From assembly GCA_964526295.1 (NCBI GenBank), contig CAZGKW010000013.1, positions 31,468-95,467 of the forward strand: a DNA stretch of 64,000 nt. Direction: 5' to 3'. The stretch comes from an uncultured Anaerolineales bacterium (GTDB taxonomy: Bacteria > Planctomycetota > Phycisphaerae > FEN-1346). The notes below the pieces were generated by a model. The model was given only the letters and a program-made list of their open reading frames with translations. It made no database searches and had not been told where the DNA came from. This document shows, one piece after another, positions 1 to 64,000 of this stretch (positions are counted from its first letter, which is position 1; the number at the start of each line of letters is the position of its first letter). The position numbers and the translations under genes are program-made.

Positions 1-988
1 CCTGGAGCGGCAGATCCACACGTTCCTGAACCACGCCCAGGGCCTGTGGCACATGGGCCAGCGCGACATCAACTGGATTCGCATCTCGAAGGAGGCATTC
101 GAGAAAGGCTTCCGATTGGAGCACGTCGGCAAGATCCTCCACGCCCTGCTCCACGAGGACTTCTCCAGCATCGTCGACAAGGTCCAGGTCAAGCTCTACA
201 CCGACGAGGCGAAGGTGACGGAGCTGCACGAGATGGCCCGCCAGACGTACGACGAGCGGGACGCCCGGATGGCCGGCCTGACCGACGAGGCCGTCGACAC
301 GTTCTACTCCTGTGCCCTGTGCCAGTCGTTCGCCCCGGACCACATCTGCATCATCACGCCGCAGCATCCCGGCCTGTGCGGGGCGTACAGCTGGCTGGAC
401 GGCCAGGCCGCCTACGAGATCAACCCCGCCGGGCCCAACCAGCCCGTGCCGAAGGGCAGTGCGGTCGACGAGAAGCTCGGCCAGTGGGACAAGGTCAACC
501 AGTTCGTCCTGGAGCAGAGCCACGGGGCGATCGAGCGGATGAGCGCCTACTCGATGATCACCGACCCGATGACCTCGTGCGGGTGCTTCGAGTGCATCTC
601 GGCCTTGCTGCCCTCCACGAACGGCATCATGATCGTGCCCCGCGAGTACAGCGAGATGACGCCGTGCGGGATGAAGTTCTCGACGGCGGCGGGCACGGTC
701 GGGGGCGGCCGGCAGACGCCGGGCTTCTTCGGTCACTCGCGGCAGTACATCCTGAGCCCGAAGTTCATCAGCGCCGACGGGGGCTTCGCCCGCATCGTCT
801 GGATGCCCAAGATGCTGAAGGAAGCCCTGCACGACGGCTTGGCGAAGCGGGCCGAGGAGCTCGACCTGGGGGGCGAGGCGTTCCTGGAGAGGATCGCCGA
901 CGAGACCGTCGCCACCACCGAGGAAGAGGTCGCCGAGTACATCGCCCGGAACGAGCACCCGGCGATGGCGATGGAGGCGATGTTCTAA
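1..988 (+). CDS. acsB: Acetyl-CoA synthase (CODH/ACS beta / A-cluster subunit), C-terminal part. It is 5'-truncated at the window edge.
   Basis: The reading frame is open from nt 2. It carries a CxxC..C..C [4Fe-4S] motif and the Cys-Gly-Cys (CGCFEC) Ni-Ni A-cluster motif. It lies in an acs gene cluster. Confidence 0.85.
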   Translation, partial: LERQIHTFLNHAQGLWHMGQRDINWIRISKEAFEKGFRLEHVGKILHALLHEDFSSIVDKVQVKLYTDEAKVTELHEMARQTYDERDARMAGLTDEAVDTFYSCALCQSFAPDHICIITPQHPGLCGAYSWLDGQAAYEINPAGPNQPVPKGSAVDEKLGQWDKVNQFVLEQSHGAIERMSAYSMITDPMTSCGCFECISALLPSTNGIMIVPREYSEMTPCGMKFSTAAGTVGGGRQTPGFFGHSRQYILSPKFISADGGFARIVWMPKMLKEALHDGLAKRAEELDLGGEAFLERIADETVATTEEEVAEYIARNEHPAMAMEAMF

Positions 989-1038
989 CCGCGAAGACGC
1001 GAAACCCGAACGCCCAATGACGAATGAAGTCCGAAGCT

Positions 1039-1077
1039 CGAAGGACCACGTGTGCCAGCACACGCCTTCGTCCTTCG
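1039..1077 (+). other. Nested RNA hairpin in the acsB-acsC intergenic region
   Basis: The outer stem is cgaaggac/gtccttcg. The inner stem is cgtgtg/cacacg with a ccag loop. There is no U-tract. Confidence 0.3.
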
Positions 1078-1207
1078 CCACGGCCGGGTGATTCGTCACT
1101 CGCGCCTTCGTCATTCGGATTTCCGTGACGGCGGCCCGGGACAAATGGCTGGTTTGCGAGGCTGGCCCGCGTTACAAGATTAGGCCCAGGAAAGGACACG
1201 ACCGCCC

Positions 1208-2545
1208 ATGGCCCTGACCGGACTCGACATCTTCAAGCTGCTCCCGAAGACCAACTGCAAGAAGTGCGGCATGCCGACGTGCTTGGCGTTTGCCATGGCC
1301 CTGGCCCAGAAGAAGGTGGGCCTCGACCAGTGCCCGGACGCCAGCGACGAGGCGAAGGAGGCGCTGGCGGCCGCCGCGGCCCCGCCGATGAAGTCCATCA
1401 CCTTCGGCACCGGCGAAGCGGCCTGCAAGATCGGCGGCGAGACCGTCATGTTCCGCCACGAGGAGAAGTTCCACAGCCCCACGGCCGTCGCCGTCGCCCT
1501 GCCGGACGACCTCTCGGCCGACGACCTGAAGGCCCGAGCCGAAATGATCATGGGGTTCGCTTTCGAGCGGATCGGCCTGGCCATGCCCATCGAGGCCGTC
1601 GCCGTCCGCAACCCGAGCGGGGACGCCGACAAGTTCGCCGCCGCGGCCGAGGCGGCCCGCTCCACGGGCAAGGCCCTTGTGCTCATGACGGAGAGCCCCG
1701 ACGCGATGTCGGCCGCCCTGGAGCGGGTCAAGGAGGAGAAGCCCCTCCTCTTCGGGGCCAACGCCGACAATGCCGACGCCCTGGCCAAGCTGGCCGCCGA
1801 GGCGGGATGCCCCCTGGTGGCGAGCGCCCCGGACGTCGAGGCCTTGGCTGAGCTGACCGAGAAGCTCCAGGCCGCCGGGGCCGAGGACCTCGTCCTGCAC
1901 CTCGACGCCCCCGACGGGTGGTCCGAGCTGGCCGGCCTGACGCTCGCGCGGAAGCTGGCCCTGAAGAAAAACTTCCGGCCGCTGGGCTATCCGACGATCG
2001 CGTGCGCGTGCGACGGGTCGCCCGCCGAGCAGGCCGCCCGAGCCGGGGCCCTCGTCTGCAAGTACGCCGGCGTCGTCGTCGTCGAGACGCTCGAACCGTG
2101 GGCCCTGCTGGCCGTGCTGACGGCCCGCCAGAACCTCTACACCGACCCGCAGAAGCCCGTCCAGGTCGAGCCGAAGCTCTACGCCGTCGGCGAGGCCGGG
2201 GCCGACAGCCCCGTCCTGTTCACCACGAACTTCTCCCTGACCTACTACACGGTCGAGAGCGACGTCGAGGCCAGCCGCGTCCCCTCCTGGATCCTCTGCG
2301 TCGACACCGAAGGCACGAGCGTCCTGACGGCCTACTCGGGCGACAAGCTCAACGAGCAGATCGTCGCCAAGGCCATGAAGGACACCGAAGTCGAGGGCAA
2401 GGTCAACCACAAGAAGCTCATCATCCCGGGCTACGTCGCCGTCATGAGCGGGAAGATCGAAGAGGCTACCGGCTGGGAGGTCCTCGTCGGGCCCCGCGAA
2501 TCGAGCATCATCCCGCGGTACCTCCAGGAGGTCTGGGCGTCGTAA
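1208..2545 (+). CDS. acsC: Corrinoid iron-sulfur protein large subunit (CFeSP gamma)
   Basis: The N-terminal CKKCGMPTC...C motif is the 4Fe-4S site of AcsC/CdhE. It is followed by a TIM-barrel and a B12-binding region. An RBS-like AGGAAAGGA sits upstream of the ATG. Confidence 0.85.
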   Translation: MALTGLDIFKLLPKTNCKKCGMPTCLAFAMALAQKKVGLDQCPDASDEAKEALAAAAAPPMKSITFGTGEAACKIGGETVMFRHEEKFHSPTAVAVALPDDLSADDLKARAEMIMGFAFERIGLAMPIEAVAVRNPSGDADKFAAAAEAARSTGKALVLMTESPDAMSAALERVKEEKPLLFGANADNADALAKLAAEAGCPLVASAPDVEALAELTEKLQAAGAEDLVLHLDAPDGWSELAGLTLARKLALKKNFRPLGYPTIACACDGSPAEQAARAGALVCKYAGVVVVETLEPWALLAVLTARQNLYTDPQKPVQVEPKLYAVGEAGADSPVLFTTNFSLTYYTVESDVEASRVPSWILCVDTEGTSVLTAYSGDKLNEQIVAKAMKDTEVEGKVNHKKLIIPGYVAVMSGKIEEATGWEVLVGPRESSIIPRYLQEVWAS

Positions 2546-2638
2546 GGGCAACCCGGTGCTGAAGGTCTGGGGCCGCCGCAAAGGGGCCGGCCGGGGGCCC
2601 CGGGCGTCGAGCGTTCCACGCATTCCGTAGGGCCGTCC

Positions 2639-4603
2639 ATGGCGAAGGCGCGGAAATCCGACAGGAAGAAGCCGACCTGCCAGGTCCGCTTCGAGCCGGC
2701 AGGCCTCAAGACCGAGGTCCCCCAGGGCTCGACGCTCCTGGAGGCCGCCCGTCTGGCCGGCGTCTACCTGACGAGCATCTGCGGCGGCGACGGGTACTGC
2801 GGCAAGTGCAAGGTCGTCGTCAACGAGGGCGAGGTCGAGTCGCCCCCGACGACGCTCCTGGCGCCCCAGGAGGTCCGGGAGAACGTCGTCCTGGCCTGCC
2901 AGGCCCAGGTCCGAAGCGACGCCGTCGTCACCGTGCCCAAGAGCCACCTCCTCGACACGGGCCGCATCCTCGTCGACAGCGACGCCCACCGGTTCAGCGA
3001 GCTGCCCACCGAGGACCTGGGCGAAGGGGCGTTCCCCTACGACCCGCTCGTCCAGAAGCATTACCTCGAGATGAACGTCCCGAACGAGCAGGACCAGCTC
3101 GCCGACCACGAGCGGCTCTACATGGCCATCCGCGAGCGATTCGACGCCCCGCTCATGCAGACCGGCTACCGCATCCTCCAGAGCCTGCCCGGCATCCTGG
3201 CCGAAAGCAGCTACAAGGTGACCGCGATCGTCGCCCAGCGGGGCGGCACAATGGAGGTCGTCGACGTCGAGCCCGACGACACCAGCGACTGCAACTTCGC
3301 CGTCGTCGTCGACGTCGGCACCACCACGGTCGTCGCCCACCTGGTGAACCTCTCCACCGCCTCCACCGTCGACGCCGAGGCCACGTACAACTCGCAGATG
3401 CACTTCGGCGACGACTATGTCCGCCGCATCATCTACGCCGAGCAGAACGACGCCTTCGAAGAGATGCAGCGCCGGGTCGTGCACGACGTGAACGACCTGA
3501 TCCAGACGCTGGCCCTCAGGCAGGGCATCGAGCTGAGCTGTATCACCGCGGTCTGCTGCTCGGGCAACACGGCGATGATCCACTTCCTGCTGAACCTGGA
3601 CCCGCGCCGGATTCGCCGCTCGCCCTACATTCCGACCGCCGCCTGGGTGCCGCCCATCCGCGCGTCGGAGGCCGGCATCCGCATCAACCGCCGCGGCCTG
3701 CTCTACACCCTCCCCGCCGTCGGGGCCTACGTCGGAAGCGACATTGTGGCGGGCGTCCTGGCTACGCGGCTGTACGAGGCGCCGGGGCTCTCGCTCTTCA
3801 TCGACATCGGCACCAACGGCGAGGTCGTCCTCGGGTCGAAGGAGTGGATGGTCTGCGCCAGTTCCAGCGCCGGCCCCGCCTTCGAGGGCTCGGGGGTGAA
3901 GCACGGCATGCGGGCCGCCCGCGGAGCCATCGAACGTCTCACCCTGGCCGAGGACGGCTCGTTCCGATACCAGACGGTGGGCAACGAGCCGCCGCGGGGC
4001 CTGTGCGGGTCCGGCCTCCTGGACACGCTGGCGGGCCTGCTGGAGGCCGGGGTCATCGACCGCACCGGGCGGTTCACCCGGACGGGCGACCCCCGGCTCC
4101 GCGAGGGCTCGGACGGGCCGGAGTTCGCCCTGGTCCCGCCGTCCGACGGACGCGACGCCATCGTCATCACCCAGGCCGACATCTCGAACCTTGTGCGGTC
4201 GAAGGCCGGCGTCTACGCCGCCGTCCAGGTCCTCCTAGACGCCACCGACACCCGGGCCGACCAGCTCGAGGGCATTTACGTGGCGGGCGGGTTCGGCAAC
4301 TACCTCGACGTGCGGAAGGCGATCGCGGTCGGCATGCTGCCCGACGTGCCGGTCGATCGCATCCGGTTCGTGGGCAACTCCTCGATCGCCGGGGCGAAGA
4401 TGGGCGCCATGAGCCGCCACGCCCTCGCGAAGGCCGAGGAGATCGCCGCCCGTATGACCTATTTCGACCTGATGAGCCATCCCGGCTACATGGACGCCTT
4501 CATCCAGGCCAACTTTCTCCCCCACACGGACCTGGCCCGGTTTCCCAGCGTCCAGAAACGGCTGGCCAAGGCCGGCGTCGCCCCCGAAGGGGGTGCCTCG
4601 TGA
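2639..4603 (+). CDS. Reductive activator of CoFeSP (RACo-like). It has an N-terminal plant-type [2Fe-2S] ferredoxin domain plus an ASKHA ATPase.
   Basis: The CGGDGYCGKCKV 2Fe-2S ferredoxin motif is at the N-terminus. The ~650-aa architecture is typical of RACo encoded in acs operons. Confidence 0.75.
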   Translation: MAKARKSDRKKPTCQVRFEPAGLKTEVPQGSTLLEAARLAGVYLTSICGGDGYCGKCKVVVNEGEVESPPTTLLAPQEVRENVVLACQAQVRSDAVVTVPKSHLLDTGRILVDSDAHRFSELPTEDLGEGAFPYDPLVQKHYLEMNVPNEQDQLADHERLYMAIRERFDAPLMQTGYRILQSLPGILAESSYKVTAIVAQRGGTMEVVDVEPDDTSDCNFAVVVDVGTTTVVAHLVNLSTASTVDAEATYNSQMHFGDDYVRRIIYAEQNDAFEEMQRRVVHDVNDLIQTLALRQGIELSCITAVCCSGNTAMIHFLLNLDPRRIRRSPYIPTAAWVPPIRASEAGIRINRRGLLYTLPAVGAYVGSDIVAGVLATRLYEAPGLSLFIDIGTNGEVVLGSKEWMVCASSSAGPAFEGSGVKHGMRAARGAIERLTLAEDGSFRYQTVGNEPPRGLCGSGLLDTLAGLLEAGVIDRTGRFTRTGDPRLREGSDGPEFALVPPSDGRDAIVITQADISNLVRSKAGVYAAVQVLLDATDTRADQLEGIYVAGGFGNYLDVRKAIAVGMLPDVPVDRIRFVGNSSIAGAKMGAMSRHALAKAEEIAARMTYFDLMSHPGYMDAFIQANFLPHTDLARFPSVQKRLAKAGVAPEGGAS

Positions 4604-5364
4604 GCACCACCATCGCCGTCTCCGGCAAGGGCGGCAGCGGCAAGACGACCGTCGCGGCCATGGTCGTCCGGCACCTCGTCGAGCGGGCCGGACGAAGCGT
4701 CCTGGCGGTCGACGCCGACCCGAACGCCTGCCTCGGCCTCGCCTTGGGCGTCGAGCCCGAGACGACCTGCGCCGACATCCGCGAGCAGACCCTCGACCAC
4801 AAGCTCCAGACCGGCCCCGGAATGAACCGGGAACGGGCCTTCGAGTACGCCGTCCACCGGGCCATCGCCGAGGCCAAGGGCTTCGACCTGCTGGCCATGG
4901 GCCAGCCCGAGGGCCCCAAGTGCTACTGCGCGGTCAACCACCTCCTGCGGAGCTACCTCGACTCGGCCGGCCAGGACTACGCCTTCCTCGTCCTGGATAA
5001 CGAGGCGGGTATGGAGCACCTGTCGCGGCGGACGACCAACGACGCGGACCAGTTGATCGTGGTGGCCGAGCCGACGGCCGTCGGCCTGGCGACCGCCAGG
5101 CGGATTCTCTGCCTGTCGGAGCGGCTGCCCATCCGCGTCGAGCGCCGCAGCGTCCTGTGGAACAAAGTGGCCGCCGGGTCGCCGCCTCCGCAGGCCGACG
5201 ACCTGCCCGTCGTGGGCGAGGTGCCGCTCGACGCGGGCGTGCTCGACCTCTCGATGCGCGGCGAGGCCGTCTTCGAGCTGGACGCCGACAACCCCGCCTT
5301 CCGCGCGGTCGGCGATGCACTGAACGAGCTTCTCGGACTGGCGGCCTCCGCCAAGGCCGGCTAG
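4600..5364 (+). CDS. acsF: CODH/ACS nickel-insertion accessory ATPase (CooC/AcsF, MinD/ParA family)
   Basis: It has a Walker A GKGGSGKTT at the N-terminus and a CxC (KCYC) motif. The GTG start overlaps the RACo stop (GTGA). Confidence 0.8.
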   Translation: MSTTIAVSGKGGSGKTTVAAMVVRHLVERAGRSVLAVDADPNACLGLALGVEPETTCADIREQTLDHKLQTGPGMNRERAFEYAVHRAIAEAKGFDLLAMGQPEGPKCYCAVNHLLRSYLDSAGQDYAFLVLDNEAGMEHLSRRTTNDADQLIVVAEPTAVGLATARRILCLSERLPIRVERRSVLWNKVAAGSPPPQADDLPVVGEVPLDAGVLDLSMRGEAVFELDADNPAFRAVGDALNELLGLAASAKAG

Positions 5365-5379
5365 CAAAAGGAGACCCCT

Positions 5380-6333
5380 ATGCCGTTACCCGACGTCAAG
5401 GACAGCTATTCCGGGACCGTGAACAAGATCACCCTGGGAGGCGGGGGCACCCGCACTTCGTCCGTCACCATCGGCGGGGCCAAGACCGTCCCTTACGGGG
5501 CCCAGGCCGGGGCCACCGGCAACCGGCCCGTCATCGCCGTCGACGTCCTCGACACGGCGCCCGAGGACTGGCCGCCCGTCCTGGCCGAGGTCTACCAGGA
5601 CGTCCTCCAGGACCCGGCCGCCTGGGCCAAGAAGGCCGTCGAGGAGGTCGGGGCCGACCTGGTCTGCGTCAAGTTCGACGGCATCCATCCCGACCGGGGC
5701 GACTTGGGCGCCCAGCACGCCGTCCACGTCACCCGACAGGTCCTCGAGGCCGTCGGCGTGCCGGTCATCCTGTGGGGATGCGGCAACGACGAGAAGGACA
5801 ACGAGGTCATGCCGAAGGTCTCGGAGGCGGCCAAGGGCGAGCTGGCCCTCTTGGGCACCGTCAGCCAGGACAACTATAAGAGCCTGACGGCCGTGGCGCT
5901 GGCCGACGGGCACTTCCTGATCGCCGAGGCCCCCCTCGACATCAACATCGCCAAGCAGGTCAACATCCTCGTCTCCGACATGGGCTTCCCCCTGGAGCGG
6001 CTCGTCATGTTCCAGACGACCGGGGCCCTGGGATACGGCATGGAGTACGCCTACTCGATCCAGGAGCGCGAGCGGCTCGCGGCCCTCCAGGGCGACAAGC
6101 TCATGGCCATGCCGGTCATCTGCGACGTCGGCTACGAGGCCTGGCGGGCCAAGGAGGCCAAGACGCCGACCGACGACGCCCCCGAGTGGGGCGACGCCAA
6201 GGACCGCGGCCCCGCCTGGGAGGCCGTCACCGCCGTCTCCCTGCTCCAGTCGGGCGTCGACATCATGCGGATGCGCCATCCGCAGGCCATCGCCACCGCC
6301 AGGAGCTACATCGGCAGCGTCTGGGGAGCGTAA
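5380..6333 (+). CDS. acsD: Corrinoid iron-sulfur protein small subunit (CFeSP delta)
   Basis: It is about 317 aa and of the AcsD/CdhD type. It follows acsF as in canonical acs clusters. An RBS AAGGAGA sits upstream. Confidence 0.85.
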   Translation: MPLPDVKDSYSGTVNKITLGGGGTRTSSVTIGGAKTVPYGAQAGATGNRPVIAVDVLDTAPEDWPPVLAEVYQDVLQDPAAWAKKAVEEVGADLVCVKFDGIHPDRGDLGAQHAVHVTRQVLEAVGVPVILWGCGNDEKDNEVMPKVSEAAKGELALLGTVSQDNYKSLTAVALADGHFLIAEAPLDINIAKQVNILVSDMGFPLERLVMFQTTGALGYGMEYAYSIQERERLAALQGDKLMAMPVICDVGYEAWRAKEAKTPTDDAPEWGDAKDRGPAWEAVTAVSLLQSGVDIMRMRHPQAIATARSYIGSVWGA

Positions 6334-6396
6334 AGCGCGGAACCGTTTCGCCGGCGGCCCTGCCCGCCATGCACTCAGCCTGGAAGGGGACACTGG

Positions 6397-7224
6397 ATGA
6401 TCGCAATCGGTGAACGCATCAACGGGATGTTCACGGACGTCAAGCAGGCCATCGCCGACCACGACCCCGGCCCGGTCGTCGATCTGGCCAAACGCCAGAC
6501 GGAAGCCGGCGCCGCCTACCTCGACATCAACGTCGGCACGGCCGCCGCCGACCAGGAAGCCACCATGAAGTGGCTCGTCGAGACGACCCAGGGGGCCGTC
6601 GAGACGCCCCTGTGCCTCGACAGCCAGAAGCCCGACGTCATCCGGGCCGGCCTGGAGGTCTGCGACACGGGCCGCGGCGTCCTCCTCAACAGCTCCCCCC
6701 TCAACAAGAAGAGCGACCCGGAGGTGCTCGATAAGTACGTCGGCATGGCCCAGGAGGCCGACGGCAAGCTGATCGCCCTGACGATGGACGTCGAGGGGGT
6801 CCCCCAGAACATCGACCGGCGGGTCGAGATCGCCGCCGAGCTCCTCACCAGGGCCCTGGAACTGGGCCTGACGCCCGACCGCCTCTTCATCGACCCGATC
6901 ATCCTCCCGGTCAACGTGCCCGGGGCCCAGGAGCAGCCCGGCAACATCCTGGCGGCCATCGACCAGATCAAGCTGATGTCCGACCCGCCGCCGCACATCA
7001 CGATGGGCCTGTCGAACCTCAGCCAGGGGACCGTCGAGCGGAGCCTGATCAACCGCGTCTTCGTGGCGATGGCCATCAGCCACGGCTGCGACTCGGCCAT
7101 CGTCGACGTCCTCGACGACGCCCTCGTCGACGTCGTGGCCACCAGCGAGATGCTGATGGACCAGCAGATCTACTCGGACAGCTTCCTGAGGGCCTACCGG
7201 AGCATCGCCGGGGGCCAAAGGTAG
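6397..7224 (+). CDS. acsE: Methyl-H4folate:CFeSP methyltransferase (pterin-binding, MeTr)
   Basis: It is a 275-aa pterin-binding-domain protein (IAIGERINGMF...). It is the last acs gene in the canonical order. Confidence 0.85.
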   Translation: MIAIGERINGMFTDVKQAIADHDPGPVVDLAKRQTEAGAAYLDINVGTAAADQEATMKWLVETTQGAVETPLCLDSQKPDVIRAGLEVCDTGRGVLLNSSPLNKKSDPEVLDKYVGMAQEADGKLIALTMDVEGVPQNIDRRVEIAAELLTRALELGLTPDRLFIDPIILPVNVPGAQEQPGNILAAIDQIKLMSDPPPHITMGLSNLSQGTVERSLINRVFVAMAISHGCDSAIVDVLDDALVDVVATSEMLMDQQIYSDSFLRAYRSIAGGQR

Positions 7225-7348
7225 AGCACGAAAGGAGCAGCGCGGCCCGCCTGCCTGCCCTGAGCAGGGCCGAACGGCCGGACCGGCGCGGCGCTGCCCT
7301 CGCGGGCGTTTCGCCGCCGCGCTTGCGCGGCGCGACGAGGCGAACTTC

Positions 7349-8452
7349 ATGAAGCCGTTGTACGTCAGCGCGACCAAGCAGGACACCGGCAAGACCACCG
7401 TCCTGCTCGGGCTGATGCAGGCCCTCCGAGACGCCGGCCACGACGTCGGCTACTTCAAGCCCGTCGGCCAGCGGTACGTCCAGTACGAGGGCCTGAACGT
7501 CGACGAGGACGCCGTCCTGGCCCGTCACGCCTTCGACCTGGCCGACAACCCGGGCGACATGAGCCCGATCGCCATCGAGCGGGGCTTCACGGAGCACTAC
7601 ATCTTCCACCGCGACCCGCTGCCGCTGGAGTGGCGGATGATGGAGGCCTTCGGTCGCCTCCGGGCCGCCCACGACATCCTCCTGGTCGAGGGCACCGGCC
7701 ACGCCGGCGTCGGAAGCTGCTTCGACCTGTCGAACGCCCGCGCCGCCGAGCTGTTCGGCGCCCCCGTCATCATCATCACGTCGGGCGGCATCGGCCGGGC
7801 CATCGACGAAGTCGCCCTCAGCCTCCACCTGTTCGGCAAGCACGGCGTCAACGTCATGGGCGTCATCCTGAACAAGGTCTGGCCCGAAAAGCAGGCCAAG
7901 GTCCAGCGGGCCGTCGCCGAGGGCCTCAAGCACCTCGGGACGGCCCTCCTCGGGGTCGTGCCGTACCGGTCCACGCTGGTCTACCCCCGGATCGAGCAGA
8001 TCGCCGAGGAGGCCCAAGGGCGGATCCTCTGCGGCACCGACGAGCAGCTCGAGCACATCGTCGAGCACACGGTGGTGGCGGCCATGTCGCCCCAGAACGT
8101 CTGCGCCTACATCCGGCCCCACACGCTCGTCATCACCCCGGGCGACCGGATCGACAACATCCTGATCTCGACGATCACCTGCCCGGCCGAGCAGCCCGAC
8201 GCCGGCCCGATCAGCGGCCTCGTGCTGACGGGAGGGTTCGAGCCGCCCGGCAGCATCATCGCCCTGCTCCGGTCGGCGGGCATTCCCGTCCTGCTGTGCC
8301 AGGACGACACCTACACGGTCGCGTCGCGTCTGCGGGAGCTGCGGTTCAAGATCCGCCCGGAGGACACCGAGAAGATCGAGGCCGCCAAGCTGCTCGTCCG
8401 GCACAGCATCGACGCCGACGCAATCACGGCGGCCCTTGCCGACGACGCCTGA
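7349..8452 (+). CDS. Phosphotransacetylase N-terminal-domain-like protein (BioD/CobQ-like P-loop fold plus DRTGG domain). It lacks a Pta catalytic domain.
   Basis: The N-terminal ATKQDTGKTT is a P-loop-like motif. Overall it resembles the regulatory N-terminal half of long Pta proteins. It is about 367 aa. Confidence 0.5.
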   Translation: MKPLYVSATKQDTGKTTVLLGLMQALRDAGHDVGYFKPVGQRYVQYEGLNVDEDAVLARHAFDLADNPGDMSPIAIERGFTEHYIFHRDPLPLEWRMMEAFGRLRAAHDILLVEGTGHAGVGSCFDLSNARAAELFGAPVIIITSGGIGRAIDEVALSLHLFGKHGVNVMGVILNKVWPEKQAKVQRAVAEGLKHLGTALLGVVPYRSTLVYPRIEQIAEEAQGRILCGTDEQLEHIVEHTVVAAMSPQNVCAYIRPHTLVITPGDRIDNILISTITCPAEQPDAGPISGLVLTGGFEPPGSIIALLRSAGIPVLLCQDDTYTVASRLRELRFKIRPEDTEKIEAAKLLVRHSIDADAITAALADDA

Positions 8453-8473
8453 ACCGGGAAAAATGAGCGAGGA

Positions 8474-9019
8474 ATGACGGACATGCCCGAGAAGACGGTT
8501 GCCGGCGAGGAGGCGGTCGCCTGCATCACGCCCAAAGAGGAGGAGATCGCCGCCTTCCTCGACGGCCTGGCGATCTCGCCCGAGTCGAACCTGATCGGCC
8601 TTCTCCAGAAGGTGCAGGATCGGTTCGGGTACCTGCCGCCGGGGGCGCTCGAGCAGATCAGCCGCCGCATGCGCGTGCCCTTGGTCCGCATCTGGGGCGT
8701 GGTCAGCTTCTACGCCCAGTTCTACACCGAGCCCCGGGGCCGGCACACCATCCGGTGCTGCCGCGGCACCGCCTGCCACGTCCGCGGCGCCAAGCGGGTC
8801 ATCAAGACAGTCGAGGACGTGCTCGGCATCGCCGACGGTGAGACCCGCCCGGACCTGGCGTTTTCGTTCGAGACGGTCGCGTGCCTGGGGGCGTGCGCCC
8901 TCTCGCCGGTCATGGTGGTAAACGGGACCTACTACGGGAAGCTGAACGCCCGCCGCGTCGAGGCGGTCCTGGGCCGTCTCGTGGCCGAGGAAGAGGCCAG
9001 AAAGGGGGCAAGCTCATGA
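8474..9019 (+). CDS. NuoE/HoxE/FdsG-like thioredoxin-fold [2Fe-2S] protein (24-kDa subunit family)
   Basis: It has the characteristic C..C...C..C spacing of NuoE (RCCRGTAC...CLGAC). It lies immediately upstream of a NuoF-like gene. Confidence 0.75.
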   Translation: MTDMPEKTVAGEEAVACITPKEEEIAAFLDGLAISPESNLIGLLQKVQDRFGYLPPGALEQISRRMRVPLVRIWGVVSFYAQFYTEPRGRHTIRCCRGTACHVRGAKRVIKTVEDVLGIADGETRPDLAFSFETVACLGACALSPVMVVNGTYYGKLNARRVEAVLGRLVAEEEARKGASS

Positions 9020-12000
9020 CCCCCTTCGATTCGGTCGCCACTTTCCGCCGCAGACAGGACGAGCTCAAGGCCGCCCTCGACCCCGACCGCAAGGTTGTGA
9101 CGCTTTGCGGCGGGACCGGCTGCGGCGCCCTCGGATCGGCCGACGTCTACGAAGCCTTTCGCCGGGAGCTGGACGAGCGGGGCCTGACCGAGACGATCGG
9201 CCTCAAGCGGACCGGCTGCCACGGCTTCTGCGAACAGGGGCCGGTCCTCGTCATCCTGCCGGAGAAGGTCTTCTACCCCAACGTCCAGCCCGAGGACGTC
9301 CCCGAGATCGTCGAGAAGACCCTCCTGCAGGGGAAGCTGGTCAAACGCCTGCTCTACGTCGACCCGGCCACCGGCCGCAAGGTCTCCCGGGAGCACGACG
9401 TCCCGTTCTACGCCAAGCAGCAGCGGTCCGTGTTCCGGTTCAACGGCGTGCTCGACCCGGTCGACCTCGAGGACTACATCGCCCGCGACGGATACGCGGC
9501 GGTGGCCAAGGCGCTGGCCGAGATGACGCCGGAGCAGGTCGTCGAAGAGGTCCTGGCGTCGGGCCTCCGCGGCCGCGGCGGGGCGGGCTTTCCTACCGGC
9601 CGCAAGTGGCAGTTCGCTCGGGCCGCCCGAGGGGGGCCCAAGTACCTCATCTGCAACGCCGACGAGGGCGACCCCGGGGCCTTCATGGACCGGAGCCTCC
9701 TCGAAGGGGCGCCCCACGCCGTCCTGGAGGGCATGGTCCTCGCGGCCTACGCCATCGGGGCGTCCCACGGCATCATCTACGTCCGGGCTGAGTATCCCCT
9801 GGCGGTCCAGCACACCCAGACCGCCCTGCGGCAGGCCCGCGAGGCCGGATTGCTCGGCCCTGATCTCCTCGGCACCGGCTTCGCCTTCGACGTCGAGATC
9901 CACCAGGGGGCCGGGGCGTTCGTCTGCGGCGAGGAGACCGCCCTGATCGCCTCCCTCGAAAGCGAGCGGGGCATGCCCCGGCCACGGCCGCCCTTCCCCG
10001 CCACGAGCGGCTACCGCGAATGCCCCACCATCATCAACAACGTCGAGACCCTCTCCAACGTGCCCCTGATCGTCCTGAACGGCGGCGAGTCGTATGCGAC
10101 CGTCGGCACGGACAAGTCGAAGGGCACGAAGATCTTCGCCCTGGCCGGCAAGGTCACCAGCACCGGCCTCGTCGAAGTGCCGATGGGGACGACGCTTCGC
10201 GAGATCATCTTCGACATCGGCGGCGGGGTGCCGCGTGGGCGCAAGTTCAAGGCCGCCCAGATGGGCGGACCCTCCGGCGGGTGCGTCCCGGCCCAGTACC
10301 TGGACATGCCCATCGACTACGACTCCGTCCAGGAGGTCGGGGCCATCATGGGCTCGGGCGGCCTCATCGTCATGGACGAGGCCACCTGCATGGTCGACAT
10401 CGCACGCTTCTTCACCGACTTCTGTGCCAAGGAATCGTGCGGCAAGTGCGCCCCGTGCCGCATCGGCACCAAGCGGATGCTCGAGGTGCTGGAGAAGATC
10501 TGCCGCGGCGAGGGCGAGATGGAGGACCTCGACCGCCTCGAAGACCTCGGCCGGACGATCCGCGACGCCTCCCTCTGCGGCCTGGGGCAGACCGCCGCCA
10601 ACCCGGTCCTCTCGACGCTGCGGCACTTCCGCGACGAATACGTGGCCCATATCAAGGAGAATCGCTGCCCGTCGCACGCGTGCGAGGCGCTCTCGCCCAT
10701 CACGTGCCGGAGCGCGTGCCCGGCCCACGTGAACATCCCGGAGTACGTCGCGCTGATCGCCGAGGGCCGCTTCGCCGACGCCCTCGACGTCATCCGGCGG
10801 CGGAACCCCTTGGCCTCGGTCTGCGGCCGGGCCTGTCACCACCCGTGCGAGCTGTTCTGCCGCCGCGGCGACGTCGACGAGCCGGTGGCCATCCGCCACC
10901 TGAAGCGGTTCGCCAGCGACCGGGTGAAGCAGGTCGGCGAGCCGCCCCAGTGGCAGGGCCCGAGGCGTGGCCGCGTGGCCGTCGTCGGCTCCGGCCCGGC
11001 CGGCCTGACGGCGGCCTACTTCCTCGCCCTCATGGGTCGCGAGGTCAAGGTCTTCGAGTCCCTCGACACGGTCGGCGGGATGTTGGCTGTGGGTGTGCCG
11101 CAGTACCGCCTGCCTCGCGAGGCGCTGGAGCGCGACGTCGAGTATATCCGCCGGGCCGGCGTCGAGATCGTCACGGGCCACCGCGTGGAATCGATCAAGG
11201 GCCTCCGCGAGGAGGGCTTCGACGCCATCTTTGTGGCCGCCGGGGCCCACGAGAGCTACGCGCTGGACATTCCGGGCGAGGAGCTCGAGGGCGTTCACGA
11301 TGCCATCGCGTTCCTCCGGCGGGCCGCACTCGGCGAACTGGACGCGATGTCCGGCCGCGTCGTCGTCATCGGCGGGGGAAATGCGGCCATCGACGCCGCC
11401 CGGACCGCCCTCAGGCTCGGCGCCGAGTCCGTGACGATTCTCTACCGACGCACCCGCGACGAGATGCCCGCCATCCGCGACGAGATCGACGACGCCGTCA
11501 TGGAAGGCGTCGACATCCACTTGCTGGTCTCGCCGCTGGCGATCGAGGGGGACGGCCGCGTCCGGGCGATCCGCTGTGCCGAGATGGAGCTGGGCGAGGC
11601 CGACGCCAGCGGCCGACGCCGACCCATCCCGAAGCCCGGCTGCGAGCGGGTCTTCGAGACCGACCACGTGATCGTGGCCGTCGGCCAGGCGCCGGAGCTC
11701 GACTTCGCCGCCATCGACGGCGGCCTGGTCGTCAAGCGTGGCAAGGCCGTGGCCGACCCCGTGACGCAGGAGTCGGCCGAGGGCGTCTTCGTGGGCGGCG
11801 ACGCCGTCACCGGCCCGGCGACGATCATCGAAGCCATTGCCGCCGGCCAGCGGGCGGCCATGGCGATCGACCGGCTCCTCGGGGGCAAGGGCGAGCTGCC
11901 GCCGGACCACGGCTGGGCCGCGCCGGGCAAACCCGAGCCGGATGAATCCGAGGAGGCGTCCCGGCGTCGACCCATCCGCCAGCGCTCGGCGCGCAAGCGC

Positions 12001-12093
12001 CGGGGCAACTTCGAGGAAGTCGTCAAGGGCTACTCGCTCCAGGCCGCCTGCTCCGAAGCGCGCCGGTGCCTGCGGTGTGACCTGGAGCAATGA
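9016..12093 (+). CDS. NuoF-like FMN/NAD(H)-binding [4Fe-4S] subunit fused to ferredoxin and GltD/NfnB-like FAD/NAD(P)H oxidoreductase domains
   Basis: The NuoF core motifs are present (GGAGFPTGRKW; CGKCAPCR). Downstream are 2x[4Fe-4S] ferredoxin cysteines and then the GltD-like VAVVGSGPAGLTAAYFLA dinucleotide fold. The ATG at 9016 overlaps the NuoE stop. Confidence 0.75.
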   Translation: MTPFDSVATFRRRQDELKAALDPDRKVVTLCGGTGCGALGSADVYEAFRRELDERGLTETIGLKRTGCHGFCEQGPVLVILPEKVFYPNVQPEDVPEIVEKTLLQGKLVKRLLYVDPATGRKVSREHDVPFYAKQQRSVFRFNGVLDPVDLEDYIARDGYAAVAKALAEMTPEQVVEEVLASGLRGRGGAGFPTGRKWQFARAARGGPKYLICNADEGDPGAFMDRSLLEGAPHAVLEGMVLAAYAIGASHGIIYVRAEYPLAVQHTQTALRQAREAGLLGPDLLGTGFAFDVEIHQGAGAFVCGEETALIASLESERGMPRPRPPFPATSGYRECPTIINNVETLSNVPLIVLNGGESYATVGTDKSKGTKIFALAGKVTSTGLVEVPMGTTLREIIFDIGGGVPRGRKFKAAQMGGPSGGCVPAQYLDMPIDYDSVQEVGAIMGSGGLIVMDEATCMVDIARFFTDFCAKESCGKCAPCRIGTKRMLEVLEKICRGEGEMEDLDRLEDLGRTIRDASLCGLGQTAANPVLSTLRHFRDEYVAHIKENRCPSHACEALSPITCRSACPAHVNIPEYVALIAEGRFADALDVIRRRNPLASVCGRACHHPCELFCRRGDVDEPVAIRHLKRFASDRVKQVGEPPQWQGPRRGRVAVVGSGPAGLTAAYFLALMGREVKVFESLDTVGGMLAVGVPQYRLPREALERDVEYIRRAGVEIVTGHRVESIKGLREEGFDAIFVAAGAHESYALDIPGEELEGVHDAIAFLRRAALGELDAMSGRVVVIGGGNAAIDAARTALRLGAESVTILYRRTRDEMPAIRDEIDDAVMEGVDIHLLVSPLAIEGDGRVRAIRCAEMELGEADASGRRRPIPKPGCERVFETDHVIVAVGQAPELDFAAIDGGLVVKRGKAVADPVTQESAEGVFVGGDAVTGPATIIEAIAAGQRAAMAIDRLLGGKGELPPDHGWAAPGKPEPDESEEASRRRPIRQRSARKRRGNFEEVVKGYSLQAACSEARRCLRCDLEQ

Positions 12094-12140
12094 GCTTGTC
12101 TACCGGCCGCCCCCACGCGGCCCGAGCAGAGGACCACCGG

Positions 12141-14942
12141 ATGGCCGACGACATCAAGCTGACCATCGACGGCCGCGAGGTCACCGCCCCGGCGGGCACG
12201 ACCGTCTTCCTGGCGGCCCGCCAGGCGGGCATCGACATCCCCCACCTGTGCTACGACCCGCGCCTGGGCCTGGAGCCGACCAGCTCGTGCCGCCTCTGCA
12301 TCGTCGAGGCCGAAGGGGCCCGGGCCCCCGTCCCGTCGTGCTCCTACCCGGCGGCCGACGGCATGGTGGTGCGAACCGACACGCCCGAGCTGAGGAAGAC
12401 GCGGCGGACGGTCGTCGAGCTGCTCCTCTCGGACCACCCCCAGGACTGCCTGACGTGCGAGCTGAACGGCCGGTGCGACCTCCAGAAGTACGCCTACGAG
12501 CTGGGCGTCCGCGAGTCGCGATTCCAGGGCGAGCCGGTCTATCCGAAGCCGGTCCGGGACGGGCCGGCCATCGTCTACGACGCCTCCAAGTGCATCCTGT
12601 GTGCGAGATGCGTTCAGATCTGCCAGGAGGTCCAGGTCAGCGGGGCGATCGACCTCCTGGGCCGAGGCTTCGACACGACGGTCTCCCTGCCGCCCGACCT
12701 GCCGCGGGAGGAGTCGGTCTGCGCCGAGTGCGGCAACTGCATCGACGTCTGCCCGACGGGGGCGCTCTACTACGCCGGCCGCGAGGGCCAGGGACGCTCG
12801 TGGGAGTTCGACCAGGTCCCCACGATCTGCCCCTACTGCGGGTGCGGATGCACGCTCGTCCTGAACGTTCACGACAACCGCGTCGTCTCGGTGACGGGCG
12901 AGCCGGGCCTGGGCGTCTCGAAGGGCCTGCTGTGCGTCAAGGGCCGGTTCGGGGCCGACTTCATCGGCCACGAGGAACGGCTCACGCAGCCGCTCATCCG
13001 GAAGGACGGCGAGCTGGTGCCCGCGACGTGGGACGAAGCGCTCGACCTGGTGGCCCGGAGGTTCAAGGAGGTCCGCGACCGCCACGGCCCGGATGCCCTG
13101 GCCGGCCTGTCCTCGGCCAAGACCACCAACGAAGAGAATTACCTGATGCAGAAGTTCATGCGGGCGGTCGTCGGCACGAACAACGTCGACCACTGCGCCC
13201 GCCTGTGCCACGCCTCGACCGTCGCCGGCCTGGCGCGGGCGTTCGGCTCGGGCGCCATGACCAACTCCATCCGAGACGTCGAGGTCACCGACGCCGTTTT
13301 CGTCATCGGCTCGAACACCACCGAATGCCACCCCATTATCGGGGCCGCCATCAAGCGGGCGGTCCTCCAACGCGGCGTGCCGCTTATCGTCGCCGACCCC
13401 CGGGCCATCGAGCTTACGGAGTTCGCCGCGGTCCACATGCAGCAGAAGGGCGGCACGGACGTGGCCCTCATCAACGGGATGATGCACGTCATCCTGGCCG
13501 AGGGCCTGGAGGACGCCGAGTTCATCGCCGAGCGGACCGAGGGCTTCGAGGAACTGCGCAAGGCCGTCGAGCCGTACACGCCCGAGCTGGCGGCGAAGAT
13601 CACGGGTGTGTCGGCCGAGAAGATCCGCCAGGCCGCCCGCCTGTATGCCCGCGTCGGCGCCGCCTCGATCGTCTACTCCATGGGCATCACCCAGCACACG
13701 ACCGGCACGGACAACGTCCTGTCGCTGGCGAACCTGGCCATGCTGACCGGCAACGTGGGCAAGGCCGGGGCGGGCGTCAATCCGCTCCGGGGCCAGAACA
13801 ACGTCCAGGGCGCCTGCGACCTCGGGGCCCTGCCGAACGTCTACCCCGGCTACCAGAAGGTCGACGACGAGGCCGCCCGGAAGAAGTTCGAGAAGGCATG
13901 GGACGCCGCGCTCAGCCCCACGCCGGGCCTCACCGTAGTTGAGATCATGGGCGCCGCCGCCGCGGGCAAGGTCAAGGCCCTCTACGTCATGGGCGAGAAC
14001 CCCATGCTCTCGGACCCCGACGTCAACCACGTCGAGGAGGCCCTGAAGGACCTCGACTTCCTCGTCGTTCAGGACATCTTCCTCTCGGAGACCGCCGAGC
14101 TGGCCGACGTCGTCCTGCCGGCGGCCCTGTTCGCCGAGAAGGAAGGCACGTTCACCAACACCGACCGCCACGTCCAGCGGTTCCGCAAGGCCGTCGACGC
14201 GCCCGGCGAGGCCCGGCCCGACTGGGAGATCCTCTCGGACCTCGCCCGCCGCATGGGCCACGAGATGAGCTACTCGGGCCCCTCGGCCATCCAGGACGAG
14301 ATCGCCTCGCTGACGCCCATCTACGGCGGCATCACCTACGACCGTCTCGAGACGGGCGGCATTCAGTGGCCCTGCCCCGACCGCGACCACCCCGGCACGC
14401 CGTTCCTCCACCAGGGCAAGTTCACCCGCGGGCTGGGCAAGTTCCACCCGGTCGAGTTCGTCCCGCCGAAGGAGCTGCCCGACGATGAGTACCCGTTCGT
14501 GCTCTCGACGGGCCGCATCCTCCAACACTTCCACACCGGGACAATGTCGAGGCGCTCGGAGGTGCTCGACCGGCTCGTCTCGGTCGGGGCGATCGAGGTC
14601 CATCCCGACGACGCCGAGCGGCTCAGCATCGAAGACTCCCAGCCCGTCCGCGTGGCCTCGAGGCGAGGCGAGATCGAGATTTCCGCCCGCGTGACGCCGC
14701 GCGTCGCCCCGGGCACGTGCTTCCTGGCGTTTCACTACCGCGAGGCCCCGGCCAACCGCCTGACCATCGCAGCCCTCGACCCCGTGGCGAAAATCCCCGA
14801 GCTGAAGGTCTGTGCGGTCAAGATCGAGCCGGCCCCGACCCGCGACCGGGAGGTCGCAGGGGCCCCCGGCCACCGGGAGTCCTCCGCCCCCGAACGGGCG
14901 AGCGGTGCGGCCGCGGACCATCAATCGCCGGCCGACTCGTGA
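12141..14942 (+). CDS. fdhA: Formate dehydrogenase catalytic subunit of the NAD(P)-linked FdsA/FdhF family. It is a Mo/W-bisPGD enzyme with a Cys (not Sec) ligand.
   Basis: It has an N-terminal 2Fe-2S domain, NuoG-like FeS domains and the CPYCGCGC Mo-oxidoreductase 4Fe-4S motif. Active-site RLCHAS aligns with RVUHGPS of FdhF, with Cys in place of Sec. There is no in-frame TGA. Confidence 0.85.
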   Translation: MADDIKLTIDGREVTAPAGTTVFLAARQAGIDIPHLCYDPRLGLEPTSSCRLCIVEAEGARAPVPSCSYPAADGMVVRTDTPELRKTRRTVVELLLSDHPQDCLTCELNGRCDLQKYAYELGVRESRFQGEPVYPKPVRDGPAIVYDASKCILCARCVQICQEVQVSGAIDLLGRGFDTTVSLPPDLPREESVCAECGNCIDVCPTGALYYAGREGQGRSWEFDQVPTICPYCGCGCTLVLNVHDNRVVSVTGEPGLGVSKGLLCVKGRFGADFIGHEERLTQPLIRKDGELVPATWDEALDLVARRFKEVRDRHGPDALAGLSSAKTTNEENYLMQKFMRAVVGTNNVDHCARLCHASTVAGLARAFGSGAMTNSIRDVEVTDAVFVIGSNTTECHPIIGAAIKRAVLQRGVPLIVADPRAIELTEFAAVHMQQKGGTDVALINGMMHVILAEGLEDAEFIAERTEGFEELRKAVEPYTPELAAKITGVSAEKIRQAARLYARVGAASIVYSMGITQHTTGTDNVLSLANLAMLTGNVGKAGAGVNPLRGQNNVQGACDLGALPNVYPGYQKVDDEAARKKFEKAWDAALSPTPGLTVVEIMGAAAAGKVKALYVMGENPMLSDPDVNHVEEALKDLDFLVVQDIFLSETAELADVVLPAALFAEKEGTFTNTDRHVQRFRKAVDAPGEARPDWEILSDLARRMGHEMSYSGPSAIQDEIASLTPIYGGITYDRLETGGIQWPCPDRDHPGTPFLHQGKFTRGLGKFHPVEFVPPKELPDDEYPFVLSTGRILQHFHTGTMSRRSEVLDRLVSVGAIEVHPDDAERLSIEDSQPVRVASRRGEIEISARVTPRVAPGTCFLAFHYREAPANRLTIAALDPVAKIPELKVCAVKIEPAPTRDREVAGAPGHRESSAPERASGAAADHQSPADS

Positions 14943-15766
14943 GCGACACGGAACATCCCGGCGCCGTCCGCCCCGTCCCTGTGTGGCGCGTCGGCCCGCC
15001 GGGCGCCGATGCCTCCGACTGCTCCGCCGGCGCGACCGACGACGTCATCGTCGAGCGGGTCGTGGCCCTCTCCCTGAACGGCCGGACGATCGTCCGGATG
15101 AGCTGCCTGCCGGAAGCGCTCGAGGACCTCGCCGTCGGGTTCCTCGCCTCGGAGGGGCTCATCGACGGCATCGACGCGATCCACGAGCTGAACGTCGCCG
15201 ACGGCGCGACCCGCGTCGAGGTGCGGGCCGGCGTCGATCCGGACCGGCTGGTGCGATTCCTGGAGCGTCTGGCGGCAAGCTCCGGCTGCGGCGGAGGGGC
15301 GTCGAGCGAGCCGGCCGCCCTGCCCCGCGTCGCCGGCGACGCGCGGTTCCGCCCCGAAGACGTATCCGCCCGGATGAGCGACCTGGTCCGGGCGTCGGCG
15401 CTCTTTCGCACGACCGGCGGCGTCCACGCGGCCGCGATCGCCGACGCCGAGGAACTGGCCGCCGTTGCCGAGGACATCGGCCGACACAACGCCGCCGACA
15501 AGACCATCGGCCGCTGCCTGCGGGAGGGCATCGACTTGGGCGGGACGATGCTGCTCTCGACCGGCCGCCTGAGCGCCGACATCCTGGCCAAGGCCGCCCG
15601 GGCCGGCGTGCCCGTCGTCGTCAGCCGGGGCGCCGTCATGTCGCGAGCCGTCGAGCTGGCCGAGGCGGCCGGCGTCGCGGCGGTCGGCTTCGCCCGCGCC
15701 GGGCGGATGAACGTCTACTCGGCCGCGTGGCGGCTGGGCCTCGCCGACGCGCCGAGCGGAGGCTGA
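14939..15766 (+). CDS. fdhD: Formate dehydrogenase accessory sulfurtransferase FdhD
   Basis: The conserved IGRHNAADK motif is present. It is about 275 aa. The GTG start overlaps the fdhA stop (GTGA). Confidence 0.8.
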   Translation: MSDTEHPGAVRPVPVWRVGPPGADASDCSAGATDDVIVERVVALSLNGRTIVRMSCLPEALEDLAVGFLASEGLIDGIDAIHELNVADGATRVEVRAGVDPDRLVRFLERLAASSGCGGGASSEPAALPRVAGDARFRPEDVSARMSDLVRASALFRTTGGVHAAAIADAEELAAVAEDIGRHNAADKTIGRCLREGIDLGGTMLLSTGRLSADILAKAARAGVPVVVSRGAVMSRAVELAEAAGVAAVGFARAGRMNVYSAAWRLGLADAPSGG

Positions 15767-15771
15767 CCCCG

Positions 15772-16968
15772 ATGATCACGCCCGAGGAAGCCCTCCGGAC
15801 CATCCTGGAGCACACCCCGCGGCTCGAGGCGGTCGAGGTGCCGCTCCTGGACGCCGTGGGAGCATGCCTCGCCGAGCCGGTCGCGAGCGACCTGGACCTG
15901 CCGCCGTTCGACAAGAGCGCGATGGACGGCTTCGCGGCCCGCGCTGACGACCTGGCGGAGACCCCCGTCGAGCTCGAGATCGTCGAGGAGGTCCCCGCCG
16001 GCGTCGCCCCGAGGCGGGCGGTCGCACAAGGCACCTGTGCGAAGATCATGACCGGCGCGCCCGTGCCGGAGGGCGCCGACGTCGTCGTCCGCGTCGAGGA
16101 CACCGAGCCCGCCGGGGTCGACCGCGTCCGCATCCTCCGGGCCGACCCCAAGCGCCGGAACATCTGCTCCCGCGGCGAGGACGTCCGCCGGGGCGAGGCG
16201 GTCCTGGAGACCGGGACGGTCGTCGAGCCGGCCGAGGTCGGCGTGCTCGCGAGTGTCGGCCGGGACCGCGTCTGCATCGTCCGGCGGCCGCGCGTCGCCG
16301 TCCTGGCGACCGGCGACGAGCTGGTCGGCATCACGGAGGTGCCCGGGCCGGGCGAGATTCGCGACTCGAACTCCTGGGGCCTGCTGGCCTGCTGCCGCCG
16401 GGCGGGCGTCCCGGCCGAGTGCCTGGGCGTCGCCCGCGACGACGAGGCGGACCTGGCCGAGAAGATCGGCCGGGGCCTCCAGCGCGACGTGCTCCTCGTC
16501 TCGGGCGGCGTCAGCATGGGCGAATGGGACCTCGTGCCGAAGGTCTTCGACTCGCTCGGCGTGACGACGCGGTTCCATGCGATCCGCCAGAAGCCCGGCA
16601 AGCCGACGGTGTTTTCGACCCGCCGGGAGCGGCTCGTCTTCGGCCTGCCGGGGAACCCCGTCTCGACGCTCGTGGGCTTTCGCCTTTACGTCTGGCCGGC
16701 GCTTCGGAAGATGATGGGGCACCCGGAGCCGGCCCCGCCGCCGCTCGTGGCAGCGCTGGCGGCCGAGTCGTCGATCCGTGGCGACCGGACGGCCTTCGCC
16801 CCGGCGGCGCTTCGGTGGGAAGCAGGCGGCTACGTCGCCGAGGTGGTCCCGACGCACGGGTCGGCCGACCTGGTGGCCTTCAGCCGGGCCGACGCCCTGG
16901 CCGTCCTCGAGCCCGGCCGCCACGGGCCCGGCGCCCGCGTGACGGTCCATCCCCTCGACCTGTCCTGA
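15772..16968 (+). CDS. moeA: Molybdopterin molybdotransferase MoeA
   Basis: It is 398 aa with MoeA-type domain order. The GGVSMG motif is present. Confidence 0.85.
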   Translation: MITPEEALRTILEHTPRLEAVEVPLLDAVGACLAEPVASDLDLPPFDKSAMDGFAARADDLAETPVELEIVEEVPAGVAPRRAVAQGTCAKIMTGAPVPEGADVVVRVEDTEPAGVDRVRILRADPKRRNICSRGEDVRRGEAVLETGTVVEPAEVGVLASVGRDRVCIVRRPRVAVLATGDELVGITEVPGPGEIRDSNSWGLLACCRRAGVPAECLGVARDDEADLAEKIGRGLQRDVLLVSGGVSMGEWDLVPKVFDSLGVTTRFHAIRQKPGKPTVFSTRRERLVFGLPGNPVSTLVGFRLYVWPALRKMMGHPEPAPPPLVAALAAESSIRGDRTAFAPAALRWEAGGYVAEVVPTHGSADLVAFSRADALAVLEPGRHGPGARVTVHPLDLS

Positions 16969-17378
16969 CATCGCACCCCGGCCGTGAGCGGTCGCTTCCG
17001 CGACGCAGAGCGCGGCTCGTGGGATTTGACTATCGCCCAACATGGGGCATATTTCGCCGTCGCAGCGTCGCTGGCGGGGGCTCGTGAAGCCGGACTTCGC
17101 AAGGGCGTGCTGCGCCCGCACGACGGCCCGAGGACCTTCCCCCGGTGCGACACTCCGCGTCCGTTTACGCGCCGGTGGCGGCGAGAAGGCGAACGTCAGG
17201 CTGACAGTCCATTGCGGCTCCGGCCCCGACGACGTGTACGACTTCCTGGTGGACGATTGGTTCGACGACGCGCCCGACGACGGGGCGGGCAGGACGCTCT
17301 CGGCGATGCCGCCGGGGGTGACGCTGTATCAGCTCGCCGACGGCCAGGACCAACGTACGGCGCCCCGCGGGCCCGCGT

Positions 17379-18803
17379 CTATTCCGACGGCAGCAGGTCG
17401 ATGGGCTCGCCCGCCTCGAACGCCCGCATGACCTTCTCGGCGGCGTCGCGCGTGGAGATGACGGGGTAGCGCGGCGGGTCCGTGACGCCCCGCTTCGCCA
17501 GGAGCCGGGCCACCAGGAGCCTCACCTGCTGGGCCCCGTTGGTCGCATCGCCGAGGATTCGCATCGACTCCTGGGCCGAGTGGAAGCCCATCCCGTTGTT
17601 CGAGCCGATGAAGTCCCAGCGGAACTGGGCGTGACGGAGCATCCGGCGGGCCTCGGCCAGCTCCTCGTCTCCGACGCCCGCCTGCATCGCCGCCGCCACG
17701 TCGAAGTGGGCCTTCACCAGGGCGTCCTCGGTCTGGAGCGTGGCGTTCTCGACCTTGTCCTGGATGCCATAGACGCGGGTGCGGACCTCCTCCTCGCTCC
17801 ACCGGTGGCACACCGCGCAGCTCTTGGCGATGTTCAGCAAGGGGCTGCGGACGTGGTGGTCGGTGAACTTGACGCCGCCCTCGGTCCGGTAGGGCATGTG
17901 GCAGTCGGCACAGGACACGTCGCGATAGCTGTGGATGCCCGTCGACCACAGCTCGTAGTCCGGGTGCTGGGCCTTGACGATCGGCGTCTTCGAGATGGCG
18001 TGGGTGAAGTCCGAGAAGTCGTACGAATCATAGTAGTCGATGATCTCGTCGATCCGGAGCCCGTTCTTCCAGGGGAACGTCAGGTAGGTCTTGTCCTTGA
18101 AGTAGTACTCGACGTGGCACTGAGCGCAGACGAGCGACCGCATCTCCTGATGGTCGGCCTGGTCGACGTCCCGACCCATGGCCTCGAAGGCCTCCCGAAG
18201 CGCCGGCCGCGTGATCCGCAGGTTCATCGTCTTGGGGTCGTGGCAGTCCTGGCAGCCGATCGAGTGGGTGATCTCGTCCGCCAGGTCCATGAACGGCGTC
18301 TCGTAGAACGCCGCCACGCCGAGCCGGTCCATCATCCGCGGCACGTCGGTGCTTTTGCAGGTCCAGCAGGTGGCGGGCGTCGCCGGGCCCACGCGCTTCG
18401 TGGCCGTCACGTCGCGGATCGAGTACCCGTGGCCCCGGGCCTGCTGGTAGTCTTTGCTGAAGCTGTAGCCGGTCCAGAGGATGACCAGCCGGGGGTCTTC
18501 GTCGAGGTAGTCCCTGGGGAACGCGCCCCCGTAGCGGGTCCGGGTGTCGGTGATGCGCGTCTCGAGGAAGGTCTCGTATTCGCGGGGATAGTTCTCGCCC
18601 CAGACGGCGTTATCGGGCTCCCACCGGTCGATGGGCTTCAGGACGAGGGCCGGCCGCTGGGCCTCCCAGCGTCGCTCCATGATCGAGACGGCCAGCATCC
18701 CGAGCAGCGCAACGACCCCCGCCGCCAGGATGAAGACCACCGGCCCGACCCAGCGGGGGGCTCGGCTGCTGTGGGACGGCTGTTCAGACGGCTCAGGGCC
18801 CAT
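17379..18803 (-). CDS. nrfA: Pentahaem cytochrome c nitrite reductase (ammonia-forming) NrfA
   Basis: It has the CWTCK (CxxCK haem 1) motif plus four CxxCH motifs. An N-terminal TM anchor is present. Confidence 0.9.
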   Translation of the reverse strand: MGPEPSEQPSHSSRAPRWVGPVVFILAAGVVALLGMLAVSIMERRWEAQRPALVLKPIDRWEPDNAVWGENYPREYETFLETRITDTRTRYGGAFPRDYLDEDPRLVILWTGYSFSKDYQQARGHGYSIRDVTATKRVGPATPATCWTCKSTDVPRMMDRLGVAAFYETPFMDLADEITHSIGCQDCHDPKTMNLRITRPALREAFEAMGRDVDQADHQEMRSLVCAQCHVEYYFKDKTYLTFPWKNGLRIDEIIDYYDSYDFSDFTHAISKTPIVKAQHPDYELWSTGIHSYRDVSCADCHMPYRTEGGVKFTDHHVRSPLLNIAKSCAVCHRWSEEEVRTRVYGIQDKVENATLQTEDALVKAHFDVAAAMQAGVGDEELAEARRMLRHAQFRWDFIGSNNGMGFHSAQESMRILGDATNGAQQVRLLVARLLAKRGVTDPPRYPVISTRDAAEKVMRAFEAGEPIDLLPSE

Positions 18804-19383
18804 CGGGCGCTCCTTCCTTCAGCCAGTCCAGCCCGGCCGACGGAAGCTCCGGCCGACGGACGTGGGGCGATGAGGACAGGCTCCGGGCCCGCCCGTGGAC
18901 CTCCTGGTGGCAGTCCCAGCAGGTCCGCTCCTCGGCTTCCGCCAGCCGGACCATGGTGAGCTGGTCCAGGTGGCACCGGACGCAGTTCGCCTGGACCACC
19001 GGCACGGCCTCCTCCGAGAGGCGCAGGACCTGGGGCTCGAGGCGGAACGTGAACACATAGGAATGCTTCATCCCATCGTACGCCTTGAACGCCCACGCCG
19101 CCACGGGGTTCGCGTGCGGCACGTGACAGTCGTTGCACACGGCGTCGCGGGCGTGGCTGCCCCGCTGCCACGTCGCGTACGAGTTCATCATGACGTGACA
19201 GTTGATGCAGGTCTCGGGGGCGTCGGAGAGGTAAGAGGTGGCGTTGGCGATCCGGGCGACCACGACGGCCGCACCCGCTGCCGCTCCCAGCAGGGCGAAG
19301 ATACCCAGCCGCGCGCCGCGGCCCAGGGGAGCCAGCGTCAGCCGGTCCCCGGATCGCCGCCCGGCTGTCGTCGAGCCTGCCAT
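18793..19383 (-). CDS. nrfH: Tetrahaem NapC/NirT-family quinol dehydrogenase NrfH
   Basis: It has four CxxCH motifs (CINCH, CNDCH, CVRCH, CWDCH) and an N-terminal TM helix. It lies directly upstream of nrfA. Confidence 0.85.
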   Translation of the reverse strand: MAGSTTAGRRSGDRLTLAPLGRGARLGIFALLGAAAGAAVVVARIANATSYLSDAPETCINCHVMMNSYATWQRGSHARDAVCNDCHVPHANPVAAWAFKAYDGMKHSYVFTFRLEPQVLRLSEEAVPVVQANCVRCHLDQLTMVRLAEAEERTCWDCHQEVHGRARSLSSSPHVRRPELPSAGLDWLKEGAPDGP

Positions 19384-19387
19384 GAGC

Positions 19388-20470
19388 TCAATTCTCGGAT
19401 GCGCCCGACGGCCTTGTCAAGCGGTCCCGCAATTCGTCCTCGGTGTTGACGTTGATCCAGGCACCGCGAAGGCGCTGCGGCGGCTCCGGCGTGAGGACCT
19501 TCGGATGGCCCGCCAGGCGCGACGGTGTGAACCGCCCCGCCGCAGCCAACTCCTCCAGGAGCAGCCGGCCCCGGAGGTCGTAGTGCGCAAGGAGCGGCTC
19601 CGCCGTGCGGCGCCCGGACAGGCGCGGCAGCGTGGCCCAGACGCCCGGCCGGCGGGTATCGAGCAGCCACTCGAGCGCCACGGGCCCCATCTCGGGCAGG
19701 TCGCAAGCGGCCATGAGCCACGTCGAGCCCGGTGCCCAGCGCATCGCCGCCAGGAGCCCGGCCATCGGCCCGTCGACGCCCGGCGCGTCCGGAAGCCTCT
19801 CCGATGCGGTCAGCCCGGGCGGCAGGTCCCCGACGCCCAGGACCACGACGCGCTCCACCTTGCTTCCGAGCACCTCCATCGTCCGTTCGAGCCACGTCCG
19901 ACCGCCCGTCTCGATCAGGTGCTTGGGACGGCCCATGCGTGTGCTCCGGCCGCCGATCAACACGCCGCCATAGACCGGCGGACGCCGCCAGACTTCCGGC
20001 AGCCAACCGTCGAGGGTATCAAGGACGGCCTCGACCCGGTCGGCATCGCGTCGGAGCGTCGCCACGACCGGGCCGATCTCGGGGGGCGCCGCGGATTCGC
20101 CTTCGCCCAGGAGCCAGACCTTCGGCCAGCCCAGGGGCTTGCGGCCCTCGACCAGCACCAGGTCGTACCGCCGGCCCAGCTCGATCAGGCCGAGCGGCAT
20201 CCCCGGGCGGCCGGCATGCCCTTGGCGGCCGGCGGGATGCGTCCGGGCGAAGCCCTGCTCCTCCGAGCCGATGAACACGTCCGCTCCCGTGCGAAAGAAG
20301 CGGTCGCTGTCCTTTCCGAGGCGGTCGACGTCGAGATGCCCGGCGCCGGGCTTGGCCACGGCGACCGCCAGCCCGCGGCCGGCGAACCGGGAAGCGACGG
20401 CCTCGATGACGGTGGTCTTGCCGGAATCGTGGTGGCCGAAGATGCCGAAGACGGGCAGGTCAGCGAGCAT
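19388..20470 (-). CDS. mobA: MobB::MobA fusion. MobB is the GTP-binding MGD-biosynthesis protein and MobA is the molybdenum cofactor guanylyltransferase.
   Basis: The N-terminal GHHDSGKTT is the MobB P-loop. The C-terminal LIGGRSTRMG...K is MobA. Confidence 0.8.
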   Translation of the reverse strand: MLADLPVFGIFGHHDSGKTTVIEAVASRFAGRGLAVAVAKPGAGHLDVDRLGKDSDRFFRTGADVFIGSEEQGFARTHPAGRQGHAGRPGMPLGLIELGRRYDLVLVEGRKPLGWPKVWLLGEGESAAPPEIGPVVATLRRDADRVEAVLDTLDGWLPEVWRRPPVYGGVLIGGRSTRMGRPKHLIETGGRTWLERTMEVLGSKVERVVVLGVGDLPPGLTASERLPDAPGVDGPMAGLLAAMRWAPGSTWLMAACDLPEMGPVALEWLLDTRRPGVWATLPRLSGRRTAEPLLAHYDLRGRLLLEELAAAGRFTPSRLAGHPKVLTPEPPQRLRGAWINVNTEDELRDRLTRPSGASEN

Positions 20471-21449
20471 GCCCGCCCTCCGCCGGGCTCGACCGGGCCG
20501 GCGCGGCAGGTCGCCCGCACTCGCTCGGATCGCCCCGGAGCTTCGCCAGGCCGTGCCCGAGGGCCGGCAGGACGGCCTCCAGGTTCTCGACGGCCCCCCG
20601 CTCCGAGCCGGGCAGGTTCAGGATGAGCGCCGAACCGCGGATGCCCGACGAGCCGCGCGACAGCATGGCGTGCGGCGTCTTGGCCAGCGACGCCGCCCGC
20701 ATCGCCTCGTCCAGGCCGGGCGTCGGCCGATCCAGGACCTGACGGGTGGCCTCCGGGGTCACGTCGCGGGGGGCGAAGCCCGTGCCCCCCACCGCCGCCA
20801 CGAGGTCGATACTGTGCCCGTCGGCATAGTGCCGGAGCCGGTCGGCAATCCGGTCGACCTCGTCGGGCAAGACCTCCGTGCAGTAGACGTGGGCGCCGAG
20901 ATCGTCTTCGAGCCGCCGGGCGACGGCCGGGCCGGCCGTGTCGGCCGCCTCGCCTCGCGAGCAGCGGTCGCTGATCGTCAGGACGACCGCCTGGAACCGA
21001 TCGCGCTCCACGAGTTTCAGGACCGCCGCTTCGTCGCCCGGCCGGACCGTCCCGCCGCTTTCGACCCGGGCGAACAGGCCCAGCCGCGGCATGATGCAGT
21101 CGCCCGTCAGGCGGCCGATGGCACACGGCGCGTGACAGACCTTGCCGATCTGGGTGATGGAGAGGACCACGTCTCGGCCCAGCCGGAGCCGCGTTCCGAG
21201 CCCCAGCGCCGAGAGTTCGATGCCTGAGAGGACGACGTTCTCAGCGAACGCCCCCGGCGTCAGGTCCGGCAGGCCGGCCTCGCGGACCGCCTGGATGTCT
21301 TCGTCGGCGAGGAGGCTGACCTGGCGGTGCCAGGGGCCGGCGTGGGCGTCGCCTATGATGCCGTGGTCGGGGCGGAAGACGGCCGCCTCCACAGGGCGCT
21401 TCTGGACGCCGGTGACCTCGCTCGTGCAGAGGGCCTCAGCCCTGGCCAT
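20460..21449 (-). CDS. MOSC-domain::MogA/MoaB fusion. The second domain is a molybdopterin adenylyltransferase-like domain.
   Basis: The N-terminal ~150 aa carries a conserved Cys (SITQIGKVCH) of MOSC type. The C-terminal half has the MogA/MoaB GGTG motif. Confidence 0.65.
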   Translation of the reverse strand: MARAEALCTSEVTGVQKRPVEAAVFRPDHGIIGDAHAGPWHRQVSLLADEDIQAVREAGLPDLTPGAFAENVVLSGIELSALGLGTRLRLGRDVVLSITQIGKVCHAPCAIGRLTGDCIMPRLGLFARVESGGTVRPGDEAAVLKLVERDRFQAVVLTISDRCSRGEAADTAGPAVARRLEDDLGAHVYCTEVLPDEVDRIADRLRHYADGHSIDLVAAVGGTGFAPRDVTPEATRQVLDRPTPGLDEAMRAASLAKTPHAMLSRGSSGIRGSALILNLPGSERGAVENLEAVLPALGHGLAKLRGDPSECGRPAAPARSSPAEGGHAR

Positions 21450-21939
21450 GCCCGCCCTCCTCGCGGACCCAATGGCCCGACTTGCCGCCCTCCTTCTCGA
21501 GGAGCCGGACCTGGCTGATCTCGACGCCCGGCCCGGCCGACTTCACCATGTCGTAGACCGTCAGGGCCGCCACCGACGCCGCCACCATCGCCTCCATCTC
21601 GACCCCCGTGCGGGCCTCCGTCGCGACCCGGGCCACGATGTGGACGCGGCCGCCGGAGAGCGTCGTGTCGCAATCGACGGCGTCGAGCGTCAGCGTGTGG
21701 CACAGGGGTATGAGGGTGGCGGTGTGCTTGGCGGCGGTGATGCCGGCGAGGCGGGCCGTGTCGAGGACATTGCCCTTGGCCATGCCGCCGTGCCTTCGGA
21801 TCCGTTCCTCGATATCCGAGCCGATGGTGATCCAGGCCTCCGCGACGGCGCGGCGCCTCGTCACGGGTTTGCCTCCGACGTTGACCATTCGGGCCTCGCC
21901 GCCGGGCGCCAGGTGGTTCAGGCCGGACGATTCGCTCAT
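21436..21939 (-). CDS. moaC: Cyclic pyranopterin monophosphate synthase MoaC
   Basis: It is 167 aa with MoaC-typical conserved blocks (LIPLCH..., GVEMEAM). Confidence 0.85.
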   Translation of the reverse strand: MSESSGLNHLAPGGEARMVNVGGKPVTRRRAVAEAWITIGSDIEERIRRHGGMAKGNVLDTARLAGITAAKHTATLIPLCHTLTLDAVDCDTTLSGGRVHIVARVATEARTGVEMEAMVAASVAALTVYDMVKSAGPGVEISQVRLLEKEGGKSGHWVREEGGHGQG

Positions 21940-22023
21940 CTCTCACCCCCAGTGGAAAGGTGCGGTCGGTACCCCGTCCCCAGCCGCACTCATGATCACA
22001 CCCCGGCGGGTGGGGACTTCCGT

Positions 22024-23049
22024 CTATCCGCCGATGCCGGCCATAAGTTGCTGGTCGGCGAAGCGCCGGCCGGCCCGCTTGAGGCCGAGGGCCTCCTCGA
22101 CGGCGTCGGCCAGGGCTGCTTCGTAGGTCGGCCCCCGGGCCCGAAGGAGGGGCCGGACGTCGATCCCCTCCGGCCGCGCCAGGCACCCCAGAAGCCGCCC
22201 CGTCGCCGTCAGCCGGAGCCGGCGGCAATCGCCGCAGAACGGCGCCGTGCACGGCGAGATGAAGCCGATGCGGCCCGTGCGGCCGTCCGCGTCGCGGGCC
22301 AGGAAGTCGCGGCTCGACGCCCCGGGCTCGCGCGGGAGCGGCTCCAGTGCCAACTCCTCCGCGAGCCGCGCCCGGACCTCGCCGCTCGGGACGAGCCAAT
22401 CCCGATGCCGCCCGGCTGCCGCACCGATCGGCATCACCTCCAGGAACCGCACGGGGCAGCCCCGCTCCAGGCCGTAGCGGGCCATGCGGACGACCTCGTC
22501 CTGATTGATGCCGCGGAGGACCACCATGTTGAGCTTCACGGGCCGGAGCCCGGCCCCGAGGGCGGCGTCGATACCGGCCAGTGCATCGGCCAGGCGCCCG
22601 CCTCGCGTCAACTCACGATAGACCTGCGGGTCGAGCGTGTCGAGGCTGACGTTGACCCGTCGAACCCCCGTCCGGCGGAGGTCAGCAGCCAGGTCGGCCA
22701 GCCGCACGCCGTTGGTCGTCAGCGCCAGGTCGGGAAGCCCCATCGCCCCGAGAGCGGCGACGAAGTCGACGATGCCGCGCCGAATGAGCGGCTCGCCGCC
22801 CGTGATGCGGACTTTTGACACTCCCAATCGGGCGCGAACGATGCGGACGAAGTCGGCCACCTCCTCGTACCGAAGCACGTCCTCATGACGGCCCATCGAG
22901 GCCCCTTCGGGGGGGAGGCAGTAGAGGCACCGCAGGTCGCACCGGTCGGTCACGGAGAGACGCAGCGTCAGCGGGGCCGGTGATCGGCCGGCCTGTCCTT
23001 GCCCGGCTTCGGGCACGGACCCGAGCTTGTTGCCCGACGTCCTGTCCAT
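22024..23049 (-). CDS. moaA: GTP 3',8-cyclase MoaA (radical SAM)
   Basis: It has the CxxxCxxC (CDLRCLYC) radical-SAM motif and the C-terminal second cluster CTAPFCGDC. The internal ATG at 23049 was chosen because the ORF extension upstream is Arg/Pro-rich junk. Confidence 0.85.
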   Translation of the reverse strand: MDRTSGNKLGSVPEAGQGQAGRSPAPLTLRLSVTDRCDLRCLYCLPPEGASMGRHEDVLRYEEVADFVRIVRARLGVSKVRITGGEPLIRRGIVDFVAALGAMGLPDLALTTNGVRLADLAADLRRTGVRRVNVSLDTLDPQVYRELTRGGRLADALAGIDAALGAGLRPVKLNMVVLRGINQDEVVRMARYGLERGCPVRFLEVMPIGAAAGRHRDWLVPSGEVRARLAEELALEPLPREPGASSRDFLARDADGRTGRIGFISPCTAPFCGDCRRLRLTATGRLLGCLARPEGIDVRPLLRARGPTYEAALADAVEEALGLKRAGRRFADQQLMAGIGG

Positions 23050-23246
23050 GGAAGAAGCACCCCGATTGGCCGCCGCCCTGCGACCGCGGTTATTATACCC
23101 ATTCGTGGGGGCATTTGCACCCCCGTCCCGGGGGAAGTTTCCGGTCACCACCCGGTGGGACGCGAGCGGCCGGAACGGGGGCCTGACCCGGGGGCATCGA
23201 AAGGCCTTGACCGCACCGGAAAACGGGCGAGAATGGGTCACCCGCC

Positions 23247-25220
23247 ATGGCCGCCGAGACCACAACCCTTGACGTCCGCGCCACGGGCGACGTGTCGCCT
23301 GAGGCGGAGAGCGATGCGCCCGCGAGCCGCCCCGGTCCCGGCAGGGCGGCCCGTCGAGGGGGCACGCCGGGACGGGACTCCCAGCCGCTGAGCGTCCTGT
23401 TCGACCTCGGTCATCCGGCCCACTTCCACCTGTTCCATCACACGATCGCCGCCCTGAAGGAGGCGGGCCACCGCGTTCGGATCATCGCCCGGCAGAAGGA
23501 CTGCCTGCCCGACCTGCTCGACCGGTCGGGGTGGGACTACGAGCTGGTGCCCCGGCCCCGGAAAGGCCTTGCGGCCCTGGCGGCCGAGCAGTTCCACGTC
23601 CTGGCCAGGATCTGCGCCCTGGCGGCCCGGAAGCCGGTCGACCTCATGATCGGAACGTCGGTCGTGATCGGCCTGGCCTCGCGCCTGACAGGGGCGACGT
23701 CTCTGGTGTTCTGCGAAGACGACCAGGACGTGGTGCCCCTGTTCGCCCAGTTGGCCTACTCGCCCGCCCACTTCGTCGTCACGCCGCGGTCGTTGAAAAA
23801 GGAGAACCACGGCCGGAAGCACCTGACGTACCCGGGGTACCAGGAGCTGGCGTACCTGCATCCGGACCTGTACCGGCCATCGCCGGACGTCCTGGAGAGG
23901 CTGGGCGTCGAGCCGGGCGAGCGGTACTTCATCGTCCGCCTGGTCGCCCTTCGAGCCCATCACGACATCGGACAGCAGGGCCTGAGCCACGCCCAGGCCC
24001 GGGCGGTGGTCGAGCGGCTGCTCCCCCACGGCCGGGTGTTCCTGAGCGTCGAGGGCGACGTGCCCGAGGACCTTCGGTCGCACCTGCTGCCCACGCCCGT
24101 CGACCGCATCTTCGACGTCATGCACTACGCCGACATGATCGTCGGCGACAGCCAGACGATGACTATCGAGGCGGCCGTCCTGGGGACGCCGGCCCTGAGG
24201 TGCAACACGTTCGTGGGGCGTCTGAGCGTCCTGGAGGAGCTCGAGCATCGGTACGGCCTGACCGTGGGCATCCACCCGCGCGACTTCCCGCGGCTCCTGG
24301 AGCAGGTCGACCGCTGGCTGGCGACGGACGACCTCAAGGCCGTCTGGGAGCGGCGACGACAGGGCTTGCTGGCCGAGTCGGTCAACCTGACGGACTGGAC
24401 GCTCGGGTTGGTCGACTCGCTGGCCGAGAAGCGGCGACGCGCCCATGAGGTGCCCCCCTCCCGGGGCCGGTCCACGTTCGGTGCGGAGCGCGAAACCGTC
24501 CGCCTGGAGCCGTTCGGAAGCCACGCCCGCCAGGAGAAATACGCCACCCGCAACCCGGTTGAGCGGTGGCTGATCCGCAATTTCTTCGACGAGCTGGAGA
24601 ACCTGCTCGGCCCTTCCGAAGGATCGATCCTCGACGTCGGGGCCGGCGAAGGCGATGCCTACCGGTTCCTGTCGCCCGCCATCGCGCGGAAGGGCGTCAC
24701 GGCCCTGGAGGTCGACGCGACCTGCTTCCCCCGGATGCGGCGCATCGCCCCGGCCGTCACGCCCGTCCAGGGCGACGTCTACGCCCTGCCGTTTCAGGAC
24801 GCGGCCTTCGACACGGTCATGTGTCTGGAGGTCTTCGAGCACCTGACCGATCCCGGGCGGGCCCTCCAGGAGCTGTTGCGTGTCAGCCGGCGCGGTGTGG
24901 TGCTGAGCGTCCCGTGGGAACCGGTGTGGCGGCTGGGGAACCTCGTGGCGACCCGGTACATCTGGGACCTCGGCAACACGCCCGGACACATCCAGCACTG
25001 GACCCACCGGGGATTCGTCGAGTGGGTGGGTCAGCATGCCCGCGTCCTCGCGGTCCGATGCCCCGTGCCGTGGACGATGGTGCTGGCGTCACCGGTGCAA
25101 CGGCACGACCCGAGCGGCCCTGCCGCCGCTGGCTCGTTGGGAAAACGCGGATTCGATTGGTTCCTCGCGAAGGGGCGGCCACGAGGGGGGCCAAGCCGCA
25201 GCTTCAGGTCCGGTCCGTGA
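23247..25220 (+). CDS. DUF354-family (GT-B-like) domain fused to a class I SAM-dependent methyltransferase
   Basis: The N-terminal 400 aa resemble DUF354. The C-terminal part has the ILDVGAGEGD SAM-binding motif (Methyltransf_11-like). Confidence 0.55.
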   Translation: MAAETTTLDVRATGDVSPEAESDAPASRPGPGRAARRGGTPGRDSQPLSVLFDLGHPAHFHLFHHTIAALKEAGHRVRIIARQKDCLPDLLDRSGWDYELVPRPRKGLAALAAEQFHVLARICALAARKPVDLMIGTSVVIGLASRLTGATSLVFCEDDQDVVPLFAQLAYSPAHFVVTPRSLKKENHGRKHLTYPGYQELAYLHPDLYRPSPDVLERLGVEPGERYFIVRLVALRAHHDIGQQGLSHAQARAVVERLLPHGRVFLSVEGDVPEDLRSHLLPTPVDRIFDVMHYADMIVGDSQTMTIEAAVLGTPALRCNTFVGRLSVLEELEHRYGLTVGIHPRDFPRLLEQVDRWLATDDLKAVWERRRQGLLAESVNLTDWTLGLVDSLAEKRRRAHEVPPSRGRSTFGAERETVRLEPFGSHARQEKYATRNPVERWLIRNFFDELENLLGPSEGSILDVGAGEGDAYRFLSPAIARKGVTALEVDATCFPRMRRIAPAVTPVQGDVYALPFQDAAFDTVMCLEVFEHLTDPGRALQELLRVSRRGVVLSVPWEPVWRLGNLVATRYIWDLGNTPGHIQHWTHRGFVEWVGQHARVLAVRCPVPWTMVLASPVQRHDPSGPAAAGSLGKRGFDWFLAKGRPRGGPSRSFRSGP

Positions 25221-26818
25221 CGAAGCGTTCGCTCATCCTGGTGGTCTTCGCGGCCATCGCTGCCCTTCACCTGGCAGCGCTGACCAACCACTGGGTCCCG
25301 AAGCAGGACTCCGCCCTGTATATGGTCCTGGGTCGATCGCTGGCCGAGGGCCGGGGCATGGAGTTCGCCGGCAGGCAGGAATGGGGCATTCCCCCGTTCG
25401 TGCCGCTTCTGATCGCCGGCTGCCGACTCGCCGTCGGGCCCGATCCGTGGCTTCCGAACCTGATCATGACGCTGTTCGGTCTGGGAACGGTGGCCCTTTC
25501 CTACGGGCTGGCACGGCGATGGGCGGCCGAGTTACCGCCTGTCTATCGCCAGGACTTGCCCATCGCCGTCCTGATCTTGGCGGGGACGTCGGCCCGGCTG
25601 TTCGTCGACTCGACGCACATCCTCACGGACGTGCCGTTCGCGTTCTGGGTGACGTTGGGCCTGTACGGTTTCGTGCGTGGCTGGCAGGGCCACTGGGCGT
25701 GGTGCCTGGCGGGGTCGCTGGCCCTGGCGGTGGGCGTCTACACGCGGCTGCCCGCCCCGGCCATCCTCCTCGCCGCCGTGGTGTCGGTGCTGATCGACCG
25801 GCGTCGGCCGGGATGGGGCAAGCGTGCGGCGGCCGCCCTGGGCGGCGGGGCCCTCGTCCTGGCCGGTGCGGCCCTCTGGCTTGTCCTGCTGGGAGGGCGC
25901 CGCGACGCCGGTTCCATCGACTACCTCGCCTCGGTTCGCCCGGATCAGCTCCTGTCCTGGGAGGGCCTTGGGGATACGTGGGCGACCGTGGCGGAGTTCC
26001 CGGGGGCGATCGTCGCGGCCGTCATCTACCAGAAGCTGGAATGGTTCCACTTCAGCCTGGTGCCGACGGCCTTCGTCGTCCTCGGTCTGGTTACGTCGGT
26101 CCGGCACCGTCAATGGCTGGCCGTGCTGCCGCTCGTGGCGTACTTCCTGGTGCTGGCGGCCCGTGGCGGCGGATCGGCCGCCTCACGGTACATGCTTCCG
26201 GTGATGCCGATCCTGGCCTACGCCCTGCTGGCAGGCGTCCAGACGCTGGCCAACTGGGGGACGCGGCTGGGCCGGGCGCTCGGCGTGCCGGACAGCCGGA
26301 CGACGGTGTTCCTGAACCGGGTGCCGATCGCCGTGGCGGTTGCGCTCCTCACGGCCACGGGTCTCTTCCGCGTGGGCCGACAGATCCTTTGGATCCGCCA
26401 CCCGCAATTTGAGAAAGTCTACGAGGAGGGGCGGTGGCGGGACACCCTGGCCGTGGGACGTTACCTGGCCGCCCGAGGCCAGCGGAGCGAGGACGCCGTT
26501 CTGACGCCCGACGACACCGTGGTGGCCTATGCGTCGGGGCTCCGGACGGAGGGCCTCATCGCCTGGCAGGGCCGCCGCGAGGAGCACTGGTCGGACCTGC
26601 CCCCGGAGGCGCTGCTGCGTGCGGCGACCGGCGGCGAGTACCGCTTCGTCGTGGTGCCGGCGGACAAGGGCGACTGGAGTCGCGCGGTCGAGAAGGGGAT
26701 GGCCGAGAGCGACCTCTTCATGGGCCCGCCCCGGCGGTTCGGCCGATTCGCCCTCTACGAACGGCGCCGCCCGCCCGGCGACGAGCCGGAACCCGGCGGC
26801 GAAGACGGCGGCGGCTGA
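25217..26818 (+). CDS. Polytopic membrane GT-C glycosyltransferase (PMT/ArnT-like, GT39/GT83-type)
   Basis: It has more than 10 predicted TM helices plus a C-terminal soluble domain. Overall it resembles PMT_2-family proteins. The GTG overlaps the upstream stop. Confidence 0.5.
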   Translation: MTKRSLILVVFAAIAALHLAALTNHWVPKQDSALYMVLGRSLAEGRGMEFAGRQEWGIPPFVPLLIAGCRLAVGPDPWLPNLIMTLFGLGTVALSYGLARRWAAELPPVYRQDLPIAVLILAGTSARLFVDSTHILTDVPFAFWVTLGLYGFVRGWQGHWAWCLAGSLALAVGVYTRLPAPAILLAAVVSVLIDRRRPGWGKRAAAALGGGALVLAGAALWLVLLGGRRDAGSIDYLASVRPDQLLSWEGLGDTWATVAEFPGAIVAAVIYQKLEWFHFSLVPTAFVVLGLVTSVRHRQWLAVLPLVAYFLVLAARGGGSAASRYMLPVMPILAYALLAGVQTLANWGTRLGRALGVPDSRTTVFLNRVPIAVAVALLTATGLFRVGRQILWIRHPQFEKVYEEGRWRDTLAVGRYLAARGQRSEDAVLTPDDTVVAYASGLRTEGLIAWQGRREEHWSDLPPEALLRAATGGEYRFVVVPADKGDWSRAVEKGMAESDLFMGPPRRFGRFALYERRRPPGDEPEPGGEDGGG

Positions 26819-26868
26819 TGCCGCTCCCGCCGTGCCCGGCGCCCGAGGACCCGCCGCCCGGCCCACTC

Positions 26869-28689
26869 TCAGCCGGCGGCAGCGGCCGGTGCATCGGCGA
26901 CCGGTCCATGGGCGGCGGGCCCGCCGCGCGGATCCCGCATCGGGACCGGGTTGGACGGCGGGGCCGTGGCGCGCCGGATAGGGCCCGACCGAAGCCGCCG
27001 GGCCCAATCGAGAGTCCGTCGCGCGTTCAGCGCGAGACCCAGCATGCCGAGGAACTGCGGCCCGCAGTCCAGCAGGTACGCCGAACTTTTCGGCCGGAGG
27101 AGCGCGTTCAGAAGGCGGGCTGGATTATAGAAATAGGCGTACGTAGCCAGGATGTTGAGCTGGGCCCGCCACGGCCGGGCCTCGCGCGACGCCACCACGT
27201 AGTTGCCGTCGATCATGTGGGGCCCGACGGGTCTGCCTCCGGCGCTTTCGATCACGAGCCCGTCGCGGTAGGCCTCGTCAGCCCACTTCGACCCCGGGGC
27301 CGGCGTCACTGAAAGGACCTGGAGCGTGCAGGCCCCGGCCCGCCTGAGGAGCCGGGCCTGGTTGATCAGGCCGTACGGTTTCTCGCCGCGGCTGATGAGC
27401 GGCTGTCCGTCGTGGTGCATGAGCATGGGCATGGGGGCGATGCCCCGTTCGCGGAGCGCTCTGAACGCCTCCAGCGTCCGGCTCGACGTCTGGCCCTTCC
27501 GAACGAACGTGGCGGTCATGTCCTCGACGCCCAGCCACAGGGCCCGGCAGCCGGCCTTTCGGATCGACCGCAGGTGGTCCTTGATCCGCAGCGTGTCGGC
27601 GACGGTAACCTCGGTGGCCCAACGCATGGTCTTGCGGAGCCGGACCCCGTCGCGCTCGGCTCGGATGAGCGTCTCGGCGATGTCGAGCGCCCGCCGGGGA
27701 TCGTTGAAGAAGTTGTCGTCGGCGCCGAAGAAGTGGCGGATGCCGTAGGCCTTGTACAGTCCCCACATCTCGTCGGCGACACGAGGACCGCCCTTGGCCC
27801 GGAACCGGCCCTGGTTGTAGGCCGGGATCGGGCAGTACGGACACCGGAACCGGCACCCGAGCGTCAGGACGAGCGTCGCCAGGGCCGTGTTCCGGCGGAC
27901 CCGCTCGGGTGGAATGGGCCGCGGCGACAGGCCCTCTCGCCGGCTCGGGGGCTCGAGCATCGCGTAGCCCGGCACCGGGTCCGGAAGCTCGTCCAGGTCG
28001 GCGACGAGCCGCTGGACGCCCGTGTCGACCAGCTCCTCGGCGACGCCGTCCGTCTCGCCCCGCGGCCAGACGAGCCCGGGAATCTCGTCCAGCGCCCCCG
28101 AATCCCGCGCCCGGAGGAACGCCGACCGGAGCGGCTCGCCCGCGGCCCGCTCGGCCAGGACCACCTCCAGCAGCCGCAGCAGCACGTACTCCTCGCCGGT
28201 GACGGCCACGTCGGCGCCCCACGGATCGGCCGGGTCGGTGCCGAATACGTCCCACGGCTCGTAGATGGTCTTCGGGCCGCCGGCGATGACGAGCGGCCGC
28301 TCGGCGGACGGCATACGGCAGACCTCGCGGATCCACGCCTGGCACGATGCGGTGTGGATCTGCATGCTCGAGACGAGAAACAGGTCCGGCGTCCGCCCGT
28401 CCAAGCGGGCCAGCGACGGCCGGAACCGCCGGTTCCACTGGCCGAGGACAATGCGGGTCCGGTCGAACCCGCAGTCGGCCAGGGCCGAGCCGATCGCCCG
28501 GACCCCCGCCGGGACCATCCGCGTGTCGACAAAAAGGAACGGGAGCATCCGCGTCCGGAAATCGAACGCGTTGGCGATGACGGTAACGAGGTCGTGGCGC
28601 GGGGCGATCCGCCGGAGCCGACGACGGACGTCGACCAGCTCGCCCGGTGCGAGAAACACGTCGCCCGGCTCACGCTGCGGAAGCTCCAT
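26869..28689 (-). CDS. B12-binding radical SAM protein
   Basis: It has an N-terminal cobalamin-binding-like domain and the CRFRCPYC radical-SAM cluster motif. Confidence 0.75.
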   Translation of the reverse strand: MELPQREPGDVFLAPGELVDVRRRLRRIAPRHDLVTVIANAFDFRTRMLPFLFVDTRMVPAGVRAIGSALADCGFDRTRIVLGQWNRRFRPSLARLDGRTPDLFLVSSMQIHTASCQAWIREVCRMPSAERPLVIAGGPKTIYEPWDVFGTDPADPWGADVAVTGEEYVLLRLLEVVLAERAAGEPLRSAFLRARDSGALDEIPGLVWPRGETDGVAEELVDTGVQRLVADLDELPDPVPGYAMLEPPSRREGLSPRPIPPERVRRNTALATLVLTLGCRFRCPYCPIPAYNQGRFRAKGGPRVADEMWGLYKAYGIRHFFGADDNFFNDPRRALDIAETLIRAERDGVRLRKTMRWATEVTVADTLRIKDHLRSIRKAGCRALWLGVEDMTATFVRKGQTSSRTLEAFRALRERGIAPMPMLMHHDGQPLISRGEKPYGLINQARLLRRAGACTLQVLSVTPAPGSKWADEAYRDGLVIESAGGRPVGPHMIDGNYVVASREARPWRAQLNILATYAYFYNPARLLNALLRPKSSAYLLDCGPQFLGMLGLALNARRTLDWARRLRSGPIRRATAPPSNPVPMRDPRGGPAAHGPVADAPAAAAG

Positions 28690-28766
28690 CGCCTCACCAC
28701 TCCTCGGAAAGGCCCGGCGGCAGGAATTCTTGCAGGTCGCGGACCCGGAAGCAACCGGAAGGACGC

Positions 28767-29642
28767 TCAGCCGCGGCCCGTCTCGCGGCGGACCGCCTCG
28801 CGGTAGGCCTCGGCCAAACGGCGCCAGACGGGGCCCGGTCGGCCCTCACCGATCGGGCGCTGCTCGACACGGCCGACAGGCAGCAGCTCCATGATCGAGT
28901 TCGTCAGAAACACCTCGTCGGCGTCCAGCAAATCGTGGACGGTCAACGACCGCTGCTCGGCCGGCACACCGACCTCGGCGGCCAGCTCCAGGACGGCCGC
29001 CCGCGTCACGCCCGGCAGGAGGCCGTCCTCGACCGGCGGCGTCAGGAGGCGGCCGTCGAGCACGAGGAACACGTTCGAGACGGCCCCCTCGGCCAGGCGG
29101 TTCTTCGTGTTGAACCGGATGGCCTCGGTCGCGCGGGCCCGGCGGGCCTCGCGCAGCGCCAGCAGGTTCGCCATGTACCCGGTCGTCTTGTGGAACGTCG
29201 TCGGGTCGGTCTCGTTGATGCGGACCTCGCTGGCGACGACCGTCGCGCCGCGCTCGTACGCTGCGGCCGGGTAAGGGACCATCGGGCCGGCCGTGACGAC
29301 AAGCGTAGCCGGAGGGACGGCCTCATCGTCGACGGCGGCCGTCAGCCGACCGCGGCTGGCCGTGATGCGGACCCGGGCGTCGGGCACGCCGTTCGTCTCG
29401 ACGAGACGGGCGACGGTCCCGGCGATCTTCTCGTCGCTCTCGCGGACGAAGATGCGGAGCGCCTCGCCGCTCTCGCGGAGCCGCCGGAGGTGGGCCTCGA
29501 GGCGGAACGGCCTCCCGTCGTAGGTCCGAAGCGTCTCGAAAAGGCCGGCCCCGAGGAGGAAGCCGGCATCGTCGGCCGCGACGGTCGCTTCGTCGGCCGG
29601 AAGGAACCGCCCGGCCACATAGACCTCGTCGCTTCCTGCCAT
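28767..29642 (-). CDS. pabC: Class IV aminotransferase-fold enzyme, probably aminodeoxychorismate lyase
   Basis: It is a 291-aa fold-type IV PLP enzyme. It lies immediately downstream of a PabB-like gene. Confidence 0.6.
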   Translation of the reverse strand: MAGSDEVYVAGRFLPADEATVAADDAGFLLGAGLFETLRTYDGRPFRLEAHLRRLRESGEALRIFVRESDEKIAGTVARLVETNGVPDARVRITASRGRLTAAVDDEAVPPATLVVTAGPMVPYPAAAYERGATVVASEVRINETDPTTFHKTTGYMANLLALREARRARATEAIRFNTKNRLAEGAVSNVFLVLDGRLLTPPVEDGLLPGVTRAAVLELAAEVGVPAEQRSLTVHDLLDADEVFLTNSIMELLPVGRVEQRPIGEGRPGPVWRRLAEAYREAVRRETGRG

Positions 29643-29672
29643 GGATGACCTCCGGGTGACGCCAGGAGCGCG

Positions 29673-31124
29673 TTACGGCGTGAGGCCGAAGGCGGCCAGC
29701 ATGGCGCGGGCCTTGTCGGCGGTCTCGTCGAACTCGGCCGCCGGGTCCGAGTCGGCCACGATGCCCCCGCCGACCTGCATGTGGACCCGCCCCCCGGCGG
29801 CCAGCAGCGTCCGAATGGCGATGTTGAGGGCACATCGTCCGGCCGGCTCGCCCGGCGATGGGGGCGCGATGTACCCCACCGCCCCGGTGTAGACGCTCCG
29901 GCGGGTCGGCTCCAGCTCGGCGATGATCTGCATCGCACGGACCTTCGGGGCCCCCGTGATCGAGCCGCCCGGGAACGTCGCCTTCAGCAGGTCGACGACG
30001 TCGCGGTCGGGGTGCAGCCGGCCCTCGACGGTCGCCACCGTATGATAGACCGCCTCGTAGGCCTCGAGGGTCCGCGGCTCGGTGACCCGGACCGACCCGT
30101 AAGAGGCGACGCGCCCGAGGTCGTTCCGCTCGAGGTCGACGATCATGACGAGTTCGGCCCGGTCCTTGGCGGAGACGTCGAGGTCGGCCCGCATGCGGCG
30201 ATTGAACGAAGCGTCGGCGGGCCGGCGAGGCCGCGTGCCCTTGATCGGCCGCGTGATAATCCGCCCGCCCGCCAGGTCGAGGAACAGCTCCGGGCTGCTC
30301 GAGAGGACCGCCCGGTCGGGCGCCACGCCGACGTAGGCCGCGTAGGGAGCGGGGTTCGCACGCCGGAGGGCCTCGTAGAGCGCCGGCGGCGCGGGAGCGG
30401 ACGCACCGGCCATCGCGATCGTGAAGCGGCGGCTCAGATTCACCTGGAAAATGTCGCCGGCGGCGATGTACTCGCGTGCCGCCGCCACCGCCTCCAGGTA
30501 ACCGGCGCGGGTGAAGTTGCACGCGACGACGGGCCGCTCGGGAAACGTCGTCTCACCCGGGCGCTCCGGCGCCGGGTCGGCAAGGGCGGCCTCGAGGGTC
30601 TCGCAGGCCGGGCCGTCGGCGCCGATGATCGTCGCGCTGCGCCGCCGATGCTCCAGCACCAGGACCGCGTCGTAGAGGCCGAACCAGAGCTCCGGCAGCG
30701 GTACGTCGCGCTGCCGCGCCAGGGCGGCTTTCGGCTCCACGTGGACCCCGAGGTCGTAGGCCAAGTAGCCGTAGAGCCCCGGCCCGTACGGCGGGCTTCC
30801 GACGTCCGCCGCCTCGTCCTCGACGCCCGTCGAGCGCAGCACCTCGCGGAGGGCCTCGAAGGGGCGGCACCCAAGCTCTTGCACGGTCCGGACGCCGGGG
30901 TCGAGCAGCCGCCCCGTCCCGTGCTCGAACACGAACGTCGCCGAGGGCTCGGCCGTCAGGACGCTCCACCGGGCCAGCCGGGCCGGACCGCCGGCACTGT
31001 CGAGCCAGACCGGCCCCCGCCGCTGGGCCAGGCGGCGGAAGACGCCGGCCACGTTCTCCGGCCACGGCACGCTGCGGACGGACCGGCGCAGGGCGTGTCG
31101 CGGGATGGTCGGCGTGCGGGTCAT
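29673..31124 (-). CDS. pabB: Aminodeoxychorismate synthase component I (chorismate-binding enzyme family)
   Basis: The C-terminal chorismate-binding domain is present (GGSITGAPK...GAVGY). There is no glutaminase domain. The ATG at 31124 overlaps the purN stop (ATGA). Confidence 0.75.
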   Translation of the reverse strand: MTRTPTIPRHALRRSVRSVPWPENVAGVFRRLAQRRGPVWLDSAGGPARLARWSVLTAEPSATFVFEHGTGRLLDPGVRTVQELGCRPFEALREVLRSTGVEDEAADVGSPPYGPGLYGYLAYDLGVHVEPKAALARQRDVPLPELWFGLYDAVLVLEHRRRSATIIGADGPACETLEAALADPAPERPGETTFPERPVVACNFTRAGYLEAVAAAREYIAAGDIFQVNLSRRFTIAMAGASAPAPPALYEALRRANPAPYAAYVGVAPDRAVLSSSPELFLDLAGGRIITRPIKGTRPRRPADASFNRRMRADLDVSAKDRAELVMIVDLERNDLGRVASYGSVRVTEPRTLEAYEAVYHTVATVEGRLHPDRDVVDLLKATFPGGSITGAPKVRAMQIIAELEPTRRSVYTGAVGYIAPPSPGEPAGRCALNIAIRTLLAAGGRVHMQVGGGIVADSDPAAEFDETADKARAMLAAFGLTP

Positions 31125-31762
31125 GGGCGGCGGTACTTCGGGGCGTCGACGTGGACGGTCCGGCCCTCGATGCGGAGCCGTCCCTCGGCGAACAGGCGGA
31201 TCGCCTCCGGATACGCGATGCACTCCTCGCGGAACACCCGGGCCGCCAGCTCGTCGGGCGTGTCCTTGGCATAGGCCGGCACGGTCCGCTGGAGGACGAT
31301 CGGCCCCTCGTCGTAGGCGTTGTCGACGAAGTGGACGGTACAGCCGGAGACCTTGCACCCCCGCGCGAGGACCGCCTCGTGAACGTGGTGCCCGTACATG
31401 CCCTTCCCGCCGAAGGACGGCAGCAGGGCCGGATGGATGTTCATCACGCGGCCGAGATAGCGGTCGGGTAAGGTCCAGTGGGAAAGGAACCCGGCCAGGC
31501 AAGTGAGGTCCGGCTCGGCCTCGTCGAGGACCGCGTCTATCGCCGCTGAGAAGGCCTCGGTGGTGTCGAAGTCGCGGCGGCGGACGAGGTGCGTCGGGAT
31601 GCCGGCCTCGCGGGCGATCTCGATGCCGCGGATACCCGGCCGGGACGCGATGACGAGGACCACCTCGGCCGCGAGGCGGTCCTCGGCGATGTGCTGGAGG
31701 ATGTTCTCGAGCGTCCGCCCGCCACCCGACAGCAGGACGCCGATACGGAGCGGCTGGGTCAT
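31121..31762 (-). CDS. purN: Phosphoribosylglycinamide formyltransferase
   Basis: It is 213 aa with PurN motifs (IGVLLSGGGRTL; NIHPALLP). Confidence 0.85.
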   Translation of the reverse strand: MTQPLRIGVLLSGGGRTLENILQHIAEDRLAAEVVLVIASRPGIRGIEIAREAGIPTHLVRRRDFDTTEAFSAAIDAVLDEAEPDLTCLAGFLSHWTLPDRYLGRVMNIHPALLPSFGGKGMYGHHVHEAVLARGCKVSGCTVHFVDNAYDEGPIVLQRTVPAYAKDTPDELAARVFREECIAYPEAIRLFAEGRLRIEGRTVHVDAPKYRRP

Positions 31763-31855
31763 TCGATGCCCTTCCCCCGGACCGGCTGGAGTGTACGCTT
31801 CGGCCCGAGAGGGGTCAACCCGCGCCCCTGACGGGCGGGCCCCGGCAAGCCCGCC

Positions 31856-34150
31856 TCAGAGGCCGCCGCGGTGCTGGATCGAATCGAGATAGCCCACGGC
31901 GTTGGGGCCCAGCTCGGCGGCGTTCGCTTCGTCCGTGTCGATGTGCATGTCGAGGCGGAAGTCGGGGTGGACCCGGACGCAGACGTCGCCGAAGATGAGC
32001 GACCGCTCGCCGGGCACGCGGATGCGGACGATGTCGCGGTCGCGGACGGCGAACTCCATGGCGTCTTCCGGCAACATGTGAATGTGCCGCATGGCACAGA
32101 TCACGCCTCGCTCCAAACGCACCTGGCCTGCGGGCCCCTCCAGGACGATGGCCGGCGTGCCGTCCAGGTCGCCCGAGAGGCGGATCGGGGCGTCGATGCC
32201 CAGCTTGAACTCTTCGGTCCGGGAGATCTCGACCTGGCTCTCCGGCCGCTCGGGCCCCAGGACGCGGACCCGCTCGATGCGGCCCTTCGGCCCGACCAGC
32301 GTGACGGCCTCCCGGCAGGCGAACTGGCCCGGCTGGGTCAGGTCGGCGTGCCAGGTCAGCGTGTGGCCCGGCCCGAAGAGGGCCTCGACGTGCTCGGCCG
32401 TCAGGTGAACGTGATGGGCCGACGTGCCGATCGGGATCGACCGTTCCTTCCGCCGCATGACGGCCGTGACGCGGGCGTGGGAGAGGGCCTGGACGGCGTG
32501 GAGGGCGACGGTCCGCTGCTCGTCGCTGCCGACCACGAAGATGCGGGCCCGCGACTGAGGGGCGGAGATCTCCGCCGTGTGGGCCGCCTCGACCTGGACC
32601 GACCGGTTGCGTCCCTCGTCCAGGACGATGCCCATCCAATCGAGGCCCTGGCAGATGCGGGCCCGGACGCCGGGGCTGTTCTCGCCGACGCCGCCGGTGA
32701 AGACGATGGCGTCGGCCCCTCCGAGGAGGCCGATGTAGGCGCTCAGGTGCTTCCGCGCCCGGAGGCAGAAGACCTGGAGCGCGAGCAGGGCCATGGGGTT
32801 GCCCCGGTTGGCCTCCTCGATCACGCGGATGACGTCGCCCGAGACGCACGAGAGGCCGAACAGGCCCGACTCGGTGAACAGCCGCTCGTACAGCTCGTCG
32901 GGGGGAATGCCGCGCTCCCGCACCAGATGCAGGACGAGGCCGGGGTCGAGGTCGCCCGGCCGGGTGGCCATGACGAGGCCCTCGAGCGGCGTGAAGCCCA
33001 TCGTCGTGTCGACGCACCGGCCGTGGTTGATCGCCGCCAGCGACGCCCCCTGCCCGAGGTGGCACGTGACGAACCGCAAGGCGTCGAACCCCGCGCCCAT
33101 GAACGCGGCGGCCGTGCGGGCCGCCCCCTCGTGCGAGATGCCGTGGAAGCCGAACCGACGCAGCTCCGGATCGTGGGCCAGGTCGGGCGGCAGGGCGTAG
33201 CGGCAGGCCGCCTCCGGCATCGTCCGGTGGAACGCCGTGTCGAAGACGGCCACCTGCGGCACGCCGGGTGCGAGCCCCTCGCACGCCTCAATGCCCCGGA
33301 GGTTGTACGGGTTGTCCTGGGGTGCCAGGGCCGACAGCTCCCGGATCCGCTCCTTCGTCTCCGGTGCGACCATCGCCGGCCCGTTGAACTCCGTGCCGCC
33401 GTGACGGACCATGTGGCCGACGGCCGACAGGTCGGATGGCGATCCAAGCAGCGGCTCGGGCCCGGAGGTCAGGGCGGCGAGGGCCGCTCCGAGGGCCGCC
33501 TCGTGGTCGGCCCGGCCGAGAGGACGCTGCCCCTCGCCTTCCGGGCCGTGGTAGGTGTGGACGGCCTCGCCGTCGGCGAAGCCCCCGATCCGGCCCCAAG
33601 CGAGCGCCGATTCGGACGTCGTGTCGAAGTAGGCGTACCGGACGTCGTCGCGTCGACACGTGACGGCCAGCAGCCGCATCGGCTCGGTGGCGCCGAGTGC
33701 GTAGCGGACCGCCGCCGCCGGCGCCGGCGCGGAAGGCTCCGAGTGCGGGGTCAGGCGGCGCGCGATCAGCTTCGTCAGAAACTGGATGGCCCGGCGGTTC
33801 ATCGCAATGAGAGGGCTGATCGCCTCCTGATAGAAGACGACCGCCTCGGACTCGACGAGCGCGACGACCGACGCGTTCGTGGGGTCGCCGGTCAGCATGC
33901 TCATCTCGCCGAAGCACTCGCCGGGCTCGATGGTCCCGATCCGTTCCCGCATGGCCGTGCCATAGCCTCGCACGGCTTCCAGGCGCCCCGCCGTCAGGAC
34001 GCCGAACACCTCGCCGGGGTTGTCGCCGTGGATGCAGACGTCGCCCGCCGCGTAGCGGACGGCCGTGCCGAGTCGGACCGCCTCGGCCAGCGCCTCGGGC
34101 GCGAACGTTTCGAACAGGGGGTGAGACTGGAGTTGATGGAGCACGTCCAT
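31856..34150 (-). CDS. Tri-domain fusion: a cyclic-nucleotide-binding domain, acetate/propionate kinase and a PduL/EutD-type phosphate acyltransferase
   Basis: Residues ~10-120 form a cNMP-binding fold (GECFGEMSMLTG). Residues ~290-560 carry acetate-kinase motifs (VAVFDTAFH; GFHGISH). The C-terminal ~200 aa are two PduL-type repeats with His-rich metal sites (SAHHVHL; MRHIHM). Confidence 0.7.
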   Translation of the reverse strand: MDVLHQLQSHPLFETFAPEALAEAVRLGTAVRYAAGDVCIHGDNPGEVFGVLTAGRLEAVRGYGTAMRERIGTIEPGECFGEMSMLTGDPTNASVVALVESEAVVFYQEAISPLIAMNRRAIQFLTKLIARRLTPHSEPSAPAPAAAVRYALGATEPMRLLAVTCRRDDVRYAYFDTTSESALAWGRIGGFADGEAVHTYHGPEGEGQRPLGRADHEAALGAALAALTSGPEPLLGSPSDLSAVGHMVRHGGTEFNGPAMVAPETKERIRELSALAPQDNPYNLRGIEACEGLAPGVPQVAVFDTAFHRTMPEAACRYALPPDLAHDPELRRFGFHGISHEGAARTAAAFMGAGFDALRFVTCHLGQGASLAAINHGRCVDTTMGFTPLEGLVMATRPGDLDPGLVLHLVRERGIPPDELYERLFTESGLFGLSCVSGDVIRVIEEANRGNPMALLALQVFCLRARKHLSAYIGLLGGADAIVFTGGVGENSPGVRARICQGLDWMGIVLDEGRNRSVQVEAAHTAEISAPQSRARIFVVGSDEQRTVALHAVQALSHARVTAVMRRKERSIPIGTSAHHVHLTAEHVEALFGPGHTLTWHADLTQPGQFACREAVTLVGPKGRIERVRVLGPERPESQVEISRTEEFKLGIDAPIRLSGDLDGTPAIVLEGPAGQVRLERGVICAMRHIHMLPEDAMEFAVRDRDIVRIRVPGERSLIFGDVCVRVHPDFRLDMHIDTDEANAAELGPNAVGYLDSIQHRGGL

Positions 34151-34274
34151 GGCGGTTCCTCCAGCGGCACGGGGAAGCCGGCCCGTGACGATAGCAGAGC
34201 GCGCCAGGGGTGTAAAGCGGGGCCCCGGCCGTCGGAGGCCGGGGCGGGGTCGGCGTCAGTCGTCCCGGCTGGGC

Positions 34275-34667
34275 CTACTCCGCCTCGGCCGTCACCCGCT
34301 GGACGACCCGCTTGAACGTGTCGGGGTCGATGGGCTTCTCGACGTAGGCGTCGGGTTCCTTGCCGAGGAACTCGCCCACGTCCTCGGCGGAGAACTGGAT
34401 GCCGACCTTCTCGGCGACGCCCGTCAGCATGATGACCTTGGTGGCCCGGAGGTCGGGGTCCTTGATGACCTCGGTGAAGACGTCGAAGCCGCTCTTGTTG
34501 GGCATCTGAACGTCGAGGACCATCAGGTCGGGCTTGAGGGACCTGGCCTTCTCGAGTCCGATCTCGCCGTCCTCGGCCTCGGCGATGTCCCATCCGTCGG
34601 GTTCGAGGATGGCCCGGACGAACTCGCGGGCCTCGTACTCATCGTCAACAATCAATGCTTTCTTCAT
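34275..34667 (-). CDS. Single-domain response regulator (CheY-like receiver)
   Basis: It is 130 aa with the DD..D..K receiver signature (LIVDDE...LMVLDVQMP...K). Confidence 0.85.
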   Translation of the reverse strand: MKKALIVDDEYEAREFVRAILEPDGWDIAEAEDGEIGLEKARSLKPDLMVLDVQMPNKSGFDVFTEVIKDPDLRATKVIMLTGVAEKVGIQFSAEDVGEFLGKEPDAYVEKPIDPDTFKRVVQRVTAEAE

Positions 34668-34704
34668 GGCTCCGGTGGCTCCTTCGTGTCCGCTCCGCCG
34701 CGCT

Positions 34705-35991
34705 TCAGCCCGACGCCTCCTGGTCCGGAGGCCGGACCGGCAGGAGCAGCGCGAACTCCGTTCCCACGCCGACCGTCGAGCCGACGCGGATGGTCCCGCC
34801 GTGCTCCTGGACGATCTTTTTCGTCACGGCCAGCCCCAGGCCGGTCCCTTTCCCCCCCTTGGTCGAGAAGAACGGGTCGAATACCTTGTCCCGTGTCTCG
34901 GGCCCCATGCCGCACCCGTTGTCGCGGACCCGGATGGTGAACTGCCCGTCCCCGTCTCCGGGCTCGACGACCAGCTCGACACGGGCGTCCTCGCGGTCGG
35001 CACAGGCGTCGACGGCGTTGCCGGCCAAATTGATCAGGCACCGCCGGATGCCGGACTCGTCGACACAGACGGTCTCGATTTCGCTGCGGGTCTCGAGCCG
35101 GACGTTCTTGCCGCGGGCCTGCTCCTCCAGGAGGTCGACGATGTCCTTGCACAGGTCGCCGATAGCGCAGTCCTGGTACAGGGGCTTGCGTTTCTTGGTG
35201 TAGGCGAGCATGTCGAGGACAATGTCGCTGAGTATCTGCATGTTGCGCTTGACCATCGCCCATCCGCGTTTCAGGGCGTCCGGCGTCTCGTCCGACAGGT
35301 TCTGGTCGATGATGTAGGAGCCGGCCCGGAGGCCGTTCAGGATGTTCTTGACGCAATGGGCCATGCCGGCCACGGTCTGGCCGACCGTGGCCAAGCGTTC
35401 GGCCAGGAGCCGGGCCTCGTGCTCCTCGGCGTTGTGGATGGCCACGGCGATGAGACTGGCTACGGCCCGGGCCAGCTCGAGGTCGTGGTCATCGAACGAC
35501 TGGCCGTCGCGGCGGTTGAGGACCTGCACGACGCCCACCGGCTTGCCTTTGGCCACCAGGGGCGCCGAGAGGATCGATCGGGTGCGAAACCCCGTCCGCC
35601 GGTCGTAATCGCGATTGAAGCGCTCGTCCTGGTACGCATCCGGTATGAGGAGGGCTTCCTGGTGGTGGGCGACCCATCCGGCGATGCTGTTGTCGTCGAT
35701 GGGGAGGCTCTGCTTGGCCAGCGAAGCGGTCTGGGGGCCCTCGACGAGGTGAAACGTCAGGCAGTCGGCCCCGGCCGGCTGGAGGAGGATCGAGCAGGCC
35801 TCGGCGTTCATCGCCTCCTGGGCCGCGTTCATCGCCGATCGCAGGACCGAGTCCAGGTCCAGCTCGCCCGCGACCATCTGGCTGACCTCGGACAGGGCCT
35901 CCAGGGCCCGGCGGCACTCGGGCGTCGAGGCGGCCTCGGCCGCTCGTTCGGAGGGTCCTGACCCGCCCGCGTGTGGGTCCCGGCGTGCCAC
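34705..35991 (-). CDS. GAF-domain sensor histidine kinase
   Basis: It has a GAF domain, HisKA (MAHCVKN) and HATPase_c (GTGLGL) domains. The GTG start at 35991 was chosen for a strong GGAAGGAGG-like RBS (GGGGAGGTG). The upstream ORF extension is low complexity. Confidence 0.7.
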   Translation of the reverse strand: MARRDPHAGGSGPSERAAEAASTPECRRALEALSEVSQMVAGELDLDSVLRSAMNAAQEAMNAEACSILLQPAGADCLTFHLVEGPQTASLAKQSLPIDDNSIAGWVAHHQEALLIPDAYQDERFNRDYDRRTGFRTRSILSAPLVAKGKPVGVVQVLNRRDGQSFDDHDLELARAVASLIAVAIHNAEEHEARLLAERLATVGQTVAGMAHCVKNILNGLRAGSYIIDQNLSDETPDALKRGWAMVKRNMQILSDIVLDMLAYTKKRKPLYQDCAIGDLCKDIVDLLEEQARGKNVRLETRSEIETVCVDESGIRRCLINLAGNAVDACADREDARVELVVEPGDGDGQFTIRVRDNGCGMGPETRDKVFDPFFSTKGGKGTGLGLAVTKKIVQEHGGTIRVGSTVGVGTEFALLLPVRPPDQEASG

Positions 35992-36238
35992 TCGGGCACC
36001 TCCCCGCCAAGTGAAGCCGGACGACTGGACGCCCGGCCGGCTCAGTCCCCGACGTGAAAAGGGACCGTTGCATAGAATAGGTGCCGCGAGGGGGTTGTCA
36101 ATCGGTTTTCGCGAGGACCTCTCGTGCCGGCAGCCGATGCCCGTCGGCTCCGGGACGCGAAAAGCCTTCCCTCGGGGCCCCCTGACGAGTATCCTTGGCG
36201 GCCGTCTGCTGGCACCTTGCCATACGCCGGAGCCGACC

Positions 36239-37276
36239 ATGTTCGAGGACAGAATGGTCGCGGTCGTCGTCCCGTGCTACAACGAGGAGACGCAGATCGA
36301 ACGGGTCCTGGCGACCATGCCGGACTTCGTCGACGCCATCATCGTCGTCGACGACGCCAGCCGCGACGCGAGTGGGGACGTCGTCCGACGCGCCATCGAC
36401 CGCGACGGGCCGGACGGACGGATCACTCTGGTCACGCACGATGTGAACCGCGGCGTCGGGGCCGCCATCGCCACCGGTTACAAGGAGGCCCTCCGGCGGG
36501 GCGTCGACGTGGCGGCCGTCATGGCCGGCGACGGCCAGATGGACCCCGGGGAGCTCGAGCTCCTCGTCGGGCCGGTGGCCCGAGGCGAGGCCGACTACGC
36601 CAAGGGCAACCGCCTCTTCTACCAGGGCGCCTGGGGCAACACCCCCAAGCATCGCTATATGGGCAACGCGTTCCTCTCGATGCTCACGAAGATCGCCAGC
36701 GGCTACTGGCACGTCGCCGACTCCCAGACCGGCTTCACGGCCATCAACCGCCGCGCCCTGGAGCTCGTGGACCTCGATCGGCTGTATCCCCGCTACGGGT
36801 ACCCGAACGATCTGCTGATCCGTCTGAACGTCTTCGACATGCGGGTCGCTGACGTCCACGTCCGGCCGGTCTACAACGTGGGAGAGTCCTCGAAGATGCG
36901 CCTGCGGCACGTCGTGCCGAAGCTCTCGTGGCTCATCCTGAAGCGGTTCGTCTGGCGCCTGAAACAGAAGTACGTGGTCCACGACTTCCATCCGCTGGTC
37001 CTCTTCTACGGGGCAGCGGGGTTCTTCACAGCGTCTTCCCTGGTGTTGTTCGTGCGGTTGATCTGGGTGTGGGCCGCCAAGGGCGACATCCCCGACATGA
37101 ACGCGCTCCTGTGGGCCATGTGCGTCATCACGTCGATCCAGCTCGGCCTGTTCGCCATGTGGTTCGACATGGAGATGAACCGCCACCTTCGCATCGTCAT
37201 CAACTCCCAGCCCCGGCCGGCCTGTCCGCTTCCCCCGGACGAGCTCCGCGAAGACGGCGGCGACGGAGAGGCATGA
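36239..37276 (+). CDS. GT2-family glycosyltransferase (DPM1/polyprenyl-phosphate sugar transferase-like) with C-terminal TM helices
   Basis: The N-terminal VVVPCYNEE...DDAS.D is a GT-A DxD fold. Two C-terminal TM helices are predicted. Confidence 0.75.
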   Translation: MFEDRMVAVVVPCYNEETQIERVLATMPDFVDAIIVVDDASRDASGDVVRRAIDRDGPDGRITLVTHDVNRGVGAAIATGYKEALRRGVDVAAVMAGDGQMDPGELELLVGPVARGEADYAKGNRLFYQGAWGNTPKHRYMGNAFLSMLTKIASGYWHVADSQTGFTAINRRALELVDLDRLYPRYGYPNDLLIRLNVFDMRVADVHVRPVYNVGESSKMRLRHVVPKLSWLILKRFVWRLKQKYVVHDFHPLVLFYGAAGFFTASSLVLFVRLIWVWAAKGDIPDMNALLWAMCVITSIQLGLFAMWFDMEMNRHLRIVINSQPRPACPLPPDELREDGGDGEA

Positions 37277-37365
37277 GCGCAAGCCGCGTGGAGCGGAGCG
37301 GGCGAAGGGACGCCTTGCCCGTGAGGAAACGACCCGCGACGTCGCCAAGAGGAAGCCTGATTCGC

Positions 37366-38148
37366 ATGGCAGCACCTCCGGACGGGTTCCAAAGACGCGC
37401 CATCATGGGAGGGCTTCCGCGTTCGGGGTCCAGCCTGATACGAAGCATTCTGAACGGCCATCCGCGGATTCTCGCGCCGCGGGAGACGGCGGTCTTTATC
37501 CACGACTTGGACGTACTCCGGTCGAAATCGCCCCGCATAGCACCGCGAATCGGTCGGCGGCTCGGGTTGCCGGCCGACCTCGTCTCGGAGCTGCTCGCGG
37601 AGGCGGGCTCGACCGTCGAGTTCTTCGACGAGTTGATGTTTGCGTGGCGCCGAACCACCGGGCGCTGGGACGCCGACGTGTGGCTTGAGAAGACACCCCG
37701 CAACTGCCGGCGCTGTGCCGCCATACGACGAGAGTGCCCCGACGCCGGGTTTATCTCGATCCTGCGGGACGGCCGCGACGTGGTCACCTCCGTCTTCCCG
37801 GGGAGGGAAGGCTATTACTGCAGCATCGACCGTTACGTCCGCGCGGTTCGCCAGATCATGGCGTTCGAGAACGACGCCCACCTCCTTGTCCGCTATGAGG
37901 CGTTCGTCGAATCGACGGAGGAGGTGCTCCGTGACATCACTAAGCACATCGGGGTTGAATGGTCCGACGAGATGATGGGATCTTGCCGCAGGCGGCCGGG
38001 GCTTTCGGGCAACCGGAAGGTCGAGGAACCCGTCACGGACCGCTGGGTCGGCCGATGGCGGCTGCCCGAGCACGCGGACCGCATCCGTGCCTTCTACGAG
38101 ACGCCGGAAGCCGTGGAGTGCCTCGCTCTGAGCGGTTACGAGCCGTGA
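37366..38148 (+). CDS. PAPS-dependent sulfotransferase
   Basis: It has a 5'-PSB loop (GLPRSGSS) and a 3'-PB-like region. An AGAGGAAG RBS sits upstream. Confidence 0.7.
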   Translation: MAAPPDGFQRRAIMGGLPRSGSSLIRSILNGHPRILAPRETAVFIHDLDVLRSKSPRIAPRIGRRLGLPADLVSELLAEAGSTVEFFDELMFAWRRTTGRWDADVWLEKTPRNCRRCAAIRRECPDAGFISILRDGRDVVTSVFPGREGYYCSIDRYVRAVRQIMAFENDAHLLVRYEAFVESTEEVLRDITKHIGVEWSDEMMGSCRRRPGLSGNRKVEEPVTDRWVGRWRLPEHADRIRAFYETPEAVECLALSGYEP

Positions 38149-38343
38149 CGATTGGGGGGGGCGCGAAATCTGCTTGTCATGTCTCACCTCGGCCGGGATA
38201 ATGTCACAAGAAGCGAGAGGCTGCGCAAGACTCCTGAAAGCCCGCTCCGAGCCGTGCCTTTCCCTCCCCGATCGCGCCCGGACCCGTAACGCAGCGCCGT
38301 TCGCCCTCAAAAGCCCTGGCAACGCGAACGGCAGGAGCAAGCC

Positions 38344-39876
38344 GTGGATTTGAGCAAGATGATCTTCGTGACCGGCTTCGCCCGGGGCGGCACCACGTGG
38401 CTCCGCAACTGTATCGCCTCGCATCCGCAGGTCTCGAAGATCGACAAGGAGCTGGTGCTCTTCAAGCGGTTCGGCGGGGACCGCAACGCCATCGAGGCGG
38501 AGCTGGAAGCGTTCATCGCCGACAGGGGCCTGGAGGGGCCCTACTTCGTCGAGAAAGGGCCAGCCAACGCTCCCCACGTCGCCAAGGCGTGCCGGGCGCT
38601 GCCCGAGGCGAAGTTCCTTTTCATCATCCGGGACCCCCGCGACGTATTCATCTCGCACAAGCGGGGAAAGCGCAAATGGATGGGCGGAAGCAACAGCGAA
38701 GTCGCCGGATGCATGCGCAAAACCCGTCGGTACTATGAAGGCTACATCGAGGGACGGGAGCAGCCCAACCTCATGCTGGTCCGCTACGAGGACCTGCACC
38801 AGGACTTCGAGACGACGCTCGGCCGGGTGCTGGAGTTCGTCGGCCTCCGGGCCGACCCCGCCATCGTGGAGCAGGCCTACGAGGCGAACGCCTTTTCCCG
38901 GGTGACCGGCGGCCGCCGGAAGGAGGACCGCGACGCCGCCGTCCGCAAGGGCTGCGTCGGCGACTGGCAGACGTTCCTTTCCGACCGCGAAGCCGCTTGG
39001 CACCGGAAGCAGACATTCTGGCGGGATTTCATGGCCAAGCACGGGTACGGGTGGCGGAAGCTGACCTTCGAGTCGATCCTGCAGACCTTGGCGGAGGCGG
39101 GGGTTCGCTTTCTCTCGGAAGACGACATCCTGGCCGCGCGACTCGATACCGAGCGGCTGAACGTGTTCCTGTATCACGACATCGACAACCTGTCCAGCCG
39201 CGCTGCTCGGGAGAGCCTGCGGCGAACCGTCGAGATCGAGGCGACCCTCGGCGCTGCCTCCACGACATACTTCCTGCCGCTCGACGAGTGGCGGTACCGG
39301 GGGCTCTCCCCCGAGGGGGTGGCCAAGATCGCACGGGAGGTCCTCGGCGCCTCGCCGCGCCATGCCGTGGGGCTCCACCTGAACGCCGCGGAGCGGTTCT
39401 TTCCGCCCGAGGCGCCGGCGGCGGACGACACGCATCCCGACATGGCCAAGGCCATTGCCTATCTCCATGCCCAGATCGACGCGTACGAGGAGCGGGGGTT
39501 CCGCCTCCGCAGCGCCACGGCCCACGGCTACGGCCGCAAGAAGAAACGCCCCAACAATCGCGACAGCGACGTGTTCCCCGCCGAGCTGGCGAAACGCGAC
39601 ATCGTATTGCTGGATCACCATATTAAGCGCCGCATTGAGAAGGCGGCGTCGCACCGGGCACGCTTTCTCGATGTGGGAGGGCCCCTTTCGGCACGCCGGA
39701 TGCCGAACGCGGGACGCCTCGACGACCCGGAGACGTATCGCCGGTTCCCGCCGAAAAGCGTCCTGGTCTTCCAGACCCACCCGGGCAACTACGACGTAAC
39801 CCGCGGCCTTTGCCTCGGCCAGCGCCGAAACGTCCCGTTAGGCGAGACCGACACGGTCGAAGAGGCCGTCGAGTAG
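38344..39876 (+). CDS. Sulfotransferase domain fused to a C-terminal deacetylase-like domain. The second domain has two paralogues in this island.
   Basis: The N-terminal GFARGGTTWL (5'-PSB) and RDPRD (3'-PB) motifs are present. The C-terminal 250 aa share motifs (LYHDID.., TYFLPL, GLHLN) with the ORFs at 42381 and 49177. Confidence 0.65.
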   Translation: MDLSKMIFVTGFARGGTTWLRNCIASHPQVSKIDKELVLFKRFGGDRNAIEAELEAFIADRGLEGPYFVEKGPANAPHVAKACRALPEAKFLFIIRDPRDVFISHKRGKRKWMGGSNSEVAGCMRKTRRYYEGYIEGREQPNLMLVRYEDLHQDFETTLGRVLEFVGLRADPAIVEQAYEANAFSRVTGGRRKEDRDAAVRKGCVGDWQTFLSDREAAWHRKQTFWRDFMAKHGYGWRKLTFESILQTLAEAGVRFLSEDDILAARLDTERLNVFLYHDIDNLSSRAARESLRRTVEIEATLGAASTTYFLPLDEWRYRGLSPEGVAKIAREVLGASPRHAVGLHLNAAERFFPPEAPAADDTHPDMAKAIAYLHAQIDAYEERGFRLRSATAHGYGRKKKRPNNRDSDVFPAELAKRDIVLLDHHIKRRIEKAASHRARFLDVGGPLSARRMPNAGRLDDPETYRRFPPKSVLVFQTHPGNYDVTRGLCLGQRRNVPLGETDTVEEAVE

Positions 39877-39884
39877 GACCGCTC

Positions 39885-40643
39885 ATGGACGACGACCAGG
39901 TTACGCGGCTGTATCGGGGCGAGATCATGACCCCCGGGGCCCAGCGCCGCTGCCGCGAGCGCATCGCCTGGATCACCGAGCGGGCGTCGGGGCCCCGAGT
40001 TCTGGACGTGGGATGCAGCCAGGGGGTCGTCTCGATTCTGCTGGCCCGCCGGGGGCTGGAGTGCCTGGGGGTGGACATCGCCGAGCCGCAGATACGCTTT
40101 GCTAGGCGGGCGTTGGCCGACGAATCGCCGGCGGTCCGCAAACGCATCCGCTTCGAGCTGGCCGACGTCCGGCGGGTTGACTGCGGCCCGTTCGACACCA
40201 TTATCCTGGGCGAGGTCCTGGAGCATGACGATGACCCCGAGGAACTGTTGGCGGTGGTCAAGGACCTGGTGCGGCCGGAGGGCAATGTGATCATCACCGT
40301 GCCTTACGGCCATCAGCCGTCCGTTGATCACAAGCGGTCGTACTACCTGGCGGACTTCCACGACCTGGTGCGGAAGCCGTTTCGGATTCGAGAGTTGGGG
40401 CTGCTCAACCGCAACATCGTGTGCCTGGCTTCGCCGGGAGACCCGGAGCCACGCCCCGCCCTGGGCAAGCGGCACGTGGCCCAGGTGGAGCGGATCGTGG
40501 CCGAACTGGAGCAGGAGGTCCAGCGGATCAAGGGGCGCCTGAAGGCCGCGGCAGAGCCGGTGCAGAAGCCGGGCGGCGCGGCTCAACTCGCGCGGAGGCT
40601 GCTCCGGAAAGTCCGGGGGCGGCATACCGGCAAGGCCCCATAG
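39885..40643 (+). CDS. Class I SAM-dependent methyltransferase
   Basis: It has the VLDVGCSQG glycine-rich SAM motif and the ILGEVLEH motif (Methyltransf_11/23-like). Confidence 0.75.
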   Translation: MDDDQVTRLYRGEIMTPGAQRRCRERIAWITERASGPRVLDVGCSQGVVSILLARRGLECLGVDIAEPQIRFARRALADESPAVRKRIRFELADVRRVDCGPFDTIILGEVLEHDDDPEELLAVVKDLVRPEGNVIITVPYGHQPSVDHKRSYYLADFHDLVRKPFRIRELGLLNRNIVCLASPGDPEPRPALGKRHVAQVERIVAELEQEVQRIKGRLKAAAEPVQKPGGAAQLARRLLRKVRGRHTGKAP

Positions 40644-40676
40644 CACCCCGCACCCGAGACCGAGAGACAGTTCGCG

Positions 40677-41504
40677 ATGAGCGCCAACGGCGATACCAAC
40701 GAGGTGCCGGACATCGACGAGCGATTCCAGAGCCTTGTCGAGGAAGACCGGCAAAGCTACGGCGAGCCGGGGGTGATCCTGGTCCGTAGCCGGCTGGAGG
40801 AGGGACGCTGTCTCGACGCGTGTCGCAAGAAGGTGGAGGACTGGATCGCCTGGCACGGGGCGCCGTATCCAGCGGACCGGCATGCCGAGTACATGTACGT
40901 CCCGTCGCGATCGGACAGGAAGGTCCTGCTCTCGGCGGTCCTCGTGCTGCCGGGCACGTTCGAAGATTACCGGTCGTGGTTCTCCCGCAAGCGGCGCTCC
41001 AACGCGATGGGGCGGAAAGCGGCTAACTTGGGCTACAAGACCAGCCCCTTTCGACCCCGGGACTACGCCGAGCAGATCTACCGCATCATACATTCCAGGC
41101 CCGAGCGTCAGGGGCGAGAGGTCGAAGCCGCCTTCTGGGACAGGCCCCCGGACGAGCCATTTGATCGGTACGAACCTATCGGATGCCCTCGACACGAGAA
41201 CCTGGCGTGGGGGGTATTCACGCCGGAAGGGGGCTTAGCCGCCTATCTGCTGGGCATGCGGGTGGGGGACGTCCTGTTCTACGAGGAAATCATGGGCCAT
41301 GCGGACCATCTCGACAACGACGTCATGTACCTGCTGCACGCCGAGCTGGTCGGCCACTGCATCGGTCTTCGCGAACCGCCCGAATTCCTCCACTACGGCC
41401 CCTGGTACAGCGGGAGGGACCCATTCAATCCTCGGGGAGGCCTGAATCGATGGAAGCGAAAGGTCCGGATGCGGCCGGCGTATCTCGTGCTTGCGTCCTC
41501 CTAG
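40677..41504 (+). CDS. Hypothetical protein in the glycan island. No confident family assignment.
   Basis: It is a 275-aa ORF co-directional with the island and has good codon bias. No motif was recognised. Confidence 0.4.
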   Translation: MSANGDTNEVPDIDERFQSLVEEDRQSYGEPGVILVRSRLEEGRCLDACRKKVEDWIAWHGAPYPADRHAEYMYVPSRSDRKVLLSAVLVLPGTFEDYRSWFSRKRRSNAMGRKAANLGYKTSPFRPRDYAEQIYRIIHSRPERQGREVEAAFWDRPPDEPFDRYEPIGCPRHENLAWGVFTPEGGLAAYLLGMRVGDVLFYEEIMGHADHLDNDVMYLLHAELVGHCIGLREPPEFLHYGPWYSGRDPFNPRGGLNRWKRKVRMRPAYLVLASS

Positions 41505-42391
41505 GCGGCCAACCGCGGTCCGGCACGACCCTGCTGGCCAGCATCCTCGGCAGCGCCCCGGGCCACGTTCAGGCCTACGAGCTGCACGTTCGAAAGCCCA
41601 GCTTCGTCGTCGGCCTGGAGGGCCGATATACCCGGAACCTGCTGACCGAGCTTGGCCTCCCCCCGGAAACCTACGACCGGATCGTCGCGGGCTGGGACAC
41701 CGACCGCATGAACCTGGGGGCCTGGGCCGGACCGGTCGAAGAGCACAGCGCCGAGCCACTGACCGGCGCCGAGACCGACCGGTTCGAGGAAGAGCTGGCG
41801 GCCCGGTGCGAGCTCATCGAAGCCCTCATGGAGGCCCTCTGCAGGCACTTGGGCGGCCGATCCTGGGGGATCAAGATCCTGGCCGACATCGCGTTCGCCG
41901 ACAGATACGCCAAGGCGTGGCCCGCCGCCCGCGTCATCCACGCCGTCCGCGACCCCCGGGACCAGGCGCTGTCGGTCCTCCGGCTGAACGAACAGCGCCA
42001 CGAGCGGGGCCAGCCTCCGTTTTACGAATCGGTGCGCGAGGCCGCCGAAGGGTGGCGGCGGAACCTCCTGGCCGGGCGCGAGGCCGTCCGCCGGGCCGGC
42101 CTGACCGCGGTAGAGGTCCGGTACGAAGAGCTGGCTCGGCGTCCCGAGACCATCCTGCGGGTCCTCGAAGGGCGGCTCGGCCTGGAGGGGCTGGTCGCCT
42201 CCGCCGGGGAGTTCCACCGCTCGGCCGTCGTTCAAAGGCACGCCCGCCGGTTCCGGCATCACGACAACGTCCTCCGACCGATCAACACCTCCCGGATTGG
42301 AAACTGGCGGACCGCCATGGCGCCCGACGACCGGGCCGCCGTGGCCGAAATCTGCGGAGACCTCATGGCGGAGCTGGGCTATGAGCCGTAA
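41450..42391 (+). CDS. PAPS-dependent sulfotransferase
   Basis: It has the GQPRSGTTLL 5'-PSB loop and the RDPRD 3'-PB motif. A GGAGG RBS lies before the ATG. It overlaps the upstream ORF by ~55 nt. Confidence 0.7.
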   Translation: MEAKGPDAAGVSRACVLLGGQPRSGTTLLASILGSAPGHVQAYELHVRKPSFVVGLEGRYTRNLLTELGLPPETYDRIVAGWDTDRMNLGAWAGPVEEHSAEPLTGAETDRFEEELAARCELIEALMEALCRHLGGRSWGIKILADIAFADRYAKAWPAARVIHAVRDPRDQALSVLRLNEQRHERGQPPFYESVREAAEGWRRNLLAGREAVRRAGLTAVEVRYEELARRPETILRVLEGRLGLEGLVASAGEFHRSAVVQRHARRFRHHDNVLRPINTSRIGNWRTAMAPDDRAAVAEICGDLMAELGYEP

Positions 42392-43343
42392 CGACGCCGC
42401 GACGGAACTGTGGTCGCCGGAAATGCTGATCGAGGCGTTGACGGCAGCCGGCGCCGAGACCCCGGCCATCCAGCCGGTCTGCGCCGTCGACCGGGCGCTG
42501 GCCGAACGCCGCGCCGTCTGGTTCCTGAAGCACGACGTCCACGCTGTGCCGCTGGAGGACATCCGGGAGCTGGCCCAGGCCGAGGCGGCCAGAGACCTCC
42601 ATGCGACCTACTTCTTCCTGGTCCCCGGGCACCCGGCATCGTCCGAAGCGTACGGCACGGAGGAGCTCCTGGAGACGTGCCGGGTGCTGATTGCCCTGGA
42701 CCACGAGGTGGGCCTGCATCTGGACCCCTATTTCCTGATCGAATGGCGCGCCCAGCCTCTCCGGGAAACCATCGCCGAGGCCGCCGAGACGTTCCGCTCG
42801 GCCGGGATCCCCCTCTGGACCGCCAATACCCACGGCAACACGGCCTACCGCTACACCGACCAGGACGGGTTCGGGATTTTCTTCGAGGTGTACGAGGAGC
42901 TGGCCCGGCAGCCGGACTACCCCACTCTGGCCGGGGTGGACGCGGTGCGGCGGGAGGTGATCCGGCGCCATCGGTTCGGCGTCCGCGACTTGGGATTCCG
43001 ATGGTGGGGCGACGTGCCGCTCTGGTCCGCGGCCCGCGGGTTCGCCGTGATGCACTACGTCTCCGACAACCCGCTGGATCGGAGAGGCACGTGGGATCAC
43101 ACGATTTTCGCGGAGGCGAAGGGACGGTACAAGCTCTCGGACCGTCAGCCGCCCGGTGCTCGTACGCGTGCCGAGGCGCGGGACTTCGTCCTTTGCAAAA
43201 ACGGGTGGCCGGGAGCTTTCGAGGAGGGTCCCGCCCGGTTCGAGGTGGACCCCCGGAGTCCGGCCCACGCCGACGCGATGCGTCGGCTGGCCTCGGGGCC
43301 GGCCCAGTTCTTGCTCCATCCCCAGTTTTATGGCACGATGTAG
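42381..43343 (+). CDS. Deacetylase-like domain protein. It is paralogous to the C-terminal domain of the 38344 ORF and to the 49177 ORF.
   Basis: It shares blocks FLKHDVH / TYFFL / VGLHLD with the two other copies. Confidence 0.5.
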   Translation: MSRNDAATELWSPEMLIEALTAAGAETPAIQPVCAVDRALAERRAVWFLKHDVHAVPLEDIRELAQAEAARDLHATYFFLVPGHPASSEAYGTEELLETCRVLIALDHEVGLHLDPYFLIEWRAQPLRETIAEAAETFRSAGIPLWTANTHGNTAYRYTDQDGFGIFFEVYEELARQPDYPTLAGVDAVRREVIRRHRFGVRDLGFRWWGDVPLWSAARGFAVMHYVSDNPLDRRGTWDHTIFAEAKGRYKLSDRQPPGARTRAEARDFVLCKNGWPGAFEEGPARFEVDPRSPAHADAMRRLASGPAQFLLHPQFYGTM

Positions 43344-43391
43344 GCTGCGGGCCGGACGGCAGCGGTGCGGCGGCCCCGACGAGGCCACTAC

Positions 43392-45224
43392 ATGGCTCCC
43401 ATCGAGTTCCTGCGCAACTTCAAACGCAAGGCCGGGTCCTACCTGCGCCTCTACGGCTGGCTCCTGTGGGACGGGGCCCGGGAGATGAAGTTGCTGGTGG
43501 CGGCGGTGGTGGTGCTGAGCTTTCTGGGCGTGATGGCGCGGGCCAGCACCTACGGAGCGGTCCTGAAGTTCGCCCGGTGCATCGAGACGGGCAAGCCGGC
43601 CCGGCTGGGTCCGATCGTCGTTCCGGTCGGCACGAGCCTCGAGGTTCTGCTGCTGTGGGCGGGCCTCGTGCTCGGCGTCGGGCTCCTCAGCGCGCTGGTG
43701 GTCTACATCGCCCAGGCGTCCGCCCTGCGAGCCGGGCACCGCTTCGAAGTCAAGGCTTCTTCCCGGCTGCTGTCGTTGGTCTCCCGCTCGCCGACCGTGG
43801 CCGCGTCCGGTTTTGGTGATTTGCAGCCCGCGGCGCTGCTTTCGCGCCTGTCGCGGACCGACACCCGCTTCATGCGTCGGGCCTATCAGTTGATGCTGGA
43901 CTCGGTCATCCCGTTCCTCCAGCTTGTGGTGTGGACGGGCGTCCTGATCTACACCGACTGGCTGCTGACGGTCGTGGTAGGCGTAATCGGGGTGTTCTAC
44001 CTGTTCCCGTTCTACCTGGTGCAACGTCAGGCGGCCCAGCACTCGCGGGATTACGAAGCGGCCCTGTACGAATCATCACCCTCGGCCGTTCCGTCGGTGC
44101 TGCAGCGTTTCATTGAGAGCGAATCGCCGCCCGACGCCGAGGAGCGGTGGAAAGAACGCGTTTACGGCGCCGGGCCCACCCGCCGCCGTCTCGACGCCTA
44201 TCGGGGACGACTTCTGGTCCGGGCCAAGAGCGACCTGCTCAACGACGGGTTCTTCGGCCTCTTCCTGGCGGTCATTCTCGTGGTCTTCGGCGTGGCCGTC
44301 CTTCAGGGCAACCGCTACTGGTCGGACTTCGCGACCTACCTGGTGGCCCTGAAGCTGGCCCAGGGCAGTCTGAAGCGGCTGACGGCCAAGGTCTCCAGCA
44401 TGAGCCGCTTCCATCCCCAGATATCGCGGTATCGCCGGTTCCTGCGCCGCCATGCCGAGACGCCGCCGGCGGCCGCGACCGGGAGGGAGCCCGACCTGCC
44501 TTACATCCTGAAGGCAGCAGGAGAAGGGCTCGGCGAGATCGCCGAGCCGGTGACGGTCACGGCCGGCAGCTCGCTGCTGTGTCTGGCGCCGCAGCGCCCC
44601 ACCCGCTATACGCTGGCCGCGGTCGTGCTCCCCCTGCTGGACGGCGCGTACGACGACCCCGAGGAACGTGCGTCGTCGGTGGCACTCCTGGGCCGCGCGG
44701 AGGGGCTGCTGCCCGGAAGCCTTCTTTACAACCTGGTGGGCTCCGATCCGGGCGCCGAAGCGCGAGGGAGCGCCGAGGACATCCTCAGCCAGCTCGGGGT
44801 GCTGGAGTCTCTGACCTCGCTTCCCGAGGGCCTGGAGACGGACGTGTCGGACCCGGCGGTTGCCGACCTCGAAGCCGACCCCTGGTTTGCCGTCGTAGCG
44901 ATGCCTTGTCTCCTCTCCGGCAAGCCGTTTCTTGCGATCGACTGGAGTGCGCTGATGCGAACCAGTCCGGAGTTTCGCCGCCGGCTCTTCGGTCTGCTGG
45001 AGGAGCAGGTCCTGTTTCTTCTGGCCACTCGAGCGCCGGACGAGCCGGAGGACGTGGAGTTGCACGGCTGCGCGGTTGTCGACGAAGCACGGCTCGTGGC
45101 AAGTGGGGGCATGGACTGGTACCGGCGGGCCCGCCCCCAACTCCAGCAGTACCTGGACGCACGCCGCAAAGCCGAGGCCGCCGAGGAGGAAGAGGACCTC
45201 GACCTCCTTCTCGAGGACTCGTAA
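43392..45224 (+). CDS. ABC-exporter-like membrane protein with a 6-TM domain and a degenerate nucleotide-binding domain
   Basis: It has ABC_membrane-like TM topology. The C-terminal domain lacks a Walker A motif but retains LSGK (signature-like) and FLAID (Walker B-like) remnants. Confidence 0.45.
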   Translation: MAPIEFLRNFKRKAGSYLRLYGWLLWDGAREMKLLVAAVVVLSFLGVMARASTYGAVLKFARCIETGKPARLGPIVVPVGTSLEVLLLWAGLVLGVGLLSALVVYIAQASALRAGHRFEVKASSRLLSLVSRSPTVAASGFGDLQPAALLSRLSRTDTRFMRRAYQLMLDSVIPFLQLVVWTGVLIYTDWLLTVVVGVIGVFYLFPFYLVQRQAAQHSRDYEAALYESSPSAVPSVLQRFIESESPPDAEERWKERVYGAGPTRRRLDAYRGRLLVRAKSDLLNDGFFGLFLAVILVVFGVAVLQGNRYWSDFATYLVALKLAQGSLKRLTAKVSSMSRFHPQISRYRRFLRRHAETPPAAATGREPDLPYILKAAGEGLGEIAEPVTVTAGSSLLCLAPQRPTRYTLAAVVLPLLDGAYDDPEERASSVALLGRAEGLLPGSLLYNLVGSDPGAEARGSAEDILSQLGVLESLTSLPEGLETDVSDPAVADLEADPWFAVVAMPCLLSGKPFLAIDWSALMRTSPEFRRRLFGLLEEQVLFLLATRAPDEPEDVELHGCAVVDEARLVASGGMDWYRRARPQLQQYLDARRKAEAAEEEEDLDLLLEDS

Positions 45225-45328
45225 CCGGAGGCGAAGAAGGCTCCGGGAGGCACTATGCAGACCGGACGACAAGGCGCTGCGACCGAGGGGCCGTCGAGCC
45301 TGATCGGCGCCGGGGCGGACGAGGTGAG

Positions 45329-46675
45329 ATGAACAAAGTCGCCATGGTCGTCCTGAACAACGTCACCCGCGACCCGCGGGTGATGAAGGAGTCCGCCGCG
45401 TTGGCCCGGGCCGGTTACGCGGTTCACGCCGTGGGCCTGGCCGAGGATTCGGAGCGCGACATCCCCGTCGAGGCCGCCGAAGGCGTCACCATCCACCGAT
45501 ACGTCAAGCCGACGGCGTCCTCCCGGCGTTTCACCGGTCGGCACCTGGCGGCCTTGTCGATCGTTGGGCTCCTGGCCGTGGGAGGCGCCGTGACGCTGGC
45601 GGTCGTCTGGGATCAGGAATCGGTCATCCGTGTCGTGAAGGTGGTGATCACATCGCTGGGGACGGGGGGCGCAGCCGTCCTGGCGATCCGGCACCGGCGC
45701 GCCCTGGTCCGGCTGCTTCGGCCGTTCACCGTGGCGTTGCGACTCCGCCGATTCCGGCGTTTTGCCGAGCGGACCTTGGCCGAGATCGACCCGGAGATCG
45801 TCCATTGCCACGACCTGCTGGCCCTTCCGGTCGGCGTCCGCTACGCACGGAAGCGGCCGCGCGTCAAAGTGGTCTACGACAGCCACGAGATCTTCGAGGA
45901 CCAGTCCCTGCTGGCGGCATGGGAGTCGCGGTTCTATCGACGGCTCCAGGCCCGCTATACAGAAGACCTCGACGGCTTCATCACGGTCAACGGTTCGATC
46001 GCCTCGCTGCTGAAAGAGCGGTACCCGAAGCTGCCCGAGCCGACCGTCATCATGAACGCGGCGGAGTACGACGGCGAGAATGTCGCCTACGACGGCTGTC
46101 TGCACGACGCCGCGGGGCTGCCCCCCGAAACGCGGATTCTGCTCTACCACGGGGGCTACGCCAGGTTCCGAGGCCTGATGACGCTGGTTCGCGCCGGGCA
46201 CCATTTGCCCGGAGGGTGGGCGATCGTCCTGATGGGACGCGGCCCGCTGGAGCCGCAGCTCCGCCGGACCGTGGACGAGGAAAACCTCTCCAACGTCTTC
46301 CTGGTCAAGCCGGTGCCCCGGGACGATCTGCTGTACTGGACGGCGGGAGCCGAGGTGGGCGTCATCGCCTACGAGAACGTCAGCCTCAACCACTGGTACT
46401 GCAGCCCCAACAAGCTGTGGGAGTACCCCGCGGCCGGGGTGCCGATCCTGGCCGGCCCGCTGGCGGTCGTGAGGGAGATGGTTGAGGAAAACGGCATCGG
46501 CTGGGTCGTGTCCGACCCGGTGACGTCGCATGCAATCGCCTCACGGATCGAGTCCCTGACGGAAGAGGAAATCGAGCGGAAACGTCGCGCCTGCCTGGAG
46601 TTCATCCAGCGGGACAACTGGGCGGTCTACGAGAAGCGCCTCCTACGGCTGTACCAGGAACTCACGGGCCTGTAG
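45329..46675 (+). CDS. GT4-family (GT-B) glycosyltransferase
   Basis: It has the C-terminal EX7E-like GT4 motif region (KLWEYPAAGVPIL). A GAGGTGA RBS is present. Confidence 0.75.
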   Translation: MNKVAMVVLNNVTRDPRVMKESAALARAGYAVHAVGLAEDSERDIPVEAAEGVTIHRYVKPTASSRRFTGRHLAALSIVGLLAVGGAVTLAVVWDQESVIRVVKVVITSLGTGGAAVLAIRHRRALVRLLRPFTVALRLRRFRRFAERTLAEIDPEIVHCHDLLALPVGVRYARKRPRVKVVYDSHEIFEDQSLLAAWESRFYRRLQARYTEDLDGFITVNGSIASLLKERYPKLPEPTVIMNAAEYDGENVAYDGCLHDAAGLPPETRILLYHGGYARFRGLMTLVRAGHHLPGGWAIVLMGRGPLEPQLRRTVDEENLSNVFLVKPVPRDDLLYWTAGAEVGVIAYENVSLNHWYCSPNKLWEYPAAGVPILAGPLAVVREMVEENGIGWVVSDPVTSHAIASRIESLTEEEIERKRRACLEFIQRDNWAVYEKRLLRLYQELTGL

Positions 46676-47046
46676 GCCGCTGCCGATTTGGGCGGCCATC
46701 ACGAAATGCCCGGCCCGAGACACAAAGAGGAAAACACCATGGCTAAAGCCCGACTCGGTGCGATTCAACGAAGTGATCCTTTACAAGGACGCGCCGATTC
46801 GGCCTGAAGAGAAGATTCGCCGCGGGGCCGCCTCCGTACGTCGAACTCGAAGAATACCTGGAACACGCCCACCACACGGCCTCGCACGGCGGGATCGCGT
46901 GGGTCCACTCGCCCTCGAAAGGGGAGGACGACCCGCGGCGGACGTATTTCGACTGAGCGGTTCGGCCCGCCTCCGGTCACCGGACATCCAGCGCCGGGGG
47001 CGAAACGGGGTGGAGCGCCTTCCCGAGAGAGTTGGGAGAGCATCGG

Positions 47047-49104
47047 ATGCAGGCAAAGCGACTTCTGCTGCCGGTCCTGGCCGGGCTCGCCGTCCTGGGC
47101 GGCGCGGTCTGGGCCATCCGCGAGTTGCACGAGGAGGCAGTGGAACAGAGCCGAGAGGCGGCGTCCAAGGTACCTCGGCTCGACTTGGCCGAGCTCACGC
47201 CAGCGTGGCTGGTCCACCACGTCGAGCTACCCCCGGAGGCCGTGCCAAGCCCACAGACGGCCGAGCCGTCTCCGGACCCCCGGAGCCGGCGGATCGCGGC
47301 CTGGCTTCTCGGCCGACCGCCCATCGCCGGCCTGCCGGTCAAGTTTTGTGGACACCGGCAGGCTCTGGCCAACTACCGAAAGGGCGTGATCCAGTTCCGC
47401 GAATTCCCACCGATCCCTTGGCGAGCACCGGTAGATTGGACGGAGGGCCCGAGCTGGACGTTCCTGGCCGAGCTCCACTCCTGGCGGTACCTGACCCCCG
47501 TAATCAACGAGTACGCCCGGACGGGTGATCCGCAACTCCTGAAGGACGTGGTCGACATCGTGCTGGACTGGTCCCGATCGAACCCCCCGCCCGAAGGCGC
47601 CCATCGCAGGGCTTGGCACGACGGATCCGTGGTCAAGCGGACCGGCGTCCTGCTGATCCTGCTGAACGCCTATCGGCAACAAGGGGCGTCCCCCCGCCTG
47701 CCCGTCCAGGCGCTGATGGCGCTGATCCATCAGCACGCCCGGGCCGTGGCCAGCCCGGAGCGATACATGGGACTGGGCAACCACGGCCTGCGCCAGGACA
47801 TGTCCCTCTACTTCGTGGCCACGGGGGTGCCCGAGTTCAAAGCGTCCCCCGGGTGGAGAAGACTTGCCGAGGAGCGTCTCCGGCGACAGATCCGCGAAGG
47901 ATTCACCGCCGAAGGGGTCTGGCGCGAGCACTCTCCCGGCTACCACGTCTACGTCATGCTGCGGCTGCACGACTTGACCCGTTTCATGCAGGCCCTCGGC
48001 ATCGACGAGCCCGAGTGGCTGCGTCAGCACGTCCTGCGGTCGCAGCACTACCTGGCACACGTGATGACGCCCGAGGGCAACCTGCCGCCGGTCGGCGACA
48101 CCAATCTCAAGCCCCTCCCGGACGCCTATCCGATACGGCTGCCGGCGCTGCGGTATACCGTCACAGGCGGCCGGGAAGGCCGGCCGCCGTCCGAGCGCGT
48201 AGGCTTCTTTCCGGGCGCCGGCGAGGTGACGTTTCGCCGCACCTGGGGCCCCACGCCGGCCGACGTTCGCGACTCGCTCTACCTCCATCTGCACGCCGAC
48301 TCCCCCGGCCGCTTCGGCCATCGCCACGAGGACGCCCTCTCGTTCATCCTCTACGCCCACGGTAACTGGTGGGTAATCGACCCCGGCAAGTACCGGCCTC
48401 GGAAGGACGCCTTCCGCGAGTATGTGGTCGGCCAATGGGCCCACAATACCTACGTTCTGAACGAAAAGCCCGTCCACCCCCGAGTGCCGCTGGACAAGGG
48501 TGTTGGGATAGAGGGAGAGCCTGTGGTCCGCGACGATCTCCTGGCGGTGGCAGCCTTCTCCGGGCGTTTCTCCTCCCCCGCCCAAGCCACGCGGGTCCTG
48601 GCGTACCTGCCGGGGGAAGACACGCTCGTCGTGCTGGACGTTCTGCGGGCCGAGCCCGGCGACCGCTGGACAGGCCACTTCCACGTGGCCCCCGAACTGA
48701 AGACCGAGGTCCGCGGCCACTGCGTGACGGCTTCCGCCGACGACCGGGCCTGGATGCTGGACGTCGCCGACTCCCGGCAGGAGAACGACCGGCTCGAGAT
48801 CGTCCGCGGCAGAGAGGACCCCCTACTCGGTTGGGCCTATCGCAGGGGCCGCGGCAGGCGTCCCCTGTCAACGCTCCAGTACCGGAGATCGGGCCACCGG
48901 CGGGAGGTGGCCACCGTGTTCCGCTGGCGCCGTCCCGACGCCGGTCCCACGGAAGGCATGTCCGTCCTGCGGCAGGGCAACGGGTACCTTGTCCGATGGC
49001 ACGCGGACGGACAGAAGCACGAAATCCGCTTCGATCTGGCGGACGGCCTGCGCGTCACTCAGCGCGAAGCGGGCTTGACGAACCCCGGGCCCTCCGTACC
49101 ATAG
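47047..49104 (+). CDS. Heparinase II/III-fold protein with an N-terminal signal/anchor. It is either a polysaccharide lyase or a uronyl C5-epimerase-like enzyme.
   Basis: It has the N-terminal hydrophobic MQAKRLLLPVLAGLAVLGGAVWA segment. The Hepar_II_III-like block is YLHLHADSPGRFGHRHEDALSF. The (alpha/alpha)-toroid portion is about 690 aa. Confidence 0.6.
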   Translation: MQAKRLLLPVLAGLAVLGGAVWAIRELHEEAVEQSREAASKVPRLDLAELTPAWLVHHVELPPEAVPSPQTAEPSPDPRSRRIAAWLLGRPPIAGLPVKFCGHRQALANYRKGVIQFREFPPIPWRAPVDWTEGPSWTFLAELHSWRYLTPVINEYARTGDPQLLKDVVDIVLDWSRSNPPPEGAHRRAWHDGSVVKRTGVLLILLNAYRQQGASPRLPVQALMALIHQHARAVASPERYMGLGNHGLRQDMSLYFVATGVPEFKASPGWRRLAEERLRRQIREGFTAEGVWREHSPGYHVYVMLRLHDLTRFMQALGIDEPEWLRQHVLRSQHYLAHVMTPEGNLPPVGDTNLKPLPDAYPIRLPALRYTVTGGREGRPPSERVGFFPGAGEVTFRRTWGPTPADVRDSLYLHLHADSPGRFGHRHEDALSFILYAHGNWWVIDPGKYRPRKDAFREYVVGQWAHNTYVLNEKPVHPRVPLDKGVGIEGEPVVRDDLLAVAAFSGRFSSPAQATRVLAYLPGEDTLVVLDVLRAEPGDRWTGHFHVAPELKTEVRGHCVTASADDRAWMLDVADSRQENDRLEIVRGREDPLLGWAYRRGRGRRPLSTLQYRRSGHRREVATVFRWRRPDAGPTEGMSVLRQGNGYLVRWHADGQKHEIRFDLADGLRVTQREAGLTNPGPSVP

Positions 49105-49176
49105 CGGCGTCTTCCGTCCTCTGCAGTTCGTGTCCGCGCCAACGGCTCGTCCGCCCGAGCGTCCGGGATCGGTGCC

Positions 49177-50079
49177 ATGGCCTATCGCTTCGCGGAGTAT
49201 CTGATGTTACTCGATGCCGTGGCGGAGGCCGGCATACCCACCCGGACCGTCAGGGAGTGGGGGCCGCCCGGCCTCTACATCCTCCACGACGTCCACTCAC
49301 AGATCGAACCGTGCCGCGCGTTTGCCCGGGAGGAGGCACGCCGGGGCGTCCGGACGAGTTTCTTCTTCCTCCCGGAGTCGCGGTACAATCGCGAGTGGTT
49401 CGGGACGAGCCAGATGTTCGATGTCCTGGCCGACCTCCGCGACGCCGGAGCGGAACTGGGCTTTCACATCGACCCGTTCGAACTGGACATCCTGTACGGC
49501 CGTTTCGACTTCCTCTACCGGCCCGTCTATCGCCGCGTCCGGGAGTGGAAGGCATACTTCCACCGGCGGGGTTTCCCGATGGCCGTTGCGAATCTGCACG
49601 GCTCGACGAAGCATCGTCGGTCGGGCATGGTGGCGTCGGACTTCTTCCGAGAGACGCAGCGGGACCGGAACGTGATCCGGGGGTGCGACCCCTCACGCTT
49701 CCATCCTCACTTTGGGCGGTATAGGCTCCGCAGGCTCCCGTTTGACCGAACCGTCGTCCTCTCAATGGTTTACGAGCAGCGGGCACGGCGGCTCACCCAC
49801 CCGGACTACTATCTCAGCGACAACAGCAAACGCATCGTGCTCCACAAGATCGATCCGGAGAGGGAACTCAGCCTCCTCCTGACGGATTTTCACGCCAACG
49901 TGGAGCACCTCCGCCGGACCGGCCGCTACGAGGAGCTCCGGCGTCACGTGGAGCTGGAAGGCGACCTCTGGTCGCTCGATGCGGACCTGATAGCCGAGCT
50001 GGTCCGCCGGATCGACGGTCGCCGCGTCCTGGCCCTGATCCATCCGCAGTGGTTCCACGGGGCCGAAGATGAAGTCTAA
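49177..50079 (+). CDS. Deacetylase-like domain protein, the third paralogue
   Basis: The blocks YILHDVHS / SFFFLPE / LGFHIDP align with the other two copies. Confidence 0.5.
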   Translation: MAYRFAEYLMLLDAVAEAGIPTRTVREWGPPGLYILHDVHSQIEPCRAFAREEARRGVRTSFFFLPESRYNREWFGTSQMFDVLADLRDAGAELGFHIDPFELDILYGRFDFLYRPVYRRVREWKAYFHRRGFPMAVANLHGSTKHRRSGMVASDFFRETQRDRNVIRGCDPSRFHPHFGRYRLRRLPFDRTVVLSMVYEQRARRLTHPDYYLSDNSKRIVLHKIDPERELSLLLTDFHANVEHLRRTGRYEELRRHVELEGDLWSLDADLIAELVRRIDGRRVLALIHPQWFHGAEDEV

Positions 50080-51226
50080 GCCTCAGAAGACGCGACGCTC
50101 TTCGCGGCGGGCCCGCCGGGTGGCACACGTCTGCGTGGTCCACGCCGCCGGCGACGCCCGCATCTTCCTGAAGGAGTGCCGGACGCTCGCCGCACAGGGG
50201 TACGACGTCCACCTGGTGGCGCCGGAGCCCGGACCCGAGGCGCCGGGCGAGGTCGCGTTTCACCCGGTCCGGCGGGCACGTCCGCGGGTCGCCAGCGTCG
50301 TGGCGAGTCTGGCGGACGCGTTCCGGCAGGTGACCTGCATCCGGCCGGACGTCGTCCACCTGCACGAGCCGGTCCTGCTGCCCCTCGGCCTGATGGCGAA
50401 GGCGGCCGGAGCGGCCACCGTGATCTACGACGCCCACGAGGACGCGCCTCGCCAGGCGCGGTCGGTCGGACGCAATCAGAACCGCCCGGTCTATGGATGG
50501 GCCCTCTCGGTCGCCTACGCCGCCCTGGTGTCCACGGCCCGTTTCTTGGACGGCTTCGTGTGCGCGACGCCGGCCATCGCCGCCCGGTTTCCGGCCGGTC
50601 GGCGGGTGGTGGTCCGCAACTTCCCGCAGCGCCGGGAGTTCGCCTCCGCGGCCCAGGTCCCCTACGCCGACCGCCCGGCCCGGGTGATCTACGCGGGCGG
50701 CATCTCACGGACCCGCGGCATCCGCGAGGTGGTCCTGGCGGCCGAGCGTCTGTCTTCTGCTCTCGGGGCCCGGTTCAGGCTGGCGGGGCGGTTCGCCCCG
50801 GCGGCGCTGCGCCGCGAAGTCGAGGCCCTGCCCGGGTGGGACCGCACGGACTTCCTGGGCTGGTTGAGCCGCGAAGACCTTGCGGCCGAGCTGGGCCGGG
50901 CACGCGTCGGCCTGCTGCCGTTCCATCCCCAGCCGAACCACGTCCGGGCCTTGCCCGCGAAGCTCTTCGAGTACATGGCGGCGGGGCTGCCGGTCGTCGC
51001 GTCGGACTTCCCGCTCTGGCGGCGCCTCGTGGAGGGGCACGGGTGCGGCGTATGTGTCGATCCGCTCGACCCGGAGGCCATCGCCGGGGCGGTCCGGCAT
51101 CTGCTGGAGCAACCGGCCGAGGCCGAAGCCATGGGCAGCCGGGGCAGCGACGCCGTTAAGCACCGATACAACTGGGACCGCGAGGCAGGGCGTCTGCTGG
51201 AGCTGTACCGCCGGCTCGGGGGGTGA
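50069..51226 (+). CDS. GT4-family (GT-B) glycosyltransferase
   Basis: It has GT4 C-terminal motifs (GLLPF..., KLFEYMAAGLPVVASD). Confidence 0.75.
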   Translation: MKSKPQKTRRSSRRARRVAHVCVVHAAGDARIFLKECRTLAAQGYDVHLVAPEPGPEAPGEVAFHPVRRARPRVASVVASLADAFRQVTCIRPDVVHLHEPVLLPLGLMAKAAGAATVIYDAHEDAPRQARSVGRNQNRPVYGWALSVAYAALVSTARFLDGFVCATPAIAARFPAGRRVVVRNFPQRREFASAAQVPYADRPARVIYAGGISRTRGIREVVLAAERLSSALGARFRLAGRFAPAALRREVEALPGWDRTDFLGWLSREDLAAELGRARVGLLPFHPQPNHVRALPAKLFEYMAAGLPVVASDFPLWRRLVEGHGCGVCVDPLDPEAIAGAVRHLLEQPAEAEAMGSRGSDAVKHRYNWDREAGRLLELYRRLGG

Positions 51227-51290
51227 GCGTCGCATGGGGCTCGCCCCCGGGGCCCGGCCGGGGTGCAGCAAGGCCGTCCGGGAGGTCGGG

Positions 51291-52232
51291 ATGCTCTCGA
51301 GAGCCAGGATGGGCCGCTTTCTTCGCCGCCTTGGCGGAGCGGCCCTCTTCGCCCTGGTCCTCGTGTTCGTCGGACGGGAGTTCGTGCGGCGCCTCGCCGA
51401 CTTCGACTGGCAGGCGGCATCGTTTGCGCCCGGCTACGCGGCCGCGGCGGCGGCGGCCCTGCTGGCGGCCAACGCCCTCCTCGGCGTGCCCTACCGACAC
51501 CTCGTGGCGCGGCTTTCCAGGCGCCTGCCGCTCGCCTTCGTCAGTGCCGTCGCATGGGTCAGCCAGACGGGCAAGTACGTACCCGGCAAGGTGCCGAGCG
51601 TGGCGACGCTGGTATGGCTGCTCTACCGACGGGGCGTGCCGCGGCGGGCGGGCCTGACGGCGGCGGTGATGGTCGCCGCCCTGTGGGTCGGGCTGGCGCT
51701 GATCATGGCGGCGCCGCTGGGCCTGTGGGAGCCGGTCCGGGAGCGGGTGCCGCCGGCGTGGCTATGGGGAGCGGCGGCAGCGGCAGCCGGCCTGGCGGGG
51801 CTGCACCCGAGGGTCCTCGGCCCGGTCGCCAGCGCCGTCCTCAGGCGGCTGGGGCGAGACCCCCTCGGGCCCCTGCCCCGGGTCCGCGACTACGCCCTTC
51901 CGGCCGCCGCCCTCGCCCTGTACCTGGGGCTGAACGGCGTCGCGCTCTGGCTCGTGGCGCGGGCCGTGACGGACGTGCCGGTCGGCCTGCTCGGGCTGTT
52001 CATCGGGGCGACGGCCCTGGCGTACGCGGCGGGGTTCCTGTCGCTGTTCGCCCCGGCCGGGATCGGCGTCCGCGAGGGCGTCCTGCTGCTCGTCCTCGGC
52101 CTCGTCCTGCCGCGGGGGGTCGACGCGGCGGCCGTGACGGCCGTCCGGCTCCTGACGATCCTGGTGGAAGTCGGGCTGGCGGGGGTCGGCCTGGCGCTGC
52201 TTCGACGGGGACGGCCTGACGCCTCGACTTGA
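51291..52232 (+). CDS. Polytopic membrane protein of the flippase-like / lysyl-PG-synthase TM-domain (UPF0104) type
   Basis: It has about 8 TM helices and is Ala/Leu-rich. A GGAGG RBS is present. This family is commonly found next to GT genes. Confidence 0.5.
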   Translation: MLSRARMGRFLRRLGGAALFALVLVFVGREFVRRLADFDWQAASFAPGYAAAAAAALLAANALLGVPYRHLVARLSRRLPLAFVSAVAWVSQTGKYVPGKVPSVATLVWLLYRRGVPRRAGLTAAVMVAALWVGLALIMAAPLGLWEPVRERVPPAWLWGAAAAAAGLAGLHPRVLGPVASAVLRRLGRDPLGPLPRVRDYALPAAALALYLGLNGVALWLVARAVTDVPVGLLGLFIGATALAYAAGFLSLFAPAGIGVREGVLLLVLGLVLPRGVDAAAVTAVRLLTILVEVGLAGVGLALLRRGRPDAST

Positions 52233-52337
52233 TGCATTTCCGCCGGGAACCCGCCCGTTCGGCGCGGTTTAACGAAACATCACAGGAGGGATTCGTCCCG
52301 CCAGGTCGTCCGCCCGAACTCGTAGGATGGCAAGACT

Positions 52338-54521
52338 ATGAAGCATGTGGCGATTGTGTGGGCCTGTACGGTCCTGGCCGCAGCTACCGCAGACGCCGAC
52401 GTCCGGATCGAGGTCGTCCCGCCCTTCGTCCGCATCGGCCCGAAGGCCGCCGCCGACATGGGCCCCGCCGCGTCCAAGGTGATCGACCTGCGTGCCCCGC
52501 GTAACGGCATCGCCTCGGCCCAGGTGGTCGTCCGCGCGGAGGAGCCGTTCAGCGGGCCCTCGGCCTCGGCGAGCGATCTCACGGGCGAGACGGGCGGCCG
52601 CATCCCGGCCGAGGCCGTCCGCCTCCGCTACGGCCGCCTCGGAGGCGCCTATGTGCCCCTGCTGGACGAGCCCGCCTCCGGCGAAGCCCTCCACATGGTG
52701 TGGCTGACGGTCCGCGTGCCGGAAGACGCCCGGCCCGGGGCATACCGCGGGAAGCTTGACCTCCGCGGACCGTTCGGCTCGCGGACCGTGCCGATCGAGC
52801 TCCGGGTCCATGCCTGGCGCGTCGGCGATCCGCACCAGTGGCGGACCTGGGTCAACCTGCTCCAGTCGCCCGAGTCGGTGGCGGCCCACTACAAGGTGCC
52901 GCGGTGGTCCGACAGGCACTTCCGCCTGATGGAGAAGTCGCTGGCCCTGATGGGGGCGGCGGGCAACGACGTGCTGGGCATCTCGGCCGTCCGCGAGACC
53001 GTCTTCGGCGACGACCCGATGCTCGTCTTCCGCCGCACCGGCGACCGATGGGTCCCTGAGTTCGACCTCGTCGAGCGATACCTCGGCCTCTACGACCGCC
53101 ACGCCGGCGAGCCGGCCTACCTGGCCCTCCACGTGTGGTCCTACGGGATGTACTACAGGGGGGAGGGCCGCGACGGCGGCAAGGAGCAGGTCCGGGCCGA
53201 GACGATCCCCGTCCTGGAGCGCCGCGGCGGCGAACTCGTGCCGGTCGAGATGCCCATCTTCGGAGGGCCCGGCACGGGGCCCGTCTGGCGGGCCGTCGTC
53301 GAGGGCCTCAAGGCCCGCTTCGAGCGGCTCGGCTGGACGCGGACGCGGCTCCTGCTGGGGACAGGCGGCGACACATGGCCCTCGCCCGAGACGGTCGGCT
53401 TCTTCCAGACGATCGCCCCGGACGTCCGGTGGCGTGTCCTGACGCACGGCTGCGGGTGCCCCAAGTGGGGACCGACCCCCCTGGAGCGGACCCAGCCGAA
53501 CGGCATGGTCGTCGGGTACCTGGAGATCGCCCGGCGCCTCACGAACCACCGCGACCGGCTGCCCGGCCGCCCCGTCGTCTGCAACAGCCGCGACCGCGTC
53601 GGCTCGGACCCCTTCGCCTACCGCGGCCTGGCGAGCGTGACGGTCTTCGGCCACGGCTACGAGGGCATCTGCTGGAAGGGCATCGACTACTGGACCTACA
53701 CGACGCCGGAGGGCACCCGCCGCAACGCCCTCAACACGTACGTCCACTTCGGCAACATGGTGGGCGGGACGCCGCGGGCCATGTGCGCCCCCGGCCCCGA
53801 CGGGGCGGTCACCACGCAGCAGTTCGAACAGCTCCGCGAGGGGCTCCAGGAGTGCGAGGCCATGCTCGCCATCCGGGCCGGCCTGGACCGCCTGTACCCC
53901 CAGCCGGTCACCCGCTGCGACGTGCTGCAACTCGTGCTCAAGGACGCCCTCGCCCGGGAGGACCGGCGGCGAAAGGCCGAGGGCGAGTTCGTCGACGTGC
54001 AGGACCTGGAACTGTCGCTCCGGTTCCGCGATGGGGAGTTGCTGCCCGAGGTCCGCTCGAAGGCGTCGACCTACAACACGGGCCGCCACACCGCACGGGC
54101 GAAGGCCCTGCCCTCCAGCGACAGCCTGCGGCTCGAAGTCGAGGTGACCATCGCCGACGACCCATGGATTGCCGGCGGCACCGGCACCTTCGTTCTGGAC
54201 CTGGAGCGGGGCAATCCGTCCTGCACGGGACGCTTCGAGGGCGCCTTCAACGGCCACGAGCGGGAGGGGCCGGTCATCGGGACGTTCGTGCCGAACGGGT
54301 ACGCCGTGCCCACAGGCGAACCCCGGCCGGGGACGGAGGCCGTCGCCCGCGCCGAGGCCGTCATCGAAACGGCCGTCGGCGTGGTGAAGACCCGCAAGCC
54401 CGATTCGCGGACGACGGAGGCGTGGCCGGAAGCGTTGGACCGACTCTACGAGGAAGCGGCGGCCATCGAGGCGAGCGCCGCGGCGACCCAGGTGAGTGCG
54501 GACCCCCGCGCGGCGAAGTGA
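52338..54521 (+). CDS. Secreted 727-aa protein of unknown function. It is a possible glycan-processing enzyme.
   Basis: It has a cleavable-type signal peptide (MKHVAIVWACTVLAAATADA). It is large and globular and is the last gene of the island. Confidence 0.4.
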   Translation: MKHVAIVWACTVLAAATADADVRIEVVPPFVRIGPKAAADMGPAASKVIDLRAPRNGIASAQVVVRAEEPFSGPSASASDLTGETGGRIPAEAVRLRYGRLGGAYVPLLDEPASGEALHMVWLTVRVPEDARPGAYRGKLDLRGPFGSRTVPIELRVHAWRVGDPHQWRTWVNLLQSPESVAAHYKVPRWSDRHFRLMEKSLALMGAAGNDVLGISAVRETVFGDDPMLVFRRTGDRWVPEFDLVERYLGLYDRHAGEPAYLALHVWSYGMYYRGEGRDGGKEQVRAETIPVLERRGGELVPVEMPIFGGPGTGPVWRAVVEGLKARFERLGWTRTRLLLGTGGDTWPSPETVGFFQTIAPDVRWRVLTHGCGCPKWGPTPLERTQPNGMVVGYLEIARRLTNHRDRLPGRPVVCNSRDRVGSDPFAYRGLASVTVFGHGYEGICWKGIDYWTYTTPEGTRRNALNTYVHFGNMVGGTPRAMCAPGPDGAVTTQQFEQLREGLQECEAMLAIRAGLDRLYPQPVTRCDVLQLVLKDALAREDRRRKAEGEFVDVQDLELSLRFRDGELLPEVRSKASTYNTGRHTARAKALPSSDSLRLEVEVTIADDPWIAGGTGTFVLDLERGNPSCTGRFEGAFNGHEREGPVIGTFVPNGYAVPTGEPRPGTEAVARAEAVIETAVGVVKTRKPDSRTTEAWPEALDRLYEEAAAIEASAAATQVSADPRAAK

Positions 54522-54584
54522 CCGGCACGCCCGAGCGGCGGTCCGCCGACGCCGAGAGGGGGCCTCGCCCAAACCGTCGAGCCG

Positions 54585-55829
54585 TCATTCCTCCTCGGGG
54601 TAGCCATACTGGTCCGGCGGGGTCCCATGGGACTCAAGGACCCGAGGCCGGTCAAACCCTCGGCTTGAGGGGTCCACGCGGACCAGCCGCACATTGAAGG
54701 ACCAGCAATCTCCGAAGTCGTAGAGAAACTCCATCGCCTCGCCGTCGGCCAGCGGCAGATCGCCCAGTCGCACGTCCGCCGTGGAGGGTGACTCTTCACA
54801 GAACGGATGAAGGAACCTGGTGGATCCGCCGAAGCGGTCCGCGCACGTGAACGAATAGAGGTGGTCCAGGTCGAAGTTGAAGGCGTGCACGATGCCGACG
54901 GCCAGGTCATCCAGCGTCCGGCCGGCCGATAGCCCGATCCGCCGTCGCGCACGGCCCAGCGAGACGCCAAAGACCCACACCCCTTTCCGGAAAGCGGGCG
55001 CCGAAATCTCCAGGTCCTTCTGCCACGCGGGTACGAACGGCCCGAACACCTCCCGGAGACCCCCGGATGTCGTCGATTTCGGTTCGCCCTCGCACAAGAT
55101 ACGCAGCAAGTGGTCAGGGTCGCGCAGCGGCCGGAAGATCGCCCGGCCCCACGCCGTGCGGCGGATGGCCTTCGGCTGCCAGGTCCGGCCTTCCACCGGG
55201 GGCCCCTGGTCCACGGCCAACAGGCCGAACATGTCCATCAGCATAAGTTCCCAAGCGGTGGCCCATGCGCCCGCCACGTACCGTCCGCCTTGCACCTCGT
55301 CGTCGATTTGCAGGCCGTCCTTCGGAAGGGCCTCCCAGAGCATCAAGGCCGAAGTGAGACAGCCAAAAACCGGGGTTCGGCGCTCGCCCACGACCTCGGG
55401 CCGGCCGTTCAGCAGCCAAGCCTCCAGGAGCGCGAAGTACCGCTCGGTCGCATTGAGGCCCTGCCACAACTCGTGGACCTCTTCGTCCACAACCAGGCAG
55501 CCCTTTGTCCCGCCGGCCTTGGCCTGGATCAAGCCGCTGCACCGGCCCACGAGATACAGGCCGTGAAGGTTCGGATAGGACTGCTGTTGTGGGCGTTTCA
55601 AGCGGACCGCCAAAGGGCGGCCCATCCGCGAGTTGAGCTCCACCAGGCACGAGCCCGGCAACAAGCCCCGACGGGCGGTGCTCCGAACCCCTGCGGGCCC
55701 GATGAAGTCCAGCAGGACCCCGAAGTCGTGCAGGATAGGCCCGGGGTGCTCGTCGTCGATGGTCTGCTCGCGGAACGTACGAACCGCGTCCAGCGAGATC
55801 ACGGCCTGATTTCGACTTCTGGCCGCCAC
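54585..55829 (-). CDS. PRiA4b-ORF3-like domain protein
   Basis: The C-terminal FLYDFGDCWSFNV block resembles the YDFGDxWxH signature of PF07929-type proteins. The GTG start was chosen for a strong GGAAGGAGG RBS. Confidence 0.45.
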   Translation of the reverse strand: MAARSRNQAVISLDAVRTFREQTIDDEHPGPILHDFGVLLDFIGPAGVRSTARRGLLPGSCLVELNSRMGRPLAVRLKRPQQQSYPNLHGLYLVGRCSGLIQAKAGGTKGCLVVDEEVHELWQGLNATERYFALLEAWLLNGRPEVVGERRTPVFGCLTSALMLWEALPKDGLQIDDEVQGGRYVAGAWATAWELMLMDMFGLLAVDQGPPVEGRTWQPKAIRRTAWGRAIFRPLRDPDHLLRILCEGEPKSTTSGGLREVFGPFVPAWQKDLEISAPAFRKGVWVFGVSLGRARRRIGLSAGRTLDDLAVGIVHAFNFDLDHLYSFTCADRFGGSTRFLHPFCEESPSTADVRLGDLPLADGEAMEFLYDFGDCWSFNVRLVRVDPSSRGFDRPRVLESHGTPPDQYGYPEEE

Positions 55830-55894
55830 CGCGGGCCTCCTTCCGAAATACCTCCCGCAACGTCGCTCCGACAAGCGCCCTGACAGACGGCCGC

Positions 55895-56518
55895 TCAGCC
55901 CCCAAGGCCGGCGCGGGCGTGGGCCCGAAGGGCCTGGACGCGTTGCCGCCATTGGCGGTCGGCGGCCTCCCACCTCTTCACCTTCCCGCCGGCCCGGGCG
56001 GCCTTGATCCCGCCGATGATCAGGTTCAGCAAGCCGCCCAGGATACAGACGCCCCCCACGAGGAGCAGCGGCTCCAGTTCCGGATCGGCCTGCCCTGCGC
56101 CGAGGGCCACCACGCCGAGCGGCAGCGCCACCACCCCCACGATGACCCACCGGACACCCTTGCGGCGGGCCCGCCGCAGGCGAGGCAGGGCGACGCGCAT
56201 CCGGCCCTGGAACGTGGCGTACTGCTCGCGGGCCTCATCGAGGGCCAGCCGGGCCTGTTCCCGGGCGGCCATCGCCTGGTGACGCTGCATCAGGCCGTCC
56301 GTCGTGTCCCGGACGGCCGTCATGTGGTCCTGGATCTCGGTGACCCGGCCGTGGACCTCATCGATGGCCCGCTTGAGGACCGTCAGCTCGATCGAGCCGT
56401 CGGCGGCCCGCGTCACGCGGAAGACCGACCGGCAGCTCGAGCACCGGACGGCGTCGGACGTGTCCTCGACGTGCAGGTTGTCGCCGCAGTTCCTGCACTC
56501 GAAGGTCTGGAGTTCCAT
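55895..56518 (-). CDS. Zn-ribbon / coiled-coil / single-TM protein
   Basis: It has an N-terminal CxxC...CxxC ribbon (CRNCGDN...CSSCRS), a central coiled coil and a C-terminal TM helix. It starts 5 nt after the upstream gene's stop. Confidence 0.5.
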   Translation of the reverse strand: MELQTFECRNCGDNLHVEDTSDAVRCSSCRSVFRVTRAADGSIELTVLKRAIDEVHGRVTEIQDHMTAVRDTTDGLMQRHQAMAAREQARLALDEAREQYATFQGRMRVALPRLRRARRKGVRWVIVGVVALPLGVVALGAGQADPELEPLLLVGGVCILGGLLNLIIGGIKAARAGGKVKRWEAADRQWRQRVQALRAHARAGLGG

Positions 56519-56523
56519 GCGGC

Positions 56524-57294
56524 CTACTTTCGGAGCCCCTGGGCGAGTGCTGTGACCTTCCGGCTGATCTCGTCGGCCCGACGGGCGGCCCCGGCGGCCC
56601 GCTCCTCGCCGGGCGACGCCGGGTCGATGCGGCCCGCCTCCTCCGAGAGCTGCTGCACCTCGGCCGCCAGCATGCCGTACTCGGCCGACCGCCCGACCGT
56701 GCCTGCGTGCGGCAGCGAGTAGGTGAGCTTCTCGCGGAGGGCCTTCAGGCGCGCGGCCAGGTCGGCCGTCGCCTCGGATGAGGCCAGACGGTCCTCCTGG
56801 GTGCGGATCGCCGCGGCCAGGGCCGGCGGCGCCGGGACGCCCTCCGGCACGGGCTCGCCGCCCGCCGCCGCCCCCGCACGGGCCAGGTAGAGGAACACGA
56901 AGATGCCCAGCGCCGCGGCGGCCAGCAGCACCTGCGTCGCCAAGTGCAGCCGGTCGTACAGCTCGCTGCTCTCTCCGGCCGCGTGGACCAGCATCAGGGC
57001 GAAGCTGATGATCGCATAGATGATGACGACGACGTTGACGGCCGGGAGGACGCCGCCCGTCGCGCCGGACGGCATGGACCGGCGGATGGCGTAGAAGGCA
57101 TAGGCCCCCAGGCCGCCCCAGACCACCAGCGCGAGCACCTCGGTCCAGAGCATGTTCCGCCAGAACTGGGGCGTGCGGTCGTCCGTCTCGACCAGCAGCA
57201 GGGCGAGGACCACGATCGCCGCCGCCGTGATGATGTACCCCAGAACCGACGCGACCCACACGCCGTGGATGGGCCTGGCCATGGCGGTCTCCAT
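56524..57294 (-). CDS. 4-TM membrane protein with a C-terminal coiled-coil
   Basis: Its ATG overlaps the SPFH gene stop by 1 nt (TGATG). Four hydrophobic helices are predicted. Confidence 0.5.
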   Translation of the reverse strand: METAMARPIHGVWVASVLGYIITAAAIVVLALLLVETDDRTPQFWRNMLWTEVLALVVWGGLGAYAFYAIRRSMPSGATGGVLPAVNVVVIIYAIISFALMLVHAAGESSELYDRLHLATQVLLAAAALGIFVFLYLARAGAAAGGEPVPEGVPAPPALAAAIRTQEDRLASSEATADLAARLKALREKLTYSLPHAGTVGRSAEYGMLAAEVQQLSEEAGRIDPASPGEERAAGAARRADEISRKVTALAQGLRK

Positions 57295-58493
57295 CACAGG
57301 TCCTTCAGGATCTCGGCCTTCTTGGCGTCGTAATCGTCCTGCGTGATGAGCCCGCCGTCGAGGAGGGCCTTGAGCTGCTGGAGCTTGGCCACGGGGTCGG
57401 CCTGGCCGGCCGGGGCGGCGCCCCCGCCGGGCGCGGCGGGCGGTCCAGGCGGAGGCGTCTCGGGGGCTTGGGGCGCCTGCGCCCCGGTCGCCGACTCGGG
57501 CGGGGGTTCGGCCGAGGGTGGGGGCTCGCCGGACGGGGGCGGAGTCCTGCCCTTCGGCCCTTCGCCCCCCTGGCCTTCCTGCCCCTGTTGGCCCGGCCGG
57601 CCGGGCTGGACGTTCAGGTTGCTCCCCATCTGCTGACCGACCGGCATGCCGGCCCCCAGGCCGACGCCTAGGCCCAGCCCCGCCGAAAGGAGCTGCCCGG
57701 CCCCGCCGCCCTCGTTCGAGGCGGCCTGGTCGAGGGTGTCGAAGGTCCGCATCGTCGTGTAGGCGGGGCCGACGTTCGCGCCGGAGATCTGCTCGATCTC
57801 CATCCGCCGACGGAGCACCTCCTGGAACTGCTCCTTCTCCTCCTGCGGGATGCTGATGCTGACGACGTTGAAGTTGATGACTTCGATGCCGAACCGGCCG
57901 AACTCTTCCCGCATGTCGCTCTCGGTGAACTGCGACAGGTCGTTGAGGCGGGCGGCGATGTCGAAGATCGACGCCCCCCGCTCGACGAAGTACTTCGCCA
58001 GGGCATCGGAGAACCGCTGAACGATCAGGCCGATGAAGTAGTCGAAGATCTTGCCGCTGTCGGCCGACGGGAGGGTCCCCACGATCTGCGTGATGAACGC
58101 CCGGGAGTCCTCGATCCTGAGGCCCCACGTCCCCCGGGCCCGGACGCTGATGGGGAAGTTGTACCGCGGGTCCACCAGGTTCACCGGCGAGGGCGTGCCC
58201 CACCGGAGGTCGCGCTTCACGTGACGGTTGACGAACCAGACCTCGGCCGTAAACGGCGTCTGCCCGCCGAACGGCCGATTGATGAGCCGGCGCAGCAGGG
58301 GCAGGTTGCCCGTGGCCAGCGAGTGGGTGCCCGGCCCGAACAAGTCGAGGGCCTTCCCGCCCTTGACGAGCAGGGCCTCCTGGGCCTGGTTGACGATGAG
58401 CTGGGTCCCGAGGCGAAGCTCTTCCCCGGGGAACTTGAAGGCCAGCTCCTCGTCGCTGGCAGCATCGTGCTTGACGCGATCGATCAGTGCCAT
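57294..58493 (-). CDS. SPFH/band-7 (stomatin/flotillin-like) protein with a Pro/Gly-rich linker and a C-terminal SHOCT domain
   Basis: It has an SPFH core followed by a low-complexity PPP-rich linker. The terminal LKALLDGGLITQDDYDAKKAEIL is a SHOCT-like motif. Confidence 0.75.
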   Translation of the reverse strand: MALIDRVKHDAASDEELAFKFPGEELRLGTQLIVNQAQEALLVKGGKALDLFGPGTHSLATGNLPLLRRLINRPFGGQTPFTAEVWFVNRHVKRDLRWGTPSPVNLVDPRYNFPISVRARGTWGLRIEDSRAFITQIVGTLPSADSGKIFDYFIGLIVQRFSDALAKYFVERGASIFDIAARLNDLSQFTESDMREEFGRFGIEVINFNVVSISIPQEEKEQFQEVLRRRMEIEQISGANVGPAYTTMRTFDTLDQAASNEGGGAGQLLSAGLGLGVGLGAGMPVGQQMGSNLNVQPGRPGQQGQEGQGGEGPKGRTPPPSGEPPPSAEPPPESATGAQAPQAPETPPPGPPAAPGGGAAPAGQADPVAKLQQLKALLDGGLITQDDYDAKKAEILKDL

Positions 58494-58699
58494 GACGTGG
58501 TCCCCTCAGATCACTTGCCGCTCCCGCGAGGACGATACGGCAGCAGGCCACGGCGGGACACCCCTCGGCGTACGCCTCGAAGGGCCGCCTCTGGGTACCA
58601 TAGGCCCCCGCCCGGCGGGGCGTCAACCCAAAAGGGCCTCGGCATCTCCCGCAGGCCGGTCGCGGGCGGCCCGTCCGCCCAAAATGGGGCGGAAACTGC

Positions 58700-58728
58700 T
58701 TACACCGGCCGCCCAGGGATGCTAGAAT
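58700..58728 (+). promoter_or_regulatory. Candidate sigma70-type promoter with an extended -10 (TGcTAGAAT) for the Ubl operon
   Basis: TGCTAGAAT lies ~125 nt upstream of the Ubl ATG in a 350-bp divergent intergenic region. The -35 element is weak (TTACAC). Confidence 0.25.
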
Positions 58729-58851
58729 TGCCGCGGGTGCATTTGAGGGGCCGGCGCGCCTGGTCGTCACCGCCCACGGCGACGACCAGATGGGCAATAC
58801 GTGCGAATTCAGACACCGGCTGGTGCGTATGAGCAGGTGAGGCAGGGGTCG

Positions 58852-59145
58852 ATGGCCGACGAGGACGAGAACATCAACGTCGAGGTCTGGGACGCCACCG
58901 GAAACAAGCGGATCACCGCCAGCCTCCCGCGAAACGCACCGGTCAACCGCATCCTGGTCCTGCTGGTGGACCGGATGAACCTGCCGCGGCACAGCCCCGA
59001 CGGCCAGTTGATGAGCTACAAGTTCCACCACAAGGCGAGCGGGCGGCAACTCCTGGACGAGGAGACTCTCGAGGACGCCGGCGTCCACGAAGGCGACGTC
59101 CTCAGAATCCAGCCGGAGATCACGGCGGGGGGCCGCGAGCCATAA
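58852..59145 (+). CDS. Ubiquitin-like beta-grasp protein (pro-form). A di-glycine is followed by a 3-residue tail (…ITAGG-REP).
   Basis: The GRQLLDEETLEDAGVHEGDVLRIQPE block parallels ubiquitin's [26 protein letters not shown]. The core ends in GG+REP. The ATG at 58852 has a GTGAGG RBS. Confidence 0.6.
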   Translation: MADEDENINVEVWDATGNKRITASLPRNAPVNRILVLLVDRMNLPRHSPDGQLMSYKFHHKASGRQLLDEETLEDAGVHEGDVLRIQPEITAGGREP

Positions 59146-59292
59146 GCAGGTAACGCGATTCAGCGCATCGGGTCTCCGTCCCCGCCGGGCCCGCCGGGGC
59201 AGGGACGGGAACACGTCCGCCCTTGTCGCGGTGTGCACAGAGACCCACCGCACGATGAGCGACGCCTCGCATGAACACGACGGGAATGCCCC

Positions 59293-60480
59293 GTGAGTGA
59301 GACCCCCGCTATCCGGATCGACGGCGCCGAGCCGGAGGCGCGGTTCAGCCGCTTCGAGCTCATCTCCTGGTGGGACCAGAGGCGCCTGCGGGAGGCCAAG
59401 GTCCTCGTCATCGGGGCCGGGGCCCTGGGCAACGAGCTCGTTAAGAACGCCGCCCTCCTGGGCATCGGGAACCTCCTCGTCGCCGACATGGACCGCATCG
59501 AGGGGTCGAACCTGTCGCGGTCGGTCCTGTTTCGGGCCGAGGACGAGGGCCGGCCCAAGGCGGAGGTGGCCTGCGAATCGGCCCGGGCGATCTACCCGGA
59601 CGTCGCCGCCCACCCCTTCGTCGGCAACGTGGTCCACGACCTCGGACTCGGGCCCTACCTCTGGGCCGACGTGGTCCTCGGGGGGCTTGACAACCGTGAG
59701 GCCCGCGTGGCGGTCAACCGCGGGGCCGCCCTGGCCGGGAAGACGTGGATCGACGGGGCCATCGAGGTCTTGAGCGGCCTGGTGCGGGTCTTCGACCCGG
59801 CCGGCGGGCCGTGCTACGAGTGCACCATGAGCGAGGTGGACTGGAAGATCCTCCAGGGCCGCCGGTCCTGCGCCCTGCTGACGCGGGAGGAGATGGAGAC
59901 GGGCAAGGTGCCCACCACGCCGACGACCGGCAGCGTCGTCGCCGGCCTCCAGGTCCAGGAGGCAGTGAAGCTCCTGCACGGCCTCGACGTGCGGACGGGC
60001 GAAGGCGTGCGGCTCGACGGCATCACGGGCGGATTCGAGCCCGTCCGCTACCCCCGGAAGGCCGATTGCGCGGGGCACGAACGGCTGGAGCGCATCGAGC
60101 CGCTGGACGCCGGCGCCGCCGACGTGACCGTCGGGGAGCTGCGGGCGAGGGCCCAGGCCGACCTCGGGCCGGCAGCGACGCTCGAGCTGTCGCGCGACAT
60201 TATCGCGCGGCTCGTGTGCCCCCAGTGCGGCGCGGCCGAGGATCGGTTCGCCTCGCTGGGCCGGGTGACCGTCTCGGAGGCGGCGTGCCCGGCGTGCGGC
60301 CAGGTCCGCATTCCCGAGACGCTCTTCGAGCTGGAGGCCGAGGAAGGCCTGGCCGATAGGACGTTCGCAGCGCTCGGCGTCCCGCCGATGGACGTCGTTA
60401 TCGCCCGGCAGGGCGACGACGCGGTCGGGTACCTGTTCGACGGCGACGCGGAGGCCGTGCTGGGCCCGCTGGCCCGGTGA
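59293..60480 (+). CDS. ThiF/MoeB/E1-like adenylyltransferase with Zn-binding CxxC pairs
   Basis: It has a Rossmann GxGxxG (VLVIGAGALGNELVKN) and the CYEC...C / CPQC...CPAC motifs. Confidence 0.7.
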   Translation: MSETPAIRIDGAEPEARFSRFELISWWDQRRLREAKVLVIGAGALGNELVKNAALLGIGNLLVADMDRIEGSNLSRSVLFRAEDEGRPKAEVACESARAIYPDVAAHPFVGNVVHDLGLGPYLWADVVLGGLDNREARVAVNRGAALAGKTWIDGAIEVLSGLVRVFDPAGGPCYECTMSEVDWKILQGRRSCALLTREEMETGKVPTTPTTGSVVAGLQVQEAVKLLHGLDVRTGEGVRLDGITGGFEPVRYPRKADCAGHERLERIEPLDAGAADVTVGELRARAQADLGPAATLELSRDIIARLVCPQCGAAEDRFASLGRVTVSEAACPACGQVRIPETLFELEAEEGLADRTFAALGVPPMDVVIARQGDDAVGYLFDGDAEAVLGPLAR

Positions 60481-60557
60481 TCGGCGGACCCGACGCCGCG
60501 TGACGTCTGCGGTCGCCGGGGCGCCGGCGCGGACGCGACCCATGAGGAGGACCCCAG

Positions 60558-61874
60558 GTGAGTGACGCCGACCAGCGCGGGGGCGGTTCGTCCGAGGCGG
60601 GCGGTCGGGCCGGCAGCGGACCGGACTGCCGGCGGATCGACCCGTCGGGGCTCCGGGAGGCGGCGTTTCCCGCCCCGGAGTCGCCGGAGTATCGGGTCCA
60701 CTTCAGCGAAGACGCCTACGAGCAGATGAAGGCCCACGCCGCCACCACCGACGAGGTGGAGCTGTGCGGCGTCCTGGTGGGCGAGGTCTGCAAGGACGAG
60801 CAGGGACCGTACCTGCGGATCACGGGGGCCATCGAGGGCCAGGGGGCCAAAAACTACGGGGCCCAGGTCACGTTCACCCACGAGACCTGGAGCCACCTGC
60901 ACGAGGTCAAGGACGCCCGCTACCCGGACACGCGGATCGTGGGCTGGTATCACACGCACCCGGGGTTCGGCGTGTTCCTGTCGAGCATGGACACGTTCAT
61001 CCAGGAGAACTTCTTCAGCGAGCCGTACCAGGTGGCGGTGGTCATCGAGACGCGCCGCGGGGTGGAAGGCTGCTTCGTGTGGCAGGACGGCCGGTGCGTG
61101 CCGCTGCGGCGGTACTGGGTCGGCGACCGGGAGGTCTCGCTGACGCCGGGCGAGGCGGAGGCGTTCGAGGGGTCGCCGGACCGGGCCAAGGCCGAGGACG
61201 TCCCGGTGGAGAACGAGGACGAGGCGGGGCCCCTGCTGCCTCCCTCGATGCTGACGTACGCCCTGGTCGTGCTGGTCTTCGTGGGCGGGGTGATGATCGG
61301 GGCGTTCTTCCTGGGCACGAAGGGGAACGGCGCGGCCGAGCGGGCCGCCGAGAACGAGGTCTATTCGATCCTCGAGTCGGCCGCCCTGGGCACCCTGGCC
61401 GCCGAGGACCTGGAGCGGGTGCGGAGCGAGCTCGAGGCCGTCCGGCGGAATCTGGACGAAGGCAAGGCCGACCTGGCCGTAGAACAGGTGGAGCGGTTGA
61501 CGGCGGAGGTAGACTCCCTCAAGGGGGACTACGCCGAGCGGCGGTCGGTCCGGCGGGCCCAGTTGGCCCATCTGGCCGGCAAGCGCCGAAGCCTCAGCGA
61601 CCGCCTCGAGGTGGTCTGGCGGAACCAGGCGGAGCTGCAACGGGTCGTCGCCGACCTTTATCTGCTGCGGCTCGTCGACGCCCTGCAAAGTCTGGGCGGC
61701 ACGGACCCGTCGAAGTGGAGCGAGGCCGAGCGCCTGGCCGTCAAGCAGATGCTGGACCGGACGCTCCAGCTCGACCCCGGCAACAAGGCGACCATCGAGC
61801 GGGCCGTGCCCGGCCTGGTCGAGCACTTCTATCCGCCCAAGGAGGCGGCCAAGAAGGACAAGCCGGACGATTAG
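60558..61874 (+). CDS. JAB/MPN (JAMM) metallopeptidase with a TM helix and a C-terminal coiled-coil
   Basis: It has the E..H.H..(7)S..D JAMM motif (GWYHTHPGFGVFLSSMD). A hydrophobic helix LTYALVVLVFVGGVMIGAFFLG follows. A GAGGAGG RBS sits before the GTG. Confidence 0.7.
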   Translation: MSDADQRGGGSSEAGGRAGSGPDCRRIDPSGLREAAFPAPESPEYRVHFSEDAYEQMKAHAATTDEVELCGVLVGEVCKDEQGPYLRITGAIEGQGAKNYGAQVTFTHETWSHLHEVKDARYPDTRIVGWYHTHPGFGVFLSSMDTFIQENFFSEPYQVAVVIETRRGVEGCFVWQDGRCVPLRRYWVGDREVSLTPGEAEAFEGSPDRAKAEDVPVENEDEAGPLLPPSMLTYALVVLVFVGGVMIGAFFLGTKGNGAAERAAENEVYSILESAALGTLAAEDLERVRSELEAVRRNLDEGKADLAVEQVERLTAEVDSLKGDYAERRSVRRAQLAHLAGKRRSLSDRLEVVWRNQAELQRVVADLYLLRLVDALQSLGGTDPSKWSEAERLAVKQMLDRTLQLDPGNKATIERAVPGLVEHFYPPKEAAKKDKPDD

Positions 61875-61952
61875 GGCCGGGGCGGCCGCGCCGGCTGGGC
61901 CTGTGCCGGTCCGGATGAGCGGCGGCGAGGCCGCGCTCCGAGGACGTGACCC

Positions 61953-63014
61953 ATGGCGGACATCCGCATCACCCGAAACGAGCTGAACGATCCGGCCATC
62001 GACGAGGTCATCGGCCTGGAGCGGCAGTTCCGTCAGGCGACCGGCGAGGCCGTCGAGGACATCCCCACCCCCTTCTACTACAACCCGCTCTTCTACTACT
62101 CGCTGGCGGGCCTGGCGGGGGGCCTGATCGCCTGGGGCACCCACGAGCCGTTCTACTCCGACCGCGAGTCCATGACCCCCCTCCCGTTCATCAACGACTT
62201 TCTCCTGTTCGGGCCGGTAGCGGCGTTCATCGGGCTGTTCATCGGCGTTTCCTACGGCCTGTCGAACCGAAACGTCAAGCAGGCGCTCTACTGCGGCGTC
62301 GTGGGGCTGGGCGTCGGGCTGGGGGCGACGGTGGTGACGACCTTCGCCGCCAACTGGCTCTACAACATCACCGCGACCATGGCGGTGACGATGTCCGGGG
62401 CACGGCACGACGGCATCTACCAGCCGCGCGGGGTGGCCTTCTTCGTTCAGACGTGCGGCCGGGGGATCGCCTGGGCCATCGTGGCGACGGGGGGCGGCGT
62501 GGGGCTGGGCATCAGCCTGAAGAGCCCCCACCGGATCCTGAACGGCCTGGCGGGGGCCCTCGTCGGGGGGCTGCTGGGCGGCCTCCTGTTCGATCCCATC
62601 GACCGGTTCATCTACGGCTGGGGGGAGGAGGCCGCCACGAGCCGCGGCATCGGCATCGCCGCCATCGGCCTCCTGGTCGGTTTCTTCGTCGGCCTGTTCG
62701 AAAACATCTCGAAGGAGGCTTGGTTCCAGATGCTCCGCGGGCCGCTGGCCGGAAAGCAGTTCATCCTGTTCAAGAGCCCGATGGTCGTCGGCTCGGCCCC
62801 GAAGTGCGACATCTATATCTTCAAGGACCCGGTCATCGAGCCCTGCCACGCCTCCATCACGAAGACGGGGACCAAGTACCTCCTGAGGGACGAAGGGACC
62901 GAGGCCGGCACGTTCGTCAACGGCCGGCGCATCGACCGGTACATTCTCCAGCCCGACGACTTCGTCACCATCGGAGAGGCGGTCCTGAAGTACCACGAGC
63001 GGCACCAGTCGTAG
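61953..63014 (+). CDS. Polytopic membrane protein with a C-terminal FHA domain
   Basis: It has about 6 TM helices. The C-terminal FHA signature is YIFKDPVIEPCHASI...GTFVNGRRI...DDFVTIGE. Confidence 0.65.
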   Translation: MADIRITRNELNDPAIDEVIGLERQFRQATGEAVEDIPTPFYYNPLFYYSLAGLAGGLIAWGTHEPFYSDRESMTPLPFINDFLLFGPVAAFIGLFIGVSYGLSNRNVKQALYCGVVGLGVGLGATVVTTFAANWLYNITATMAVTMSGARHDGIYQPRGVAFFVQTCGRGIAWAIVATGGGVGLGISLKSPHRILNGLAGALVGGLLGGLLFDPIDRFIYGWGEEAATSRGIGIAAIGLLVGFFVGLFENISKEAWFQMLRGPLAGKQFILFKSPMVVGSAPKCDIYIFKDPVIEPCHASITKTGTKYLLRDEGTEAGTFVNGRRIDRYILQPDDFVTIGEAVLKYHERHQS

Positions 63015-63032
63015 CCGGCGAGAGGCAGATTC

Positions 63033-63950
63033 ATGGCCGAACCGGGCGAGAAGCGGCGGATGACGTGCCCGCACTGCCGGGTCACGGTCGAGTTCCCGGC
63101 CCGGCTGGCCGGGCACGAGCGTCCGTGCCCGAAGTGTCTGCGGGCCATCACCCTGGAGGCCCGCCCGGCGACGGGGGCGACGCCGGCCCCGGGTCCCTCG
63201 CCGGCCGCGGCCGTCCCGCCGCCGGCGGCGGGTCCGCTTTCGGAGGGCCCCGGCGCCGGTCCCCCGCCCTCGCCGGAGAAGGAGCGGCACGCCTTCACGC
63301 CGGTCCGGCCGCCGGGCAAGGAGGGGCCGGCGTTCCTGGAGCGGATGCGGGCCAACCGGGTCCTGGCCGGCCGGATCTGCCCCGGCTGCGGACAGGAGAT
63401 CGACCTGGGCGACGACGTGTTCAACTGCCCGAGCTGCAACGTGACGATGCACTTCGCCTGCCGCGAGCAGCACGGCGGCTGCGCGAACCCGGACTGCCCG
63501 GCCTATCAGGCGGCCGCCCCTGCGGCGGCTGCGGCCCCTGCGGGGGGGGCCGCGGCCCCCCCCGCAGGGGCCGACCTCGTGCCGTGCCGGTTCTGCGGCG
63601 AACCGATCACCCGGCAGGCCCGCCGGTGCCTCTATTGCGGCGAGTATCAGCAGCGCGTCCACCCGCGGTTCCGCGCCCGCCAGGATCCCCTGTCGCAGAA
63701 GGCCACCACGGCGATGGTGCTCGGGATCCTGGGGCTGGTCTTCTCGACCGTGACGTGCTGCCCGCCGCTGGGCATCGGCCTCGGGACCGGCGCCATCGTC
63801 CTCGGGGGCAAGGCCAAGGCGTCGACGACCTCGGCCGGCAAGGCCAACGCCGGCTTCATCATGGGGATCATCGCGGTGGTCCTGGGCGGGCTGGGCCTCG
63901 TGTGGCTCCTGTTCATGATCGGGGTCAATTTCCAGGCGAACGGGTACTAG
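63033..63950 (+). CDS. Multi-zinc-ribbon protein with a Pro/Ala-rich linker and a C-terminal double-TM (DUF4190-like) anchor
   Basis: It has four CxxC pairs (CPHC/CPKC; CPGC/CPSC; ...CRFC/CLYC). The C-terminal hydrophobic helices include a CCPP segment. Confidence 0.55.
   Translation: MAEPGEKRRMTCPHCRVTVEFPARLAGHERPCPKCLRAITLEARPATGATPAPGPSPAAAVPPPAAGPLSEGPGAGPPPSPEKERHAFTPVRPPGKEGPAFLERMRANRVLAGRICPGCGQEIDLGDDVFNCPSCNVTMHFACREQHGGCANPDCPAYQAAAPAAAAAPAGGAAAPPAGADLVPCRFCGEPITRQARRCLYCGEYQQRVHPRFRARQDPLSQKATTAMVLGILGLVFSTVTCCPPLGIGLGTGAIVLGGKAKASTTSAGKANAGFIMGIIAVVLGGLGLVWLLFMIGVNFQANGY
63532..63573. repeat. Perfect ~42-bp palindrome containing G8 and C8 homopolymer tracts, inside the Zn-ribbon gene
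   Basis: The left arm is cggcccctgcgggggggg, the central spacer is ccgcgg, and the right arm is ccccccccgcaggggccg. The arms are exact reverse complements. Confidence 0.7.
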
Positions 63951-64000
63951 TGTAGTGTATCAAGCAGATTGCACATTATTCAGTACGGCCCGTGCCCGTT

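What the first reader, a model, noticed from the sequence alone, without database searches (positions are those of the whole stretch)
38344..39876. Sulfotransferase fused to a deacetylase-like domain: an NDST-like bifunctional architecture in reversed domain order
The N-terminal half has clear PAPS-binding motifs (GFARGGTTWL, RDPRD). The C-terminal ~250 aa belong to a local three-member paralogous family with His/Asp-rich blocks (HDID/HDVH; LHLN/LHLD), suggestive of a metal-dependent carbohydrate esterase. Vertebrate NDST couples N-deacetylase and N-sulfotransferase in one polypeptide. An independent bacterial fusion of the same two chemistries would be striking.
Basis: partly seen in the sequence, partly recalled or inferred. 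Interest (0 to 1): 0.65.

Follow-up and report, generated by a model that had tools for sequence, protein, structure and literature searches.

The report
Bacterial sulfotransferase fused to deacetylase-like domain
This gene encodes one soluble bacterial protein that joins a sulfate-adding enzyme to a domain shaped like a sugar deacetylase, the same pairing animals use to start heparan sulfate modification; it recurs in polysaccharide gene clusters of uncultured bacteria, but its chemistry has not been tested.

Summary
ORF 38344-39876 (+) encodes 510 aa. Residues 1-235 are a PAPS-type sulfotransferase, above Pfam thresholds and with intact PAPS-binding loops.

The two standalone paralogues (42381-43343, 49177-50079) are real but distant.

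Across about 137 family members, D279, H345, H394, D443 and H479 are almost invariant; residue 281 is always D or H. These sit at CE4 motif positions, but the set is non-canonical: the second metal-binding His and the motif-3 Arg are missing.

The fusion is conserved in at least 14 full-length homologues from Planctomycetota, Acidobacteriota and other MAGs, always inside glycan clusters. All are unnamed or "hypothetical".

The same deacetylase-like domain is elsewhere fused or linked to a FemX-like amine acyltransferase and to methyltransferases.

Best reading: a cytoplasmic enzyme that unmasks an amino-sugar amine and sulfates it. This would be a convergent NDST analogue, not an NDST homologue. 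The fold and the architecture are shown. N-deacetylation and N-sulfation are inferred.

The parts
38344..39876 (+). Whole fusion gene, 510 aa, soluble (no hydrophobic segment)
   Evidence: ORF list. At least 14 full-length homologues with the same architecture. No TM or signal-like segment.
38344..39048 (+). Sulfotransferase domain, residues 1-235
   Evidence: Pfam Sulfotransfer_3 1.3e-22 and Sulfotransfer_1 9.8e-16. Family profile against PDB: TPST1 4.6e-13, SULT2 about 1e-11.
38374..38400 (+). 5'-phosphosulfate-binding loop GFARGGTTW (residues 11-19)
   Evidence: G11 F12 A13 G16 T17 are invariant in 14 homologues. Aligned to the TPST1 GVPRSGTT loop.
38629..38655 (+). 3'-phosphate-binding motif RDPRDVFIS (residues 96-104)
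   Evidence: R96 D97 P98 R99 D100 S104 are invariant.
39049..39876 (+). CE4-like deacetylase-fold domain, residues 236-510; no Pfam or NCBIfam model
39175..39186 (+). H278-D279-I280-D281, at the end of strand 1; corresponds to CE4 motif 1 (TFDD)
   Evidence: Family profile aligns LRHDvD to SpPgdA LTFD-DG; PgaB gives the same register (not significant on its own). D279 is 100% conserved; residue 281 is always D or H across about 137 sequences.
39376..39393 (+). H345-L-N347-A-A-E350, at the end of strand 3; corresponds to CE4 motif 2 without its second His
   Evidence: GHeIGLH aligns to GHVVGNH / NEIGLHSYSH of CE4 structures. H345 is 100% conserved; residue 347 is D or N. E350 is invariant only in the fusions, at the same +5 spacing as PgaB H184/H189.
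39523..39567 (+). H394-G395 (universally conserved, at the motif-3 position) followed by the basic loop YGRKKKRPNNRDS, which is specific to the fusion clade
   Evidence: H394 is 100% conserved in 137 sequences. The loop is conserved in the fusions and is a gap in the wider family.
39670..39672 (+). D443, at the end of strand 5; motif-4-like Asp
   Evidence: Invariant in the fusions; 117 of 123 in the wider family.
39778..39783 (+). H479-P480, after the last barrel strand; motif-5-like L-x-H
   Evidence: Invariant. Resembles IVLMHD of SpPgdA.
41450..42391 (+). Standalone sulfotransferase ST2 (start inferred); its stop overlaps the start of paralogue 2. Together they form a split version of the fusion.
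   Evidence: Sulfotransfer_3 4.9e-20. Coordinates. The C-terminal GYEP matches the fusion junction HGYGW.
42381..43343 (+). Standalone CE4-like paralogue 2
   Evidence: Orthologues lie next to the unk275 and ST2 orthologues in L002 and L010. L020 has the same gene order, with an unnamed 325-aa protein in the paralogue-2 position (homology not tested).
40677..41504 (+). Unannotated 275-aa protein (unk275) with a FemX/MprF-like tandem-GNAT fold; conserved partner of paralogue 2 and ST2
49177..50079 (+). Standalone CE4-like paralogue 3
   Evidence: Weak DUF2334 hit, E=0.077.
37366..38148 (+). Standalone sulfotransferase ST1 (start uncertain); absent in the 90%-identical relative L001
   Evidence: Sulfotransfer_3 6.1e-23. 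L001 gene table.
43365..45224 (+). 619-aa membrane protein (TM619): ABC-exporter-like transmembrane domain plus a C-terminal domain without Walker A or signature motifs; the most constant neighbour of the fusion
   Evidence: Weak ABC_membrane and CydD/MsbA hits. No Walker A or signature motif. Close to the fusion in 8 loci.
45329..46675 (+). GT4 glycosyltransferase, conserved with the fusion
   Evidence: Pfam. tblastn hits in 11 of the fetched loci.
47032..49104 (+). Membrane-anchored heparinase II/III-like protein, conserved with the fusion
   Evidence: Hepar_II_III_N 8.6e-21 and Hepar_II_III_C 8.2e-17. Present in L002, L006, L008, L012, L013.

Best explanation
The gene encodes a soluble, cytoplasmic, two-domain glycan-tailoring enzyme of a sulfated-polysaccharide pathway.

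Proposed mechanism:
1. The C-terminal domain is a divergent, probably metal-dependent hydrolase of the CE4 (NodB-type) deacetylase superfamily. It removes the N-acetyl group from an amino sugar of the nascent or lipid-linked glycan and exposes a free amine.
2. The N-terminal PAPS-dependent sulfotransferase then sulfates that amine, giving an N-sulfo-hexosamine.

Proposed catalytic set: D279 as base; D281, H345 and H394 (or E350) as metal ligands; H479 as acid, oriented by D443.

The neighbouring gene pair ST2 + paralogue 2 (41450-43343) is the split form of the same two-step module. With the FemX-like protein at 40677-41504, it would acylate or sulfate a second unmasked amine.

Shown: the domain identities, the fold, the residue conservation, the conservation of the fusion and its gene neighbourhood, and the absence of export signals.

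Inferred: catalytic competence, the role of each residue, N- rather than O-specificity, the order of the two steps, and the substrate.
For: - Sulfotransferase domain above Pfam thresholds, with invariant PAPS loops.
- Sequence bridge to CE4: the wider-family profile hits CE4 structures (7y51 E=7.4e-5). It aligns HDxD to TFDD and GLH to the first motif-2 His. Sub-threshold Polysacc_deac_1 and DUF2334 hits occur in 14 of 121 relatives.
- D279, H345, H394, D443 and H479 are 95-100% conserved across about 137 sequences at about 20% identity. Residue 281 alternates only between D and H, as a metal ligand would.
- The fusion recurs in at least 14 full-length homologues and 8 GTDB species (Phycisphaerae, Isosphaeraceae, Acidobacteriota and others), often in two copies. 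It lies beside GT4, the ABC-like membrane protein and a heparinase II/III-like protein. In L002 it also lies near APS kinase, a CysQ-like phosphatase and UDP-GlcNAc 2-epimerase.
- Rosetta-stone pattern: the same CE4-like domain is fused elsewhere to sulfotransferases, methyltransferases and a FemX-like domain. FemX-type enzymes acylate amines (established knowledge; fold match).
- No TM or signal segment, consistent with use of cytoplasmic PAPS.
- N-sulfated hexosamine polymers have been detected chemically in bacteria of the PVC superphylum and in anammox granules, with no enzyme assigned (PMC7356697).
Against: - The canonical CE4 signature is incomplete. The second motif-2 His is absent, motif-3 Arg is replaced by His, and motif 1 has an extra residue between the two Asp.
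- H278 is N or Q in three relatives.
- No Pfam CE4, DUF2334 or HSNSD model matches the protein itself.
- I could not read model coordinates, so the claim that the conserved residues converge on one site is inferred from strand-end positions, not measured.
- Nothing in the sequence distinguishes N- from O-sulfation. The nearest solved sulfotransferases are O-sulfating (TPST, SULT2).
- CE4 enzymes also include O-deacetylases and at least one pseudoenzyme (BA3943, in the list).
- No PAPS-synthesis genes lie in this window.
Confidence: 0.5

Rival explanations
1. Both domains are active but act on different positions. The CE4-like domain deacetylates an amino sugar, or removes an O-acetyl group. 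The sulfotransferase O-sulfates a hydroxyl, on the same or another residue. The fusion then only co-localises two tailoring steps, and no N-sulfate is made.
For: All characterised bacterial carbohydrate sulfotransferases I know of (NodH, NoeE, Stf0, the synechan Xss enzymes; PMC8205485 for the last) O-sulfate. NCBIfam's only weak hit is NoeE. The nearest solved structures are O-sulfotransferases. The CE4 family contains acetylxylan O-esterases, and the best sequence hit, 7y51, is one.
Against: The recurrent fusion or linkage of this CE4-like domain to amine-modifying partners (FemX-like, methyltransferase) fits amine unmasking better. The closest structural matches are N-deacetylases.
Confidence: 0.27
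2. The C-terminal domain is a catalytically dead CE4 relative. It serves as a glycan-binding or scaffolding module that presents the polymer, or a lipid-linked intermediate held by the neighbouring ABC-like membrane protein, to the sulfotransferase.
For: Non-canonical motifs (no H-x-x-x-H, no motif-3 Arg). A CE4 pseudoenzyme precedent exists (7bkf). A fusion-specific basic loop YGRKKKRPNN could simply bind an anionic polymer.
Against: Five His/Asp residues at the strand ends are 95-100% conserved over about 137 sequences that share only about 20% identity. A further position is restricted to D or H. That pattern is typical of an active or metal site, not of a binding surface.
Confidence: 0.13
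3. The CE4-like domain hydrolyses something other than an acetyl group: an N-formyl group (as ArnD does), another N-acyl group, or a lipid- or nucleotide-linked monosaccharide rather than the polymer. The product is then sulfated before transfer to the glycan.
Against: That GT2 is not conserved with the fusion in the other loci. No formyltransferase is linked to the cluster; the PurN-like gene at 31121-31762 lies outside it.
Confidence: 0.1

Closest known systems
[quoted passage not shown]
   Same: One polypeptide carries a (beta/alpha)7 deacetylase-type barrel and a PAPS sulfotransferase. In NDST1 the deacetylase uses an Asp base, an Asp/His/His metal site and a His acid, and the two reactions act consecutively on GlcNAc (PMC10864358).
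   Different: The domain order is reversed, and there is no extra N-terminal domain and no membrane anchor. There is no match to the NDST deacetylase Pfam family. NDST1 is not among the listed structural matches. The sulfotransferase is closer to TPST and SULT2 than to the NDST sulfotransferase domain. The motif set is non-canonical. The location is cytoplasmic rather than Golgi-luminal. The activity is untested. At most a convergent analogue.
PgaB / IcaB / BpsB / PplD / WbmS group of CE4 polysaccharide N-deacetylases
   Different: Only 13-17% identity. Those enzymes are secreted or periplasmic, keep the Asp-His-His triad and are not fused to sulfotransferases. In PgaB the motif-5 His comes first in the sequence; here it is at the C-terminus.
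NodB with NodA and NodH (rhizobial Nod-factor tailoring) and ArnD
   Same: Cytoplasmic CE4-type enzymes that unmask an amine on a glycan or a lipid-linked sugar, so that another enzyme can re-derivatise it. NodH adds sulfate from PAPS in the same pathway. (Established knowledge; ArnD fold match.)
   Different: Those are separate proteins. NodH O-sulfates, and NodB has canonical CE4 motifs. No fusion is known there.
Pfam DUF2334 (PF10096), uncharacterised deacetylase-superfamily domain
   Same: The only Pfam family, other than Polysacc_deac_1, that gives even weak hits to relatives of the domain (8 of 121 members; paralogue 3 E=0.077).
   Different: All hits are below the gathering score and cover only the first 70 profile positions. 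The fused domain itself gives no hit. DUF2334 has no known function (one search found no functional study).

Membership tests
PAPS-dependent sulfotransferases (Pfam Sulfotransfer_1 / Sulfotransfer_3) | Profile match above the curated threshold | tested here: met
   81.5 bits against a cutoff of 27, and 58.3 against 22.
PAPS-dependent sulfotransferases (Pfam Sulfotransfer_1 / Sulfotransfer_3) | 5'-phosphosulfate-binding loop and 3'-phosphate-binding motif | tested here: met
   GFARGGTTW (11-19) and RDPRDVFIS (96-104), with invariant core residues in 14 homologues. Aligned to the TPST1 loop.
PAPS-dependent sulfotransferases (Pfam Sulfotransfer_1 / Sulfotransfer_3) | Catalytic base (Glu or His) near the acceptor site | tested here: inconclusive
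   E36 is invariant and lies in the region of the TPST catalytic Glu, but HMMER places a gap there.
CE4 / NodB-homology polysaccharide deacetylases | Distorted (beta/alpha)7 barrel fold | tested here: met
CE4 / NodB-homology polysaccharide deacetylases | Match to Pfam Polysacc_deac_1 (PF01522) | tested here: not met
   No hit at E<=0.1 for the protein. Only 6 of 121 distant relatives give sub-threshold hits.
CE4 / NodB-homology polysaccharide deacetylases | Motif 1, TFDD (base Asp plus metal Asp) | tested here: inconclusive
   The sequence is H-D279-I-D281. Alignments place D279 on the base Asp and D281 on the metal Asp, with a one-residue insertion. Both are conserved. The geometry was not checked.
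CE4 / NodB-homology polysaccharide deacetylases | Motif 2, H-S/T-x-x-H (two metal His) | tested here: not met
   Only the first His (H345) is present. The +4 position is Ala. E350 at +5 is invariant only in the fusion clade.
CE4 / NodB-homology polysaccharide deacetylases | Motif 3, R-x-P-Y | tested here: not met
   The strand-4 position carries the invariant H394-G395 instead.
CE4 / NodB-homology polysaccharide deacetylases | Motif 4 Asp and motif 5 L-x-H (catalytic acid) | tested here: met
   D443 and (L/Q)-x-H479-P are invariant and lie at the ends of the last two barrel strands. The correspondence rests on topology and sequence pattern, not on superposition.
CE4 / NodB-homology polysaccharide deacetylases | Metal-dependent deacetylase activity | not testable with these tools
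   Needs purified protein.
NDST (animal bifunctional N-deacetylase/N-sulfotransferase) | Homology of the deacetylase domain to the NDST/Agd3 (CE18, HSNSD) family | tested here: not met
NDST (animal bifunctional N-deacetylase/N-sulfotransferase) | Domain order N-terminal domain, deacetylase, sulfotransferase; type II membrane anchor | tested here: not met
   The order is sulfotransferase then deacetylase-like domain. There is no hydrophobic segment.
NDST (animal bifunctional N-deacetylase/N-sulfotransferase) | Consecutive N-deacetylation and N-sulfation of one hexosamine | not testable with these tools
   Only indirect support, from gene context and domain-fusion patterns.
DUF2334 (PF10096) | Profile match above the gathering score (26 bits) | tested here: not met
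   Best among the relatives scanned individually: 20.9 bits. Paralogue 3: 13 bits. The fusion gives none.

The most novel reading that the evidence does not exclude
This is a natural bacterial counterpart of NDST that arose independently. It would be a cytoplasmic N-deacetylase/N-sulfotransferase that makes N-sulfated hexosamine (glycosaminoglycan-like) polysaccharides in Planctomycetota and other uncultured lineages.

Its C-terminal domain would found an unannotated CE4-superfamily clade with a rearranged metal site. That clade would act as a general amine-unmasking module, feeding N-sulfation, N-aminoacylation (FemX-like partner) and N-methylation of bacterial glycans.
Probability: 0.4. Interest if true: 0.82.

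Novelty: new variant of a known kind. Interest (0 to 1): 0.62.

Why it matters
- N-sulfated, glycosaminoglycan-like polymers have been detected chemically in bacteria of the PVC superphylum and in anammox granules, but no prokaryotic enzyme has been assigned to make them (PMC7356697).
- Poor expression of animal NDST in bacteria is described as the bottleneck of microbial heparin production, and artificial deacetylase-sulfotransferase fusions are being engineered for that reason (PMC13353177, PMC11069525).
- A natural, soluble bacterial enzyme with this architecture gives both questions a directly testable candidate.
- It also defines an unannotated deacetylase-fold family, about 240 representative clusters in 1.8 billion proteins. 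Its fusion partners suggest a general logic of deacetylating and then re-decorating amino sugars.
- If the domain turns out to be an O-esterase or inactive, the finding reduces to a new domain architecture in a sulfated-polysaccharide cluster.

Tried and rejected
- Sequence search of the whole protein against PDB: only sulfotransferases matched, nothing for the C-terminal half.
- HMM built from the fusion family alone: it did not detect the two local paralogues. Profile-profile comparison was needed.
- hhalign of the family profiles against the single PgaB sequence: not significant (probability <1%). I used it only to see the register of motif 1.
- Foldseek beyond IcaB and PplD gave weak generic barrel hits (GH84, KDO8PS) with TM-scores of about 0.3. 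I discounted them.
- The AFDB50 fold library was unavailable.
- The search for related loci with the alignment that included the paralogues failed for lack of conserved stretches; it was repeated with fusions only.
- PDB sequence search for the 275-aa neighbour returned chance Rho-GTPase hits at E about 0.05. A structure prediction was needed.
- Search of the window for APS kinase, CysQ, UDP-GlcNAc 2-epimerase, MBOAT and the 845-aa hexapeptide protein of locus L002: none present.
- I did not model the full-length protein, so the relative orientation of the two active sites is unknown.
- I could not access model coordinates to measure distances between residues.
Full report
**1. What is in the sequence**

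The window is about 70% G+C. A single ORF runs from GTG 38344 to the stop at 39876 on the + strand and encodes 510 aa.

Residues 7-214 match Pfam Sulfotransfer_3 (E=1.3e-22, 81.5 bits, cutoff 27) and Sulfotransfer_1 (E=9.8e-16).
- GFARGGTTW at residues 11-19, the 5'-phosphosulfate loop.
- RDPRDVFIS at residues 96-104, the 3'-phosphate motif.

Their core residues are invariant in 14 full-length homologues.

A profile of the family finds solved sulfotransferases, best TPST1 (4.6e-13) and SULT2-type enzymes (about 1e-11). Heparan sulfate 3-O-sulfotransferases appear only at E about 0.005, over the N-terminal loop. The NDST sulfotransferase domain does not appear at all.

The last 275 residues match nothing in Pfam at E<=0.1, nothing in NCBIfam, and no PDB sequence.

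**2. The C-terminal domain: fold**

I collected relatives and modelled residues 236-510 with a 28-sequence alignment. The result was pLDDT 89.8 and pTM 0.88. The secondary structure alternates strands and helices, with a helix-strand-helix element in front.

- Foldseek agrees on IcaB (E=9.7e-5, TM 0.48/0.55) and PplD. The remaining hits are weak, generic barrels.
- NDST1 is in neither list.

It is not met.

**3. Sequence bridge to CE4 and the motif map**

An exhaustive profile search of 1.84 billion representatives found only 237 proteins at E<=1e-3, and 16 at E<=1e-30. This is a small family.

I aligned 121 of the more distant hits. Their consensus is LRHDxD ... TYF ... GHEIGLHxD ... HG ... 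SD ... LxHP.
- Scanned one by one against Pfam, 8 gave sub-threshold DUF2334 hits and 6 gave sub-threshold Polysacc_deac_1 hits.
- As a profile they hit solved CE4 enzymes by sequence: 7y51 at 7.4e-5, 7ax7 at 0.0028, SpPgdA at 0.015.
- Those alignments put LRHDvD on LTFD-DG (CE4 motif 1) and GHeIGLH on GHVVGNH / NEIGLHSYSH (the first His of motif 2).
- They also put the N-terminal helix-strand-helix on the C-terminal "LKEEGYKFVTVSEL" element of canonical CE4 enzymes.

The fusion-family profile aligns to this wider family with hhalign probability 99.7%, E=2.6e-26, over 215 columns.

E. coli PgaB was fetched from K-12. H55, D114, D115, H184 and H189 were confirmed in the sequence. It shows the same local order: helix-strand-helix, then the motif-1 strand. 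The profile-to-single-sequence alignment itself is not significant.

Combining topology with these alignments gives the following map, in full-length numbering:

| CE4 motif | Residues here |
|---|---|
| Motif 1 | D279-x-D281 |
| Motif 2 | H345 only (then N347, and E350 at +5) |
| Motif-3 position | H394-G395 |
| Motif 4 | D443 |
| Motif 5 | H479-P480 |

In a joint alignment of 14 fusions and 123 wider-family sequences:
- D279 is 100% conserved.
- Residue 281 is D or H in every sequence.
- H345 and H394 are 100% conserved.
- Residue 347 is D or N.
- D443 and H479 are conserved wherever the column is not a gap.
- H278 is common but is replaced by N in two of the 14 fusions and by Q in the fragment P0004.

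My reading, which is inference: an Asp base, an Asp/His-His-His (or Glu) metal site whose third ligand has moved from motif 2 to the neighbouring strand, and a His acid held by an Asp. I could not read the model coordinates, so the spatial convergence of these residues is not measured.

By strict CE4 criteria, motifs 2 and 3 are not met. I therefore do not file the domain as a canonical CE4 member. I file it as a new, unannotated clade of that superfamily.

**4. The local paralogues**

The proteins at 42381-43343 and 49177-50079 carry the same blocks (KHDVH/GLHLD and LHDVH/GFHID).
- They are clear paralogues of each other (BLASTP 3e-14).
- Each is only distantly related to the fused domain: BLASTP about 0.01, and profile against single sequence about 2e-4, with controls at 0.2-0.8.

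So the "three-member local family" is real, but the fused copy belongs to a separate, specialised branch. That branch has a conserved PLDD-RY insertion after strand 2. It also has a basic loop, HGYGRKKKRPNNRDS, after strand 4 that the wider family lacks.

**5. The fusion is conserved**

The second homologue search returned 13 full-length sulfotransferase-plus-domain proteins of 499-542 aa, plus N-terminally truncated fragments. One is 90% identical, from NCBI assembly GCA_964589325.1.

The exhaustive search added more representatives with the sulfotransferase in front:
- P0026, P0027, P0030, P0031, P0032, P0035, P0037, P0039.
- P0131, a 961-aa variant.

A scan of one genome per GTDB species found it in eight MAGs:
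- four Phycisphaerae or Phycisphaerales MAGs,
- an Isosphaeraceae MAG,
- an Acidobacteriota MAG,
- a "delta proteobacterium" MAG,
- an unclassified bacterium.

Every database name is "hypothetical protein" or blank, and none of the sources listed for the fusions is UniRef. The junction (FMxxHGYxW) is conserved. The standalone sulfotransferase ST2 ends with the related ...AELGYEP.

**6. Gene neighbourhood**

In the window the fusion sits in a co-directional block:

| Coordinates | Gene |
|---|---|
| 36239-37276 | GT2 |
| 37366-38148 | Sulfotransferase ST1 |
| 38344-39876 | The fusion |
| 39885-40643 | SAM methyltransferase |
| 40677-41504 | Unannotated 275-aa protein (unk275) |
| 41450-42391 | Sulfotransferase ST2 |
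| 42381-43343 | Paralogue 2 |
| 43365-45224 | 619-aa membrane protein (TM619) |
| 45329-46675 | GT4 |
| 47032-49104 | Heparinase II/III-like protein, membrane-anchored |
| 49177-50079 | Paralogue 3 |
| 50069-51226 | GT4 |
| within ORF 50880-52232 | LPG_synthase_TM-type membrane protein |
| 52338-54521 | GH123-like protein |

(Sources.)

tblastn of these proteins against the fetched loci shows:
- The fusion travels with the 619-aa membrane protein (8 loci), the GT4 (11 loci) and the heparinase II/III-like protein (5 loci).
- The fusion is often present twice: L002, L003/L004, L007, L008, L009.

Locus L002 also carries extra sulfotransferases, APS kinase, a CysQ-like phosphatase, UDP-GlcNAc 2-epimerase, a GumK-like GT and an MBOAT/AlgX pair. 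That is the signature of a sulfated, amino-sugar-containing polysaccharide pathway. None of those accessory genes is in this window.

ST2 and paralogue 2 overlap by 11 nt. Together they reproduce the fusion as two genes.

**7. The FemX-like partner**

The 275-aa protein has no Pfam, NCBIfam or PDB sequence match. Its 47 relatives are all unnamed. With that alignment it models at pLDDT 90.5.

Its best structural matches are aminoacyl-tRNA-dependent transferases of the tandem-GNAT type:
- FemX, 12.8 and 11.6
- MprF, 11.9
- FemA, 10.6

The trio paralogue 2 / FemX-like protein / ST2 is conserved in L002 and L010. The same gene order, an unnamed 325-aa protein followed by the FemX-like protein and a sulfotransferase, is found in Desulfovibrio sp. 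JC010. I did not test the 325-aa protein's homology to paralogue 2.

The FemX-like domain is fused to the CE4-like domain in P0054, P0083, P0101, P0140 and P0161. Other wider-family members are fused to methyltransferases (P0045 and others), a radical-SAM domain (P0034) and sulfotransferases.

FemX-type enzymes acylate free amines (established knowledge). A deacetylase-fold domain that repeatedly joins amine-modifying partners is best explained as the step that exposes the amine. This is the strongest indirect argument for N-deacetylation followed by N-derivatisation, but it remains comparative inference.

**8. Localisation and mechanism**

The fusion, both paralogues, the FemX-like protein and the standalone sulfotransferases all lack any hydrophobic segment. 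This fits a cytoplasmic reaction that uses PAPS. The substrate would be a nascent or lipid-linked glycan, unlike the periplasmic or extracellular PgaB, IcaB, PelA and PplD.

The mechanistic precedents are NodB (amine unmasking before NodA acylation, with NodH sulfation in the same pathway) and ArnD (established knowledge). The closest architectural precedent is animal NDST. Its deacetylase domain is a (beta/alpha)7 barrel related to Agd3, with D319 as base, D320/H389/H393 as metal ligands and H529 as acid (PMC10864358).

**9. Comparison and novelty**

The protein works like, or could work like, NDST, but it is not a member of that family:
- The domain order is reversed.
- There is no membrane anchor.
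- There is no HSNSD match.
- The sulfotransferase belongs to a different subfamily.
- The metal site is rearranged.

My literature searches found no description of a natural bacterial deacetylase-sulfotransferase fusion.
- A 2020 study states that no prokaryotic glycosaminoglycan sulfotransferases were known, although N-sulfated polymers had been detected (PMC7356697).
- A 2026 study builds artificial fusions because animal NDST expresses poorly in bacteria (PMC13353177).

I rate it a new variant of a known kind: known superfamilies in a new, conserved architecture, with a new clade of the deacetylase fold.

**10. Verdict**

- Observation: confirmed.
- Interpretation: partly supported. The architecture and fold are supported; the chemistry is not shown.
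- Confidence: about 0.8 that this is a two-activity glycan-tailoring enzyme of a sulfated-polysaccharide pathway; about 0.5 that it specifically couples N-deacetylation to N-sulfation.
- Interest: 0.62.

Noticed in passing
window 40677-41504 (+): An unannotated 275-aa protein with no Pfam, NCBIfam or PDB sequence match. It folds (pLDDT 90.5) like the aminoacyl-tRNA-dependent transferases FemX, MprF and Sbb17. It forms a conserved three-gene unit with a CE4-like paralogue and a sulfotransferase, and a matching gene order is present in Desulfovibrio sp. JC010. In other proteins its domain is fused to the CE4-like domain.
   Followed up: yes
window 43365-45224 (+): A 619-aa membrane protein with an ABC-exporter-like transmembrane domain. 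Its C-terminal ~300 aa lack Walker A and signature motifs, here and in two homologues. It is the most constant neighbour of the fusion (8 loci). It may be a non-ATPase flippase or a scaffold.
   Followed up: partly
window 59293-63950 (+): A co-directional row of four genes: ThiF/E1-like (PF00899, 1e-46), JAB/MPN peptidase, an FHA-domain protein (61953-63014) and a Prok-RING_1 zinc-finger protein. This looks like a prokaryotic ubiquitin-like conjugation operon.
   Followed up: no
window 31856-34150 (-): One 764-aa polypeptide combining a cyclic-nucleotide-binding domain, acetate kinase and a PduL-type phosphotransacylase. It is conserved in the 90%-identical relative L001. This would be a cNMP-regulated, fused acetyl-phosphate pathway.
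   Followed up: no
window 37366-38148 (+) versus L001 7956-8374: The standalone sulfotransferase ST1, just upstream of the fusion, is missing in the 90%-identical relative, where about 420 bp separate the GT2 gene from the fusion. This is a recent gain or loss within the cluster.
   Followed up: partly
window 47032-49104 (+) and 52338-54521 (+): A heparinase II/III-like protein with one N-terminal hydrophobic segment, which travels with the fusion in five loci. Also a GH123-like protein (family of beta-N-acetylgalactosaminidases) with a hydrophobic N-terminus at the cluster edge. Both hint at a hexosamine/uronate polymer that is trimmed or epimerised outside the cytoplasm.
   Followed up: partly
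window 41450-41504, and L020 10762-10816: The FemX-like gene and the following sulfotransferase gene overlap by 55 nt in this window (with the inferred ATG 41450). The gene calls of Desulfovibrio sp. JC010 show the same 55-nt overlap, suggesting conserved translational coupling.
   Followed up: no
L007 7818-8525; P0026 (844 aa); P0131 (961 aa): Architectural variants of the family: an extra standalone copy of the fused-type CE4-like domain between two fusion genes; a sulfotransferase followed by two CE4-like stretches; and a sulfotransferase separated from the CE4-like domain by about 470 residues of unknown content.
   Followed up: no

Follow-up and report, generated by a model that had tools for sequence, protein, structure and literature searches.

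In Bacillus subtilis, the cytosolic Band-7 protein YdjI (SamI) arrives at the membrane in dependence on YdjG and YdjH, which are encoded in the same operon (PMC8581546; 10.64898/2026.02.06.704340), and YdjG is given in PMC11237479 as two zinc ribbons joined to an NTF2-like domain, with a TM segment. A second group of described relatives combines a Band-7 domain with SHOCT: a 2013 paper reports PF13421 as the most frequent fusion partner of SHOCT (PMC3581485), and Band-7 + 2TM + SHOCT proteins replace a CesT-PspA dyad in some (polyamine) operons (PMC11237479).

Here, we describe four genes on the minus strand of the window (the whole 64,000-nucleotide stretch of DNA that was analysed), the first three of which constitute an SPFH/TM4/Zn-ribbon triad that probably acts as a sub-membrane scaffold or sensor, with the PRiA4-like gene probably peripheral to it and the adjoining Ubl module apparently separate (Table 1). 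Reading of the minus strand bears out the gene order of the initial annotation together with its TGATG overlap and its spacers of 5 and 65 nt: the TGA of the SPFH gene and the ATG of the TM4 gene have one base in common, the sequence gccgc separates TM4 from ZnCC, and 65 nt lie between ZnCC and the PRiA4-like gene, which has a GGAGG Shine-Dalgarno of its own (GGAAGGAGG, 6 nt 5' of the GTG). A spacer of this length and a separate Shine-Dalgarno amount to co-directional linkage, so that the translational coupling proposed for all four genes is demonstrated for genes 1-3 only. Composition is of the coding type throughout, with GC3 values of 0.93 (SPFH), 0.95 (TM4), 0.92 (ZnCC) and 0.82 (PRiA4-like). 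The domains had been assigned correctly (Band_7_1, SHOCT and PRiA4_ORF3 by Pfam, TM segments by hydropathy), and NfeD, reported as missing, has no Pfam match in any of the four proteins; this absence is uninformative, because NfeD partners SPFH proteins of the stomatin/flotillin type and not those of the Band_7_1 type. The neighbouring genes in the window are envelope housekeeping genes, encoding a glycosyltransferase, an LPG_synthase_TM protein and a GH123-like enzyme.

Table 1. Positions in the window of the SPFH operon, the divergent region and the Ubl module.
Feature	Position	Strand	Length or remark
SPFH (gene 1)	58493 (ATG) to 57294 (TGA)	minus	399 aa
TM4 (gene 2)	57294 (ATG) to 56524 (TAG)	minus	256 aa
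ZnCC (gene 3)	56518 (ATG) to 55895 (TGA)	minus	207 aa
PRiA4-like (gene 4)	55829 (GTG) to 54585 (TGA)	minus	414 aa
Divergent intergenic region	58494-58851		358 bp, SPFH ATG to Ubl ATG (58852)
Sigma-70-like site	58626-58597	minus
Sigma-70-like site	58699-58728	plus
Direct repeat	58614-58636 and 58665-58687
Ubl leader hairpin	58760-58789		13-bp arms
Ubl module, whole	58852-63950	plus	Pfam
YukD-like Ubl	58852-59145	plus	Pfam
ThiF E1	59293-60480	plus	Pfam
JAB + TM + coiled coil	60558-61874	plus	Pfam
Multi-TM + FHA	61953-63014	plus	Pfam
Prok-RING_1 + TM	63033-63950	plus	Pfam

Gene 1 encodes a cytosolic SPFH protein of the Band_7_1 type, with Pfam matches to Band_7_1 (8e-47) and to SHOCT (6.8e-8), the latter forming a C-terminal bihelical domain; the hydropathy scan finds zero TM segments, including none at the N-terminus. 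Its 2254 homologues, typically of 335-345 aa, are very strongly conserved, at 60-66% identity across phyla. Their alignment reveals a conserved glycine-zipper-like segment at about residues 262-290, with invariant glycines in the pattern GLGLG.G...G, followed in the window protein by a lineage-specific P/G/Q-rich insert of ~60 aa that precedes SHOCT. The AF2 model has a pLDDT of 85-96 in the SPFH core and 95 in SHOCT, with only about 45 helical residues after the core, and Foldseek matches it best to human stomatin, HflK/C, prohibitin, QmcA and flotillin (E between 1e-9 and 1e-5); the PDB holds no relative detectable by sequence.

In the TM4 protein the hydropathy scan finds four TM segments, and the AF2 model (pLDDT 92.7) shows these as helices, with a cytoplasmic four-helix bundle after them that carries the motif LKxLREKIxYSLP. 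It has no match in Pfam, NCBIfam, PADLOC or PHROG and neither a fold nor a sequence relative in the PDB. TM4 is nonetheless a real protein family, with 247 clusters in an exhaustive HMMER search, mostly full-length at about 250 aa, a confident model, and conserved polar and aromatic residues within the membrane. The conserved positions are R40, F44, W50, W59, P84, Y93, S97 and Q121, and since S97, Q121 and Y93 are polar and lie inside the TM bundle, their conservation suggests a role for TM4 beyond anchoring. ZnCC, the product of gene 3, consists of an N-terminal zinc ribbon, whose two CxxC motifs occupy residues 8-11 and 26-29, then a coiled coil, and lastly a C-terminal hairpin of two TM segments, placed at 120 and 146 by the hydropathy scan; it has no Pfam match, and nothing exceeds threshold in the family databases searched.

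To place these genes in a wider context, we compared 19 metagenomic loci seeded with TM4 (GC 28-61%), 16 of them with upstream DNA. SPFH-SHOCT lies directly upstream of TM4 in all 16, at gaps of -4 to +91 nt that are mostly no larger than 18 nt, and from the other side a TM4-family gene adjoins SPFH in four of five distinct SPFH-seeded contexts (HMM E 1e-32 to 1e-71). The gene after TM4 encodes a CxxC...CxxC protein, at a distance of -4 to +21 nt, in L002, L010, L011, L012, L015, L016, L018, L019, L020, L023, L025, L026 and L028; in L014, L033 and L035 such a protein stands one or two genes off. This invariable upstream position of SPFH-SHOCT, together with an N-terminal zinc-ribbon protein after TM4 in most loci, makes SPFH/TM4/Zn-ribbon a conserved triad, found across GC 28–72% in many unrelated metagenomic lineages. 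The context samples are small, with many short contigs, and this genome has no near kin among them (best identities 66% for SPFH, about 40% for TM4 and 50% for JAB). The triad is widely distributed, self-contained and undescribed in the searchable literature, and the proposal that genes 1-3 form one functional operon holds, as the same order is found repeatedly, with gaps between -4 and about +20 nt.

The canonical form of this operon, SPFH-SHOCT/TM4/ZnR-TPR/2TM-globular, is defined here from the metagenomic loci L010-L026. Its first two genes are orthologous to those of the window (tblastn matches 38-62% identical for SPFH and 25-37% for TM4), it is as tightly coupled, and its third gene likewise opens with a CxxC...CxxC zinc ribbon. 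That third protein continues, however, with a TPR-like soluble domain, whereas in ZnCC a coiled coil and a TM hairpin follow, and hhalign, at a probability of 30%, aligns the two only over residues 4-56, the N-terminal zinc ribbon. ZnCC occupies the Zn-ribbon position of the triad with a different C-terminal module, and its Zn-ribbon/coiled-coil/2-TM form is unusual. The window lacks the canonical fourth gene, which encodes a 2-TM hairpin and a globular domain in about 250 aa, and has the PRiA4-like gene instead.

From synteny and analogy, we infer a mechanism in which TM4 would span the inner membrane, keeping its N- and C-termini on the cytoplasmic side, and offer its cytoplasmic four-helix bundle as the docking site for the SPFH protein. 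As other SPFH proteins oligomerise, this one may do likewise, building a ring or a patch at the inner leaflet, where the glycine-zipper segment and the SHOCT domain would help to retain it; SHOCT-like domains are predicted to anchor proteins at the inner leaflet (PMC11237479). The Zn-ribbon protein would be a third subunit or adaptor, membrane-anchored through its TM hairpin in the version of the window, and the tight or overlapping stop/start junctions could fix the proportion of the subunits. The assembly might then act as a sub-membrane scaffold or as a sensor of envelope integrity, by the same logic by which SamG and SamH recruit the cytosolic SPFH protein SamI (YdjI) in B. subtilis.

The initial annotation suggested that the SPFH operon and the Ubl/E1/JAB/FHA/RING module could belong to one membrane-associated stress or defence island; on this reading they would be co-regulated from the region between them, with the SPFH scaffold organising the membrane-anchored Ubl machinery or serving as its target. 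That region, put at about 350 bp, does measure 358 bp between the two start codons; the back-to-back operons have one promoter-like site on each strand, at a distance of 70 bp from one another (two sigma-70-like sites in all, against 0.1 expected), with a direct repeat between them, and the region has no Rfam match. The JAB, FHA and RING proteins have membrane anchors as TM4 and ZnCC do, and E1/JAB-type conjugation touching a PspA-YdjI complex has a precedent in a CBASS cyclase that is conjugated to PspA, with YdjI co-purifying (PMC11153139). The adjacency itself, however, is kept in no sampled locus when co-occurrence is checked: Ubl, E1, JAB, FHA and RING genes are found in none of the 19 TM4-seeded loci and none of the five SPFH-seeded contexts, and SPFH, TM4, ZnCC and PRiA4 genes by none of six JAB-seeded Ubl modules (sequenced flank, up to 10 kb per side). 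Each module is complete elsewhere without the other. The gene order of the Ubl module recurs in L031, L032, L038 and one JGI contig, where it continues into RING-trypsin, UQ_con E2 and DUF2752 genes and SPFH or TM4 are never nearby, while the genes found upstream of the SPFH operon at other loci have no relation to one another (beta-helix protein, TPP enzyme, transposase, transporters). This is the pattern that the initial annotation had named as refuting its island. None of the four proteins has a PADLOC match. A common island is hence highly improbable; the juxtaposition appears to be a one-off without sign of a shared system, and we judge the Ubl module to be an independent system that is a neighbour by chance in this genome. 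Genes 1-3 are a modestly interesting uncharacterised module and no combined SPFH-Ubl island.

The triad on its own could instead be an anti-phage or anti-mobile-element abortive-infection system, with TM4 as a membrane-disrupting effector restrained by the SPFH scaffold. Two short-TM4 variants lie in mobile-element-like contexts (L002, with an integrase, AAA_25 and an HTH protein upstream and a vWA-PP2C-kinase downstream; L035, with an integrase, a DDE transposase, Fic, an ORC/Cdc6-like protein, DUF87 and SSB), an IS110 transposase adjoins the operon in L033, and the polar residues inside the TM4 bundle would fit such an effector. We consider this unlikely, as PADLOC and PHROG give no match for SPFH (SHOCT aside), TM4 or ZnCC, the viral contigs and plasmids searched contain no TM4 relatives, the identity of SPFH across phyla is atypical for fast-evolving defence genes, and the neighbours in the window serve the envelope. 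The structural matches to stomatin, HflK/C, prohibitin and QmcA-YbbJ would agree with a classical protease- or NfeD-linked scaffold (HflK/C-FtsH, stomatin-NfeD/QmcA-YbbJ) whose partner is encoded elsewhere, TM4 and ZnCC being substrates or bystanders; yet the operon encodes no protease or NfeD domain by Pfam, the protein has neither an N-terminal TM nor more than its ~45 helical residues to set against the extended coiled-coil wall of cage-forming SPFH proteins, and the strictness with which TM4 accompanies SPFH argues for TM4 as its dedicated partner, which leaves this reading very unlikely. Less remote, though still unlikely, is a PRiA4-like protein that serves as a true fourth subunit in this lineage, substituting for the canonical one. 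Its gene runs in the same direction as the others and starts 65 nt beyond ZnCC, no terminator-like site intervenes, and the position is that of the canonical fourth gene. Only its C-terminal domain is assigned to a family, PRiA4_ORF3 (MM3350-like; PF07929, 5.4e-14, residues 295-406, 52.7 bits against a cutoff of 26.6), with a weak match to PDB 2I1S (E 0.009) and ~290 N-terminal aa without family assignment. The protein has no similarity to the canonical fourth one, the gene lacks translational coupling and has its own Shine-Dalgarno, its GC3 is below that of genes 1-3 (0.92-0.95), and a homologue is found in none of 37 other loci, SPFH and TM4 loci included. The operon membership first proposed for it is not conserved, and the gene is probably a lineage-specific neighbour or late addition and no core member.

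We return to genes 1-3 as a triad in comparing the locus with known systems. Band_7_1-SHOCT proteins (PF13421 + PF09851; the "band-7 + 2TM + SHOCT" of Ravi et al.) have an architecture identical to that of the window SPFH apart from its extra low-complexity insert of ~60 aa; the passages on them in PMC3581485 and PMC11237479 describe no TM4 or Zn-ribbon partners, and the polyamine genes of the operons of Ravi et al. are absent here. With the cage- and ring-forming SPFH proteins (stomatin, HflK/C-FtsH, prohibitin, flotillin, QmcA-YbbJ) the window protein has its fold in common, and like them it would be expected to oligomerise on the membrane, but it differs in lacking a membrane anchor at the N-terminus, in having a short helical region in place of a long coiled-coil wall, and in having no NfeD or protease partner. 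The closest functional analogue of the triad is B. subtilis SamGHI/YdjGHI, although the partner proteins are non-homologous. Against the analogy, YdjH is a TPM-domain protein, whereas TM4 combines four TM segments with a helical bundle and has no TPM match, and YdjG, according to PMC11237479, combines a pair of zinc ribbons with a TM segment and an NTF2-like domain, where ZnCC has a single zinc ribbon followed by a coiled coil and a TM hairpin. The C-terminal domain is a zinc ribbon in YdjI and SHOCT in the window SPFH, the SPFH gene is last in ydjGHI and first here, and pspA, present in B. subtilis, is absent from the window operon. What the two operons have in common is a TM-less cytosolic SPFH protein of the Band_7_1 type encoded together with two membrane proteins, one of which carries N-terminal zinc ribbon(s) and a TM anchor.

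Four co-directional genes occupy positions 54585-58493 of the minus strand, as described in the initial annotation, and GC3 values of 0.93, 0.95, 0.92 and 0.82 for genes 1 to 4, respectively, bear out that each of them is coding (see Table). Gene 1 (SPFH-SHOCT) and gene 2, which belongs to a family that we name TM4, meet in a TGATG junction in which one base is common to the stop codon of the former and the start codon of the latter (a 1-nt overlap). Gene 2 is separated by 5 nt from gene 3 (ZnCC, for zinc ribbon and coiled coil), which in turn is separated by 65 nt from gene 4 (PRiA4-like). The start of gene 4 is most plausibly GTG 55829, with a Shine-Dalgarno sequence, GGAAGGAGG, 6 nt 5' of it. 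Translational coupling, proposed for the whole run, holds for genes 1-3, while gene 4 is linked yet not translationally coupled. Neither Rfam elements nor intrinsic terminators were found within 54.0-59.5 kb of the window.

Table. Positions of the minus-strand genes, of neighbouring elements of the window and of features in the comparison loci (L handles)
Feature	Locus	Position	Strand	Start	Stop	Length
Gene 1, SPFH-SHOCT	window	58493-57294	minus	ATG	TGA	399 aa
Gene 2, TM4	window	57294-56524	minus	ATG	TAG	256 aa
Gene 3, ZnCC	window	56518-55895	minus	ATG	TGA	207 aa
Gene 4, PRiA4-like	window	55829-54585	minus	GTG (most plausible)		414 aa
Low-complexity insert of gene 1	window	57600-57410				~60 aa
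PRiA4-side flank	window	49177-54521
Direct repeat	window	58614-58636 / 58665-58687				23 nt
Hairpin	window	58760-58789
YukD-like Ubl	window	58852-59145
YukD-like Ubl	L029	8479-8772
YukD-like Ubl	L030
YukD-like Ubl	L031
YukD-like Ubl	L032
YukD-like Ubl	L038
Canonical fourth gene	L010	2978-3748
Canonical fourth gene	L012	1755-2510
Canonical fourth gene	L015	6824-7579
Canonical fourth gene	L019	3118-3912
Canonical fourth gene	L020	2956-3678
Canonical fourth gene	L023	1453-2058
Region with short TM4 variant	L002	1-16000
Region with short TM4 variant	L035	2900-21000
Minimal YukD-E1-JAB after alpha-2-macroglobulin	L029	2040-8192
Minimal YukD-E1-JAB after alpha-2-macroglobulin	L030	2294-8455
Ubl module extension	L031	11337-16439
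Ubl module extension	L032
Ubl module extension	L038

The domains assigned earlier to the two outer genes, Band_7_1 with SHOCT in gene 1 and PRiA4_ORF3 in gene 4, agree with the Pfam matches. In gene 1, Band_7_1 (PF13421) is matched over residues 23-225 (160 bits against a cutoff of 24, E 8e-47) and SHOCT with 32.5 bits against a cutoff of 27 (E 6.8e-8). The AF2 model places the two SHOCT helices at residues 367-379 and 385-398 (pLDDT 95) and gives the SPFH alpha/beta core a pLDDT of 85-96, with the glycine segment and the linker disordered. With this core, Foldseek returned human stomatin, HflK/C, prohibitin and flotillin at a probability of 1.00, and QmcA as well; no PDB chain was detectable from the gene 1 sequence alone. 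We found no TM segment in the protein, which fits the Band_7_1-SHOCT architecture, and the protein must therefore reach the membrane via something else. The architecture is long known, and a 2013 report gives Band_7_1 with SHOCT as the commonest SHOCT fusion (PMC3581485). The family is very abundant and strongly conserved, with 2254 matches, typically of 335-345 aa, that show 60-66% identity even between phyla. In the alignment, the SPFH core and SHOCT are separated by a glycine-rich segment that is invariant, NEGGGAG..L..GLGLGVGLGAG.P.G. After this glycine-zipper motif and ahead of SHOCT, the window protein has an extra stretch of about 60 aa, low in complexity and rich in Pro/Gly/Gln/Glu (residues ~295-360), that is missing from nearly all homologues. 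A scan of genome contigs with the single SPFH protein gave, among the matches listed, only SHOCT-domain matches in Firmicutes, and the plasmid matches were distant Band_7_1 proteins of at most 37% identity.

Genes 2 and 3 have no Pfam match, and their predicted architectures are those claimed for them: four hydrophobic segments in TM4; in ZnCC, a CxxC...CxxC zinc ribbon at residues 8-29, then a coiled coil and two TM segments that form a hairpin. A word-indexed homology search with TM4 recovered the query alone, and the family surfaced only with exhaustive HMMER, which gave 247 clusters (clustered at 50% identity), most of them with full-length proteins of about 250 aa. An alignment of 37 TM4 sequences was too divergent for scan patterns, for which a subset of 10 served. 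The family alignment shows conserved residues in the TM region (R40, F44, W50, W59, P84, Y93, S97 and Q121) and a C-terminal motif, LKxLREKIxYSLP. In the confident AF2 model of TM4 (pLDDT 92.7), a four-helix bundle comes after the four TM helices; from the distribution of charges, this bundle should face the cytoplasm. TM4 has no match in Pfam (E<0.01), NCBIfam, PADLOC or PHROG, and no relatives were found in viral contigs or in PLSDB plasmids. TM4 has no relative in the PDB either by fold or by profile: Foldseek with the model and a profile search with the alignment produced designed helical bundles and GPCR noise only.

The TM4 gene is strictly tied to SPFH in other loci. A metagenome scan seeded with TM4 rather than with SPFH yielded 19 loci (GC 28-61%), and all 16 of those having upstream DNA carry an SPFH-SHOCT gene directly upstream of TM4 on the same strand, at gaps of -4 to +91 nt, mostly 18 nt or less. 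From the SPFH side, a TM4-family gene lies immediately downstream in four of five distinct contexts (L002, L033/034, L035 and L036/037; HMM E 1e-32 to 1e-71), the exception being a Sedimentisphaerales locus (L003-005) in which a Zn-ribbon protein follows SPFH instead. The protein directly after TM4 starts with a CxxC...CxxC zinc ribbon in 13 loci (gaps -4 to +21 nt), and 3 further loci have a zinc-ribbon protein within two genes of TM4. The adjacency of SPFH and TM4, together with the zinc-ribbon follower, therefore defines a conserved, tightly coupled SPFH-SHOCT/TM4/Zn-ribbon triad, and the operon reading of the initial annotation was right for genes 1-3. In its commonest form, the third gene encodes a soluble product of about 200 aa that combines a zinc ribbon with a TPR-like domain (family alignment; TPR matches). 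The gene after it is usually conserved as well; its product of about 250 aa, an N-terminal two-TM hairpin plus a globular domain, belongs to a family that has neither a Pfam match nor an annotation. Neither Pfam nor the searchable literature contains the TM4 family or the triad.

The window has TM4 right after SPFH-SHOCT on the same strand, and its next gene opens with a zinc ribbon; this operon differs from the canonical one, defined from L010-L026, in both the third and the fourth gene. When ZnCC was compared with the canonical ZnR-TPR family by hhalign, the zinc ribbon alone aligned (residues 4-56, probability 30%), and beyond it ZnCC has a coiled coil and TM hairpin where the canonical protein has its TPR part. 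By tblastn, the window has no match to the canonical fourth gene. The window holds a divergent variant of the triad operon, in which the Zn-ribbon protein is membrane-anchored and the fourth place is taken by a PRiA4-like gene. In gene 4, PRiA4_ORF3/MM3350-like (PF07929) matches the C-terminal third only (residues 295-406; 52.7 bits against a cutoff of 26.6, E 5.4e-14), and PDB 2I1S is matched at E 0.009. No counterpart of gene 4 occurs in the 37 other loci, and we treat it as a lineage-specific neighbour or a late addition. Its GC3 is lower than that of genes 1-3, yet falls inside the window's range of 0.76-0.96; the GC3 evidence for acquisition is weak because of this, and horizontal acquisition of gene 4 on that ground was rejected.

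On the PRiA4 side, the flank encodes a GT4 glycosyltransferase, an LPG_synthase_TM-like membrane protein and a GH123-like glycosidase, the last of these convergent with the PRiA4-like gene. These flanking genes are envelope-related housekeeping genes, and no mobile-element hallmarks were seen among them. A short TM4 variant of 155 aa, consisting of the 4-TM domain only and accompanied by a 335-aa SPFH protein, is found in L002 and L035. In L002, an integrase, an AAA_25 protein and an HTH protein lie upstream, and a protein with two zinc ribbons and a TM segment lies downstream, followed by a vWA-PP2C-kinase gene triad; the L035 region holds an integrase, a DDE transposase, Fic, an ORC/Cdc6-like protein, DUF87 and SSB. 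Both regions look like mobile elements.

The divergent region on the other side of gene 1, put at about 350 bp in the initial annotation, measures 358 bp up to the Ubl start at 58852 and contains one promoter-like site per strand. Between these two sites lies a direct repeat, GGCGG..CGTC..CCCAAAA.GG, whose copies are 78% identical and 51 nt apart, and which may be an operator. A near-perfect hairpin (13-nt arms, 92% complementary, 4-nt loop) sits in the presumed Ubl 5' leader, between the promoter-like site and the ATG. Pfam identifies the plus-strand neighbours as a YukD-like Ubl and a ThiF E1, and then three TM proteins, namely JAB (a TM segment plus a coiled coil), FHA (multi-TM) and Prok-RING_1 (TM segments). 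Planctomycetota and related phyla commonly have full-length JAB homologues (40-50% identity), and six of their contexts were inspected with flanks of up to 10 kb per side, one without DNA being judged from its Pfam listing. In two of the six, L029 and L030, a minimal YukD-E1-JAB core lies directly downstream of a bacterial alpha-2-macroglobulin gene (~2050 aa). The other four, L031, L032 and L038 among them, have the order YukD-E1-JAB-FHA-(x)-RING-RING/trypsin-UQ_con E2-DUF2752, in which the module extends past FHA/RING with a RING-trypsin fusion, UQ_con (E2) and DUF2752. As the window stops at 64000, just past the first RING gene (63033-64000 region), the RING-trypsin, E2 and DUF2752 genes may lie beyond it. 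The conservation of the YukD-like Ubl is of ubiquitin-like degree, with 78-92% identity across loci where E1 has 60-69% and JAB only 42-50%. Its C-terminus reads ...QPEITAGG plus a few variable residues (REP in the window), and this implies processing that exposes Gly-Gly.

The initial annotation joined the SPFH operon and the Ubl module into a single island, a reading to which we give a small probability. In favour of it are the back-to-back promoter-like sites with the direct repeat between them, and the published finding that a CBASS E1/E2 enzyme conjugates its own cyclase to PspA, with YdjI co-purifying (PMC11153139). However, SPFH, TM4, ZnCC and PRiA4 are found near none of the six sampled Ubl modules (flanks up to 10 kb either side), and no Ubl-module genes occur in the TM4- or SPFH-seeded loci, many of which are on short contigs. 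In the sampled loci, all outside close kin and many on short contigs, the two operons are never together, and the SPFH operon has mutually unrelated upstream neighbours (a beta-helix protein, a TPP enzyme, an IS110 transposase, transporters). The initial annotation had set this result as the one that would refute its proposal, and the single island is not supported by these loci. In this lineage, the membrane-anchored Ubl machinery (YukD-like Ubl, E1, JAB with TM, multi-TM FHA, RING with TM) could still act with SPFH/TM4/ZnCC as one unit under shared divergent control, the SPFH platform concentrating the Ubl enzymes at the membrane or being Ubl-modified itself, and we consider this very improbable; if true, it would be a bacterial counterpart to ubiquitin signalling organised on membrane microdomains.

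The best-supported model, based on synteny, topology and analogy, is an SPFH scaffold docked via TM4. TM4 would be the dedicated membrane receptor of the soluble SPFH protein, which would oligomerise on the inner leaflet, aided by its glycine-zipper segment and SHOCT, with the Zn-ribbon protein as a third subunit or adaptor; the complex may serve as a scaffold or sensor of envelope integrity. A stand-alone defence system is suggested by the two short-TM4 variants inside integrase-bearing regions, one with vWA-PP2C-kinase genes after it, but the SPFH, TM4 and PRiA4 proteins have no defence-system match in PADLOC-DB v2, and ZnCC has only weak coiled-coil matches there to LmuB and JetA (E 4e-4 or weaker). 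The TM4 search did not find the triad in viral contigs or plasmids, and a defence role is also spoken against by how strongly the sequence is conserved and by the window's housekeeping neighbours. A classical protease- or NfeD-linked scaffold does not fit, since the operon holds no such partner by Pfam and the protein architecture is unlike, with no TM anchor and a short helical stretch past the SPFH core. NfeD is absent, as had been noted: unlike the SPFH-NfeD pairs (stomatin/QmcA-YbbJ, FloT-YuaF), neither TM4 nor ZnCC matches it. The HflK/C cage, which has an N-terminal TM anchor and a long C-terminal coiled-coil wall and associates with FtsH, differs from gene 1, which has no N-terminal TM and just helices 217-259 past the core, and there is no protease gene in the operon.

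The docked-scaffold model finds its closest parallel in pspA-ydjGHI (samGHI) of B. subtilis. There, two membrane proteins, YdjH and the zinc-ribbon-bearing YdjG, are required for the cytosolic Band-7 protein YdjI/SamI to assemble into membrane foci and to recruit PspA (PMC8581546; PMC9239133; PMC11237479; bioRxiv 10.64898/2026.02.06.704340). By this analogy, the window triad would resemble SamGHI in function, not in family membership. TM4 is no TPM-domain (YdjH-type) protein, the gene order is reversed, and ZnCC, in a comparison with YdjG made by description only, appears to lack the NTF2-like domain of YdjG: a TM hairpin and a single zinc ribbon are present, with no globular domain in the middle. 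The window operon is without pspA, and homology of ZnCC to PspA was dismissed (a 15-bit coiled-coil match against a cutoff of 336). In L002, the protein in the position of ZnCC (575 aa) has TM segments and a globular domain besides two zinc ribbons, and looks more YdjG-like by description. The triad is not surprising and shows no new kind of system, but SPFH biology gains a useful lead from it, namely a strictly syntenic TM4 partner family and a recurrent Zn-ribbon third subunit for the Band_7_1-SHOCT proteins, which are very common. A soluble SPFH protein needs a route to the membrane, for which SamGHI is the only studied case, and the triad, phylogenetically much broader than SamGHI (247 TM4 clusters; GC 28-72% in the sampled loci), offers a second model.

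Follow-up and report, generated by a model that had tools for sequence, protein, structure and literature searches.

The window, that is, the whole 64,000-nucleotide (64-kb) stretch of DNA analyzed here, closes with five co-directional genes on the + strand. Genes 1–5 encode, in order, a ubiquitin-like protein (Ubl), a ThiF-type E1, a JAMM peptidase, a protein with six transmembrane (TM) helices and an FHA fold, and a Zn-finger membrane protein. These genes, first proposed in a preliminary description of this DNA, are all real and lie where they had been placed. Two promoter-like sites were found between positions 58400 and 64000, versus 0.1 expected from shuffles. The genes that flank the operon appear housekeeping-like and encode ABC transporters, a methyltransferase, and a glycosidase. 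The features of the locus are as follows.

58699–58728, + strand: promoter-like site preceding the Ubl gene, CTTACA-18-TAGAAT with an upstream TG; a consensus match only
58852–59145, + strand: gene 1, YukD-family ubiquitin-like protein in its pro-form, 97 aa (Pfam YukD, 1.1e-10)
59293–60480, + strand: gene 2, E1, Ubl-activating enzyme, 395 aa (ThiF, 1e-46)
60076–60477, + strand: C-terminal ubiquitin-fold domain (UFD) of the E1, aa 262–395, from modeling; predicted E2-docking domain
60558–61874, + strand: gene 3, membrane-anchored JAMM/JAB metallopeptidase, 438 aa (Pfam JAB, 7.8e-11; Prok-JAB, 2.4e-8)
61953–63014, + strand: gene 4, polytopic membrane protein with approximately six TM helices, 353 aa, with a C-terminal non-canonical FHA fold at nt 62715–63011 (FHA, 1.9e-14)
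63033–63950, + strand: gene 5, membrane-anchored prokaryotic RING-finger protein, predicted E3, 305 aa (Prok-RING_1, PF14446)
63951–64000, no strand: window end, intergenic DNA, 50 nt after gene 5; the remaining operon is expected beyond

The Ubl matches the YukD family and not ThiS or MoaD, in agreement with the initial view that it is not ThiS/MoaD-like. Its C-terminus reads ...EITAGGREP, which had been interpreted as a Gly-Gly end followed by a REP tail. These letters are present, but the conserved end is EITAG and the tail is GREP. In 27 orthologues, the conserved sequence finishes with Ala-Gly (...QPEITAG) and is followed by a variable tail, and two orthologues stop exactly at TAG. Based on these ends, the second Gly is a tail residue, and the conserved mature end is a conjugatable Gly93 (codon 59128–59130) that precedes a four-residue tail. 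Among relatives, fusions of the Ubl to the E1 and to an E2 also occur and would therefore require proteolytic release. Together, the conserved end, the variable tails, the orthologues that stop at TAG, and these fusions imply cleavage after the Gly. The Ubl shares 63–86% identity with its orthologues in other phyla.

Membership in the YukD family is also compatible with a different function, in which the Ubl would be a non-covalent assembly factor of a membrane complex, like YukD in T7SSb, and the enzymes would serve another substrate. YukD from B. subtilis is unconjugated (PMC1779556) and interacts with FHA domains in a membrane protein, and the operon studied here encodes an FHA-fold membrane protein. 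However, the strictly conserved C-terminal Gly and the disposable tails are unlike T7SS YukD, and the Ubl always adjoins an E1, with occasional fusions to the E1 or an E2. Moreover, no EssC/EccC was found in the neighborhoods examined and no T7SS family match was obtained among the operon proteins. An assembly role of this kind is considered extremely improbable.

The adenylation domain of the E1 (aa 22–259) carries a GAGALGNE sequence at aa 41. Three CxxC pairs (C174/C177, C309/C312, and C332/C335) are present, as anticipated for the Zn-containing E1 that had been described. Eukaryotic UBA7, UBA1, and UBA3 are better matches to the E1 profile than are ThiF and MoeB, and the flexible crossover loop contains an invariant Cys193, the candidate for the catalytic residue. 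The C-terminal 134 residues, where a cryptic E2 had been suspected, are instead confidently modeled as a UFD with an inserted Zn ribbon composed of the invariant residues C309, C312, C332, and C335. In eukaryotic E1s, the UFD is the E2-docking domain, with a known role in E2 recruitment. Against the NCBIfam models, the E1 scores far under each cutoff: 92.8 bits for UbaA (NF047750, cutoff 450), 99 bits for MoeB (NF006444, cutoff 449), and 115 bits for ThiF (TIGR02356, cutoff 275). No rhodanese, MoaE, or ThiG genes are found near the operon in the window. In light of the sub-cutoff scores, the YukD-type Ubl, the UFD, and this lack of cofactor genes nearby, a MoeB/ThiF and MoaD/ThiS sulfur-carrier pair was rejected. 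With the canonical JAMM motif and conserved neighborhood described below, these features uphold the earlier preference for protein tagging.

Gene 3 encodes a JAMM/JAB peptidase that, as first described, has its own TM segment. The JAB domain (approximately nt 60693–61127) contains an intact JAMM motif, E66...H132-T-H-x7-S-x2-D145, which is canonical on alignment and conserved in the family. The single TM segment spans aa 223–256 (nt 61224–61325) in a hydrophobic-segment scan. The C-terminal region of approximately 180 residues, which would lie in the periplasm, shows strong divergence between orthologues.

The product of gene 4 has approximately six TM helices and ends in an FHA fold, consistent with the original assignment. 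This domain scores equally as a YscD cytoplasmic domain (1.8e-14 for Yop-YscD_cpl versus 1.9e-14 for FHA). Although the fold matches, the canonical features of phosphothreonine binding (Gly-Arg, Ser-Arg-x-His, and Asn) are missing. In an alignment to GarA, GR is replaced by GS, SRRHA by EPCHA, and SLNG by TEAG. The resulting pocket substitutions (Arg to Ser, Ser-Arg to Glu-Pro, and Asn to Ala) recur across the whole family. Matches to the gene 4 product at E ≤ 1e-30 comprise 217 representative clusters. Because the phosphothreonine-binding Arg and Ser are absent across the family, the coupling to Ser/Thr-phospho signaling that had been read from the FHA domain is unsupported. The FHA fold is more likely a protein-binding scaffold. 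By analogy to T7SSb, where YukD binds the FHA domains of YukB (PMC12637312), it is possibly a receptor for the Ubl.

Gene 5 had been designated a multi-Zn-ribbon membrane protein. Two Zn ribbons (C12...C35 and C185...C202) and two TM helices (within aa 224–302, TM scan) are indeed present, but this partner is a prokaryotic RING-finger protein, with a C4HC3 RING at aa 116–155 (nt 63378–63497). The match to Prok-RING_1 (PF14446) is 35.8 bits (cutoff 29.1; 7.5e-9), and 28 paralogues from related loci share the motif C-x2-C-x11-C-x2-C-x4-H-x2-C-x5/6-C-x4-C. A TM-anchored RING is thus found beside the Ubl-system genes. A single-sequence search also revealed similarity of the RING region to binuclear fingers of the C1 and PHD types, so the prediction of E3 function depends on the Pfam family and the gene context.

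Among 27 related loci spanning several phyla, approximately 20 keep the Ubl-E1-JAB-FHA-RING order, a recurrence far above chance, and the conservation of the neighborhood agrees with the initial treatment of these genes as a module. This order is conserved in Planctomycetota, Verrucomicrobia, Victivallales, Riflebacteria, and Brocadiia. The operon family is common in Planctomycetota and their relatives, with at least one cultured carrier, Aeoliella straminimaris. In relatives, the operon continues with more RING proteins (one to three paralogues besides the gene 5 equivalent), a RING-Trypsin_2 protein (a RING-3TM-HtrA-like protease), a UQ_con E2 (3.4e-10), and DUF2752. All nine RING-protease orthologues (9/9) contain three TM segments and a K/R-rich loop between TM2 and TM3, and the protease domain resembles HtrA/DegS. 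When aligned with UBE2A, UBC9, and UBE2N, the E2 of the relatives is seen to conserve the HPN motif and the catalytic Cys.

A search of all 64 kb with a family-specific HMM returned no E2, and the preliminary description regarded the module as a genuinely E2-less Ubl system. In such a system, either the E1 would pass the Ubl directly to targets, as in SAMP/UbaA or TtuB/TtuC, or the Ubl would function in sulfur transfer. E2-independent Ubl conjugation is established for archaea and Thermus, and at one related locus (L013) the family HMM detected no E2 in the 5.7 kb that follow the FHA gene. However, a UBC E2 is present in 15 of the 16 related loci with enough downstream DNA, with detection in 14 fetched loci by family HMM, in the gene table of the P0008 contig, and in L031. 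The relatives with a UBC-type E2 include the two closest with long contigs (65–68% E1 identity). The distance from the FHA gene end to the E2 start in relatives is approximately 2.7–4.3 kb, which places the E2 start beyond the window end. Because the window stops 50 nt after gene 5, upstream of this position, E2 absence is not assessable here and the reported lack of an E2 is a window-edge artifact: a component that seems to be missing beside such an edge is not the same as one that is absent. In addition, the UFD is retained, the UbaA, MoeB, and ThiF scores are low, no sulfur-transfer partner genes are nearby, and RING E3s would have no role if an E2 were absent. A truly E2-less system is therefore very unlikely. 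We infer that the E2 of this genome is encoded past the window edge, and further RINGs, the RING-protease, and DUF2752 are likewise expected beyond position 64000. In all likelihood, the window contains the first five genes of a conserved, largely membrane-tethered Ubl-tagging cassette of approximately ten genes, which together would constitute a complete E1-E2-E3(RING)-deconjugase system for a YukD-like Ubl.

For the family as a whole, conjugation, its targets, and RING E3 activity are putative, and the following sequence of events is proposed. The JAB peptidase would trim the pro-Ubl after Gly93 (...EITAG|GREP). The E1, as its fold and invariant residues suggest, would then adenylate Gly93 and carry the Ubl as a thioester on Cys193. 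The modeled UFD would recruit a separate UBC-type E2 with HPN and Cys, like that seen in relatives. The membrane-anchored RINGs, including gene 5, would act as E3s and transfer the Ubl to targets on the cytoplasmic side of the inner membrane, and one RING paralogue would be joined via three TM helices to a periplasmic HtrA/DegS-like protease. The JAB peptidase may also undo conjugation. Having lost its phosphothreonine pocket, the FHA fold of the 6-TM protein would serve as a protein-binding scaffold, possibly as a Ubl receptor as in T7SSb. Regulation or quality control of envelope proteins is the role that best fits this anatomy. A more far-reaching arrangement is put forward only tentatively. 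Here, cytoplasmic E1-E2-RING ligation at the inner membrane would have a physical coupling to the periplasm via the RING-3TM-HtrA-like protease and the sensor-like periplasmic tail of the JAB peptidase, and the phospho-blind FHA fold would bind the YukD-like Ubl as its dedicated receptor, in parallel with the YukD-FHA contact of T7SSb. If true, this trans-envelope machine would represent bacterial ERAD-like or signaling-type ubiquitination of envelope proteins in the PVC superphylum.

The preliminary description did not recognize the module as a described system. Burroughs, Iyer, and Aravind (Mol Biosyst 2011) reportedly predicted bacterial E1/E2/RING/JAB/YukD-like Ubl operons, and their study is the source of Pfam Prok-RING_1 (PF14446). 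Operons with E1, E2, RING, JAB, and Ubl components have been predicted in Planctomycetes and other bacteria (Burroughs et al. 2011, as cited in PMC4197634, PMC3417536, and PMC7159879), with Planctomycetes named among the carriers (PMC4197634). The operon at this locus belongs to this known but experimentally uncharacterized type, for which a literature search found no experimental study. It shares the YukD-like Ubl ending in Gly, the E1 with a UFD, the HPN E2 (in relatives), the JAB peptidase, and the TM-anchored RINGs, and no defining feature differs, with the window holding the first half of the operon only.

The same chemistry could instead serve anti-phage defense of the Bil, Bub, or CBASS-Cap2 type, in which the purpose would be to tag phage proteins or prime an effector. 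PADLOC matches are partial, at the superfamily level, and confined to the Rossmann part of the E1, and the Ubl, E2, RING, FHA, and DUF2752 proteins have no PADLOC match. For Bil, no match to BilA, BilB, or BilC was obtained with PADLOC and the BilD match is partial (E 8.9e-6, aa 36–97); Bil membership was rejected on these grounds. CBASS type II was rejected as the PADLOC E1-E2 models match only the Rossmann part, aa 23–152, and no CD-NTase was seen in the neighborhood; because the E1 C-terminus is a UFD, no E2 is fused to it. Bub, which has a DUF6527 serine protease and Ubl-E2, JAB-E1, or E2-E1 fusions, was rejected as the genes are separate and no DUF6527 match was found among the operon proteins of the window or relatives. 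CBASS, for its part, conjugates a CD-NTase. Unlike the operon described here, the Bil (type I/II), Bub, and CBASS Cap2/Cap3 systems lack a RING E3, membrane anchoring, and FHA. Furthermore, 63–86% Ubl identity across phyla is more in keeping with strong purifying selection than with an arms race, the flanks look housekeeping, and there are zero matches in plasmid or phage collections. A defense role is not indicated by these comparisons and is judged unlikely.

Other known systems resemble the cassette in part. Taken alone, the window has the appearance of SAMP/UbaA (Haloferax) and TtuB/TtuC (Thermus), in which a Ubl is combined with a ThiF-type E1 and a JAMM desampylase. In contrast to the operon studied here, the E1s of those systems lack a UFD, and the Ubls are MoaD/ThiS-like and also serve as sulfur carriers. 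The SAMP/UbaA E2-independent type was rejected given the NF047750 score, the UFD, the RING in the window, and the E2 and RINGs in relatives. The T7SSb YukD-YukB(FHA)-YukC system (PMC12637312) likewise encodes a YukD-family beta-grasp protein with an FHA-fold membrane protein; however, T7SS YukD is unconjugated, T7SSb lacks E1, E2, and JAB, and no T7SS ATPase or WXG100 genes were found here. The operon of Caldiarchaeum subterraneum, which contains Ub, E1, E2, a small RING, and Rpn11 (PMC3082918, PMC4197634), is similar in that a single operon encodes a complete E1-E2-RING-JAMM cascade, together with a pro-Ubl whose C-terminus must be processed. The Caldiarchaeum cascade consists of soluble proteins and uses a ubiquitin-like modifier with a Gly-Gly end. 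The system described here differs in its YukD-like modifier with an Ala-Gly end, in the membrane anchoring of its RINGs, its JAB peptidase, and several partners, and in its multiple RING paralogues, one of which is protease-fused. This operon family has the most eukaryote-like parts list among the bacterial Ubl systems compared here: its E1 has a UFD, its UBC E2 is of the HPN type, and it also includes several RING E3s, a JAMM deconjugase, and a modifier with very strong conservation. It offers a test of RING-dependent Ubl ligation in bacteria and of its role at the membrane, and it bears on the evolution of ubiquitin systems.

Five co-directional, tightly spaced genes make up the module, as the preliminary description had proposed and as an ORF listing and Pfam scans of the window bear out. 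The genes and the features upstream of them are as follows.

Features of the module and its upstream flank (window coordinates)
55895-56518, - strand: Zn-ribbon/TM protein
56524-57294, - strand: multi-TM protein
57294-58493, - strand: SPFH/Band7 protein with a SHOCT tail
58699-58728, + strand: promoter-like site, sigma-70-like, upstream of the Ubl gene (consensus match only)
58852-59145, + strand: Ubl, 97 aa; YukD family, 1.1e-10 (Pfam scan)
59293-60480, + strand: E1, 395 aa; ThiF, 1e-46 (Pfam scan)
60558-61874, + strand: JAB/JAMM peptidase, 438 aa; JAB 7.8e-11, Prok-JAB 2.4e-8 (Pfam scan)
61953-63014, + strand: membrane protein ending in an FHA fold (gene 4, 6TM-FHA), 353 aa; FHA 1.9e-14, Yop-YscD_cpl 1.8e-14 (Pfam)
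63033-63950, + strand: Zn-finger membrane protein (gene 5, RING), 305 aa; Prok-RING_1 (PF14446)

An independent Logan assembly of identical sequence has gene calls that agree with these limits. An exact-protein look-up with gene 4 retrieved two Logan contigs only, both of which end inside gene 5; for gene 5 itself, the look-up gave no match and a metagenome scan returned nothing but an unrelated fragment. The end of gene 5 is separated from the end of the window (64000) by 50 nt. Upstream of the operon lies a divergent three-gene cluster (55895-58493, - strand), and the SPFH-Ubl intergenic region (58494-58851) contains promoter-like sites on both the + (58699-58728) and - (58626-58597) strands, two being found vs 0.1 expected from shuffled sequence. 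The adjacency of the SPFH/Band7 cluster to the Ubl operon is not conserved in relatives, and the upstream genes SPFH, PRiA4 and GH123 are not kept beside the module. A hairpin between the Ubl and E1 genes was considered as an attenuator and rejected, as its fold is no better than that of shuffles (z = -1.1).

In a search over species representatives, one genome for each species and the source genome not among them, close relatives of the E1 are encoded at 27 loci, mostly in Planctomycetota and otherwise in Verrucomicrobia, Victivallales, Riflebacteria, Brocadiia, Anaerolineales and Bacteroidia; the best E1 match shares 76% identity over a partial alignment. When the window proteins were used in tblastn searches, the order Ubl-E1-JAB-FHA-RING(s) was recovered from essentially every locus of sufficient length; the neighborhood is conserved. 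Identity to the window proteins is 63-86% for the Ubl, 53-66% for the E1, 35-57% for the FHA protein, 33-48% for the JAB peptidase and 23-50% for the RING protein, a gradient that would be expected if the modifier is conserved while the parts that face the substrate diverge. In a protein database, the E1 has 6711 ThiF-family matches at E<=1e-20, the best 120 of which are all near-full-length orthologues (E<1e-143), and the 6TM-FHA protein is found in 217 representative clusters at E<=1e-30. One related locus carries a reduced cassette, Ubl-E1-JAB-RING/trypsin-E2-DUF2752 (L010:5881-10850), with neither a 6TM-FHA protein nor stand-alone RINGs. This variant points to a core of six genes, to which genes 4 and 5 of the window would be accessory. 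In six other related loci (L001-L003, L005, L022, L027), an extra Zn-ribbon membrane protein of ~355 aa is encoded directly upstream of the Ubl gene (for example, L005:8517-9578); the window has no such gene. The cassette also occurs in a cultured planctomycete, Aeoliella straminimaris ICT_H6.2 (L004, NZ_JAMXLR010000089.1), a possible experimental host, in which a small Zn-ribbon/TM gene sits between the Ubl and E1 genes and the contig stops after the JAB gene.

The module had been described as lacking an E2, a trait that only one of its relatives with enough downstream sequence shares. In four related loci (L005, L003, L008, L015), Pfam scans indicate that the operon goes on downstream of the first RING gene, with one or two more TM-anchored RING proteins, a RING-TM-Trypsin_2 protein, a ~300-aa protein that matches UQ_con (PF00179, 3.4e-10) and a DUF2752 membrane protein. 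Likewise, in precomputed gene tables, the two closest relatives on long contigs, P0008 (68% E1 identity) and P0010/L031 (65%), read YukD-ThiF-JAB-FHA-...-Prok-RING-RING/Trypsin-UQ_con-DUF2752. With a family HMM, the E2 core was found in 14 fetched loci; together with the P0008 contig, an E2 is present in 15/16 loci that have >=3 kb of downstream sequence, a count that takes in three distant variants. In the Anaerolineales variant the E2 is fused to a Ubl, and in the Bacteroidia variant it comes after the Ubl gene. The relatives' E2 retains a canonical HPN motif and catalytic Cys, and aligns to UBE2A, UBC9 and UBE2N across both. Neither a tblastn search with one relative's E2 nor a maximum-sensitivity HMM built from the E2 cores of twelve relatives gave a match anywhere in the 64-kb window, all frames included. 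A cryptic E2 in the E1 C-terminus or in the N-terminus of the 6TM-FHA protein was rejected, as the former region corresponds to a UFD and the latter consists of TM helices. As far as the evidence can show, the E2 is missing because the window edge truncates the operon, since the E2 gene of relatives starts ~2.7-4.3 kb past the end of the FHA gene and the window stops ~1 kb past that point. The one locus of the 16 without an E2 is L013 (L013:1-10093). No other related locus extends >5 kb past the FHA gene while showing neither an E2 nor a RING-protease; in L013, an 805-aa protein without Pfam matches comes after the RING gene. In many relatives, the E2 bears a C-terminal extension of ~130 aa that is dense in CxxC-type motifs, at least 8 pairs of them, and has no Pfam match, as in L005:16326-17252, L003:16341-17243 and L027:16453-17370. 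The E2s of L008, L010 and L026 have a short Zn-ribbon-like tail in its place.

The E1 was confirmed as a ThiF/E1-like enzyme with Zn CxxC pairs, of which C174/C177, C309/C312 and C332/C335 are invariant. Residues C309, C312, C332 and C335 make up a Zn-ribbon insertion within the UFD, the fold to which the E1 C-terminus is assigned by modeling, and C259 and H262 are invariant along with C174 and C177. The flexible crossover loop holds an additional invariant residue, Cys193, the likely thioester site. The E1 profile matches eukaryotic UBA7, UBA1 and UBA3 at 1e-35 to 1e-31, ahead of ThiF and MoeB at 1e-27 to 1e-26, and the protein scores far under every cutoff of the NCBIfam ThiF, MoeB and UbaA models. 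With a Ubl of the YukD family and an E1 under the ThiF/MoeB cutoffs, the initial preference for protein tagging over ThiS/MoaD-MoeB sulfur transfer was right. YukD-like Ubl conjugation and a UFD in E1 were reportedly also proposed by Burroughs, Iyer and Aravind (2011).

The Ubl had been read as a core ending in GG followed by REP. The pro-form with a tail stands, but GG is not the conserved core end: all orthologous Ubls have ...QPEITAG, after which come 0-20 residues of variable tail, and two stop exactly at TAG. Based on this alignment, the disposable tail of the window protein is GREP and starts with its second Gly. Natural Ubl-E1 fusions occur at L020:266-1816 and in P0113 (485 aa), where the junction runs ...ITAG, a 14-aa linker (P0113) and then the E1, and a Ubl-E2 fusion (YukD plus UQ_con) is encoded in the Anaerolineales variant (L023:7859-8707). 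In such fusions the Ubl has to be set free by proteolysis after the conserved Gly. Because of this need for cleavage, and because alignment of the JAB peptidase shows an intact JAMM motif with canonical residues, a predicted role of this enzyme in processing the pro-Ubl after the conserved Gly fits. The peptidase does have its own TM helix, and since there is only one, its C-terminal ~180 aa are predicted to lie outside the cytoplasm.

Gene 5 does encode Zn ribbons and TM helices, but it is more than the multi-Zn-ribbon protein first described: its central finger (aa 116-155) matches Prok-RING_1 (PF14446) above the curated Pfam cutoff, an entry that reportedly stems from Burroughs, Iyer and Aravind (2011). 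This finger has a C4HC3 pattern, C-x2-C-x11-C-x2-C-x4-H-x2-C-x6-C-x4-C, and the protein is laid out as Zn ribbon, RING, Zn ribbon and two TM helices. In this first RING paralogue (finger 63378-63497 in the window), H-x2-C is followed by Arg, His or Tyr, whereas paralogues 2 and 3 in relatives have a conserved Trp at this position, a difference from which E2 binding may differ between them. A further RING protein, in which three TM segments connect the finger to a serine protease of HtrA/DegS-like type, is encoded at L005:15019-16329, with orthologues in L003, L008, L010, L014, L019, L026, L027 and L031. All nine orthologues (9/9) have three hydrophobic segments and a K/R-rich TM2-TM3 loop, on account of which the positive-inside rule predicts a periplasmic protease domain and a cytoplasmic RING. 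This protein would tie proteolysis in the periplasm to an E3 domain in the cytoplasm.

In canonical FHA domains, phosphothreonine is contacted by the Arg of a Gly-Arg motif, a Ser-Arg pair and an Asn. Alignment to GarA and a family alignment show that in the window protein this Arg is replaced by Ser and the Ser-Arg before the conserved His by Glu-Pro; the Asn is Ala and varies among orthologues. The match to the YscD cytoplasmic domain, which is phospho-independent, is as strong as the FHA match, and neither a kinase nor a phosphatase belongs to the conserved cassette. For these reasons, the FHA fold of the initial reading stands (1.9e-14), but the proposed coupling to Ser/Thr phospho-signaling is unsupported. 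In a cryo-EM structure of the T7SSb, the FHA domains of YukB, a membrane ATPase, are bound and held in place by the Ubl YukD (PMC12637312). By analogy, and as a hypothesis only, the YukD-like Ubl may dock on the FHA fold of the window protein.

PADLOC returned only partial, superfamily-level matches to the module proteins, and membership in a defense system was rejected on that basis; the Ubl has no match in plasmid or phage collections. Recent experimental work is confined to CBASS Cap2/Cap3, Bil and Bub (PMC11601603; PMC11601596), and no experimental study of RING-type operons was found in the literature. The module had also been taken for a system not yet described. However, secondary sources credit Burroughs, Iyer and Aravind (2011) with the prediction of bacterial operons that combine E1, E2, RING E3, JAB and Ubl (PMC7159879; PMC3417536), and related uncharacterized operons are also placed in Planctomycetes (PMC4197634). 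The traits that made the module seem new, namely the lack of an E2, the phospho-signaling link and the undescribed system, fail. The window module belongs to a previously predicted, experimentally untouched operon family, and this RING-type family is a good experimental target.
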